Assembly (NCBI GenBank): GCA_951406725.2
Contig: OX597833.1
Coordinates: 37,572,001-37,636,000 of the forward strand
DNA length: 64,000 nucleotides
DNA from: Octopus vulgaris
Taxonomy: Eukaryota
Reading direction: 5' to 3'
The notes under the pieces were generated by a model. The model did not search any database, was not told the DNA's origin, and saw only the letters and a program-made list of their open reading frames with translations. This document shows positions 1-64,000 of the stretch, piece by piece (positions within the stretch are counted from its first letter, which is position 1; each line of letters opens with the position of its first letter). A program made the translations under genes and the position numbers.

Positions 1-164
1 TCATGTATTTTAATTTAACTTAAAAAAAAAGAAAAAAAAAAAAATGAACGAACTATTGAGTTTGGTTTAATGGCCTACCAATGTATACTATGAGTTTCTT
101 TGCCCTAGGAGTCGGGAAGACACTCGGCAAGAAATGGAAGCAAATTTGAAAGAAGAAAAAAAAA

Positions 165-203
<39 letters not shown>
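165..203 (+). repeat. (AAT)n microsatellite
   Basis: Direct reading; source of the poly-Asn ORF 134..361. Confidence 0.9.
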
Positions 204-205
<2 letters not shown>

Positions 206-699
206 TCTAATAACTCATTGAGTAATAGTACGAATCATTATAATAACTTTACTAAACACAATACTAACCATAAACATATGGAATGTCCAGGTAGCCAGAT
301 GTCATTTCTCTCGCCTCTCAATATCTTTTACTCTTCTTTTTTTCTCTTCTATTTATTCTAAATCCTTTCAATATTTCTTCCAGGCATTACCCATTACAAT
401 TTGTCTTGGCCTAATGGCCCTAAACATTTGTCTTTGTCATAAGTCCACTCTGGTGTCATTTGTTTGTATGAAGCCCTGACTCTTCACAAATTTTATTTTT
501 TAAAAATTTCTGGATGCTGCTGTCTTATGAAGTCTTCTTGCCTTGTTGTTAAAAGCATGAAACGGGTAGTAATAAACAGTTGACAACTGAGGAGGAGTTA
601 AACTTCTTTTGGTATTTTGTCCTGTACTTGCTGTGTGTTTATGTAATTTTTGCTTGTTGGTAATGTCCTGTACTTAATGTATATCTTTCATTTTAGAGA

Positions 700-1090
700 G
701 TTACACAAATGCCAGAACTGGGCGCCACTGCATAGTGCCAAGGACTCCAAGTTTGCCATCAAGATGTAGGACAAGATACTGTGATAGTCTGGGCTTCTGA
801 GGTCCACAGCTCTTCAATATCCTCCTGAAGAACCTAAGAGACATGCATGGGGTGGACGCAGATGTCTTTAAAATGAAACTGGCTCTCTTCTTGTCAGGTA
901 TCCCAGATGAACCAACTTCACGGCAGGAGGTGAAGATGAGGGCAGCTGCATCGAACTCTCTCATGCACCAAATGGCAATTGCTAAAAAGCACTTATGAAG
1001 TAAAATCATGTAGCAACACCAAATGGCGGTACCCCAGCATGGCCACAGCTTGTGAGCTGAAACTAGATAAATAAATAAAATAAATAAAAT
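700..1090 (+). mobile_element. CR1/L2-type LINE 3' end fragment
   Basis: Plus frame gives GPQLFNILLKNLRD...FKMKLALFLSGIPDEP, typical of the CR1/L2 ORF2 C-terminus; ends in (TAAA)n. Confidence 0.7.
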
Positions 1091-1304
1091 ATATATGTGT
1101 GTATAATGCAAGTGTGTGTATGTGTGTGTGTCTGTCTTTGTGTGTGTGTCTGGATATATGTATGTACCTATATGCATCCTCATGTATGTGTGTGTAAATG
1201 TATATATGTATATATGCGGATGTATACTTACATATATGTGTTTGTGTATATATGTATAACTATATATATATGGTGTGGGTATATATATGTGTGTCTGTAT
1301 ATAT

Positions 1305-1597
1305 ATCATCATCATCATCATCATTGTTTAACATCCGTTTTCCATGCTAGCATGGGTTGAATGATTTGACCAGGGTCTGGGAAGCCAGGAGGCTGCACCA
1401 GGCTCCAGTCTGATCTGGCAGTGTTTCTACAGCTGGATGCCCTTCCCAATGACAACCACTCCATGAGTGTAGTGGGTGCTTTTTACATGCCACCGGCACG
1501 GAAGCTAGTCAAGGCAGTGCTGGCATCAACCATGTTTGGATGGTGCTTTTTATACGTGCCACCTGCATGGGTATTACAACTACAATTTCCATTTGAT

Positions 1598-1600
<3 letters not shown>
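1305..1600 (-). mobile_element. RTE 3'-tail-derived repeat with (GAT)n tail
   Basis: Same tail as the RTE end at 2940-3108; recurs at about 46925, 48725, 49130 and 61040. Confidence 0.65.
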
Positions 1601-1646
<46 letters not shown>

Positions 1647-2286
1647 CATACATATAAATAGTAATAATGTGTTTTGAATGGCACAACAATGCACTATAAT
1701 AACAACAATGGACTATAATAATTAGTACTATTTATTATTATTGTTTACAACAAACAATATACAATGCTTCAAGCGAACTACACTACTCTCCTATATATAT
1801 ATCTGTTTCTGTCCCTCTGTCTATACATCTGTATGTAAATGCATGAACATGAAACTACTTGTCAAATCTTCCTTTCTCTTTCTACTTTCTTTTTTCTCTA
1901 AGCAGTTATGACAGTGAAAGCTGATTAGATCATTTAATCTAAACTGGAATGCAAGATTTCCACATTCATACTTGAACATTTTGCGTTTCTATATCTCCCT
2001 TGGGTTTGTCTTTTCAGAAAATTTCTTAATTTTTTTGCATTATTTGTTTGTTTTTGTTCTGGACATGGTGTTTTGTACTTGTATTACAGAAACAAAACAA
2101 GACTGTTTTCCAAAATGGAGGTGAACACCTTTCTCCTTGTGATTGGCTTGAAAACTTGTTAAGTTACTAGGATAATTTCCTACTTTTCTTAACATGAAAC
2201 CAATGGTAGCCTTAATTCACAAATAAAGAAATTATATATCCACCAATGCAGTGTTGAGCATTCATTTCATTGTTCTACATTATGTA

Positions 2287-2324
<38 letters not shown>

Positions 2325-2325
<1 letters not shown>

Positions 2326-3108
2326 GAATGTGGATAGCTGCGTGAAAAAGTGCCACGCTCTCGCAGTTGAGGGACCCTGTGGAAGAGGTAGACCCAGGAA
2401 GACCTGGGATGAGGTGGTGAAGCATGACCTTCGAACATTGAGCCTCACTGAGGCAATGACTAGTAACCGGGACCTTTGGAAATATGCTGTGCTTGAGAAG
2501 ACTCAGTAAGCGCAAGTGAGACCATAACTTTGTGTCCTATGTTAGGGGTGTAACCAGTCCACTTATGCATACCTTTCCTTCATTGGACACTAAACTCTGC
2601 TTGCGAAGACACTTACCTCAGGCAAGTGAAATCAAAATCAAATTCAATGACTGGCATCCATGCGAGTGAAGCACTAAGAGTACCATACAAGTGAGATCAT
2701 TGCCAGAGCAACAAGCTGGCCTGCGTACCAACGGCACGTAAAAAACACCATTCGAGCATGATCATTACCTGTGTCACCTTATGGGCACTTGTGCTGGTGG
2801 CATGTGAAAAAAAAACCATTCAAACGAGGTTGTTGCCAGTGTCCCTGGACTGGCACTGGTGCAGGTGGCACATAAAAAGCACCATTTGCGCATGGCCGTT
2901 GCCAGTACCACCTGACTGGCCCTTGTGCCGGTGGCACAAAAAGCACCCACTACACTCTCAGAGTGGTTGGTGTTAGGAAGAGCATCCAGCTGTAGAAATT
3001 CTGCCAGATCAAACTGGAATCTGGTGCAGCCATCTGGTTCACCAGACCTCAGTCAAATAGTTCAACCCATGCTGTCATGGAAAGCGGACGTTAAACGATG
3101 ATGATGAT
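2325..3108 (+). mobile_element. RTE-clade LINE 3' end (ORF C-terminus, 3' UTR, (GAT)n tail)
   Basis: VEGPCGRGRPRKTWDEVVKHDL...RDLWKYAV is the typical RTE C-terminal motif. Confidence 0.85.
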
Positions 3109-3229
3109 ATATATATATATATGTATATGTATGTATGAATGTGTGTATATATATATATATATGTATATATGTGTATATATATATATACTCACACATATAT
3201 ACATACACATACACACACACACATGTATA

Positions 3230-3307
<78 letters not shown>

Positions 3308-3639
3308 CGCACTAGTGGCTGTGTGGTAAGAAGCTTGCTTCCCATCTACACGGTTCTGGGTTCAGTCCCACTGTGTGGAATCTTGAGCAAGTGTCTTCTA
3401 CTATAGCCTCAGGCCAACCAAAGCCTGAAAGACCTCTTTCAATTTCCACCAACCAAATCAACTCACAAGGCTTTGGTTATCCCAAGACTATACTAGACAA
3501 CACTTGCCCAAGGTACCACATAGTGGGGGGACTGAATCCAGAACCATGTGGTTGAAAATCAACTTCTTACCACACGCCTACACCTGTGCCTGTTTACTTT
3601 TTGATCTTGGACTAAGTTCTTCTCATCTGAGAAGAGTCA

Positions 3640-4050
3640 GAGCATGTCCAGCTCCTTCAGTTTGTTTAGCAAACACTTCAACCTGATCACATGGTTCTCC
3701 TGGGTCTTATCAGACATGAACAACCCTCTTCTCATAACACACGATTTGTATGTAATATCTTTGTGCAGTACATGTTTAATCATAGACTTTAACACATAGA
3801 GATGAATTGCAAAGATTCTCATTAATGATACTCTGGATTTCTTGGACAAACTCTACATTTCTGACAATGTCTGACTACCAAGACTGATTTTTCTTTTGGG
3901 CATGGAGGACACATTCCTATGAGAGGCAAAGAGTTGTTTTCTGATCAAAAACTTGAAACGTCTTAGCAACATTTATGAAGGCTGCACTCTCAGGTTCCCA
4001 GTGGATGGCAGCTAAGGTGATGAGACTAACATGCTTTTCCTGTGTCTGCA
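3640..4050 (-). mobile_element. Decayed Tc1/mariner-superfamily transposase fragment
   Basis: HKDITYKSCVMRRGLFMSDKTQENHVIRLKCLLNKLK resembles the HTH-to-catalytic linker of these transposases. Confidence 0.55.
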
Positions 4051-4053
4051 GTC

Positions 4054-4173
4054 GATTCAAAGCTTTCATGTTATGGCTAAAAAAAAGAGAGGCTATTTAG
4101 TTAGTCTGGGCTTAGATTCAAAGCTTTCATGTTATGGCTAAAGAAAGGAGTGGCTATTTAGTTAGTCTGGGCT
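4054..4173 (+). repeat. Tandem duplication of about 61 bp
   Basis: gattcaaagctttcatgttatggctaa...ggctatttagttagtctgggct occurs twice. Confidence 0.85.
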
Positions 4174-7100
4174 ATTTATGTTTTTTTATAGTTTTGTTCT
4201 CAAATAGCTAAAGCACCCTGAACACACATATATATATATATATATAAAATTATTCATGTGAATGTGAATGTATACATGAGTTTGTGTTTGTGCATATTAG
4301 AATATTTGTGTGTGTGTGTGTGTTGGTTGTTTGGGAACAAGCTATGGTGACCTAATTCACATTAAGTCACCTCATAAACTATTATGCTTTTGTTCTGCTT
4401 GGCTGGATTGTTACAAGATGAAAAAGATAAACGTTCACATCAGTAACAACAGCAGTACCTTAGCCTACACTACCTCTTATTACCTTACACCTCAATACAT
4501 TGTTCTTTCGCTAAAATACACTACCCCACACTATTACACACACATAACCTTAATGTTCTCTAATAAACTACACTACATTGTAATACCCTAAACCATAAAA
4601 CACTGTCTCATGCTATAACAATCTATACTATAATACACTGTCCTATTCTATAATACACTAAGCTACACTATATTACACTATACTATGCTATAATATATCA
4701 TAACACACCATAATACACTACACTACAGGTTTTCAACTGGAGTCCATATGGCCTTTGGTGGGGTCCATATAAGATTTTGTTGTCAAAATTTATCTGCAAC
4801 AAATTGGTTATAGTCCTACAGTGCACAAAATATTTACTTGTTAAGGTTATCTCTACAGATTTTCAATTAAAAATTATTGTCAGCGCTGATTTTGTTATGG
4901 TGTTCCATATCTGAGACGCCTGATGGAACACAGTATTGACTTGTAAAAACATTTAATATACTTTAATATAGTTGCATAACAAAATACAGTGTCCCTACAG
5001 GTGATTGACAAAATATTTAAGTGATTTTTTATACAATTCTAAGTAATATTTAATTATAAAATATAATAGATTTTTTTTTAAAACATCGAATGGCTAGAAG
5101 AATTTACTCAAGTGAAATAGGAATCAAAGAGTTCCATATGTAAAAAATGATAGAGATACACTTGTGGTTATCTCTAAATGTTAAATGGCATACATGAGAT
5201 GATCATATTGTTCGCTTAGTAAATTGTCCTGAATGGCTCAGAGATGAAATATATCTACTGCCAAGAGTTGTCAACAGATGTATTGACCAGTTATCTGCAT
5301 TAAGGTGCCATAAAGCTTGGTAGAAGTTTTTGTTGTTGTTATTTAGCTCCACATCAACCCTAAATGATTAGAATCAAGATTATAGCATTCCAGCCATGAC
5401 CATTTATTTCATTCTTTTTTTATCTCAGTGACTACATCATCTTGTGTGCCCTTTATTTGAGATGATAATGTATGATTTAACAGAAGTTTTGTTGCTATTT
5501 CTAGCAGATTGAGTGATTGTATAGAAGCTCTCTTAATGGTGGGAATGTGGTGAAGAATATTTAAAGAAGCCAGAGTATTGGTCAATGATATAAATTAGTT
5601 GAGGAGATGAGATGGTGCATTTAGTTGAGAATGGTAAACAAGTTGGTTTGAAGTCTGTGCATGGACAGTCAATGCTGAATGCCAGAGCCAAGAACAGGCA
5701 TGGTGGACATTGAAGTGACTGAGGATGATGACTTCAAAGAATGACAAATGACAGAAACCTCTATGTGATCACTCAACTTACTAGAAATAGCAGCAAAATC
5801 ACCCCCAGACCACATCATGCCACCTTTGAAATGGAAATATACATTGCATAATAATGGCACCTCAAATATAGAAAATGACAAAACAATCAAGGCTGGATCA
5901 TTTTTAATCATAAATTTGCTTGATCAGGACTAACCTGTGGTTAAATGACTGCAACTGCAGACGAAGATGAAAGAAGAGATGCTCTTAATGCAAAACAAAA
6001 GAAAATTGAACATCTGCAGGTGGTTGGAGGTATTCAGAGGGTGGTAGGGAGAGCTTGTTAAAGTGATGAACAGAGACTTTGATTCAGAATAACCACAAAT
6101 TGTTGTATAGTATGGAGAGTGAATTCTTCATATGTGTAGATATAACCTTTCAAGACAATGCTGAAATATAGGATGTTTTTGAGATGGCTTAGAGATAGAG
6201 ACTGCAAATTTTTAGGCTTCACAGTGCAATAAGATATATGGTTTGTGTGTTAGCTGGTAGGTAGGACCAAGGTTGAACTAAAGATCATGGCTAAGTTAAC
6301 TCATGATTAATTAACATCCCATCCTGAGATGAGAGTGAGGGGAGGGAATGGAGAAAGTTTTTTTGTTTTTTTCCCATTTTTCTCAGCCACTTAATGTCAT
6401 GGCACACAATCCTCTCTTGAATATATATAGACTGTGTGAGACAATGAAGCACATGAGAGGATTGACACATTAACACTTAATGACACAGTCATTAAATAAT
6501 TAAACTAATTCTACTAATTCTCCACCACTACTAATGTTGCTGCTACTACAACTATTACTAACTACAAATTATCAAATAAAAATTGTTCAAATTTTTGGCA
6601 CAAAGCCAGCCATTTGAGGGTAGGGGAGTTACTTGATACCCTTGACCCCAGTACTTAACTGGTATTTTATTTTGTCAACCCCAAAAGTTTAATAATAATA
6701 TTAATGGTCTTTGATTTTGTTACAAGTGGATGATTAGTCTATTACAGTCAACCTGTACTTGACTGGTATTATATTTTATCGACCTTGAAAGGATGAAAGG
6801 AAATGTTGATCTTGGAGAAATTTGAACTCAGAATGTAAAGTGTCAAAAGAAATACCACAAGGCATTTTCCCAACCCTTTAATGATTCTGCAACTTACTAC
6901 CTTCAATAATGATGATGATGGTGGTGGTGGTGGTGGTGGTGATGACAACAATGACGACAACAACGATAATGATGATGATTAAGATACTATCAGATAATTG
7001 AACAAGCAAAGAAAATAAATATCAACAAGAAAATTGTATGTTGGTATTGCTATTAATTGCAATGGTCATTGACCAGTTATAACTCTATTGGTTACCAATA

Positions 7101-8439
7101 ATTTGCCATTCATTCTGTTAGTATCTAGGTAATCAACTATAAACAATAGACCAATCCATTGGTCATCAACTATAAGATATTCTGTTGGTCATCAACAATA
7201 GGCAACTCAATTGTCGCTGATTATCAATGTCCACTAATCCCTCAATGTTTAACTCTAGTGTTTGTATTCAAAAGCAAGGACATGTCACTTCAAAGTAAGA
7301 AGAAGGATTTCAAAGTGAGCACATTCCGATTTAAATAAACTTGGTTTCAGCAGAACTTCATATTCACACACAAAAAGCAATAATTAAAAAACTTTTTTCA
7401 CTATTTAGCTGAACATTTTTGAAGCCAGAAATACATTTGCATATTTAATCATACCACCACCACCACCACCACCACCACCACTGCTTACAGTATGTTGGTA
7501 GTTATATAAAGAGGTCACATCATTTCATTGTAACTCCTTCCCCAATATACTTAACCTGTACTTGATATATGTCTGACGTTACTTAATGACTCTATTACCT
7601 TTAAGAGACATTTTTATAATTATCTAAATGAAAAATTCTTCTAGAAAGATGGAACGAATGTTAAATTTTTAGCTGCTCATCAACTATTTTCAGTGAGTGG
7701 CTGACAACAAAACCATAGCAGTGGCGCACCACCCTGGTGGTGGCTTATCATGTTTACACAAAACTCATCACAGCTAGGATACAAGTTTTATATCCTGTGA
7801 GGCAATTCTTTCAACCAAAATATAAACAACTACACAGCTGATCTGAAAGAAGATAAAGTTGAAATACAGTTCTTGTATAATGTAGTTTATATATGATAAA
7901 TTTATGGTTTCATACATTATTCCAATATAGTACCACAGCATTGTATTTATATGCACAGAATCATACATCCTCCCACCACACTCAAAACCACTTTAAAATA
8001 TCTTTTAATAGGTGGATAATGAAACATACATTCATTTTTTCCACAAAATACTTGTAAAATAGGTGCATCTTATGCAAGAGAACATCTAATACACTGGTAA
8101 ATATGTTAAGTTACAGGCTTATAAATTTGTAGATATGATATAATATTCATTATTTTTCTCACCACCACCACCACCACCCCACACACACTTCCCTTATAAG
8201 TTCTTATATACTTGCAATCTGCCTCTGGTACTAAAAAGGGTTTTCTTTCCCATAGTCCCTTATTCTGCCAGAAACAACAACTGACTCTTCTTCAAATCCC
8301 ATCCTACCATCTTTAAAAAAATGTGAGGAAACATATCAGCAATGTTATCCATCCATCATTGGGGTAGAGTCCTCAGGCATCTTCTCCTGTCAGAAACAAC
8401 TGTCATTGCACTTTCCAGCTGAATTCCCAAGAATGACCA

Positions 8440-9240
8440 GCTGAAACTATGGATATTAATTATCAAACCATCTCATTCATGGTCTACCCCTAGATCTCCT
8501 CCTAGTTGACTCGGCTTGAAGAATTCATATTGCAATCGTTTCCTATGAGATTCTGATCAAATTTTCATAATACTAGAGCTGTGACCCATCAATGTAGAAA
8601 AGTTATTTCTAAACCTGGAGAGACTCACTGATCTCTGAGCTATGTATCCTATTGAGTATCATTATTCCAGAAATCATTTGGAAGGATCCCGTTTTGGCCA
8701 GTTGTAGTTGTTATTGTATTCCTTTGGTCATTACCCAACATTCATGACCATAGGTGAAGACAGGCATGAAAACTGAACTGAAAATGACAAGTTAGGCTTT
8801 TTTTACTAATCTCTCCTCTTCTGAGGATTGAATGCTGAAGCTGGCACATTACTTTGCTAGCATCTGCAATTCTAGCATCCAATTCAACTTCCTGCTTCCC
8901 ATCACTTGTGAATATAGCCCTGAAATACGTAATCATTTCCATTTGTCTCAGTGATGTTCCATTACATGCAGAGTGCTCTAGGAAGACTATCTTGAGAGGA
9001 CTGATGTATCAGTCTTTGCAACACTAATTTTCATCTCTGTCTTATAGCAGCACTTGGCAGTGAACCCATTCAATGAATGCAGATCGCTTTCTGTGGGGCC
9101 AAGTAGCACTATGTCATCTGCAGATATCAACCAACTAATCCTACACCCATCAACTGTGTTACCACATATCAGTCCAGTTCATAAAAATTATGGAAAGGAG
9201 AGGTGACAATACATATCCCTGCTGAAGTCTAACACCCATT
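8440..9240 (-). mobile_element. Decayed RTE LINE reverse transcriptase fragment
   Basis: GVRLQQGYVLSPLL, ISADDIVLL and YFRAIFTSDGKQEVELDARI; frameshifted. Confidence 0.8.
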
Positions 9241-10929
9241 TATCCAAAAAGGTGAGATAATCACTGCCAAATATCTTTTATCATAAATGTATTTGATTAG
9301 GGTTCACCTGAGACTAAACAACAACAACAACAACCAATCATAAGAATCAGTCACGCTAATCAGTAACATCAGTCAACAACCCAGTCACATCAGACAATCA
9401 TTTCACTATGACATTTATTCAGAGATTGTCTTCTGCCTCATTAGTTTTTGCATTAGATGATGAATAAAAATAAGAAACGGAAAGTAAGAGTATGACAGCA
9501 GACAAGAGAGAGAATGAAGAGTAAGAGAGTGGGAATGTACATCAGCATATGTGTTGGTGATTATAGGTCTTAAATGTTCTTGTAAAAATACATCACATGA
9601 CATACTAGGATTTTCCAGAGATCAAGTATGTCAAGCATGTTGCTCACACAATGTGTTGAAATAAAACCAGACAGCAGCAACAGCAACAAAAGTAGTAATG
9701 AATTTTAAACACAATAGCCAAATACCAGGTAATTCAAAGGTATTAGAATTACAAAAAATATTCTCTTGGGTAAGAAGAATACTGTCTGATTCTTTTAAAA
9801 TTCTTTCAAAATTCTGTTGTCTGGGGAGAGTAATTTTCTTTTTGTGCCTTAGAATTTAGCACACTCACCGGTAAAATTTCCACTTATTTCTTATTTTATT
9901 TTCCTAAAATTTTCATTGCATCTTGCAACCTTTTCGATAGTTTTGAAATATTACAAATTTAACAGAATCTTAGTTCTCAAATTCTAGTCTCCTTCTAGTA
10001 TAATATATTATGGCTAATCATAAATAGTACTCATAGTAAAATGCCCAACTTGTTACTTGAGGTCTCTGGGTGAGACTTGGAACAGCTTGTATAAAATAAA
10101 ACAATAACAGCAGCAACAACAGTAACAACAACGATTTCTTTTATTTGCCTCAGGAGCATTGAATGAAGGGAACATTACAAAAAAGTTTACAATTTGTGTG
10201 GAGGAGCTACTTAAAAGATGAGGGAAAGGAAACAGTATAGATGATGAAATGAAATGAAAAAAAATATACATAGTATGTAAGCACATGAATGATGCAGTCC
10301 TTCTGATACAGGGATCCTTCAACTAGGGTCAATGAAGAAACCCCACAGATCCAGGATACCCTGAACACTAAAGGCATGAGCCTCACCCAATTGTGATTCA
10401 CCAGTTTATAGGCATATGCTTAGAGTAGGTTCATTCACCCAAACCATTTTTTGCCACAGTTACCCACCTTTTACAAATTCAACTGGGAGATAGCTCTTCC
10501 CTCTCCACCCTCACTTTCATTTCCAAGTGGGAATTAGAACTATCAATGAAAATTTGATTAAAAAGGAAAGTGTCTTTTTTCAGTCCTTTCAGCCTTGTCC
10601 ACCACTCAACTTCATAGCTACTAGAGAGAGGAATACTGCCTGCCCTGTCTTGTTAAAGGTGGGGCAATCCTCATGACAGACTTAACTGATTGTCAGATTT
10701 GTCTTCTATGCAATTATAGCTGTTCAACATAACTCCACATGTGCAGTATGTGCAATACAGTTTCATTTTTCTGTGTCATCTTGGGTAGTCTCCCCTGGTA
10801 GGGCTTCTGTGCTTGTAGAGTGAAAAATCAAAACTCAGAGTGAGTCAGAGTTCCCCAAGACTCTACCTGCCTCCTACCTGCCTGCTTGCCTGCCTGCCTG
10901 CCTGCAACTTCTATCAGAACACATGGGCT

Positions 10930-11230
10930 ACCAAGAATAGTTAACATAGAACTAGTAGAGTTATGTCCAAGTCAGCCATATGGTCATATGGAGTAATTAT
11001 GGTAAGGTGATGGTTGACTGGTCCAAATAACAGGCAGATGGCTAGATTCTGGTAAAGGTTCAATGAAGAGGTGAGAAAGAGATCAAGAGAGTTTGTGTGT
11101 TGGTCAAGAATGCATGAAGTGGATAAAACTTGTTGATTTTGAGAAGTGAGGATTGTAAAATATTTGGTTTCTAAACTAGAGGAATGATATGTGAAAAGTA
11201 TGAAATCCAATATGAATAGTGAGCATTAAA
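10930..11230 (-). mobile_element. Decayed LINE endonuclease (APE) fragment
   Basis: NSLDLFLTSS...GPVNHHL resembles the APE C-terminal LDL...SDH motifs. Confidence 0.45.
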
Positions 11231-12006
11231 GTCACCACAGATGATAAGTTTAGAGACAAGTAATGTGAGATAAATATCCCAGACATAGAAAGAGATGTAC
11301 AAGAGATAAAGGCTAATAAAGATGTGTGTTGGAGTAGAATAGGATATACGGCTAAAGTGTTAGCAAGAGATGATGTGATGAATCTAGGTTGAATTAGATT
11401 CCACAGATGTTGAAGAAGAGCAAGAGAAATTAGTTCTAGCTTTAGTTCTTAGCATCTAGGAAAGTGCATTTTAGCATATAATTTAGTTATTGCAGTTTAC
11501 TATTAATACCGATACAATGTACATTGGTTTATATGTTTCTTTGTTGTAGTTTTATTAAAGTTAGTGTTTAATCCTGCCTATATATTGATTGATTTAAATA
11601 ATGTCGTTATTAAGCTTTTACTTTTATATTATACTATGGAAGATGGTTGGGATGATAATTTTTTATGACTTAATAGATTTGTCACTGTTTAGTTACGTAT
11701 ATTTAGGAGGAGTTGTAATTTACTTACTGAATTTATTTACTGATATGGTTGTACATAGGATAAATGTGTTTGAAAGTTGTAGTTTATTTGGTTTGTGTTT
11801 TTTCCAAACAACACTTATTTTAGTGCTGTTGACACCACTGGATTGAATGGTACTGCCCAGGTGTCAAAACCATAATGATATCCATGAAGCAGTTGCTGCT
11901 GAAGGTATGTTGGATTGTTAGTATGGCTGTGGAACAGTATTATAACACATCCTTTTGATATATATATGAATATAAAGACTTTCGACTTAGCTGCTTATGT
12001 ATATAT

Positions 12007-12061
<55 letters not shown>

Positions 12062-12199
12062 TGTGTGTGTGTGCAATTAAATTATGCACCAGATTAGCAA
12101 TGTATCACTGAAAGGAAAACTATAATTGTCATTAAATATGACTGAGGATGACTGGGTGTATTAAAACACCTACAATGCTAGAAATAAGAGCTAAAGCGG

Positions 12200-13215
12200 T
12201 CTGATGCTGCAGTCAACACACATAACTTCTTCTTTTCCACTTCGCCCTTGGCTACGTGGTACAGTTCCCTGCTACCCCCACCCTTCCTGGCTTTCCAGGC
12301 CCATTTCTTTGCTCTAATAGCTTTGTCTACCATACTATTCCACCACCACGTAACTCTAGGTCTGGAAAGGACTTTGCACCATCCACAGACTTGGTCTGTG
12401 GCACTCAGCAAGCTGTCCCATAGGAATTTCCAGCTACCTTCTATGTCCAATGTCTGTAGCTCCTCCTCCTGCTCATCAAATTTCTTGATGAGGATGTCCC
12501 TAAATCTCTGACCATGTGAAGGATTCTTTAACTTCCAAATCCTTCTTTTTTGGATTGGTCTGCTTCTTGGTATCCTTCTGGCCTCGAGCCTAAAGTCACT
12601 AATGACTAGCCTATGCTGGGGGGGGGGTTACATTCTTCACCTGGGAGGATCTTTGTATTTAAGAGCAACCCTGCGTCCTGCTATCAGGTGAGGATGAAAT
12701 CAATCTGGCCAGCAGAGTCCCCTGATTGATAGGTTAACAGGTGACTGTCTGGCTTCCTGAAGTTAGTGTTGCAGATTGAAAGGTTACATGCATTACAGAA
12801 TTCCAGTAGCTTAGTTCCCTCATTGCTTCAGGCGCCAATACCATGGCCACCATGTACCCCAGTGAAGATACCAGATTCCCGCCCAACATGCCCATTAAAA
12901 TCTCCAGCCACTCATCTTTGAGGTAGCCTGTAGAAGGGTATCATAAAAGTGATCCTTCTGATCATTTGGTATCCCCACATGTGGGGCGTAGGTGGAGATA
13001 ATTGTAGCTGTGCTGTATTGCAGGACTAGCCTGAACTTAAGCACTCTATCACATACCCTAACAACCTCTATGACTTTATCCACCCATTTCTCCACAAGGA
13101 GTATGCCTACACCCCCTATGCCATCCATGTTACCTTGCCAGAAGACTTTATACCTATGTGCCTTGCCTGTGAGGACCCTAGCTGAAGCTCCTCTTGTATG
13201 CAGCAGACATCAACC
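12200..13215 (-). mobile_element. RTE LINE endonuclease-region fragment
   Basis: GGVGILLVEKWVDKVIEVVRVCDRVLK, ISTYAPHVG, FNGHVG and TWWWN motifs; stops and frameshifts. Confidence 0.85.
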
Positions 13216-13567
13216 CGTCTCCTTTCAAGCATCTCTATCACTGTCATTTAACATCTGTTTTCTATGCTGGCATAAGTTGGATGTTTCAACAGGGCTAGCA
13301 AACCAGAGGACTGTACCAAGTTCCAATATTTGCTTTGGGCCCTTCCTAATGCCAACAACTATAGAGAATGTACTGGGTGCTTTTTACATGATACCAGCAC
13401 TAATGAAGTTAGTAAGGAACTCACTAGAGACAAGAACCTTCAACTGAGGAAGGGGGAATAGTATGGAGGGAGGTGGTTTTATGTTGAGTAATAGGAGGTT
13501 ATTAATCATAGGGGGATGGAAACTAGTGATTTGCTGTAGGGGAGATACAGAATTACCCTATTTATCC

Positions 13568-13864
13568 ATGTATGTATGTATGTATGTATGTATGTATGTA
13601 TGTATGTATGTATGTATGTATGTATGTATGTATGTATGTATGTATGTATGTATGTATGTATGTATGTATGTATGTATGTATGTATGTATGTATGTATGTA
13701 TGTATGTATGTATGTATGTATGTATGTATGTATGTATGTATGTATGTATGTATGTATGTATGTATGTATGTATGTATGTATGTATGTATGTATGTATGTA
13801 TGTATGTATGTATGTATGTATGTATGTATGTATGTATGTATGTATGTATGTATGTATGTATGTA
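13568..13864 (+). repeat. Pure (TATG)n array, about 74 units
   Basis: Direct reading. Confidence 0.98.
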
Positions 13865-14383
13865 TCTTTCTATTTATCTATCTATCTGTTTATCTAAATG
13901 TGATATATATATATATTATATTGGGAACACTTGTATTTTAGGTGTTTAGGTGGCATTAAACACTACTTCAGTATAAATAGTGTTTTTGTCTCTTATAGAG
14001 ATTTTGTTGACTTATTAGTTTGCTTCTTGCAAGATTAGTGACTGTATGTCACTCATTTTTCTATATATTGTGAGCTGGAGTGAGCTATTGCTATGTCTCG
14101 CAGATGAGTATCCGTCACTGAGGATGACCATAAAGAGTTTGAAAGCATATGGTCTGGTGGTCTTGTAGCTAAAATAGTAGGGAATTCTCTCCTCACTTGC
14201 AATATATATCAAGTGCAGAGTGCACTGCATAACCAGCTGGAGGAGGTGTCCTCTTAGGATTAAAATAGCAGTATTGCCGGTTCCTAGGGAACAACTCTGT
14301 TTAGGTGGCCTTAAACACTATTTCCTATATGTATGTATGTGTGTATGTATGAGTGTATGTTTGTGTTTGTGTGTGTGTGTGCA

Positions 14384-14420
<37 letters not shown>

Positions 14421-14489
14421 CCTTAAGTCACCAGTATATCAATGTATTGTTTTATATCTATATATATCTATATATCTATATATAAAGCA

Positions 14490-14790
14490 GATATCATCAT
14501 CATCATTGTTCGACCGTGGTCGAGACAATGGAATTTACCATGCTACGCCAGACTTCACGGTCCATCATGGCATTATGGAGGTCCTGTTGCTGGATGCCTG
14601 TATCCCTGGAGATTACATCAGGGTAGGAGAGTGTGCGCCCTCTGGTATTGCGAGTAGATGGCTTCCAGAGGAGAAGAGTAGAAATTACCTCTTTTTCAGC
14701 TCTACAACAATGTCCAGCAAACTGGACTCTCCTACCTTTCACAAGAGATGATACAGGTGGTAATTTCCCATATATTTGCATTTTGGTTGG
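14490..14790 (-). mobile_element. RTE-type LINE 3' end (second family)
   Basis: RRVQFAGHCCRAEKEVISTLLLWKP...MMDREVWR followed by a (GAT)n tail. Confidence 0.75.
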
Positions 14791-15999
14791 ATGCATCTGT
14801 AACTTACATGTGCAACAAAATTTCTTTAAAATGGTACGATCACAGAAACATCAAACTGTATGTCTGCAAACCCCACCATATACACTTTCAAAGGTTTGCA
14901 GAACTGCTGCAGATGTTCAGTCACGAACTTCAGGAAGCATTCAGACATTGACTTATTGTTTTTATTTTATTCATCATGTATGGGTGACAATAATAGTAAC
15001 AGTAGTAAAAAGAATAACAATAGAAGGATAAATGTTGTAAGACTTCAAACAGCACATGAAGATAATGATGGTAGAAAGAGAAAGAAAGAGCAAGTAAGGA
15101 TGATAATAGTTGGTATCTGTGAAGTCATTAAAGTAATCTTTGAAATGATTTATTTGTAGTTCAAATGTTTTAACACCTTGTTCGTGTGAAGACTAAATTA
15201 CCATAGAGTAGGGTGTTGTCTCTAAGTGATGTCCGGAGCAGCTGAAAGCATTCTTGTATAGGTTCCATCAATTTTCTTTTCAAGTTGCATTGTTAGAGTC
15301 CATATTGTCATCCATATAACAGAAGTGGCTACACAACCGCCTGAAAGAACATATCTTAATTCTCCATTGGGTGGGCTTTCCATTTACTTTGTTGAAATTC
15401 CCACATGCAGTAAATCTGTATTTAAAATTGGGTATATAATTGCAATTGAACAGTGATCCACCTACATTTTACAATACTTGTTCTCAAAGAGAATTATTAT
15501 GCAAAAGCCCTCATGCTTGAAGACTCAAGAAAAGTGCATTTCTCCATAGGTTGTAACCCATCTCCTCCACCAGATGTAACCATCTCTTCCACGGAGTATA
15601 CTGTCCACATCCTCTACAGGATATACTTATGTCTCTCCATAGAATATGCCCAACAAGCTGTTCCTCAGACAATAATCAAATAAAAACAAATCATGATCTC
15701 TTTCACCTCTTCTATAGTCTTGAGTCTACAAACCCATTATGCTGAAGCTTATCTTGGTTTCCACAGAATTTTGGAATTCAAGTAACTATGGAGTACAAAA
15801 CTTCCTCTGTGGTGATCCGGTGTCCTTAAGGAACACTGTCCCACCCAAGCAATCACTGGAACTCATTTTCAGCTGAGTGAACTGAAACAATATGAAATGA
15901 CATGCCTTGCTTCCTTTCTCTCTAATCTTCACATGTTCTCTACATTCAGGGCCTACATCTCACTACCATGTAGCATTGAAGTTCATACATATGCATCAT

Positions 16000-18730
16000 A
16001 CAATCTTCCTTTCACTCAGAGAGACTGACTTTTGGTTGCCAACAGAGATAAAAGTTCTTTAAACTTTCTCAATCTTATTCTTATTCTAGAAAATACACTT
16101 TCTGTACATCCTCTTCCACTGCTAATTAGGTCACCTGGGTAACAGAAATCATCTTCAACTTCCAGAGAGCCTCCAGAACATGAGGAAATCAATTTCCCAT
16201 GTATCTGTAGACTTTATGGCTCCTGTACTTCTTCTACATACAAACACTACTTTCTCTGTTAACCATCTCATTATTCCACTGCACTCTTGTATGTCCATAG
16301 CTTGCACTGCACACACCAAATGGAATTTCTGCCAACACCCTTCCTACATATTCAGAAGAGCCATTTACCTGAAGTGGGAAGAGCCCTGCTTAATTGCTTG
16401 ATTACTAGGACCTTGGTCCTTGCTAAGTTAACTTTAAGAATCTTTGAATCTAGGTTTTGTTTCAACACCTGAAATTTTTTGTTATAGATTCTGCTATAAA
16501 GGGAACATCATCAGCATACAGTAGTTCCCATGGGCTTCCAGTCTTAAATCCCTCTATAATGGCCTAGAGGATGATGATGAATGAGAGGGGGATGAGAACT
16601 GAGTCTTGGTGAACACCTCCCTGTACACTAAATTCATCACTGTAACCATGGCTGACTCTTATCTTACCAGCAGTATCCCTGTACATGGCCTATACAGCTT
16701 TCACAAGCTATTCATCTATCCCTTGCTTCATCAAAGACCACCATTTCACGGAGGTACTCTGCCGAGAGCTTTCTCTAAATCAACAAATGCCAAGTACAAT
16801 GGCTTGTTCTTAGCTAAACACGTCTCTTGCAGCTGACTAAGAAAATAGTATCTGCGGTGCTTCTCCCCGGGACAAAGCCAAACTGCATTTCATCTAGTCT
16901 AATCCTGTTCCTAATTAGTTGGGCTATAACTCTCTCCACAACTTTCATCCCCTTGTCCATCAATTTGATGCCTCTATCTAAGGCATCTTCCTTACTCTTA
17001 CCATAGCAGCTGACTATGATGCTGCTACACCAGCCACTGAGGATTATGCCTTTCTGAATAACCTAATTAACAACATGGGTGACTAGACCATATCCAACTC
17101 CATCAGATATTTTAAGCATCTCACCAGTATCTTCTGATACACCAAGGCCTTCCCTGTCTTCATATCTTTAATTGCTGTCTACTAGACTAACTGGTCCCTC
17201 TGTTGGGTTGACATGAAGAAGACACCCTTTTTCCCATTCATTCTCTACATTTAATAGCTTTTCATAGTAGCTCTTCTGCACCTCTTTCTTTAAGAGCAAG
17301 TATACCATTATCTGTCCATACGCACTACTCTCTTACAACATCTTGATTCTCTCTAACACACTGTCTGGCAATCCAGAACACTTCAAGTCTCTCACCTTCA
17401 TGCTGTAAGCAAACCTTTTCCTTTCTACTTCTACCCTAGCTAAATAAACCTGAAGCCTAGCTTCTCTTTTAATTATCTGATATAGTTCTTTGCTATCCCA
17501 ACTCTTCCACTCTTTCCAAGCCTGTCACTTCTCTTTTATAGCCCTGTTGATCTCACTGTTTCACTACCTTGTCACTTGGTCTGGTAGAAGCTTTACTCCA
17601 GCCAAAGATTTGGTCTGTCACCTTCAGTAGATTGTCCTGTATGAACTTCCAGTTGTCCACTATGTTGTATGTCTCCATCTCTTCCTCCTCATCAAAAGCT
17701 TCATAAAGAACATCTCTAAATCTTTGTCCATTTAACCCTTTCACTACCAACCTGGCTGAAACTGGCTCTGGCTCTGAGTACAAATGTCTTGTTTTCATAA
17801 GTTTTGAATTAAAATCTTCCACCAAACCTTAGTCACAATTTATGTTCCTAACAGTAGCCGAATGATAACTAAGTTATTTTATTAAATTCTTTGTTATATT
17901 TAAAGTAACTGAAAGAAACACAGAGCATCTCAAAATATATACAGTAATGAAAGGGTTAAAGAATCTTTGAGATTCCATAGATGTGTCTCAGGATCCTTCT
18001 AGCCTTAAGCTCTAAGTCGCTAACTACTAACCTATTTTGAGTGGTACATTCTTCACCTGGGAAGGACTTTGCATTCACAAGCATACACCTGTCTCTGTTT
18101 CTGGTGAGGGTGTAGTCAATCTAGCTAGTATGTCCATCAGATCGATAAGTGATCAGATGGCAAGCAGGTTTCCTGAAGTCGATGTTGCAAACCATTAAGT
18201 TATTTGCATCACAGAACTCCAGCAGCCTTGTTCCATTCTCATTTCTGGAACCAAAACCATAGCATCCATGAACACCATGAAATCCATTGGAGTGTTTTCC
18301 AACATGGCCATTGAAGTCCCTTGCCACAATGAGAATGTCATTATCTTTCATCATTGTAGTCTGCAGAATGGATTCATAGAAACAGTCCTTCTGAATATCT
18401 GCAAGTCCAACATGTGGAGTATATGCAGAGAAAGATGACACTGTTACATTAAATAGGGCCAATCTTAGCTTAATAATCCTATCACACAACTTGACTGCCT
18501 CAGTCACTTTATCCACTCATTTCTCTGCCAATACCTACATCACCCAACCCATCATTGTTGCCCACCAAGAAGAATTTGTATCTATGCCTCTTGCCCACAA
18601 GCAGTCTAGCTGAGGCTCCCTTCCATCGTTCCTCTTGCACACAGCACACATCTTCACACCTCCACCAAACATTTTAACAGTCTCACCAGACCTACCTTTC
18701 ATTACACTAATGTTGACTGTGACAGCTCTG
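16000..18730 (-). mobile_element. Long decayed RTE LINE (APE plus RT), interrupted by a MITE
   Basis: VCCVQE, DFNGHVG, QFGFVPGRST, AFVDLEKA, GVHQ and LLYADD motifs in the correct order; many disablements. Confidence 0.9.
17732..17959. mobile_element. piggyBac-type MITE inserted in the RTE at TTAA
   Basis: TTAA-CCCTTTCA...TGAAAGGG-TTAA ends; related copy at 24446-24661. Confidence 0.8.
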
Positions 18731-19283
18731 ACTTGTGAACCTGGGATGTCTGGGAGGGAAGTTGAGGTATGTTTTCAGCATTTGCAATGAAGATCTTTGC
18801 AGTTGCTTGCCTGAAGGTAGCAGGTCTTTTTGCTTAGTGTAAGCAGGTACAGGTTGCAGCATGTGTTACAATTACAATTTCAATTTCCTTCAGTCCCCTA
18901 AAGCTTTTGTGAGTATGCTACTGCCATGGGAAGTGGGAGGAAAGAGAACGAGAAGTTTTCATCATTATTCTTATACTTATTATTATAATTATTAAGACAA
19001 CAATTAAGTTTCAGCAATGCAGAAGAAGCCACACACATCATGATAATATATACTTCTAAATTACCATCAGCATCACTGTGTAGTCATATATACATAAACA
19101 TACATGTGTAAATGAACAGTGCATTATACACAGAAATGGGGCCCATGGGCTCCTTATATGCATTACATGTGACCATATACCTACGCAGTTGTAAAAACAT
19201 TTCACAGGCTGTAAAATTATCAAGTGCAATATCTATCTATCTATCTATCTATCTATCTGTCTGTCTATCTATCTATGCCTGTA

Positions 19284-19351
<68 letters not shown>

Positions 19352-21109
19352 AGCACATACATAGATATAATTATGTGCATGAATACATGCCATTGTTCTC
19401 CAATGAATATGCTCATACATGAGCAGAAGAAACACACACACACATATGAGTGTATATGTTTGGGGTGAGTGGGTGGGTGTCTGTCTCCTTATCTTGACAT
19501 TGAATGATAGTTGTATAACTGTCATATAAGCAATGTTATTCATTTCCAGTATTTTATGACAACATGTCTGGTGATGGAGGAAATATTACCTTTCTTGGAA
19601 ACAGGTAAGGGCTGGTGACTGGAAGGACAAATGTCCAAAGAAAATCTGCCTAAATAAACACCATCCAACCCATGCAAGCATGGAAAAGTGAATGAACATT
19701 AAAATGTTGATGATGATCATCATCATCATCATTTAAGCATTTTTAAATGAAGGTTTTAGAAAAAAGCTATATTGTTCACCTTCAGACATTTTTATACCTT
19801 GACTAGGCTCTGGTCAAATTCAGCTTTTCATAAAGTGACTGAGTTAAGGGGATCCTTTTAGTAATGGCCTTGCATAGCCATCATTTGTTGTTAGTGGTAT
19901 CAAAGTGCAATGGCAGTTGGACCAGAGGGATTTCTTTCAAAATGAAGTTTATTACTTCAGTAATTATATAGTCTAACTATTCCAGCATTAAGATGAACTT
20001 GAGAGTACAGATGACCAATAGTGAACCAAACAATCCTCATCATTGTGGGAGCAACATCAAAAATTCTGAACAGCATGTCTTAGCCAAGTCTCTTGTTCTT
20101 TCCCCTTAAGTTAACTCTGAGCAGTCTTACAATCAAAATTATTCTAGCCTAGAATAGCAAGTAAAGGGCTAAGTTGTCCAATCTGTCCATCCTTTTTTAA
20201 GCTGAGTGTGATTTGAATGAGATTTGGTTGCTATTTCTAGCAGATTGAACAACCACATAGAGGCTCCCTTATTGGCTTGTGCTGTAACAACTATAAGATG
20301 GTATGGTTCACCATTGAAAGCAGGGAGTGGAATTGTGGAAATGGATAAGTGTATCATGAAATAATAGTGTTAAATCTCAATCACTATACTACAAAATATT
20401 CCCAGTGTCAACCACTGCTGTGGACTTCCTTATCTCAGACGCTACAGACCAGTGTCTTGTCTTAATCATTACAGTAAATACTACTCCTTGTTTCAGTCAC
20501 TACAATAAAATGTATTCCTTATCTCAATCACTACATCAGTGTTCTGAACACTGACATCTCTGCTGGCTGTATCTCCTATCTATTTGAAGTGTGTAGGTGT
20601 GTAGTTGTGTGTGTGTGTGTGTGTGGGGGCATGGTTTCAGACCATGCCACTCAATGTTTTCATATATCACTCTCCTTAGTGGCACACACCCATAATTTAT
20701 TTCGTAATTGCAATAGGAGACACTCCCTAATACCAACTGCACAAAGGTCAAAGTTGCCTTGTATGTACACAGAGGCAGCAAATGTCCCATGATTTAAGAG
20801 TTGATCATTTTGTCATGTTAGGTTTTTGATTTGGTTGTCAGAGAAACTTGACAGATACATTTTCAATTTAGTGGAAGCGGAGAGAGAGAGAGAGATGTAC
20901 ATATGTCGGAGACTAAAACCAGATGTGTAACTGTAAAATCATTAAAGTACACTACAGGTGAATCTGGAATAAACAGGCTGATTGGTAGTCAGAGATTAAA
21001 ATTATCCTTCAAGTAAATGACCCTGTTTGATATGAAGAAACTGTGTTTGTAGAATTTCCATTTGGTGTACCCAGTGGTACACCAAACTACGGGCACATAA
21101 GGACTGTAG

Positions 21110-21350
21110 TGGTATCAAAGGAAGGCAAACAGAGAAAGTAGATTTTGTAGCAGATATTCAGAACCGATAAATACTAAGAACACATGCGAAATAGATTTTC
21201 TCAAATACCCTGGATGGTTCTTTGAAGGAGTAGATAATTTCTGTTGTCTAGGTGATCTGATTAGCAGTGGAAGAAGATGTTTGGAAGGTATAGTCACTAA
21301 AAGAAGGACTGACTGGAGCAAGTTCAGAGAGCTATTATTTCTATTGGTTA
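21110..21350 (+). mobile_element. RTE LINE fragment
   Basis: EGVDNFCCLGDLISSG motif; homologous to 16080-16260 and 34240-34380. Confidence 0.7.
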
Positions 21351-21526
21351 GAAAAAAAAAATCTTTCTGTCATTGAAGGTTTAAGAGCTGATTATCAGAG
21401 AAACCTGACAACTCATCATGTATGACAATTTAGGTCAAGAGAGTGGGGGGAGAGAGAAAGAGATGCATATCAAATATGAAATTGTGTATAAGACTTTAAA
21501 ATCAGATGTGCGTAACTGTGAAATTG

Positions 21527-21740
21527 TTAACCCTTTAGCATTTAAACTGACAATATCTGGCTGATATATTCTACTTGTTTTATGTTAAAATTGGCCAGAT
21601 CCAACCTCTCGCACATATCCTACAATGTCATAGATAAACAATCACATCTTCAAAATCTTGAAGTTCAAGATAATTCATGATTAATTCAGCATAAAGTGGA
21701 TACATAGGCATTACATTTGACATAGTAATCTAATTGTTAA
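21527..21740. mobile_element. TTAACCCTTT-ended MITE, second family
   Basis: Starts TTAACCCTTTAGCATT; its reverse complement matches the split copy at 59111-59148, 60982-61040 and 61293-61396. Confidence 0.7.
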
Positions 21741-22198
21741 TCTGGAACGACCATCTGTAAATAAAATACCTGTGCACCTATCTTTCTTCTAACCAGAGTC
21801 TACTTGTATTCCTGAACAGGTGGTGTATAGGAACACATCTGCAACATTTTCTGACAGACAGTCAGAAAACTACATGTGGAGAAAAACAAACACACACACA
21901 CATACATGTTAACATGCACATACACACACATATACACGTAATTGATTTAGTGATTAAAGATATATAATGAAAAAGACAGCAAGTTATATATATAAAACAA
22001 CCAGCCAGTAATAAAGTTTACCACATATTGCACATATCACATTTGCAATGACAAACATGCATGCACACATCACAGATACACTGATACATTTATACACATT
22101 GGCATACACGCATCTAACAAGTATACTACATGAATCTACTACTACTACTACTACTACTATTACTACTGGTATTGTTGGTGGTGGTGGTAGTGCTGCTG

Positions 22199-22234
<36 letters not shown>

Positions 22235-22635
22235 AAACAACAACAGTGTGATAATTAGATATAAAAGTGTAAGCAAAAGAAAGATAAAATGATGCTTTGC
22301 TACATGATTTCATTTTATTTTTAACCAGCATTAACATTATTATTATTATTATTATTATTTTTATAATCATTATTATTATTTCTTAATATTATCATTAACC
22401 AACAGTTTAACAAATTTTGGTAGAGTCAACAAAACAACTGCAACAGTTTGTGTGAAACAACTGTTTCAAATTTTGGCACAAGGCCAGAAATAATAGGGGG
22501 AGGGTGTAGTCGATTACATTGACCCCAGTATTTAACTGGTACTTTATTTTATTGACCCAATACGGACACAACATGCCACCAGTTTTCGAACTCACAACCT
22601 TATGAGTGTGAGCTGAATACCCCAACCATTAAGCC

Positions 22636-22685
<50 letters not shown>

Positions 22686-22769
22686 TTCAAATGAATATGG
22701 TACTTAACTTAGATGCACCAGAATTTTTTTATGGTATTACCCATAAAATTATGTGGGGTGATTAAAATC

Positions 22770-22936
22770 AAAAAATAAGCAACAAGAATGGATCAGTAGT
22801 TTAGTACAATTGTTTCATACTATAAACATTTTATTAAAGCTGCAAAAATTACAGCAAATATAATGTCCAGTAATATAATGTATAGTACGAAACAATTGTA
22901 CTAAACTACTGATCCATTCTTGTTGCTTATTTTTTG
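22770..22936. repeat. Inverted repeat, arms about 55 bp, between (TA)n tracts
   Basis: 22770-22824 is the reverse complement of 22881-22936. Confidence 0.9.
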
Positions 22937-22937
22937 G

Positions 22938-22976
<39 letters not shown>

Positions 22977-23142
22977 CATGGCTGAGTGGTAAGAAGCTTG
23001 CTTCCCAACCACATGGTTCTAGGTTTAGTCCCACTGCATGGCATCTTGGGCAAGTATCTTCTACTACAGTTTTGGGTCAACCAAAGCCTTGTGATGAGTG
23101 GATTTGGTAGATGGAATTTGAAAGGTCATCATATATATATTT

Positions 23143-23179
<37 letters not shown>

Positions 23180-23700
23180 TGTCTGTGTTTGTCCCCCACT
23201 GAACCTTAACAACCAGTGTTGGTGTGTTTACATCCCTGTAACTCAGTGGTTTGACAAAAGAAACCGATAAGTACCAAGCTTAAAAAAAAAGGTACTGGGG
23301 TCAAGTCGTTCAACTAAAAATTCTTCAAGGCAGTGCCCCAGCATGACTGCAGTCTAATGACTGAAACAAATAAAAGATGAAAGATGAAAGATATATCATA
23401 GTTATGCGCGTTAATGTATAGATATGTTAATATCCCACTGGAGCTGGATGCAGTCCTGCAGTTTTCCAGTTCCCTGTCAAACCATTCTACCCATGCCAGC
23501 ATGGAAAGCAGATGTTAAATGATGATGTTGATGATAATGATGATGATGGAATACATATAGACATATGTGCAAAAAATAAGTCTCCCAAATTCCAGGTCTT
23601 CCCACTCTACCTAGGTTCATCGAATACCACAGATGAAGTACAGATAAACAAAAAAAATACTTTCATACAAAAGTATAAACTAAGACATAACAAACTTTAA

Positions 23701-24110
23701 GGTACAGGAGTGGCTGTGTGGTAAGTAGCTTGCTTACCAACCACATGGTTCCGGGTTCAGTCCCACTGCATGGCACCTTGGGCAAGTGTCTTCTACTATA
23801 GCCTCGGGCCGACCAAAGCCTTGTGAGTGGATTTGGTAGACGGAAACTGAAAGAAGCCCGTCGTATATATATATATGTATATATATGTGTGTGTGTGTTT
23901 GTGTGTCTGTGTTTGTCCCCCCCCAACATCGCTTGACAACCGATGCTGGTGAGTTTACGTCTCCGTAACTTAGCAGTTCGGCAAAAGAGACTGATAGAAT
24001 AAGTACTGGGATTACAAAAAATAAGTCCCGGGGTCGATTTGCTCGACTAAAGGCGGTGCTCCAGCATGGCCGCAGTCAAATGACTGAAACAAGTAAAAGA
24101 GTAAAAGAGT
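23701..24110 (+). mobile_element. tRNA-derived SINE family 1 (full length, internal TA/TG microsatellite)
   Basis: A box TGGCTGTGTGG, B box GGTTCAGTCCC, tail gaaacaagtaaaagag; more than ten copies in the window. Confidence 0.9.
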
Positions 24111-24445
24111 AATGTGTTCATTCTCTACAAACAATAATATAAACTTCCAGAGCATTGATTGTTTGGACTTGTTTAGTCAACTGTATCAGCCTTAACTTTC
24201 AATTCCAAACATTGTCACTTGATACTAACACATAGATGTAGTGGAGAACCTACAAATATTTCTAAGACCAGTCATGTGACTATCTTCTACTCATCAAATC
24301 CCATTCAAAACATACACTAATTTGAGTCATTAATTCCCTGTAAAAACAGGGCAAACTTCAAACAGTAAGAAGCAAGCCATGTCTTTCTATTAGAACTTTT
24401 TGAAAATCAGTGTAAACTGTGAAACCAGTTAAAGCTTCAAATATA

Positions 24446-24661
24446 TTAACCCTTTTGTTACTGTATGTATTTTGAGATGCTCTGTGTTTCTTTCAATTAC
24501 TTTAAATATAACAAAGAATTTAGTAAAATAACTTAGTGATCATTAAGCTAGTGTTAGGAACATAAATTGTGACGAAGATCTGAATTCAAAACGTATGAAA
24601 ACAAGACATTTGTACTCAGAGCCAGAGCCGGTTTCAGCCGGGTTGGTTACAAAAGAGTTAA
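24446..24661. mobile_element. piggyBac-type MITE
   Basis: TTAACCCTTTTGTTAC...GTTACAAAAGAGTTAA ends; reverse-oriented homologue of 17732-17959. Confidence 0.8.
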
Positions 24662-25030
24662 TGAAAAATATGTTGACTATTCTCAGTGCATTTTAAACTT
24701 CTTCTATTTTTCCTATACATACATATACATATATCTGTGCTTCATCAGTGGTATAGGTTATGGCCATGAAATGTACGTAGTGGTTTTATTTATTATCTTA
24801 TATTAAACTTTTTAATACTTTTTGAGAGTTATATATATTTTAATAATAATAATAAAAAATTAATAAATATAAATATAAATATAAATTAATAATTTTAAAT
24901 TTAAATAATTTAAATTTTAAATTTTATATTTTATATATTTTGTAAATTATATTAATTATTTTTATTTGTATGTTTTGGTTTATGTTTTTCACTGTTTGAT
25001 TTGCCTAATAGTGGTTTTATCTCTAATTTA

Positions 25031-25096
<66 letters not shown>

Positions 25097-25152
25097 AAGT
25101 CAAAATGCGATAAAATAAAATTAATTATTATCGCTGGTGATCTATATATATG

Positions 25153-25187
<35 letters not shown>

Positions 25188-25191
<4 letters not shown>

Positions 25192-26478
25192 TGAACTGAA
25201 AAAGAAACACAATTTCATAAATGTCATTTTTATATGGTAAATTCTGTAAAGTTATTTCGGGGATGTAAGTGTGTAAATATTCCAAGACATGCTGGTTTAT
25301 GGCTGAGACCCAAATTGCAGGTAACTTTTCAACTTTCCCTGAAATGAGATGCCAAAACGCAGCAGCGTTGAATGCTGTGGGTGGCAGTCGCAAACAAGTG
25401 TCATGAAAATCGAAATGCATATGCATCTTGTGGAGGTTATGGGTATCAAAATCAACTTGAACCATGTTCCTGGCATTCATAATTTGGATGCATCAGGTAT
25501 GACCTGATTGTCAGCAGTGCAGAGAGAACATGCTTCCAGCCAATTGCAAGCAGGACAGTGTGCCCTAGTTGTTGTGAAAGCTTACAATGTCCATGTCAGC
25601 ACCATCTATTGCTTGCAACAGCGATACAACACCAACACCACTGCAGACTGCACCCACAGAGGGCACACTCAGCAACCACACCCAGGCAGGATTGCTTCAG
25701 CCACCTGCAACACCTCCCTGATTGCTTCAGACCAGCCAGCGTGACAACTTGTGAAACCATTGGCACTGGACAGTGATCCAACAGCGACGACACAGTACAT
25801 CGACTGACTGCCAACAACCTGCATTTAGGGTGCTATAGGCCTGAATCAAAGAATTGGGCCCCATGTGTTCCAAAATGTTTGTGCAGGTAGAGGGAATGGC
25901 ATCACAGCACAGTGCTACATTGACCAGATCCTAAGACATCACATCATGCCCTTCCGCACGCGTCGCCATAGCCACATGTTCCAGTAGGACAATGCTCTCT
26001 CCCACACAACCTGGGTCACCATGGACTTCCTGCATCAGCACAACATCAGAACCATGCTGTGGCCAGCTGTTAGCCCGGATTTGAACCTAATTGAACACCT
26101 GTGGGATGAAATCCATAGGCAGCTGAACCAAGTGGTCCCAAGGCAGACAACTCGTGTGGAACTGGAGGCAGCTTTCCTCAGGGTGTGGGCACAGGTGCCA
26201 ATGGCTTTTGTGAACCACCTCATGCACTTCATGTACCAATGGTGTATGGCTGTTTTGAACACCCAAGGAGGGCATACATGGTATTGAACATGTTACGCTC
26301 TACAATCTCGATGTGCTGCATTTGCTTACAACCAGAACACATGACAACCCATAGACTATGGTCAAAGTGCATCCAAGAAATTGACTTCATCAGATTTATC
26401 AAAATTTATCTGACATAATGAAATTAAAACATGTTTCACAGTTACACACATCTCACGTTTCTTTTGCAGTTCAATGTG
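25188..26478 (+). mobile_element. Tc1 (DD34E) transposon fossil with TIRs
   Basis: TIRs cactgaactgaaaaagaaac and gtttcttttgcagttcaatg. FQ*DNA...WPAVSPDLNLIEHLW has 34 residues between D and E. Internally deleted and disabled. Confidence 0.9.
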
Positions 26479-26611
26479 TGAGTGTGTGTGTGTGTATATA
26501 TATACATGCAGACACACACGTTTGCATGTGAGTGTGTGTGTGTGTATATATATACATGCAGACACACACGTTTGCATGTGAGTGTGTGTGTGTGGGTATC
26601 ATCCTCATATG

Positions 26612-26650
<39 letters not shown>

Positions 26651-27180
26651 CATACACACACACATATATAGCATCATCATCATCATCATCATCATCATCA
26701 TTGTCATCATTTAACGTCCATCTTCCATGCATGCATGCATAGGATGGTTGACAGGAGCCAACCAAGTAGAAGATCTACCCAAGGTTACTGTATACATTAT
26801 ATACATAAATATATGTGAAGGTGCATGACTTAGTGGTGAGGAGTGTTGCACTCACAATCTTAAGATCGTGGTTTCCATTCCTAGACCAGTGGTGCACTGT
26901 GTTCATGAGCAAACACTTCATTTCACATAGGTAACCTTGCAACAGACTACTATTCTGTTCAAAGGGTAATGTTGGCCTGCCCTCCTAGCCAGCAGCAGGG
27001 TGGTACCACTCAAAAGCTAAAACAATACAAAGTACATGGTGACCAGTAGTGTATAACAACTTACAACAGTCTGGTTGATACCATGGTAAAAATATATATC
27101 ATATAAATGTAAGTATATATATATATATGTTAATACATATATATGCATGCATATACACATATATTATATATGTACTATGT

Positions 27181-27282
27181 TATTTTTTTGTCTGAAGAAT
27201 TTCTAATAGGAAATTCCTTATATCTAACATATAAAATTTTGTAATTCCTATTAGCAAATGAAACACATGTAATGGAGAATAA
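27181..27282 (+). ncRNA. Degenerate minimal type I hammerhead ribozyme motif
   Basis: CTGAAGA (27192), stem II ctaataggaa/ttcctattag, GAAA-cacat-GTA. Stem I is only wobble-compatible. Confidence 0.5.
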
Positions 27283-27435
27283 ATAATACCCAAAAATATT
27301 CAATTTCCTATTTTGTTATATTATATATGCATATATATATATATACTACTAATATAGGATGAAGTTTTTTTCTCTACAGAAAAGAATTCCATCAAGAAAT
27401 GTGGCAGCATATTAAAATACCTTTACGGTTAAAAT

Positions 27436-27878
27436 TATAAGCAACTTCTAAGTAAGGGCTAAAGAAAATTATTTCAAAGCCAATATGCTGATAAGAGACT
27501 ATTAAATCGTCAATTTTCACATATAATCTACTCGCTACAGAAAAAATTGAACTGAAGTCGGACAAGCTGGCCGTTAGAATATTTAATATTCGTTATCTCT
27601 ATATTGAATCAATTTCGGAATTAATCTCATAAAAGATTTATTCATATTCTCTCGTAAGCTCTACTCAAGACGAATAAATCTTTTATGAGATTAATTCCGA
27701 AATTGATTCAATATAGAGATAACGAATTTTAAATATTCTACGGCCAGCTTGCCCAACTTCAGTTCAATTTTTTCTGTAGCGAGTAGATTATATGTGGAAA
27801 TTGACGATTTAATAGTCTCTTATCAGCATATTGGCTTTGAAATAATTATCTTTAGCCCTTACTTATAAGTTGTTTATA
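27436..27878. repeat. Long inverted repeat: arms about 208 bp, 28-nt spacer
   Basis: 27436-27643 versus 27672-27878, about 8 differences by eye. Confidence 0.95.
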
Positions 27879-28000
27879 TATATATATATATTTATATGCA
27901 TATATATGTATATTTATATGAATATATAACATGCATACACTCACACAAAGACACTCATTGGCACAAGCATACATGCACAACACTAAAACGCACATTCACT

Positions 28001-28054
<54 letters not shown>

Positions 28055-28094
28055 TACATAAACATTACATAATCTCTACTTAATACTGGATACG

Positions 28095-28334
28095 TTAATA
28101 GCAAGTGAAATCATTTGTATGGAAATGAGGAAGGGCTTGTTTATGTATTTTTCTAATGTCGCTTGTGTTGCTGTCTGGGCTTCCAGCTTGCAGTCCACGG
28201 CAGATATACTGCAACTCTTCCACCAGCGTCTCATAGCGGTACGCCACTCGAATGTCTGGAACATTGGTACGACTCACATCATTCCCTGGAACTCCTTCAC
28301 GTGTGTAATTAGGGCCTAACCAATGCTGTTTGAC
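28095..28334 (-). CDS. AMPD2: AMP deaminase (AMPD2-like), probable last coding exon
   Basis: Acceptor atgcag|GTC. Translates [44 protein letters not shown]...TCY*, matching from memory the AMPD C-terminal motif [34 protein letters not shown]. Phase 0, in frame with exon 29590-29700. Confidence 0.93.
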
Positions 28335-29244
28335 CTGCATCAAATACAAAGATCACATTAACTTACAAAGCTTCAGTGAGGACAGAAGGGAGAGGCGGAC
28401 ATAAACCAAAACACCAAAAACAAAAAACAAAAAGAAAACAACTAAAAGTAGATGAGTGCAAATGCACATGACATGTACAAGTATGTGTGTGTGTGTGTGT
28501 GTGTGTGTTTAAATGGATGATGATGGTGGTGGTGTGTTGAAAAGATTGCATATGTTAATTGCTATTTTCAATGCTCAAAAAGCCTCCTACTCCCTTTATA
28601 ATCTTTCTAGTTTGTGGATCTTGAGGTGGACTGAACTAGTCAGTTCTATGTATAAACTCTTTAATTCTGCCTGCTCTAAACTAGTTTCTAAACTCTGTGT
28701 GAGATGTGTGTGTGTGTGTGTGTAAGCTTATTTGTGTCTGTGGTCTGTATATATGTGTGTGTGTGAGTGTAGGTGTGTCTACCTCAGTCTGTTTAACTTT
28801 GTAATTATGTATAAATATGTGTATGTCAATGTATGCTTGTATGTGTGTGTGTGTGTATGAAATTGTGTGTATGTCAATGCGTACATGTATGTGTGTATGC
28901 ACATGTGAGTGTATATGTGTATTTGTATGCATGTATGTGTGTGTATTTTTATGTGTATGTCAATGCGTATCTGTATGAATGTATGTGTGTGCATGAGTGT
29001 GTGTATGTGTATGTTAATATGTATATGTATGTATGTGTGTATGCACATGTGTGTATGCACATGTGTGTATGCCAATGCATACATGTATGCATGTATATGT
29101 TTATATGTATGTTAATATATATATGTATGCAGGTATGTGTGCATGTGCATGTGTGCATACATGTTTCTGGCAATACATATATGTATGCATGTATGTGCAT
29201 GTGTGTCTGTGTATATATGTATGTATGCATGTGAGTGTGTGTGT

Positions 29245-29284
<40 letters not shown>

Positions 29285-29589
29285 ACATGTGTGTGAGAGT
29301 ATGTGTGTGAATTCAAAGTATTGAATATTACAGATTGGATTATACTATTGATATTTCATTGTTAGCAATGTCATAAGGTATTTAATATTAGAAATTAAAA
29401 AGGCTACTGATATTTCAGTGTTTGGAGTACAAGGGATCTTATTCAGAATGTCAGAGTACAAGGTATCTTATTCAGAATATCATACATACTCATATATCTT
29501 TTTTAGTGTAACAACTAGAGAAACAGTATCATCATATATGGGAATACCTCATACACATACATACAATGTTATATCAATGGTAAACAAAC

Positions 29590-29700
29590 CTCATGAGGGA
29601 ATCCACTCTGTAGAACACTGTTGCGGGCAATCTCACACATATCACAAGTGCTTAACTTCCACACCTGGGTGGCAATACTGTACTCTTCCATCAGAGGTTC
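29590..29700 (-). CDS. AMPD2: AMP deaminase (AMPD2-like), penultimate coding exon (111 bp)
   Basis: ttacttgcag|GAA...GAG|gtttgt splice sites. Translates [37 protein letters not shown], a hallmark AMPD motif. Missed by the ORF track. Confidence 0.95.
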
Positions 29701-30619
29701 CTGCAAGTAAAATTAAAAGAAGGGATCAAATTATGATAACATTAGAGACACACCAGCTGAAGTTTTGACTCATTAGCTTCCAGCAATCATTATGGAGGGT
29801 GAATTTAATACAACTGCTTGGTCCCTGGATGGTTTTAATGAAGTTCAATTTCTTTTTCACATTCAAACCATTCTTTTCCCTCCTACTATTGTTCTTGCCG
29901 TTATTGACCTGAAGATGTTCAATCTGAGAGTGACTAACTGAAAAAAATCATGAACACTGCACACTTTCCTTTAACTAACTTATGGTGTAAAATTAATGTT
30001 GTGCCCCAAAAGTATAACTTAAACATTCAATAACTATAGTAATAAAATAAACAGCAGACTGAAATAAATGTTGGGGGTTGATGTGATAGACTAAAACCCT
30101 TAATGGCAGTGACCCAGCATGGCCTCAGTCCAATGACTAATCTTTTATTTTTTTACTTGTTTCAATCATTGGACTGCAGCCATGCTGGGGCACCACCTTG
30201 AAGGGTTTAACAGAATAAATTGCTCCCAGTACTTGTTTTTAAACCTGGTACTTCAATCAGTCCCTTTTTGCTGAACCACTAAGTTACAGGGATGTAAACA
30301 AACTAACACTGGTTGTCAAGCAGTGATGGGGGACAAGTACAAACACAAAGACACATACACACATGCACATGTACCTCCTCTGTAGCAAGACACCTATTTC
30401 TGCCTCTCTATTTCTCTGTCACACTCTAACCTTTCATCTGATACTGGATCACCTCCTCTCTGCCTCTCTGTCTCTTTGTCACACTCTAACTTTTCATCCT
30501 CTGGCACAAGTTCCCCTCCTCAAATGCCCCTGCCCCTCTTGTAATTCCTTGTATTGCAAGTTACTTAAAGAGCAGGGTTAAACCATATAACTTCCCATTT
30601 TCTCACTGTTTTACTTCCA

Positions 30620-31100
30620 GTTTGCCTATGCTTATTATTGTTATCATACATGTTAGGATAACTAGGATGTCTCCTAAAATGATAGGGGTCCTGTTGTTCA
30701 GGGGGGGGGTTATGAGCAAGGTATCAATACCTAATTCAGCTATATTTGGAAAAAGCTCACCTAATCTATATATGAATAGGGTATCTTTAAAATATCTTCC
30801 TTAAAACCACTATTCTTCAAAGCTGTGTTAAAGATAGGTACCATGTATTAAAAACTATTTGGTTTGCCAACTGGTTGGATATTCTAATTGAGACTCGCCT
30901 AATCACTCCATTGATAACACTTTGGGGATGGTTAGATAGTGCATGGATATATTGGATGGTTTTATTCGGCTTGTATCCAAATTTAATGTTACATCAAAAA
31001 AGTTAACAATTTTAGTGGTATTTTTGAACAAGATCTCTAAATTATATATCTTAAAGAATTTGACTAAATTTTTCCACATTCTATCAATTGTTTTCAAACT
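30620..31100 (-). mobile_element. Penelope-like element RT/thumb fragment
   Basis: FFKIYNLEILFKNTTKIVNFFDVTLNL resembles the PLE VNFLDVTLNL motif. Confidence 0.65.
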
Positions 31101-31106
31101 AATGGC

Positions 31107-31268
31107 ATAGGAGTGGCTGTGTGGTAAGTAGCTTGCTTACGAACCATATGGTTCCGGGTTCAGTCCCACTGTGTGGCACCTTGGGTATGTGTCTTCTACT
31201 ATAGCCTCAGGCCGACCAAAGCCTTGTGAGTGGATTTGGTAGACGGAAACTGAAAGAAGCCCGTCGTA

Positions 31269-31319
<51 letters not shown>

Positions 31320-31545
31320 GTGTATGTTTGTATGTCTGTGTTTGTCCCCCCCAACATCGCTTGACAACCGATGCTGGTGTGTTTACGTCCCCATAACTTA
31401 GCGGTTTGGCAAAAAAGATACCGATAAAATAAGTACTAGGCTTACAAAGAACAAGTCCTGGGGTCGATTTGATTGACTAAAGGCGGAGCTCCAGCATGGC
31501 CACAGTCACATGACTGAAACAAGTAAAAGAGAGTAAAGAGAGAAA
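31107..31545 (+). mobile_element. SINE family 1 copy
   Basis: Near-identical to 23701-24110. Confidence 0.9.
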
Positions 31546-31814
31546 GTATTCCTTTTGTATGAAAATGTTCATCCATTATAATATTCACAAATTTTACGGA
31601 ACTCTGCATTCTACTTTTACAAATATTTTCATCTTTATTTGCACAAAGATTCTATTTTTGCAAATATTTTTCACTTTACAATGATTTTTACAATATCTTT
31701 ACAAACTTTTCTAAAAAACTAAAACATTATTTTGAAATGCTCCTATGCTCTGTAAGTAGATAATATTATAAAACTATTTTTAAACTATTTAAAAAATATT
31801 TTAGTTGGTTAATT

Positions 31815-31900
31815 TACCTCTGATGAGATAAATGTGGTCATTTGTATTGGCTGGAAGATTTGCCCAATACAAACACAATTTGCTGAAACAATCGTAAGGA
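31815..31900 (+). ncRNA. Minimal type I hammerhead ribozyme motif
   Basis: cct-CTGATGA (31820), stem II tttgtattgg/ccaatacaaa, GAAA-caatc-GTA-agg. Confidence 0.55.
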
Positions 31901-32103
31901 TATATACTTTATTATATACTACTGCTCATCAAACTTCATCGTTGACTTGTAATATTGGAATGCTTGACACCTAAAAGTTCTGATGAATCTACATCTATAT
32001 ATTTCATATTCTCATGATTTATATTTTAAGATTGGTTTGATACTGTATATGAATTTTGATAAAAGAATTTTACCTATGAAAGTTTGTCCTCTTTACTTTA
32101 TGT

Positions 32104-32107
<4 letters not shown>

Positions 32108-32147
<40 letters not shown>

Positions 32148-32153
32148 ACATAC

Positions 32154-32197
<44 letters not shown>

Positions 32198-32325
32198 ACA
32201 TACATATATATATACATATATATATATATACATAAATACATACATATATAAATACATACATACATACATGCATATATATATATATATATATATATAGATA
32301 TATGTATGTATATTTATATGTATGT

Positions 32326-32388
<63 letters not shown>

Positions 32389-32457
32389 TGTTTATATATA
32401 TATAGATATATATATATATATACACATACATACATATATACATACATATATATATAT

Positions 32458-32497
<40 letters not shown>

Positions 32498-32619
32498 ATA
32501 TATATATATATGTATGTATATATGTATGTATGTTTATATATATATAGATATATATATATATATACACATACATACATACATACATATATATATACATATA
32601 TATACATAAATACATACAT

Positions 32620-32680
<61 letters not shown>
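32108..32680. repeat. Compound (TA)n/(TACA)n/(TATG)n microsatellite
   Basis: Direct reading; source of the YI-rich ORFs. Confidence 0.95.
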
Positions 32681-32681
<1 letters not shown>

Positions 32682-33909
32682 GTAGCAACATGGTCTTCAG
32701 CTACCTTTAGTGACGTTTATTTTATTGTAAAAGACAGATATACAGAAAATTTATGTGACTGAAAATGAAAGTGGAGATTTATGTGACTGGTGCCTCAGTT
32801 GTGTGGTGGGGTCTACCTGCAAAGTCATAATGCTCTTCTCCACCTCACCTTCACTAACAAAAAGACAGGTTCAAACATAACAACCATTACTATATTGACA
32901 ATGATGTAATCTCAAGGCAAAATATTGCCATATTTCCTCTGTGCGTCTCAGTAGCTGTGTTGATGTTGTTAAACCCTTGTTCAGCCTTGTGCAAGCAGAC
33001 TTATGATCAAAGTCATTACAGCTATGACCATCTTGCCTTTTCATAAACACACTGCACCTAAGGCCACATTATCTTAAAGTTTCTTTGCCTCAGACAGTAA
33101 AGTAGGGTTTCAGGAAAATTGGCTGCTATTTCTAGCTGGTTGAGTGACTGTGTAGAGGCTTCTTCATCAGCTTGACTACTTAACTACTTGGTTCTGTGAT
33201 CAGCTGATCAATAGTTCAAACCTTGTATCTACACCAGCATTACAGTGAGGTCTCCAGACAAAATACAGCATTTTACTTAAATACCTCAGTCTGCCTGGCT
33301 TACAAAAGGTTGGCTGCTGACTTTGCAGATTAGCAGAGGCATAGCTGAAGAAGCAATTGATCCAATTATATTCAAATAACCATCTCACTTCGATGTTAAG
33401 TTGATAAAATGAATGTAAAACATTAGAAGGTGAATGAATAAATATATTCAAACTAGTTAACAGAAAAATAGATCAGCTTTTGTTGCTGATGAAGACAACC
33501 AACCAACCAACCAACCAACAAACAAGCAAGCCAGTCAGACAGTCAATGTACGAACTATATATATTATAAATATTCAAACAATCATCCAAATCTATCCAAC
33601 TGACAGAAAAAGTATGGTGTTGTTGTTATTTTGTCTGCAATAGCCAGATGTGTGTGCAGTAAGCTATGTGTGTGTGTATGTGTGTAGCAATCCAGGTCTA
33701 CATGCTGTAAGGTGAGTTACATGTATGTGAAAGTAAGCTAGGCATGTCTGTAGCAAGCCAGATATGTACATAAACAGGGTCATATGAATGTAGTAAGCTA
33801 CACACATATGCATGCATGTGTGTGTGTAGAGAGAGGGGAGAAAGGGAAAAGAGAGTAGGAGAAATGGGAGAAAGAGGGGAGAAAGGAGAGAGAGGGAGGT
33901 GGGGAATGA

Positions 33910-34510
33910 TAATCCTGATCTTATAGTGGAGTCAGTAGTAGAATTAGAAAAGAAATTCCAGGTGTGGGAACAAAACCTGGAATCAAAAGCATTAAAGTTA
34001 ACTTAGAAAAGATATAAGTTCTAGTAAGCAGGAAAACAGACAGGACCCAATCTCTTCAGGTAAATGGCCCTACTTGATATATAAGAAAGGTGCAGGTAGG
34101 AATTCCTTAAAGTGTACCAAATGCAAGCTATGGATACACAAGAGGTACAGTGGGATCATGGGGAGACTAACAGAGGAAGATGTACAGGAGCAATAAACAC
34201 AAAGACATAAAGGAAATAGATTTTCTCAAATGCCCAGGAGGCTCTTTTGAGGTAGTATATACTACTTTCTGTTACAGAGGTAATCTAATTTGCAGCAGTG
34301 GAGGATGTGCTGAAAGTATAGTTGCTAAAATAAGAATAGAACAGAGAAATTTCAGAAAGCTGTTACCTCTGTTGGCAACAAAAGATCTCTCTCTCTCTTT
34401 CTCTGAGTGAAAAGCAGACTGTATGATGCTTTGTATGAGCTGTAATGCTACATAATGAAAAGTGAGCATTGAATGCAGAGGACATGCAGAGACTAGAGAG
34501 GAATGAAGCT
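33910..34510 (+). mobile_element. Decayed RTE LINE fragment
   Basis: Homologous to 16000-16500 (zinc-knuckle-like KCTKCKLWIHKR region). Confidence 0.75.
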
Positions 34511-34550
34511 AAGTGGTCATAACTGGCAGAAAGGCGGTGAACTGGCAGAA

Positions 34551-34775
34551 AGGCGGCGAACTGGCAGAAACGTTAGCACCCCGGGCGAAATGCATAGCCG
34601 TATTTCGTCTGCCGTTACGTTCTGAGTTCAAATTCCGCCGAGGTCGACTTTGCCTTTCATCCTTTCGGGGTCGATAAATTAAGTACCAGTTACGCACTGG
34701 AGTCGATGTAATCGACTTAATCCGTTTGTCTGTTCCCTCTGTGTTTGGCCCCTTGTGGGTAGTAAAGAAGTATAA
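34551..34775 (+). mobile_element. SINE family 2 (aggcggcgagctggcagaaacgttagc head)
   Basis: B box GAGTTCAAATTCC; copies at 40886-41115(-), 51714-51945(-) and in the cluster 52055-53660. Confidence 0.85.
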
Positions 34776-34819
34776 GTGGTCATAACAGGTGACAAATTGT
34801 GTGTCTATGGCAATGAACT

Positions 34820-34980
34820 CAAAACGGAGGCTCAGTTTTTACAGTGGAAGACTTCAAAATGTTGAAGAAATCCAAGGGAATGCGATGAGACAGCTGCTCC
34901 CTATCCCAAAAATGGAGTCCAAGAAAGCTTCCATCAGTGAAAACAATGCTGGATCACTTTGAAGGAGGAGATTAAATACA
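34820..34980 (+). mobile_element. mariner transposase C-terminal remnant
   Basis: GRLQNVEEIQGNAMRQLLPIPK resembles the mariner C-terminus. Confidence 0.5.
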
Positions 34981-36464
34981 GAATTGATGTGTGGTAGTTT
35001 TGTTTTTATAGCACAAGTCCCAATATTTCTGATCAAACCTCACATGCACATGTGCGTGTGTGTGTGTGGGGGGGTGCATGCAAGTGCGTGTGTACATTTA
35101 TGTATGTATGCATATGTGTGTGTGTGTGTGTATAAAAATGCATACATACATACATACACACTCACATTACACACACACATACACACACACAAAGAGGAAA
35201 TCATGCAGTAGTGTGTCTATGTGAGTAGTAGACCAGGTCTGTGTGCATAGGAAGCTAAATAGTAACCCAAAAACTGAAGTTGGGCTTAAAATCTTAATTG
35301 CAAAAGCGTTTCGATAATATATTTAAACTGGGCTTTTTTGGTAATCAAAATAAAAAGAAAGAAGGGAGGGTATAAGCATGTATTTAATGTGCTTCATATT
35401 GACTGACCGAACTCTTGGAGAAGCCAAACATAGATGTTAAGTTCTCAATAAACCAATTGCATGATGCATGAAAAAGATACAAATTCAGATTGCAATTGCT
35501 TCATTGAAGTTGCTTACTATAACCATTGGGCAAGATGTGTCACTAGTCCCATCTGACCACTCATTAATCGATACTTCTTCTGGTCACAAAATCTCTTTCA
35601 GGTGATTCACATTACACTGACATGCAATACTGACCATTATATAAGATAAAGTAACAGCTAAGTACTGGGATCAGTTTAGTGTCCCTTTAAAACATCCAGC
35701 ATGTGAATTGAATTACCAGAGAGTCTCTTTAATTATTCATTAATAACATTTATCTTATGATCCACATTCAATAATAATTAATGATAATTACTTAACACAC
35801 CTAATAAGTCAATATTTTATTTACGAGATACTCAGTGAAACTTAGGGTAAAAAATAATCCTTTAGTCAAATACAGAGAGAAGGGAGAGGGAGAGAGAGTA
35901 AGCAAGAAAAGTACATGTCTGATCAAGTTTAACAGTCAAAGTATTGTGATTTTGATTTATATAGATTTCATATATTATTTGTATATTAGTGTTTTGGTTG
36001 AACAAAATACTGGACCAATAATACTAGCAGATTTTTCAGTTGATTAATAAGTTGGCTAGTTGGACTGTCTGTCTCTGTCTATGTAGCCTAAAAAGTTAAA
36101 TCTGTGCAAGTCAGGAGAGTTGTCTTTCACCACAAACTTCTTGCTTTTGAGTGGCTTAAAACTGAAACCTTCCATCAAAATTTGATATTAATTTATGCTT
36201 GAAACATAATGACAGTTATTTTATTAAATTCTTTGCTATTTTAAAAATTAATTGAAAGAAAGGCAGAAAATTTCAATATAAATTTGGTAATGAAAGGGTT
36301 TATTTTGCTTGAGTCCTTAAAAGTCAACAAATGTGGTCACTCAACCTTCTACAAATAGCAACCAGACCACTTCAAATCACACCTTACCATCTTAAAGAAA
36401 AGAAGGCTACACTGGGTGATGTCGCCTTTGATACACTAACATCTGAAAAATTATAGAATGGTCA

Positions 36465-36794
36465 CAACTATATATACAATGGAGCTTCTTTCAGTTTCCA
36501 CCTACCAAAGCCACCCACGAGGCTTTGGTCAGCCTGAGGATATAGTAGAAGATACCTTACCAAGGTGCTACATAGTGGAACTGAACCTGGAACCATGTGG
36601 TTGAGAAGCAAGCTTCCCCCCACACAGCCATGCCTGCACCTATAAATTGTAACACTTAAATTGCAGGAACAGTCAACATATGGCTTCTAGTAAGCTATTT
36701 GAACAATCCACGAGTTTTATTTAAAAGCATTTTGAGAAGCCCATACATCTAAACCTCTGGTCATCCTCTCAGGCAATGTAAAATTCCACTGCAA
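36465..36794 (+). repeat. Local duplication of 40056-40386 (SINE half plus flank)
   Basis: Close base-by-base match including the non-SINE flank. Confidence 0.9.
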
Positions 36795-37113
36795 AACATA
36801 CATTTGATTGTATGTTTTCTGAATGGCAGATTACTCAACTAAATATTTTGTGCTAATAGAGTCAATATGATTGACTAAACAAGACAGTGCCCTATCACAA
36901 CCTCAGTAAAATATTTCATGAACAACTGTATATAGTGTGTATGAATATATTACACTTTGTATGAATGAGTGTGTTACATTATAAGGCACAAAAAGAAAAT
37001 GACTCTCCCCAGACACAACAGAATATGCTTCAACACACGAACTCATATAAAGAATCTTGCAAACCAAATCCAAAATTGAAATATGTATATAAATATATAT
37101 ATTTATATGTATG

Positions 37114-37176
<63 letters not shown>

Positions 37177-37178
37177 AT

Positions 37179-37216
<38 letters not shown>

Positions 37217-37895
37217 CATGGCTGTTTTATGGTTTCATTATTTCAAGGCCTTTTGTTATCAGTGCAAAATATATATTTCATTCTTAGTTTTATCAGTGCA
37301 AAACATTATTTGATAACTTATATTTATTTTTTAATTCTTTATAAGTCACCCTATTGCTTATACAAGAAGCATTCTACATTATAATCCAGTTCCTTGTGTA
37401 GACAAGTAACACACAACTACCAAAATGTATTCTAAAGGAAATAAGTGAAAGAGACTAAAAAAATGAGGTGACTTTTGACAATCACCTGACTAGACACATC
37501 TGCACTTACAAGGCACCACAACTGTTTGTATAGCATATCATGCATGAAGCACCATTGCACAATGGGTCGAAATGATTGTAGTGAATAAGAAAGAGTCTCA
37601 TGAATTCCATTTTCTTTCTCTCATATTTTTATATACACACATATTTATATATTCTTTAGCTTTTACTTTTCACTTGTTTCAGTCATTTGACTGTGGCCAT
37701 ATTGGGGCAACCAACTTCAAGATTTTTCTAGTCAAACAGATCAACTCCAGGACATTTTTTTTTAAAGTCTAGTACTTATTTTATTGGTCACTTTTATTGA
37801 ACTGCTAAGTTATATGGATGTAAATACAGCAACACTGGCTATCAAGCAGTGGTGGGGGACAAATTCAGACACAAACACACATGCAAACACACACA

Positions 37896-37931
<36 letters not shown>

Positions 37932-38171
37932 TGACAGGTGTCTTTCAATTTCTATCTACCAAATCCACTCAGAAGGCTTTGGTTGGCCTGAGGCTATAGT
38001 AGAAGACACTTGCCCAAGTTGCCACGCAGTGGGACTGAACCCAGTACCATGTGGTTGAGAAGCAAACTTCTTACCACATACATCATCATCAGCAGCAGCA
38101 TCATGCCTGAGGAAGGCTAACAGTATGAAGCTTTGAAGTAACTGACACTTGTAAATATATTATAAACATGT

Positions 38172-38583
38172 ATTTACTCATTTACTTGTTTGAGTCATTT
38201 GACTGTGGCCATGCTGGAACACCGCATTTAGTCGAGGAAATCGACCCCAGGACTTATTCTTTGTAAGCCTAGTACTTATTCTATTGGTCTCTTTTGCCGA
38301 ACCACTAAGTTACGGAGATGTAAACACACCAGCATCGGTTGTCAAGCAATGTTGGGGGGAGGACAAACACAACACACAAACATAGACACACACACATATA
38401 TATATATATACATATATACGACGGGCTTCTTTCAGTTTCCGTCTACCAAATCCACTCACAAGGCTTTGGTTGGCCCAAGGCTATAGTAGAAGACACTTGC
38501 CCAAGGTGCCACGCAGTGGGATTGAACCCGGAATCATGTGGTTCGTAAGCAAGCTACTTACCACACAGCCACTCCTACGCCTA
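38172..38583 (-). mobile_element. SINE family 1 copy
   Basis: Reverse complement of the consensus. Confidence 0.9.
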
Positions 38584-38658
38584 TTCTATAGAAAGTATTG
38601 AATAATCTTTCAGTTTAATGTTAAGTTGTTTTTATTACAACTCAATATAAAGACAAAC

Positions 38659-38722
<64 letters not shown>

Positions 38723-38866
38723 AAGAGAGGTATTGGTATCCAGAAAACCCAAGGTTGCAAGTAAGGTTATGTAAGTGCTATGGAATGACCATAGTTAAAC
38801 TCTTGGTTCAATAATAATACGAGTGAGGAGCCTAATGCAGGTCTTGTATGAGCATGTGTATATATA

Positions 38867-38899
<33 letters not shown>

Positions 38900-38947
38900 A
38901 AATGCATGCACATGCACACACACATATGTGTGCATATGTATGCATGT

Positions 38948-38995
<48 letters not shown>

Positions 38996-40799
38996 TATAA
39001 TGAAGAAGGAAAGTGAGTATAATTAGATTCAATGTAATGCAATATTTTAAAACTTTATCTACTCTCACCACTGATAAACATCACACATAGACACACACAC
39101 ACACACACACACATACACACACACACAATCACAAACACACAGTATGTTTGACAGGAATGAGGTATTTCAGTGACTAGGCTAAACAATAAATAGTAACATT
39201 ATAAGATGCCACAGTTAACAACCAATTACATGTTTTAAGGGCCACAAAAAAGAATGTGAGCAGTTGAAAGTCTGAACACATAAGGGGAGGTAAGTCTAAA
39301 CTATAGAAAATTTTATCAAAGTGAAATTTGGATAGTTTCCTTTTTTAATAGATGAATAAGAATAACAAAATAATACAAAAAAAAATTATCTGTGTGGCAA
39401 AACCAATAGTATCACATAGAGTAATTCATAACAATATCAATCACCGACATCATTATCACTATCATTCTCCTCACCATTGTTGTAAAAGCTATTGTAATTA
39501 AGACCAAGATTAGATCTATGATTAATTCATTCCAGGCTTGACAAATCTATTCCTTCCTTACACAGTATATCAAGGACTACGTTATTCAATGTATCCTGTG
39601 TTTAAGAAATGACTGAAATACCTTTGGTCATGGATGTATGTGACCAGGGCTGATTTGGGGTCAAATAACAACTTCACTTTGATTAGATTTATTTCTTTTA
39701 CATTTTACTTCTGTCAGTCATCAGATAGCAGCTATGCTGGAGCACCACCTGAAAGAATTTTGAATCAACCCCAGTACTTAGTTTTCGTTAATTCTGGTAC
39801 TTATTCTATTTCTTTCTACCAAACTGCTAAGTTGCAGGGACGTAAACACACCAACACTGGTTGTCAAGTGGTGGCGGGTGATATACGCACGCACACACAC
39901 ACATTCACATGCGTGCACACACATGCATACACATGTGTGCACACATACACATACACATGCATGCACACACATACATACATGCATGCACACACACACATAT
40001 GCATGTGCATACACACACATACATACATGCACACACACACACACACACACACACACAACTATATATACAATGGAGCTTCTTTCAGTTTCCACCTACCAAA
40101 GCCACCCAAGAGGCTTTGGTCAGCCTGAGGATATAGTAGAAGATACCTTACCAAGGTGCTACATAGTGGGACTGAACCTGGAACCATGTGGTTGAGAAGC
40201 AAGCTTCCTCCTCCCACACAGCCATGCCTGCACCTATAAATTGTAACACTTAAATTGTAGGAACAGTCAACATATGGCTTCTAGTAAGCTATTTGAACAA
40301 TCCATGGTTTATATTTAAAAGCATTTTGAGAAGCCCAACATCTAAACCTCTGGTCATCCTCTCAGGTGGTGTAAAATTCCACTGCAACTTTTGTGTAACC
40401 ATTGCATAGCACAAGAACAGACACACATGAATATAGACCTTGTACTGGCTGTGCAGTAAGAAGCTTGCTTTGCAATTACATGATTTGGGGTTCAGTCCCA
40501 CAGCATTGCACCTTGGGCAAGTGTCTTCTGCTATAGCTTTAGGCCGACCAAAGCCTTATAATTGGATTTGGTAGATGGAAACTGAAAGAAGCCTGTCATG
40601 TATATGTGATGTGTATATAAGTGTGTGTGTGTCCATGTCCTACCCATCACTTGACAACTGGGGCTGGTGTGTTCCAATCCCTGTAACTTGGCAGTTTGGC
40701 AAAAAGACACTGACAGAATAAGTATCAGGCTTAACAAAATCTAATTACTGGAGTCAATTCATTTGAAAACACAAACATACTAACACACACACACACATA

Positions 40800-41440
40800 G
40801 GCGCAGGAGTGGCTGTGTGGTAAGTAGCTTGCCACACATGGTTCTGTGTTCAGTCCCACTGCATTACCTTGGGGAAGTGTCTTCTTATTTCTTTATTGCC
40901 CACAAGGGGCTAAACATAGAGGGGACAAACAAGGACAGACAAAGGGATTAAGTCAATTACATCGACCCTAGTACGTAACTGGTACTTAATTTATTGACCC
41001 TGAAAGGATGAAAGGCCAAGTCGACCTCAGCAGAATTTGTACTCAGAACGTAGCAGCAGACGAAATACCGCTAAGCATTTTGCCCAGCATGCTAACGTTT
41101 CTGCCAGCTCGCTGCTGGCAGAAGTGTCTTCTATCATAGCCTCAGGCTGACCAAAGCCTTATGAATGGATTTGGTTGACAGAAACTGAAAGAAGCCCATC
41201 GCGCGCGTGTGTGTGTGTGTGTGTGTGCACACATGTCTATATGTTTGTGTGTCTGTGCCCCTCCCACGCCATCGCTTGACAACTGCTGTTGGGGTGCTTA
41301 CATCCTTGTAACTTAGAGGTTTGGCAAAAGAGACCAGTAAGATAAGTACTAGGTTTACAAAGAATAAGTCCTGGAGTCGATTTGTTTGACTAAAGGTTGT
41401 GCTCTGGGATGGCCAGTCAAATTACTGAAATAAATAAAAG
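40800..41440 (+). mobile_element. SINE family 1 interrupted by an antisense SINE family 2 copy
   Basis: gaagtgtcttct is repeated on both sides of the 40886-41115 insert (TSD-like). Confidence 0.8.
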
Positions 41441-41617
41441 AAAAAAAGAATATATATACATATACACATACACATATACATATGTACACACACACACATA
41501 CACACAATCTGTAATAATAAGGTAAAACCAAATGATGAAATTTTGAAAGTATCTGATATCTGTGTTTCCGATGTGCATAATAGGAAAACCTTCAGTTTGT
41601 ACATTTCAAAATATATT

Positions 41618-41650
<33 letters not shown>

Positions 41651-42569
41651 TATGTCCCATGATGACAACGTATTTCGTCATCCCCATGGGACTGGTCTGA
41701 ACTGCGTAACTTCGACGACCAACACTACTGACTGTCAGTCCACTATTTATTATCTTTTCGTTCCACACAGAACCGTAATTTTTTTATTTTTTTCAAAATA
41801 CCGGCAGGTAGTTCTAAGGCTAACATTATTACTGGTAGCAGAACTACACATAGCAACCTTACTTATAAATCCTTCAGATGGACTTATTATTATTTTTTCG
41901 TTCCACACAAAACCCCAATTTTTTTTTTCAAAATGCCCACAGGTAGTACCAAGTCTAACATTATTACTGGTAGCAGTACTACATATAGTGACCTGACTTA
42001 CAAATCCTTTGAACGGACTTATTATTTTTTTGTTCCTATATTATTGTATAAACTTGATATGTCCCAGTGGCAATATTGCCCAAACCCTCGTCACTACTGA
42101 TATGTCCCATGATGATGGATTTCATTGTCTCTATGGGATTGATCTGAACAGCATACCTTTGCCGACCGACACTACTGACTGTGTCAATCCACTACTTATT
42201 CATAGTGAACCAGCCCACATCTCGCCTGGAGGTGTCTGCCACAATATATATATATATTATTTATTTATTTATGCACCCTTTTCAAGCCTAGCCAGGCTCA
42301 TGGGCCCGGTTTCCTGGTTTCTGTGGTATGTGTTCCCCCTAGCTTGATGGGACGCCAGTCCATCACAGCATTACTAAAGAAACAGGAAGAGAGAGTGAGA
42401 GAAAGTTGGGGCAAAAGAGTACAACAGGGGTCACCACCACCCCCTGCCAGAGCCTCGTGGTGCTTTAGGCGTTTTCACTCAATAAACACACACAACGCCC
42501 GGTCTGGGAATCGAAGCCACGATCCTTCGACTGTGAGTCTGCTGCCATAACCGCTGGGTCATTGTGCCT

Positions 42570-42639
<70 letters not shown>

Positions 42640-42645
42640 GTATAT

Positions 42646-43405
42646 ATAAAGAAATATTGATCATAGAACAAACATCAAATTCGAGTCAACAACTTTATAA
42701 TTAAAACACCATGCCTCAAACAGTTAATCACACATAGATATTACCATGGTTCCTAAACATAAAAATATACATATATATAAAAATATAGAAGGTAAAAATA
42801 TATATGCAAATAAAATACAAATATATAGAACAGCCTATCAAAAAAGTAAATATAAATTACTAAAAATTCATAAAAGTTCCAAAGTGTGTCATGCTACCTC
42901 AAAACTGATAAACTAAGATAAATTATCATATCAAATGACTAAAATTATTTTTTAAAAGTTTTTTTTTACTCCCCTCACACAAAAGTATGTCCAAAAAGTT
43001 CAATACTTAAAACCATAGTAGGTTAAAGTCCATGAGCAAAAGGAGTTCCACAAGGTCAATTCAAACACACCTTTTGTGTGAGGGGAGTAAAAAAAAACTT
43101 TTTAAAAATATTTTTAGTCGTTTGATATGATAATTTATTTTATCTTAGTTTATCAGTTTTGTTGTAGCATAACACGCTTTAGAATTTTTATCAATTTTTA
43201 GTTGCTTATATTTACTTTTTTGATAGGCTGTTCTATATATTTGTATTTTATTCACATACCTTCTGTGTTTTTATATATATGTATATTTTTATATGTTTAG
43301 GAACCATGGCAATATTTATATGTGATTAAATGTTTGAGGTATGGTGTTATATATAAAGTCGTTGACTCAAAAATGATGTTTGTTCTATGATCAATGTTTC
43401 TTTAT
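42646..43405. repeat. Inverted repeat, arms about 340 bp, 85-nt spacer
   Basis: 42646-42985 versus 43071-43405, moderately diverged. Confidence 0.92.
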
Positions 43406-43519
43406 CGTTGTCTCATTTACACTAGAGCACTTCTTTTTTGCAGTCCTATAAAGCCTTTTGTTTCCATAAAAGGAGACAAATATTATTTCTTGTCATATAA
43501 ATATATATATATGTGTGGG

Positions 43520-44620
43520 TGGGGTGTATATTAACTGACACCCAAATAGAAATTCTAAGTAAGGGACTGAAGTTTACACCCACACCACAAAGACCAAACT
43601 TCCTTGAACTGAAAAATGACATTGCAAAATTCTGCCGAAAACTCTGGCTGGCTGAACACTCCACCAACAACTCTAATGATGAGGACGAGTCACCAGCCAG
43701 CAACAAAAGCAACTTTTACCCAAATAAAGGGTTAAATAAAGCACTAGACACCTACTGTGAATACATTATGAACTTCCCCTTTTCAAAAATTGAACATAGA
43801 AATACTAAATCAAAGTTTACAAAGCATGAATGGAAGAACCTACAGGACTTACAATAAGATACAGATGCAACTATCAAAGAAGTAAATAAAGGGAGCATTG
43901 TCATTATCATGGACACAAATTACTATAAAGACCTAGCACTCACAATGCTAGAGGACAACAACTACAAAGAATAAAAAATAATGGAAAACCTCACAACTCT
44001 TTTAAAGAAGTATAACAAAGGCTTAACCAGCAAAGAAATTGACTACGTAGGCTATTTCAAATGCAAAACAAGCAACTTTTATGGTTTACCAATATCTAAA
44101 ATTGAGATCAACCATAGCATGCTTGGTATGTGAAACACACAGACTCAACAACTTCTTGGACATCTTCCTAAAACCCTCCCTAAAACATATACAGAGCTAC
44201 GTACAAGATGACCTAGACATGCTAAATCATCTGCCAAAAACGGTAAGTAGACATACAATTTTTACTTCATTCGATGTTGTCAACCTATACACTAACATTC
44301 TCCATGATTATAGAATAACTACAATACAATACTGGTTAGACACTCACCAATCTGAACTTCCAGCATGCATAGAAAAGGAACTTATCATTGATGGGCTCAG
44401 ATTTATACTTGAAAACAACTTTTTTACTTTCAATGGTTCAGATTACTGCTAAACACATCAGGAACAGCAATGGGTATGAAAGTATCCTCTACAAACACCA
44501 ACTTAGTCATGGGATTTCATGAACAAAAAATTTACAACTAATCTTTTCTAATATTTGGTCACACATTCCATACACAACTCAGAAACAGTTAGTAAAAATA
44601 CCTGGATGATTGCTTTATCT
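43520..44620 (+). mobile_element. Penelope-like element ORF (N-terminus plus RT), pseudogenised
   Basis: LSKGLKFTPTP, IKEVNKGSIVIIMD (DKG motif), TSFDVVNLYTNI, LENNFFTFN, GTAMG and KYLDDCFI in order. Confidence 0.9.
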
Positions 44621-44904
44621 TCATCATCATTTAACGTTGATTGTCCATGCTGGTATGGGTTGGACGGTTTGAGTGGGCTGGCATGCTGGAAGGCTGCACC
44701 AGGATCCAGTCTCATTTGGCATAGTTTTTACAGTTGGATGTCCTTCCTAACACCAACCATTCCATGAGTGTAATGAGTGCTTTTACGTGCCACCAGCATG
44801 GGTGTCATTTGCATGACACCAATATCTGCTATGACAGCAATTTTGCTCAGCTTGATGGTCTTCTTCTCAAGCATGACATAATACCAAAGGTCTTGGTCAT
44901 TGCC

Positions 44905-45255
44905 TTCATGAGGCCCAACAGTCAAAGGGAGTGCAGCCACTTGCCTCCATGAGGCCCAACACTTGAAAGGAACTCAGCCACCCCACATCCGTGAGGCCCA
45001 TTCAAAAGGAACTCAGCCACCTCACCTTCATAAGGCCCAACACTCAAAAGGAACTCAACTACTTTTCTTCCATGAGGCCCAGGAGCTCAGCTACTTTGCC
45101 TCCATGAGCCCCAATGCTTGAAAGGAACTCAGCTACCTTGCTTCCATGGGTCCCAACACTCGAAAGGAACTCAGCCACCTCACCTCCATGAGGCCCAACA
45201 CTTGAAAGGAACTCCTTCACCTTGCCTCCATGAGGTACAACATTCAAAAGGAACT
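44905..45255. repeat. Minisatellite of about 41 bp, 8-9 diverged units
   Basis: Unit approximately catgaggcccaacacttgaaaggaactcagccacctcacctc. Confidence 0.9.
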
Positions 45256-46473
45256 ATATATATATATATATATATATAAAGTTAATCCAAACAAGAAAGC
45301 ACAAAAAAACACAACAACGCGAGGATGTGGAACAAATATAGTATTATTGGACGTTCAGGAAAGAAGGAGGGTTTAATGTTTCGAGCAGAGCTCTTCGTCG
45401 GAAACATAGGAGAAGGAAAGATCCAGAGAAGGGAAGACAGAGGGAAAAAAATCGCCAATGGTATGCGCGAGGTCATATACACACACACATACACACACAC
45501 ACACATACATACATACAGAAACTGTCCAAAGCCTAATCTAAGAAGCTCTACTTTAAAATATTACAAAGACAAACTTAACTGTCAATGTTCAACTGGGACT
45601 TCAACTTTCTAACTTCATCACACAGGTATTTCTAATGTGAATGTGAATTTTGAACTTTCAGACTTTACAGTTTTAAGGAACTGAATTTAAATGACACTCA
45701 CCAGAACACCACCACCCTCTGTAACCTTTGTCCTGTTGCCAAACTCTTGACATTTCTTAAGTGTTATTGTCTTGATAATGTCATAACTGAGACACTAAGA
45801 GAAGGTCCTTTCTATTGCTTAGCAATCCATTTATCCTTTATCTTACATACACTCACTCTCTGTACTTCTTTTCTCCTTCCTTTTGTAGAACTATCAGTAA
45901 AATTACATAAACACACACACACACACACACACAAACACACACACTGTGTTTATGTTAGTGTGTGCACATGTGTGTATTTGCGTATGTATAAGTTTATGAG
46001 GTTGTGCATGTGTAAGAATATGTGTAGAATTATCAGATTACGTATATATCTGTTATGTGAAAAGTGTGTGTGTGTGTGTGTGTGAAAGAGAGAGAGAGAC
46101 AGACAGACAGACAGATAGACAGACAGAGGGCTGTAGTTATAAGGTCATCCCTGGTGTTACATTGTTGTAAACATCTAAGTATTTTACTTTTCAGTTGTTA
46201 AGTGTGTGAGCAACTATGAATATGTATCAGTCGCTGTGTGTGTATATGTGTGAGAATGTGTGTGTGTATGTGTTATCTATCAATGTCTCTCAGCTAACTT
46301 TATTCATGAGTGAAAGAAGTAATAATAATCTATGGCAGATAAATGACAAGAGTGTCATTGCTCTTAGTAGACCACCCCTGAAGGTTCCACTCAGCCTAAA
46401 ACTGCACCTCATTATAAAAGAGTTGCTGTTTTTAAAACACACCACTTCTCTCATTCCAACTACCACCACCACT

Positions 46474-46506
<33 letters not shown>

Positions 46507-47170
46507 TTGTGCAGCTATAGAAATTTGCAGATTCATTCAACCCGTGTTATTATAGAAAACAACTACAAGAATATCAAATATATGTGTATATTTATATACA
46601 TACATATACACATATATTTATCTATGGATAAGAGTGGATGATGTACTTAATTGTATTGACTCATATATCGTTGATATTTATTTATAGAACCTAAAATAAT
46701 GACTTCAAATTTTGGCACAAGACCAGTAATTTCAGGGGAGGAGGCTAGTCAATTACTTCAACCCCTGTGTGCAACTGGTACTTATTTTACCAACCCCGAA
46801 AAGATTAAAGGCAAAGTCGACCTCTGTGGAAAAAATTAATCTGTCATGAGTAACAAGTGAAGTCTAAAATTTCAAAAAGAACACATCATTTGAGATATAG
46901 TGGTAAATACATACATACATATATATCATCATCATCATCATCATCGTTTAACGTCCGTTTTCCATGCTAGCATGGGTTGGACGGTTCAACTGGGGTCTGG
47001 GAAGCCAGAAGGCTGCGCCAGGCCCAATCTGATCTGGCAGTGTTTCTACAGCTGGATGCCCTTCCTAACGCCAACCACTCTGAGAGTGTAGTGGGTGCTT
47101 TTTATGTGCCATCTGCACAGGTGCCAGACGGAGGCTGGCAAATGGCCACGATCAGATGGTGCTTTTTACG

Positions 47171-47261
<91 letters not shown>

Positions 47262-47319
47262 TACATGACTACATGTATATATACATTTCGCTTAGGCATT
47301 GTGAGACTAATAACTTGGT

Positions 47320-48240
47320 GTAGAACTCAATATACATAAGCTTCCGAATGAAGCATTAGTCGAGTACAAAGTGGTAATATGCAAATGTCTGGCAAACAGT
47401 TTGACCAGGAAGAATAAATACTCTGTGGACAATTTCTTTTGCATTGATGAAATATATCAGCATCGTCTTGACATTGGACTTCATTTGACACGTTTTTGTG
47501 GGTTATGGTGACATTGAATGCTTCCATGGACTTGATTGCTGTGTTGTTTCCAGCTCATAGCCATAGCACCAGCTTTCATCACCAGTGATGTCCTTTGAAA
47601 AAATCTCTGGATCAACTTCCAACTGTTCTTTTAGTTCACAACACGCATTCAGTTGTGACTGCTTTTGATCTTCCATGTGCAAGTGAGGCACCAATTCTGC
47701 TGTAACTCTTTTCATTCGCAATTCCTCGCTCAAAATTCATAGACAGGAGCTCCAGGGCACACCAATTATGTCAACAAGTTCATCAATTGTTTGGCAATGG
47801 TCCTCCCAAATCAGTTTATGAGTTTTTGTTTGGGAGGCCGATGGTCACCCTGAATGAAGTTAGTCTTCAAGCAACAAGTGACAATTCCTAAAGAGTGAAA
47901 ACCACTCATAATCTTGTATTTTGCTTATGGCAGCGTCCTTGTAAGCTGTTTGAGGTTTGACAACTGTTTCAGTTGCTGTTTTCCCTGTCAGAAGACAGAT
48001 TTTCACAGAAGCATGCTGTTCCTTCATTTCAGCCATCGCAAAAATCGACCAGCAGTGGAGAAGCACTACAAAACAAAGATGCATCACATGGCAATATGAC
48101 CCCACACAACAACGCTAGTCAGCAGACTGATACCTCAGGGTTGCATCAAGTGGCTTCTAGTGGTGGAAGCCTGAACTAGGTACAAATGGCTTGTCCCACA
48201 GAGAATATTTTCCACTTACTTTTGAGTACCCCATCCCATA
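47320..48240 (-). mobile_element. mariner transposon fossil
   Basis: EQHASVKIC..GKTATET..YEWFSLF, LVPHL and ITGDESWCYGY motifs. Confidence 0.9.
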
Positions 48241-48675
48241 TATAGTTTAGAAATTCACTTCATAACAAAGTACTTTTTGGTTCAACCCAACTGTGTAGCA
48301 ACATGGTCAAGAATCTTCTATTATATTCCAGATTAACCAATGCATTGTGAGTGAATTTGGATCAATGGAAATTGTGCAGAAGCCTGTTTTATGTATGTGT
48401 GTGTGTGTGTGTGTGTGTATGCATATGTGTATGTATATATTTTTATGTGTATGTATGCATTTGTCATTGTAGTTGTCTCTTACTGTTTGTCAAAGGTAAT
48501 TGCTTACATCTCAATAACTAAGGAGTTCAGCAAAAAGAGTCAGATACAATAAGTATCAGACCTAAAAATAAGTAACAGAATTGATTTGATCAATTAAACA
48601 TTTCAAAGCATTGCCCCAACATGGTATCACAGCTCAATGATTGAAAAACAAGAATGTGTGTGTGCATGTCTGAGA

Positions 48676-48722
<47 letters not shown>

Positions 48723-49684
48723 ACATCATCATCATCATTTAACGTCCACTTTCCATGCTAACATGGGTTGGATGATTTGACTGAGGACTGGCAAACCAGA
48801 TGGCTGCACCAGACTCCAATCTGATCTGGCAGAGTTTCTACAGCTGGATGCCCTTCCTAATGCCAACCACTCCAAGAGTGTAGTTGGAGCTTTTATGTGC
48901 TACCAGCACGGGGGGCCAGTAAGGCGATGCTGGTAATGGTCACACTCGAATGGGAGATAGGATAAGTGAGGAAAAAAACAGGAGGGGGAGATATAAACAA
49001 AACAAAAAATGGAACAAGAATGTAGTTAGACGATACAAAAAAGGACAGGAAAAAAACAAGGTCAGGTCAATCAGAGCAACCAAATTACTTTCATCATCAT
49101 CATCATTACTATCACCATCATCATTGTCATCACAACATTTAATGTCCATTTTCTGTGCCAATGTGGGTTGGACAGTTTGATAGGATCACAAGCCAGAGGG
49201 CTGTGCCAAGCTCTGCTGTCTGCATTAGCATGGTCTCTATGGCTGGGTGTCCTTCCTAACACCAACCACTTTACAGAGTGTACTGAGTGTTTTTTACGTG
49301 GCACAAACACTTACAAGGTCACCAAGTAACTTGCAAGAGAAAGATTCCTCAACTGAGAAGGAGAATGATATTGATGGAGGTGGTTTTGTGCCAGTTGACA
49401 ACCAGGTGAAGTACAATAGAGGGATAGAAACACACACACAAACACGCAGATAGATAGATAGATAGATAGATAGAGACAGACAGACAGACAGATATAGACA
49501 TATACATATATACACACATACATACACACATATATACTCACACATATACATAGAGACACACACATATACATACACATGTGTACAGACTGCCTCAAACAGT
49601 TCTGATTAATCCATGCTAGCACAGAAAATAATGATTTTGGTGGTTATGATAAAATGTAAATGTGTGTGAGTGTGTGTGTGTGTA

Positions 49685-49751
<67 letters not shown>

Positions 49752-49862
49752 ATGTGTGAATGTATGCATGCACAGGCATACAGTCCATTCATATATAGAC
49801 ACATCACTTTAAACATTTCATCTCTCTGCAAATGTTAGAAATCTCTTCCTCACAACAGATAA

Positions 49863-50210
49863 ATGTGAAGGCACATGGCTCAGTGGTTAGAGCGTTGAGC
49901 TTACGATCATGAGGTTGTGAGCTCGAATCCCGGTCCGGGCTACGTGTTGTGTTCTTGAGCAAAGCACTTTATTTTTCACGTTGCTCCAGTTCACTCAGCT
50001 GTAGAAATGAGTTGCGACGTCACTGGTGCCAAGCTGTATCGACCTTTGTCTTTCCCTAGGATAACACTGGTGGCGTGGAGAGGAGAGGCTGGTACGCATG
50101 GGCGACTGCTGGTCTTCCATAAACAACCTTGCCCGGACTTGTGTCTAGGAGGGTAACTTTCTAGGTGCAATCCCATGGTCATTCATGACCGAAGGGGGTC
50201 TTTACCCTTT
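49863..50210 (+). mobile_element. tRNA-derived SINE family 3 with 11-bp TSD
   Basis: TGGCTCAGTGG and GCTCGAATCCC boxes; acaacagataa at 49852 and 50211. Confidence 0.85.
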
Positions 50211-50559
50211 ACAACAGATAACTATTCCACTTTGTGTCTTGTACTTTAATTTTTGCTGATGCAGACCATCACTAGTTTCCACATATCCTATGGTTTTATT
50301 TTGATACTTAGTACCAAAATCTCCAATTTCTGCCATTCTTCTGACTTAGAATGACTTCTTTACTGAACTTTATGCAAAGTACATCCAACATTTTTTTAAT
50401 AACTTCTATTTTTTTCAGTGGTAGAGGAAAGATATTTCAAAGAGACCTGATGTGTATATTATGTAATAATGAATTGTGGGGACCAGACAAATGACCTCAC
50501 AGTGGCATTTTCTTTTATGAGAGTTAGGCCCTGGTATAAAGGAGCTGTCAAAGCCTCAC

Positions 50560-50760
50560 TGTAATAGTGGGGATTCACAGTATCATCTAAAGAGTTAACT
50601 ATGGTAACATTGGTCTTAAAGGTAATCTTAAGATCAAGGGAACTAAGTGTGTGAATTACATCTTCCCTAAGCATATCTAGGGTGTGCCCATTTGTGCTTC
50701 TAGAGATGGTTAAAGCTTCATTTCCATATAGACCAAAATGGACTGACTAGCAATAACCAA
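50560..50760 (-). mobile_element. Penelope-like RT remnant
   Basis: LDLKITFKTNVTIVNSLDDTVN. Confidence 0.45.
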
Positions 50761-51007
50761 CAACTACATAATGTGTATGTGTGTGTGTGTGCGTGTGTGC
50801 ATGTGTGTGTACATGCATGCGTGCGCGTGTGTATATAGGAAGAGTGTGACAAATATACAGACAGAGAGAGATTATTTAGCTATTCAGATATCTAAACAAA
50901 AGATTAACACTTCTAAGAAGTAGTACTTGAGAGATATATTTCAGAGTGGCAGGTGAAATAGGGAGGGTAACATTGAATACAGTGTGTATGGGTGTGTGTG
51001 CATGTGC

Positions 51008-51040
<33 letters not shown>

Positions 51041-51041
51041 T

Positions 51042-51095
<54 letters not shown>

Positions 51096-51242
51096 GCAAT
51101 TTAAAATATCTGGGAATCAAATATATATTTCTTCAATAGTTTACATGAGATTCGATAAAAACTAGATATGTAACCCTTGATCTTATATTACAAATTTTGT
51201 AAATCATTGCCTCATATCTGATGTCAGCATGAGTATGCTTGT

Positions 51243-51277
<35 letters not shown>

Positions 51278-52289
51278 AATAATAGAGGGAGTGGAGGTGG
51301 GGTGATGGTAGTCGTGAAAGTCATACAGAGGTGTTTAACCCAAGGTACATATTCATGCAGCAGAGATCAAATGTATGTCCCTATCACACCTTTTATTGAA
51401 GCATAGTACACATAGGACAATAATATTGATTTCAAACACCACAAAGCATTTTTTCTGATGCTCAAACGATTCTGCAGCCTTTGTGGTTTGTGATTTAGGC
51501 ACAAGACTAGAAATTTTAAAGGAGATGAGGTTAGTAAGTTACATTGACTCCAAATTTCTAATACTTTAGTCTGTCAGCCCTGAAAGGATAAAAAGCAATG
51601 TTCACTAGAACAAGATTTGAACTCAGAATGTAAAGAGGTAGAAGAAATACCATAAGGGCTGACCAAAACCATGTGAGTGGATTTGGTAGATGGAAAAAGC
51701 CCATTGTATATATATTTCTTTACTGCCCACAAGGGGCTAAACATAGAGGGGACAAACAAGGACAGACAAAGGGAGTAAGTCGATTATATCGACCCCAGTG
51801 CGAAACTGGTACTTTTTTTATCGACCCTGAAAGGATGAAAGGTAAAGTCAACCTCGGCGGAATTTGATCTCAGAACGTAACGACAGACGAAATACCTCTA
51901 AGCATTTCGCCCGGCGCGCTAACGTTTCTGCCGGCTCGCCGCCTATTGTATATATATTGTGTGTGTGTGTGTGTGTGTGTGTGCACGTGTGTATGTGTGT
52001 GTGTATGCATTTGTGTGTCTGTGTTTGTCCCCACCCCTCATCATTATCATTAATAAGGCAGTGAGCTTGCAGAAACATTAGCACATTGGGTAAAACGCTT
52101 AGCAGCATTTTGTCCATCCTTACATTCTGAATTCAAATTTCACTGAGGTTGACTTTGCCTTTCATCCTTTCGAGGTCAATGAAATACATACCAGTTACAC
52201 ACTGGCATTGCTGTAATCAACTAGCCCCCTCCCCCAAAATTTCAGTCCTTGTGCCTTTAGTAGAAAGGATTTTGAACACTAAAGTTAAT

Positions 52290-52682
52290 TGGCTGTGTGG
52301 TAAGTAGCTTGCTAACCAACCACATGGTTCCGGGTTCAGTCCCACTGCGTGGCATCTTGGGCAAGTGTCTTCTGCTATAGCCACGGGCCGACCAATGCCT
52401 TGTGAGTGGATTTGGTAGATGGAAACTGAAAGAAGCCTGTCGTATATATGTATGTATATATATATATATATGTATGTGTGTGTTTGTGTGTCTGTGTTTG
52501 TCCCCCTAGCATTGCTTGACAACTGATGCTGGTGTGTTTACGTCCCCGTCACTTGGTTCGGCAAAAGACACCGATAGAATAAGTACTGGGCTTACAAAGA
52601 ATAAGTCCCGGGGTCGATTTGCTCGACTAAAGGCGGTGCTCCAGCATGGCCGCAGTCAAATGACTGAAACAAGTAAAAGAGT
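52290..52682 (+). mobile_element. SINE family 1 copy
   Basis: Consensus match. Confidence 0.9.
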
Positions 52683-52751
52683 AATTGACTCATCCCCTTC
52701 CCAAAAATTGCTGCCCTTGTGGCAAAATTTGAAACCATTATTATTATCATA

Positions 52752-52797
<46 letters not shown>

Positions 52798-54283
52798 GGC
52801 AGTAAGCTAGCAGAAGCATTAGTACATTGGACGAACTGCTTAGCAGCATTTCTTCTGTTTCTTTACATTCTGAGTTCAAATGCCACCAAAGTTGGCTTTA
52901 GGTTGATAAAATATAAAATATAAGTTCCAATTGCTGGCCTTGTGCCAAAATCTGAACCATCATTATTATTATTAATGCAGCAAAATGGCAAAACTGTTAG
53001 ATCATTTGGAAAAACTGCTTTGTAGTATTTCGTCTGGCTCCTTACATTCTGAGTTCAAATCCTGCTGGGGTGAACTATACCTTTCATCGTTTAGATAAAA
53101 TAAAGCACCGATCAAATGCTAGGGCTGATGTAATCAACTAGCTCCCTCCCAAAAAATTTCAGGCCTTGTGTCTATAGTGGAAATAATGATTATTATTATT
53201 ACTTAACAGCATTTTGTCTGGCTCTTCAAATTCTGCCAAGGTTGACTTTGCCTTTCTTCCTTTCAGGGTTGATAAAATAAGTGCAAGTTGAGCACTTGGT
53301 GGGGGGGGGGGTTTGATGTAATCAACTTACTCTAACCCCCACCTAAAATTGCTAGCCTTGAACCAAAATTTGAAACATCATTATTAGGGTGGTGAGCCAG
53401 AAGAATTGATAGAAAATCAGAATAAATGTTTTATGGTATTGTTCTGATTCCTTATATTCCAATTTCAAATCTTGCTATAGTCAACTTTGTCTTCATCCTT
53501 TCAGAATTGATAAAATAAAGTATCAGTCACCAGTCAAGTATGGGCGTCAATGATATTGAGTAAACCCATCCCGTCAAAACTGCTGCCTTTGTACCTAAAT
53601 CAGAAACCAGCAGCAAGCTGGCAGAATTGTTAGTACACCACACAAAATGCTTAGTGGGACTGACCCTTAACCGTTTCCAAGTAAGGCAATATTTCTCCTT
53701 GACTAGACATGTTTTCATGGAAAATTGGAAATGAAGGGCACCATACAACTATCACACAATTTTACAAGGAGACAAAATTACACACTCACATGCACACACA
53801 TGCACAAATACCATGATGATATTTTGGCTCATTGATTGATGAGGAAAGCTCAGCTGTGAATATTCTATGTATTGTGTCTTTGTCTATTTTCCCCGTCTGT
53901 TAAGTTTTCATCTAGCTTCCTATTTGCTCTGCTTTCATCTAACTTTTTCTCCTTGTTGTGTTCTGTCTGTTCAACCCTTGATATGTGCGGCAAGAAGCTT
54001 GCTTCCCAACCGCATGGTCCTGGGTTCAGTCCCACTGTATGATACCTTGGGTAAGTGTCTTCAACTATAGCCTCGGGCCAACCAAAACCATGTGCATGGA
54101 TTTGGTTAAAGGAAACTGAAAGAAACCTGTTGTATATGTGTGTGTGTGTGTGTGTGTGCTTGTTCCCCACCACTGTTTGACAACCGATACTAAAGTATTG
54201 GGGTCAATTCATTCAACTAAAAATTCTTCAAGGCGATGCCCCAACATGGCCACAGTCTGACTGGAACAAGTAAAAGAGTAAAA

Positions 54284-54326
<43 letters not shown>

Positions 54327-54350
54327 AAATTAGAGAATCGAATAGATAAA

Positions 54351-54445
54351 ATCCAGGCTACATATGTTTCATAGCTAGCAGAACCTCAGGAGTAGTAATT
54401 ATCCAAACAAGGGGTAATCCACTAGCTACTCATTGGGCCAAAGAT
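54351..54445 (-). ncRNA. Decayed minimal type I hammerhead motif
   Basis: Minus strand reads ggc-CCAATGA-gtagctag...ctagctat-GAAA-catat-GTA-gcc; core G5 appears mutated. Confidence 0.55.
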
Positions 54446-54707
54446 AGCTTAATCAAAAGAAGTTAGCACATTGGGTAAAACGCTACATGTTAACTTACAA
54501 AGATAGCAAACCCTGCTGCTAACCATAAGCTATAAGACATTTTTTTCAGCTTATCAAACTTCAATTAAGGAAAAATTTACAACCTTCTACGTCAATAAAG
54601 CACTATAGTTCCTGAAAGTTGTTTTTTAGACGTTCTACAGACTGCTAGAAGTGTACTGCCTTCTTACACCTTGATCCTTGGATCTTACCTTTACACATAC
54701 TCCCACT

Positions 54708-54752
<45 letters not shown>

Positions 54753-55570
54753 TCCCACTCACACACACGCAAACACACACATACACATAAACACACACAA
54801 TGCGCATATACATATGATGGATCTCTTTCAGTTTCTGTTGATCAGATCCTCTCACAAGACTTTGGTTATAGTAGAAGATGCTTGGCCAATGTGCCATACA
54901 ATGGGACAGAATCCAAGAAAGTTTCTCAACCACAGAGCCACTCCTGGATAAACACTACCATTCTTTCCCCCCCACCCTATAGACTCTGCTGACTCATAAA
55001 ATGAGGCACATCCACATCCATTCTTTGCCTTCATTTTCAAACAGTATGACATGCCCAACTTGTGCCTTTTATTTAATAAAGGAATGGGAGAGAAAATTTC
55101 ATATTAAATGATTATGCAAAAATGCTCTCCTCATTAGAAAACAATAGTTAAGTTAATGTCAACATACTTAAAACAAGGAGCATCTAAAAGGTAATTAGAA
55201 GTATTTAAGTGGTGAGGAAATGTAGATAACATCCTACAGTAATTTATCCTTTAAACAATTCCAATTCTCCATGTCACTTGTATATATCCTCATAAATCTA
55301 CTTCTTAATTCTCCTTTCACTATTGTGGCAAGTACAATGAAATTTATGATGACCTCACTGATGGGGCCATTATAAGACCAATACTTGCTGACATAATTAC
55401 AGAAATATGTGTAATTATGTGGTAAGAAGCTTGCTTCCCAACCACATGGTTCCGAGTTCAGTTCCACTGTGTGGCACCTTGGGCAAGTGTCTTCTACTAT
55501 AGCCTCAGGCCAACCGAAATCTTGTGAGTGGATTTGGTAGATGGAAACTGAAAGAAGCCTGTCGTATATT

Positions 55571-56586
55571 TCTATACATATAAAACTGAGAATGTGTGTC
55601 TGTCTGTCTGTGTGTTTCCCTAAAACTTGAGAACTACACAACCAATTTCATGCAAATTTTACACATGCTTTACTTAGGGTCCGGGGAGTGTCATTGGTAA
55701 TTTTTAACTTTTTGCCTAGGGCAAGCCCACAGCAATATCATATCTTCTCCACTATTTCAGTATTACGTGTTAAAAGTGAAACAAAAACATTTCTCTATTT
55801 TAAGTCAGATACTTTCACTTTAACAATAAAAATAATAATAAAAATTGAATTATATGTAGTAAGTAATAATTAAAATCAAACTAAAGTATAATATAATCGT
55901 AACATAACAAAAGTAAAAATAGAAATTGGTATAAAATTGCATCAATGACTTGAACTTGAATAAATGATTTCACATGAATGGGAATAAATTAAAAATAAAA
56001 TTAGCGTGCAGAAATGGAATAGTCCAGATGGATAATAAAAAATTAAATTAAAGAAAAGACTATTGTCTATAAAGTATACAATGTAGAGAAAAAAGATTTG
56101 AACACCTGGAGGAAAGCACCATCGAAAAGTGTCTTGATGTAACTATGAAAGATATCTAACCAGAGGCGGTAAATTCGCCACAATAGAAGCAAGATTCGAG
56201 TCAAAGGAGTGTGCAAGGGAGTACTTGACTCGAACTTGCAAAGTGGAAATATTTTATTTTTACCTTTATATCTGGGACGTAGGACGTGCCGGATAAAAAC
56301 TAAAAATCCCCCCCCCCAAGTTGAGGTAGGCTGGATTGTAGCCACACTTCTATACAAGAGGGAGGACAAGATACAATTGATCGAAATTGCAAGAGACGAG
56401 CTTACAATTCCAGTGTGTTATATATTTTGAGTATTGTTATCACTATCGATATCAAGATATAACTTTGTATTTTGTATTTTATGTGTAGATGTATATATAT
56501 AGATGTACATGTAATATGTACACATATATATACACATATATACATGCACTAGCACTATGACCCGGCAACGACGGGTCATAATGCTA

Positions 56587-56587
<1 letters not shown>
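55571..56587 (+). mobile_element. Non-autonomous Helitron
   Basis: 5' TCTATACATATAAAA; 3' hairpin atgacccg/cgggtcat followed by CTAG|T. Confidence 0.75.
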
Positions 56588-56623
<36 letters not shown>

Positions 56624-56921
56624 AAAAATGGTAAATAATTTTCCTGTGGTTTATCATGTAACCAACAATTATTTACCGGTAAATTTCGGTATGTAAATAC
56701 GACAAATTAATTGTCAAGACCTTTGTAAGGTTCAGTATATAGTAAAGAAAAAATAAGAAGGTTAACAGCAGGCTGTTTCACCTCATACCGAAGGAATTAG
56801 AAATGGCAGTCAAAGACCGTTTTTCCAATTTCTATAAGTGGAGAATCCAAAAACGAAGGCCCTTACGGCTCACATACACAAAACCGGAGTGGCAAATATA
56901 CGAATTCAATCACTTACCGTT

Positions 56922-56988
56922 AATAGCGGACATATGTTTCTGGATCGCAAACGTGGAAAACAGTTTGAATTCCGTCATCGGCGCTATA
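56922..56988 (-). ncRNA. Minimal type I hammerhead ribozyme, copy 1
   Basis: Reverse complement of 57844-57910. Confidence 0.75.
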
Positions 56989-57469
56989 TTCGATAGTTTT
57001 ACTAAATGCCACTAGCCCTCACTTCTGACCCAGCGACATCAGATAGTGGGGGAAAGGTGCAGATGTTAAAACTAAGTGGCGACTGGGAACGTAAATTTTC
57101 CCTCCAAAATTCTGCCATGCGCGCTTTCTGGGTAATCGTAATGGAATGAGGAATCCACATGGTAATTCAATAAAAATGGTAAATAATTTTCCTGTGGTTT
57201 ATCATGTAACCAACAATTATTTACCGGTAAATTTCGGTATGTAAATACGACAAATTAATTGTCAAGACCTTTGTAAGGTTCAGTATATAGTAAAGAAAAA
57301 ATAAGAAGGTTAACAGCAGGCTGTTTCACCTCATACCGAAGGAATTAGAAATGGCAGTCAAAGACCGTTTTTCCAATTTCTATAAGTGGAGAATCCAAAA
57401 ACGAAGGCCCTTACGGCTCACATACACAAAACCGGAGTGGCAAATATACGAATTCAATCACTTACCGTT

Positions 57470-57536
57470 AATAGCGGACATATGTTTCTGAATCGCAAAC
57501 TTGGAAAACAGTTTGAATTCCGTCATCGGCGCTATA
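57470..57536 (-). ncRNA. Minimal type I hammerhead ribozyme, copy 2 (two substitutions in stem-loop II)
   Basis: Same core; tctgaatc and aacttgg variants. Confidence 0.7.
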
Positions 57537-57843
57537 TTCGATAGTTTTACTAAATGCCACTAGCCCTCACTTCTGACCCAGCGACATCAGATAGTGGGGG
57601 GAAAGGTGCAGATGTTAAAACTAAGTGGCGACTGGGAACGTAAATTATTTACCATTTTTATTGAATTACCATGTGGATTCCTCATTCCATTACGATTACC
57701 CAGAAAGCGCGCATGGCAGAATTTTGGAGGGAAAATTTACGTTCCCAGTCGCCACTTAGTTTTAACATCTGCACCTTTCCCCCCACTATCTGATGTCGCT
57801 GGGTCAGAAGTGAGGGCTAGTGGCATTTAGTAAAACTATCGAA

Positions 57844-57910
57844 TATAGCGCCGATGACGGAATTCAAACTGTTTTCCACGTTTGCGATCCAGAAACATAT
57901 GTCCGCTATT
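57844..57910 (+). ncRNA. Minimal type I hammerhead ribozyme, copy 3
   Basis: Stem I atagcg/cgctat; CCGATGA 57851-57857; stem II gga..caaac/gtttg..tcc; GAAA 57892; palindromic ACATATGT; GTC 57901-57903. Confidence 0.75.
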
Positions 57911-58391
57911 AACGGTAAGTGATTGAATTCGTATATTTGCCACTCCGGTTTTGTGTATGTGAGCCGTAAGGGCCTTCGTTTTTGGATTCTCCACTTATAG
58001 AAATTGGAAAAACGGTCTTTGACTGCCATTTCTAATTCCTTCGGTATGAGGTGAAACAGCCTGCTGTTAACCTTCTTATTTTTTCTTTACTATATACTGA
58101 ACCTTACAAAGGTCTTGACAATTAATTTGTCGTATTTACATACCGAAATTTACTGGTAAATAATTGTTGGTTACATGATAAACCACAGGAAAATTATTTA
58201 CCATTTTTATTGAATTACCATGTGGATTCCTCATTCCATTACGATTACCCAGAAAGCGCGCATGGCAGAATTTTGGAGGGAAAATTTACGTTCCCAGTCG
58301 CCACTTAGTTTTAACATCTGCACCTTTCCCCCACTATCTGATGTCGCTGGGTCAGAAGTGAGGGCTAGTGGCATTTAGTAAAACTATCGAA

Positions 58392-58458
58392 TATAGCGCC
58401 GATGACGGAATTCAAACTGTTTTCCACGTTTGCGATCCAGAAACATATGTCCGCTATT
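58392..58458 (+). ncRNA. Minimal type I hammerhead ribozyme, copy 4
   Basis: Identical to copy 3, shifted by 548. Confidence 0.75.
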
Positions 58459-58636
58459 AACGGTAAGTGATTGAATTCGTATATTTGCCACTCCGGTTTT
58501 GTGTATGTGAGCCGTAAGGGCCTTCGTTTTTGGATTCTCCACTTATAGAAATTGGAAAAACGGTCTTTGACTGCCATTTCTAATTCCTTCGGTATGAGGT
58601 GAAACAGCCTGCTGTTAACCTTCTTATTTTTTTCTT

Positions 58637-58687
<51 letters not shown>

Positions 58688-59148
58688 CATATATATATAC
58701 TATTAAAAGTCAAATTGAATCTTGCTTGCTTGCAATGTTACTCAGCCAAACTGGTCCATAATGGGAAAATACTATGATTCAAGTTTACCCTGAAATTTTA
58801 ATATAAACGGAATGAAACAAGTTTCACATAAATCAGTAAAGTAGTTTTTGAGATATTAGAGATTTGCAGGGTATAAATACCCAAAACAGAAAGAATATTT
58901 GGTCCAAATATGGTCAGTTTAAATGCCAAAGGCTTAAATGTTTAAACATTAAAATAGAAGATTGTTGAGTTGTTTCATTGTTCTAGTTAGTTTATGGTTC
59001 ATATGTAGCTGTTATCATTGTTGTTTAGCCCCAGTTAACCCAAACCAACAATCAAAGGCTTTCCAGTCATGACCATTCCATCTTTTTCAAGGTGTGTTAG
59101 GCTACATTGTTTAACTCTTTAGCATTCAGATTACTCTCTTATATGCAA

Positions 59149-59784
59149 CTAGCAGTATCGCCCGGCGTTGCTCAGGTTTGTAAGGGAAATAACTATATAA
59201 GCATTTTTAGAGAGTTATAGCCAAAAAATAGCAAAAAATGCATTAAAAATGGAAAAAATATGATGGTAAATTTTTTAAAAATCGTTGACTCATCGTAGAC
59301 ATTTTTAGAGAGTTACTTCCCTTATATAATAGCGAAAAAATGCATTAAAATGGAAAAAAAACGATGGTAAATTTTTTTTTAAATCGTAGACTCATGTAGA
59401 CGCTTTCTTAGCCATTTCTGTTTTGGTGTCTTCAAGCCATGAAGTCGTTGTTCTAAAAGAACACTGGTCTCCTTGACAACGCATTACGACGTTGATTTCC
59501 TTACACTCCCTTCCCCACAGGTGCAGGTGTGAGCGTGGACGCCAACTCTGCCGCCATCGACACACGAAAAATTATGCATTAAAATGGAATAAAAAATGAT
59601 GTTAAATTATTTTTTAAATCGTAGACTCATCGTAGACGCGCGCTAATATTCAGACGGGCTCGATATGAATCACGACTATAAGCTACCCGAATTTGGTTAA
59701 ACTGCACCGCAAAATGTGGGAGTATTTAGGAATCTAAATCGAAGGGGACAGACACTCACACAACTACAGTTTTATATATATAGA
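59149..59784 (-). mobile_element. Non-autonomous Helitron core, copy A
   Basis: Minus strand: 5' TCTATATATATAAAA, 3' GC-rich hairpin then CTAG|T. Confidence 0.8.
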
Positions 59785-59884
59785 TATACATAGCGCAGTA
59801 GTGGTGAGATGTGACAGCAAAGAAAAGCATACATTCACTCTCTGCATGCAATTAGACTCGGAAAGTTCGTGAGGAACCCATTGA

Positions 59885-60170
59885 CCCAATTTGCTGACTT
59901 TTCCGATAGCACACAGGTCTCAATGAATGGTTGAATGACCAAATCCAAGCTTCTCTGCTAGTTCCTCAACAGTTACGATGATATTTTGTTCCACCAGGGT
60001 TTTCAGGATGTCCTTGTCGAGTTCTACAGATCTTTCAGGATGAGGCTCGTCTTCTAGGCTGTAGTTTATGGCTCGGGATTTCTGGAACCACCATTGACAC
60101 TGCCTTACGCTTATTGTCCAATCCCCATATACTGCATTAATATTTCTTGTACTTTGCACACATTTATATT
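59885..60170 (-). mobile_element. mariner transposase N-terminal fragment
   Basis: NINAVYGDWTISVRQCQWWFQK...SLEDEPHPERS...TVEELAEKLGFGHSTIH. Confidence 0.85.
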
Positions 60171-61733
60171 CTGTTATTCTTTTATATGTTTCAGCCTTGA
60201 GGTTGTGGCCATGCTGGATCATGTGTGTGTGTGTGTGTGTGTCTATCTGTCTGTCTGTCTGTATGTATATATGTATATGTATGTGTGTGAACAATAATAT
60301 TTTCAACAGATGTGTTGCAAATGTATCTGATTGTTCTCAAGCTTCAATACTGTGTGTGTGTGTATGTGTGTGTGTATGTATGTATATATATGTATGTATG
60401 TATGTATATGTATGTATGTATGTATGTGTGTATGTATGTATGTGTGTGTGTGTATGTGTGTGTGTATGTGTGTGTGTATGTATGTATGTATGTATGAGTG
60501 TATGTTTACTTTATTACTAACACAAGCCACTACGGTTATTTAATGTAAAGTCTTCGTCAAATCACTCTCACTCTCGCTATTTACTCTCTTCCAAGAACAT
60601 TTTCACTCACTCTTAGCTCTTAGCTTCCCATACATTTTACTCATGTATCTATCAGCGTCATAGACAGAATACTTTCAGTTTAGTCTTCCTCAAATCACTC
60701 TGTCGCTATTTACTTTCATTTTATTTGTTGCACACTGTGTGTGTGCATTTGCGTGTGGTGTAAACCAGACTAAGAAAAGCATTTGACACACACACCAGAA
60801 TGTGAGTTTTCTGTAAATTTTGCTTAATTGGAGTTTAAATTTTAAAAACTGGACCTGGCATGACGCGATGCATTGTACTCTTAAAAATGCTAGGTAAATT
60901 GTAATTGAAGAAATCCTATATTGTAGATTTCTATAACTCCCAAAGGGAGGCAGATAAAATCTGCCTTTTATAATAAGAGATATTTATTCACATTGTTTTG
61001 AATTAATCATGCATTATCTCATAGCATTGGGATTTTGATGGTGCTCTGTGCCAATACCAAGTAAAAAGCACTCATGCCAGTGCCCTGTAAAAAGCACCTG
61101 TGTTGGCACCATGTAATAGCATCCAACACACTCTGGAAAGTGGTTGATATTAAGAAGAGTATCCAGCTGTAGAGACCAAGTCAAATCAGACTGGAACCTA
61201 TTGCAGATTTCCAGCTTGCCAGCTCTGGTCAAACTGTCCAACTCATACCAGCATGGAAAACAGACGTTGAAGGATGATGATGATGATGATGATATGATTG
61301 CTTATTTTTAGAATGGGTAGGTGTGACGGGCCAGATTTGGTCAGCTTGAACATAGAACAGGAAGAATATATGGCCAGTTTAAATGTTAAAGTATAAATGT
61401 GTCCTAGTTTCATTATAAGACCATGGGATGCAATTTGAAGGAAATTTGGTTTAGGAGTAACCTACAGGTCCAGCTCTTTGAGTGTAAGCCTCCATCAATC
61501 AGAAGGCTTAATATTTGACCAATTCTTACTCTACTGAACTTCTAGAATCACCTCCACACACCCATTTTCTCTGAATATCATTCATATCCATTTCAACACT
61601 CTGTAAGGGCCTTCAAGGATCACAGGCACCGATGCTCTTTTTCTCAGTACCAGAGAAGTTTACAGTGTGCATTTAGTTTTAGTGAGTATTGTTTTGAAGA
61701 GTATAGGTTTGTGATGAAAGACTTAGCATGTAG

Positions 61734-62148
61734 GTGTAGGAGTGGCTGTTTGGTAAGTAGCTTGCTAACCAACCAATGGTTCTGGGTTCAGTCCCACTGT
61801 ATGGCATCTTGGGCAAGTGTCTTCTACTATAGCCCTGGGCCGACCAATGCCTTGTGAGTGGATTTGGTAGACGGAAACTGAAAGAAGCCTGTCGTATATA
61901 TGTATATATATATGTGTGTGTGTGTGTATTTGTGTGTCTGTGTTTGTCCCCCTAGCATTGCTTGACAACCGATGCTGGTGTGTTTACGTCCCTGTCACTT
62001 AGCGGTTCGGCAAAAGAGACTGATAGAATAAGTACTGGGCTTACAAAGAATAAGTCTCGGGGTCGATTTGCTCGAATAAAGGCGCTGCTCCAGCATGGCC
62101 GCAGTCAAATGACTGAAACAAGTAAAAGAGTAGAGAGAGAGAGAGAGT
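61734..62148 (+). mobile_element. SINE family 1 copy
   Basis: Consensus match. Confidence 0.9.
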
Positions 62149-62587
62149 ATGTCACACTGAACAGAAGTCACTCTCCATTGTGTATGTGATTGTATTACAA
62201 GATGTTTTGACAGGTAAATATGGTGTGTGTGTGTGGGGGGATGTGTAAGTATTAAACTGCATTAAATATTTACATTTGCTGAAGAAGGAACAAATAAATA
62301 AGTTGTAAATGTTAAAATGAATGTATACACGTGCACATAAGCTTGTGTGTGTGTGTATGTGTGTGTGTGTGTGTAGGCATATAAGAAATTAAGTGCATGT
62401 ATGTGAATGTATTTATTTATATGCATTTGAATGTCATTGTATGTGTGTGTGTGTGTGTGTGTGCATGTGTCTGTGGTATCTTCTTTGTCTGCATGTGTCA
62501 CTCTGTCCTAATCACTGTGTATGTGTGTTTGTGTGTTCATATGAATATCAGTGTGAGACTATGTGAGTGAATCTGAAAGTGCATATA

Positions 62588-62788
62588 CTCTTTTACTTGT
62601 TTCAGTCATTTGACTGCAGCCATGCTGGAGCACTGCTTTTAGTCGAGCAACTCGACCCCGGGACTTATTCTTTGTAAGCCCAGTACTTTTTCTATCGTTC
62701 TCTTTTGCCGAACCGCTAAGTGACGGGGACGTAAACACACCAGCATCGGTTGTCAAGCAATGCTAGGGGGACAAACACAGACAGACAA

Positions 62789-62821
<33 letters not shown>

Positions 62822-62990
62822 CATATATACGATGGGCTTCTTTCAGTTTCTGTCTACCAAATCCACTCACAAGGCTTTGGTCTGCCCGAGGCTATAGTAG
62901 AAGACACTTGCCCAAGGTGCCACGCAGTGGGACTGAACCCGGAATTATGTGGCTGGTAAGCAAGCTACTTACCACACAGCCACTCCTGCG
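62588..62990 (-). mobile_element. SINE family 1 copy
   Basis: Reverse complement consensus match. Confidence 0.9.
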
Positions 62991-63340
62991 CTGTATGAGT
63001 GTTTACATATTTTGTTTTTTTATATATTTATCCATGAAGTAGTCAAGTTGAAAAGGTGGCCAGCTATGGCTGACTACTGATGGAAGAGAAGTTTGGAGTA
63101 GATAATTATTTCATCACACACACACACACGCATGTGCATGTGAACAAACACAAACGTACATACCACCAGGCTCACTTCTGCATTAAACATGAAGTTTTGT
63201 GAGAACAAACCCTACCATCACCAATCCAGTCAACTTTGTAATTTGTGCTATAACATTGGATGTAAAAGGTCAATGTTAACTTAATGCCAACATTTCAAAC
63301 AAATTAATACTAAGGTTAAAGTTGAAAGTTTATATATATA

Positions 63341-64000
63341 CTAGCAGTATCGCCCGGCGTTGCTCGGGTTTGTAAGGGAAATAACTATATAAGCATTTTT
63401 AGAGAGTTATAGCCAAAAAATAGCAAAAAATGCATTAAAAATGGAAAAAATATGATGGTAAATTTTTTTAAAAATCGTTGACTCATCGTAGACATTTTTA
63501 GAGAGTTACTTCCCTTATATAATAGCGAAAAAATGCATTAAAATGGAAAAAAAACGATGGTAAATTTTTTTTTAAATCGTAGACTCATGTAGACGCTTTC
63601 TTAGCCATTTCTGTTTTGGTGTCTTCAAGCCATGAAGTCGTTCTAAAAGAACGCTGGTCTCCTTGACAATGCATTACGACGTTGATTTCCTTACACTCCC
63701 TTCCCCACAGGTGCAGGTGTGAGCGTGGACGCCAACTCCGCCGCCATCGACACACGAAAAATTATGCATTAAAATGGAATAAAAAATGATGTTAAATTAT
63801 TTTTTAAATCGTAGACTCATCGTAGACGCGCGCTAATACTCAGACGGGCTCGATATGAATCACGACTATAAGCTACCCGAATTTGGTTAAACTGCACCGC
63901 AAAATGTGGGAGTAGTTAGGAATGTAAATCGAAGGGGACAGACACTCACACAACTACAGTTTTATATATATAGATATACATAGCGCAGTAGTGGTGAGAT
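63341..64000 (-). mobile_element. Non-autonomous Helitron, copy B (runs off the window)
   Basis: Near-identical to 59149-59810. Confidence 0.85.

What the first reader, a model, noticed from the sequence alone, without database searches (positions are those of the whole stretch)
56618..58640. Young 2-kb palindrome of a 548-bp hammerhead-ribozyme unit: candidate cephalopod retrozyme
Seen: a CpG-rich 548-bp unit repeated about 1.9 times forward and 1.8 times inverted, copies differing by only a few bases, embedded in (TA)n. Each unit has a complete minimal type I hammerhead (stem I atagcg/cgctat, CCGATGA, stem II, GAAA, palindromic ACATATGT, GTC). Known: PLE pseudo-LTRs and metazoan non-LTR retrozymes carry such minimal hammerheads, and tandem copies release unit-length RNAs that circularise. 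Inference: this is a non-autonomous, PLE-mobilised self-cleaving element. Either strand's transcript holds two ribozymes 548 nt apart, so read-through of the presumed AMPD intron could excise a 548-nt RNA and cut the pre-mRNA.
Basis: partly seen in the sequence, partly recalled or inferred. Interest (0 to 1): 0.9.

Follow-up and report, generated by a model that had tools for sequence, protein, structure and literature searches.

The report
Octopus hammerhead retrozyme with Penelope footprint
This 2-kb palindrome is one insertion of a young, dispersed, protein-free 548-base repeat with a hammerhead-ribozyme motif; its ends follow the same rule as the genome's Penelope-like retrotransposons, which likely copied it into the DNA from both ends of one RNA that was probably a circle.

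Summary
Observation confirmed: two head-to-head arms (1.88 and 1.83 units) of a 548-nt unit in (TA)n, four type I hammerhead motifs. It is one of at least 77 dispersed loci; homologous 588- and 616-nt families keep the hammerhead with changed stems. None of the 77 loci adjoins an ORF of its own. 3' ends fall at two fixed sites (unit 193 and 312; 92 of 118 arms), 5' ends are scattered, and in 21 of 21 informative inverted loci each site is used once (p about 5e-7). A young autonomous Penelope-like element here obeys the same rule (9 of 9). Both arms share one haplotype. Three probable RNA runs hold the unit as a closed loop of one haplotype that is absent from this assembly. Best reading: a non-LTR retrozyme, likely inserted by two-ended Penelope-type priming on one RNA, probably a circle (about 60%). 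Cleavage, circularity and the partner enzyme are untested. New member of a known kind, with unusually clean mechanistic footprints.

The parts
56588..56618 (.). Left (TA)n target flank; junction at 3' end site B (unit 312)
56617..57646 (-). Left arm, 1.88 units, unit position 380 (5' end, centre) to 312 (3' end, site B)
56929..56987 (-). Hammerhead motif, outer left; predicted cut between 56929 and 56928
57477..57535 (-). Hammerhead motif, inner left, two changes in stem II; predicted cut between 57477 and 57476
57642..57646 (.). Inversion junction, 5-nt overlap between the two 5' ends
   Evidence: overlaps of 0-14 nt in most of 36 inverted loci
57642..58645 (+). Right arm, 1.83 units, unit position 288 (5' end) to 193 (3' end, site A, ends in TATATA shared with the target)
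57845..57909 (+). Hammerhead motif, inner right; predicted cut after 57903
57904..58451 (+). One complete cut-to-cut unit, 548 nt, no long reading frame; circular fold z = -3.8
58040..58206 (+). Structured domain kept across the 548/553, 588 and 616 families, holding site A in a loop and site B just behind its last hairpin; predicted binding site of the Penelope protein
58393..58457 (+). Hammerhead motif, outer right; predicted cut after 58451
58640..58699 (.). Right (TA)n target flank
29700..64000 (-). Host AMPD intron (about 42 kb, runs on past the window end)

Best explanation
The palindrome is one insertion of a dispersed, protein-free 548-nt hammerhead-motif repeat (a non-LTR retrozyme) that was likely written into a (TA)n tract by a Penelope-like reverse transcriptase-endonuclease priming from both target strands on one RNA, probably a unit-length circle. 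Shown by sequence: dispersed young copies in (TA)n; two fixed 3' ends 193 and 312 nt behind the predicted cut; scattered 5' ends; inverted arms always joined 5' to 5'; each 3' site used once per inverted locus; one haplotype per locus; the same rule in an autonomous Penelope-like family. Inferred steps: (1) a source locus with two ribozymes is transcribed, cut and ligated to a 548-nt circle; (2) a Penelope protein dimer binds the conserved structured domain, nicks both strands of (TA)n and starts one cDNA at site A and the other at site B, helped by TA microhomology; (3) each enzyme runs round the template for 0.2-4.6 units and falls off; (4) the two cDNA ends are joined by 0-14 nt of microhomology, giving the palindrome. 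This copy is likely silent as a ribozyme source when read through, and would instead give a long double-stranded intron RNA. Odds: Penelope-type two-ended insertion 0.85; circle rather than linear multimer as the usual template 0.6.
For: Family: 947 candidates, 40 scored, many 97-100% identical; 118 exact hits of a 22-nt ribozyme motif, control 0. In 77 loci/118 arms: 3' ends 50 at 184-194 and 42 at 304-315, none within 10 nt of the cut; 38 of 38 two-orientation loci head-to-head; 107 of 116 3' ends run into (TA)n. Of 36 clean inverted loci 21 have both ends at the fixed sites, all 21 one of each (p 5e-7; 0 of 100000 permutations). Autonomous 4433-bp element (784-aa frame, RVT_1 plus GIY-YIG, over 100 copies 99-100% alike) ends at +64 or +98 behind its own hammerhead, one of each in 9 of 9 resolved inverted inserts out of 11 examined. 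Divergence 0.54% within arms, 0.59% between arms (22 loci), 4.2% between loci; opposite arms same haplotype 18 of 27 against 399 of 5379 for unrelated arms; a motif at unit 416-428 is private to all four copies here. 5' ends do not pile up at the cut (7 of 113, 4.1 expected, p 0.12); 37 of 118 arms cross two or more cut sites. Runs X4 and X13 give one looped contig of 579 = 548+31 nt, X4 without any flank; X2 shows the same joint. Hammerhead core kept with different stem I in the 588 and 616 families; 7 of 33 pairs of the 3' domain change on both sides (4 sequences only). Literature: both-strand nicking and extension, two internal start sites and a predicted dimer for a purified PLE protein (PMC11167929); tail often at one end only (PMC8557442); circle-templated model proposed (PMC7229834, PMC4209133).
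Against: No cleavage, ligation or strand data. The runs are only guessed to be RNA, are contigs, and a looped contig also arises from an uncut head-to-tail transcript. Signs of multi-unit templates or local amplification: an extra C at unit 428 in the inner unit of both arms here but not the outer ones; old and new state of site 480 side by side in L006 and L011; period-2 and period-4 variant patterns in long 616-family arrays; 9 of 27 arm pairs differ at 1-2 haplotype sites. A mild 5'-end cluster at unit 61-80 (13 of 113, p 0.04) could be a transcription start. One 588-family locus (L151, duplicated in L169) has the same site on both arms. No homology between the units and two young autonomous families, so the partner is unidentified. 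The ribozyme is predicted weak (U4C lowers activity in vitro, PMC3088659); in PMC11167929 uncut RNA was the main substrate; 8 of 9 frog retrozyme dimers did not cleave (bioRxiv 2026.07.22.740005).
Confidence: 0.7

Rival explanations
1. Same Penelope-type insertion, but the template is a linear, uncut multi-unit transcript from a few homogeneous master arrays; the hammerhead cuts rarely or only with protein help, and arrays are renewed by unequal crossing-over.
For: Phase-matched extra C in both inner units here, mosaic site 480 in two loci; periodic variants in 7- and 9-unit arrays of the 616 family; weak predicted ribozyme; uncut RNA was the main substrate in vitro (PMC11167929).
Against: Eleven haplotype combinations among young full units, each homogeneous within its locus (1880 concordant against 31 discordant locus-sites), would each need a master array; the longest young array seen is 3.14 units (the search lists only part of the family); variants found in only some units of a locus are not repeated in the same phase across loci except a few likely recurrent changes; run X4 has neither flank nor bubble.
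Confidence: 0.22
2. The units are leftover pseudo-LTRs of an autonomous Penelope-like element, 5'-truncated at insertion and amplified locally into tandems; they do not move on their own.
For: Proposed route for vertebrate retrozymes (bioRxiv 2026.07.22.740005); only 2 of many PLE families were compared (about 28000 candidate RT hits).
Against: No ORF joined to the unit in 77 loci; the tandem junction is seamless unit-to-unit in dispersed, inverted insertions with shared haplotype; no homology to two young PLE families; three homologous unit families behave alike.
Confidence: 0.05
3. The palindrome is a fold-back product, either an assembly artefact or a cDNA that snapped back and copied itself.
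For: Near-perfect 899-bp inverted repeat; the centre junction was not seen in any of four runs laid; one 588-family locus with equal ends may be such a case.
Against: Each arm holds sequence the other lacks (unit 194-312 of the last unit; 288-379 of the first), the arms differ at several bases, and the ends obey the one-of-each rule seen in 21 of 21 loci.
Confidence: 0.03

Closest known systems
Metazoan non-LTR retrozymes (coral, mussel, axolotl; PMC7229834)
   Same: Type I hammerhead in every unit of short head-to-tail repeats, GC under 45-50%, no ORF, no LTR, self-paired circle predicted, RNA sequence not matching database copies (also noted for the mussel).
   Different: Unit 548-616 nt against about 170-400; ribozyme lacks the usual G10.1-C11.1 pair and has C4; half the loci are inverted two-arm insertions in (TA)n with fixed 3' ends, features that paper does not describe ('inverted' and 'microsatellite' 0 occurrences); cephalopods not mentioned.
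Vertebrate non-LTR retrozymes as PLE derivatives (bioRxiv 10.64898/2026.07.22.740005)
   Same: Co-occurrence with EN+ PLEs; unit length inside their 51-972 bp range; few units per locus.
   Different: Their link is homology to pseudo-LTRs and co-occurrence, with local amplification as the route to tandems; here no homologous PLE was found, and the link is the insertion footprint.
EN+ Penelope-like elements (Neptune, Poseidon, Naiad; PMC8557442, PMC11167929)
   Same: 5' truncation, partial tandems, inverted copy joined at the 5' end, microsatellite targets, two internal start sites giving a tail at one end.
   Different: No protein; tail about 120 nt instead of 30-40; 3' ends lie 193 and 312 nt behind the cut against 64 and 98 in the autonomous family here.
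Non-autonomous Chlamys elements such as MRC1 (PMC8557442)
   Same: Non-autonomous, multicopy head-to-tail insertions made by a PLE.
   Different: Those resemble their autonomous partner at the 3' end and their clade lacks canonical hammerheads.

Membership tests
non-LTR retrozyme | Type I hammerhead motif in each tandem unit | tested here: met
   4 of 4 units crossing the site; conserved with changed stems in homologous families; Rfam negative
non-LTR retrozyme | Short dispersed tandem repeats, low GC | tested here: met
   548 nt, GC 38.9%, 77 loci; longer than 150-450 bp of PMC7229834, inside 51-972 bp of the 2026 preprint
non-LTR retrozyme | No protein, no LTR | tested here: met
   Frequent stops in all six frames; no element ORF at 77 loci; PBS and PPT not searched
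non-LTR retrozyme | Highly self-paired circle | tested here: met
   Prediction only: -140.5 kcal/mol, 60% paired, z -3.8 against 60 shuffles
non-LTR retrozyme | Expressed as unit-length circular RNA | tested here: inconclusive
   Looped 579-nt contigs in runs guessed to be RNA; an uncut multimer gives the same
non-LTR retrozyme | Self-cleavage in vitro | not testable with these tools
   Needs transcription assays
non-LTR retrozyme | Target duplication longer than 4 bp when present | not testable with these tools
   Target is (TA)n, duplications cannot be read
non-autonomous Penelope-like element | 5' truncation, partial tandems, inverted copy at the 5' end | tested here: met
   38 of 38 head-to-head
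non-autonomous Penelope-like element | [quoted passage not shown] | tested here: met
   21 of 21; tail about 120 nt, not 30-40
non-autonomous Penelope-like element | Microsatellite target bias | tested here: met
   107 of 116 3' ends
non-autonomous Penelope-like element | Sequence likeness to the pseudo-LTR of an autonomous partner | tested here: inconclusive
   None beyond short AT-rich matches to two young families; other families not compared

The most novel reading that the evidence does not exclude
The 548-nt RNA is a viroid-like circle kept at the RNA level in octopuses: the same haplotype, two changes away from every genomic unit examined, is the dominant looped contig in three studies yet is missing from this assembly and from the DNA run laid, and the genomic palindromes are its Penelope-written footprints.
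Probability: 0.06. Interest if true: 0.92.

Novelty: new member of a known kind. Interest (0 to 1): 0.55.

Why it matters
How animal retrozymes enter the genome, whether hammerheads in Penelope-type elements serve to make a circular template, and why these elements leave inverted repeats with a tail at one end are open questions; the papers read propose models or show co-occurrence. This genome holds three young retrozyme families and two young autonomous Penelope-like families with one target and one end rule, plus a dominant looped RNA-type sequence. The one-site-per-arm rule (21 of 21; 9 of 9) points to one RNA engaged by two enzymes and makes the mechanism directly testable in vitro. Such insertions also seed 0.1-1 kb perfect hairpins in introns of an animal known for heavy A-to-I editing (recalled).

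Tried and rejected
Rfam: no hammerhead match. snRNA-type promoter borrowed from U2: only 10-14 nt AT-rich matches to six U2 upstream regions, rejected. Autonomous parent: none at 77 loci; two young PLE families show no homology. Source locus of the expressed haplotype: one genome-wide hit for the change at unit 61, a 0.65-unit fragment of another haplotype; 0 of 162 copies in the 77 loci carry it. Source-to-offspring bottleneck test gave two candidates on mismatched backgrounds, uninformative. The centre junction of this locus was not covered by any contig listed: no evidence either way. No ribozyme motif on the antisense strand of the unit. Earlier findings of the scan: nothing. Literature searches for a cephalopod retrozyme and for retrozyme insertion footprints listed none; one search listed 20 of 60 and 15 of 62 papers, subscription papers are not covered, and preprint supplements were closed, so an Octopus entry in a supplement or in Repbase/Dfam cannot be excluded. 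Editing as the source of the RNA differences: one is C to G, not a known editing type (recalled).

Full report
What is there. The window lies on contig C20 of a 2.8-Gb assembly in 227 contigs; size, about 30 large contigs and the repeat landscape fit an octopus (my inference from recall, no call names it). Between two (TA)n tracts sit two arms of a 548-nt unit joined 5' to 5': left 56617-57646 (minus strand, unit 380 to 312, 1.88 units) and right 57642-58645 (plus, 288 to 193, 1.83 units), unit position 1 being the base behind the predicted ribozyme cut. Four type I hammerhead motifs are found by my descriptor, 0 of 2000 shuffles hit; Rfam finds none. The motif has a 6-bp stem I, core CCGAUGA, a long interrupted stem II opened by a C-A mismatch, and a self-complementary stem III/loop suited to dimer folding (PMC4209133, passages read). 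Alone it folds no better than shuffles, so it is probably a weak ribozyme. The element is in a 42-kb intron of a minus-strand AMPD gene.

The family. A genome search gave 947 candidates (40 scored) and an exact 22-mer 118 places, 100 listed. I took 86 locus records; five were duplicates of the same locus, two looked like segmental copies, one was cut by a gap and one held only 29 bp, leaving 77 loci and 118 arms of 80 bp or more. None is joined to an ORF of its own; ORFs nearby belong to other elements. Two homologous families were found through neighbours: a 616-nt unit (1532 candidates, 67% alike) and a 588-nt unit (2010 candidates, about 61% over 230 nt), both in (TA)n, both with a hammerhead at the same place and different stem I sequences, both with two 3' ends at matching places. 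A structured domain round the two ends is kept, 7 of 33 pairs changing on both sides (four sequences, two of them close, structure derived from the same alignment, so modest evidence).

The footprint. 3' ends: 50 of 118 at 184-194 (site A), 42 at 304-315 (site B), none near the cut; 107 of 116 run into (TA)n. 5' ends are scattered, 7 of 113 near the cut against 4.1 expected, with a mild cluster at 61-80. All 38 loci with both orientations are head-to-head. After dropping five arms (two under 85% identity, two rearranged pieces, one internal duplicate), 36 two-arm inverted loci remain: 21 have both ends at A or B, and all 21 have one of each; 15 have at least one other end. The window copy is such an A+B case. 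In the related families the listings show 6 A+B and 1 B+B (588) and 5 A+B (616). A hyper-young autonomous Penelope-like element (4433-bp unit, RT plus GIY-YIG with a Cx4Cx2C motif as in Neptune/Nematis per PMC8557442) ends 64 or 98 nt behind its hammerhead, one of each in 9 of 9 resolved inverted inserts, 2 more unresolved. A second young family (781 aa) also ends in (TA)n. Neither is homologous to the units. This matches a purified PLE protein that nicks and extends both strands from two internal sites and is modelled as a dimer (PMC11167929, parts 1-2 of 4 read) and the tail at one end only (PMC8557442, passages read).

One template. Units of a locus share a haplotype (1880 concordant against 31 discordant); opposite arms are as alike as units within an arm (0.59% against 0.54%) and 22 locus-private changes occur in two or more copies of a locus, 14 of them in both arms. 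With 37 arms crossing two or more cut sites, no long young arrays seen and many haplotypes, a monomer circle copied round more than once is the simplest source, as proposed in PMC7229834 (parts 2-4 of 6 and passages read) and PMC4209133. Against: phase-matched extra C in both inner units here, mosaic site 480 in L006 and L011, periodic variants in long 616 arrays. A mix of monomer and multimer templates is likely.

Expression. Runs X4 and X13 each give one 579-nt contig that loops from the unit's end to its start and bridges the cut site; X2 has the same joint with one dominant haplotype (depth about 85 against 3-5) and one loose end into (TA)n at site A; the DNA run X1 breaks into 505 pieces. 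These three runs are only guessed to be RNA, come from three studies and show no strand. Their haplotype is the commonest young genomic one plus two changes (unit 61 and 74), seen together in none of 162 copies, nor genome-wide, nor in the 80% of X1 read. The likeliest cause is a source locus polymorphic among animals or missing from the assembly; sameness across studies argues against error-prone RNA replication, and no antisense ribozyme motif exists. The window copy is not this source.

The host gene. Any read-through makes the antisense arm first; 63-65 of 65 ribozyme bases are predicted to pair with it. Cutting of AMPD pre-mRNA is therefore unlikely though not excluded kinetically; a 900-bp duplex open to ADAR or Dicer is the expected product (inference). 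Transcription from a promoter inside an arm would avoid this; none was located.

Verdict. A real, young non-LTR retrozyme that works like a non-autonomous Penelope-like element. The kind is known (PMC7229834; bioRxiv 2026.07.22.740005, parts 1-4 of 5 read, supplements closed); no cephalopod case or retrozyme insertion footprint was listed in my searches. PMC3088659 was seen as passages only. Interest 0.55, for the testable mechanism rather than for this locus.

Noticed in passing
G000:C9:10671000-10680900 (L176) and L087-L116: Hyper-young autonomous Penelope-like family, 4433-bp unit, 784-aa stop-free frame, over 100 copies 99-100% alike, variant hammerhead core, ends at +64 and +98, inserts in (TA)n.
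   Followed up: yes
L199-L210: Second young Penelope-like family (781-aa frame) with a degenerate hammerhead-like motif and a tail of about 37 nt, also ending in (TA)n.
   Followed up: partly
L146, L147 (616-nt family); L159 (588-nt family): Two more abundant homologous retrozyme families; the 616 unit has an AT-rich repeat expansion inside stem II; arrays of 7-9 units show period-2 and period-4 variant patterns.
   Followed up: partly
unit positions 61 and 74 (window 57964, 57977): Dominant RNA-type haplotype in three studies is absent from the assembly.
   Followed up: partly
window 27192-27271; L060 4096-4397; L031, L044, L055, L075, L005, L006, L019: Further hammerhead-like motifs of unrelated repeat families near (TA)n tracts, one as an inverted pair.
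   Followed up: no
window 29695-64000 and G000:C20:37875865-37901141: Two near-identical AMPD gene copies about 235 kb apart; one intron is 0.75 kb in one copy and about 42 kb in the other, with both ends still matching: a large recent insertion or an assembly issue.
   Followed up: partly
window 56548-56590: Short GC-rich hairpin ending in CTAGT just left of the element, like a Helitron end (label recalled); related repeats at 59148 onward.
   Followed up: no
L066 (G000:C13:44507760-44508910): 565-nt unit variant with an 18-nt duplication starting at the predicted cut site in both full junctions, a possible ligation or template-jump scar.
   Followed up: no
L143 (G000:C12:25698878-25701896): A 0.65-unit fragment joined directly to the 5' end of an unrelated inverted repeat element, a chimeric insertion.
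   Followed up: no
unit 61-80 (window 57964-57983): Mild cluster of 5' ends (13 of 113, p 0.04): pause site or transcription start.
   Followed up: partly
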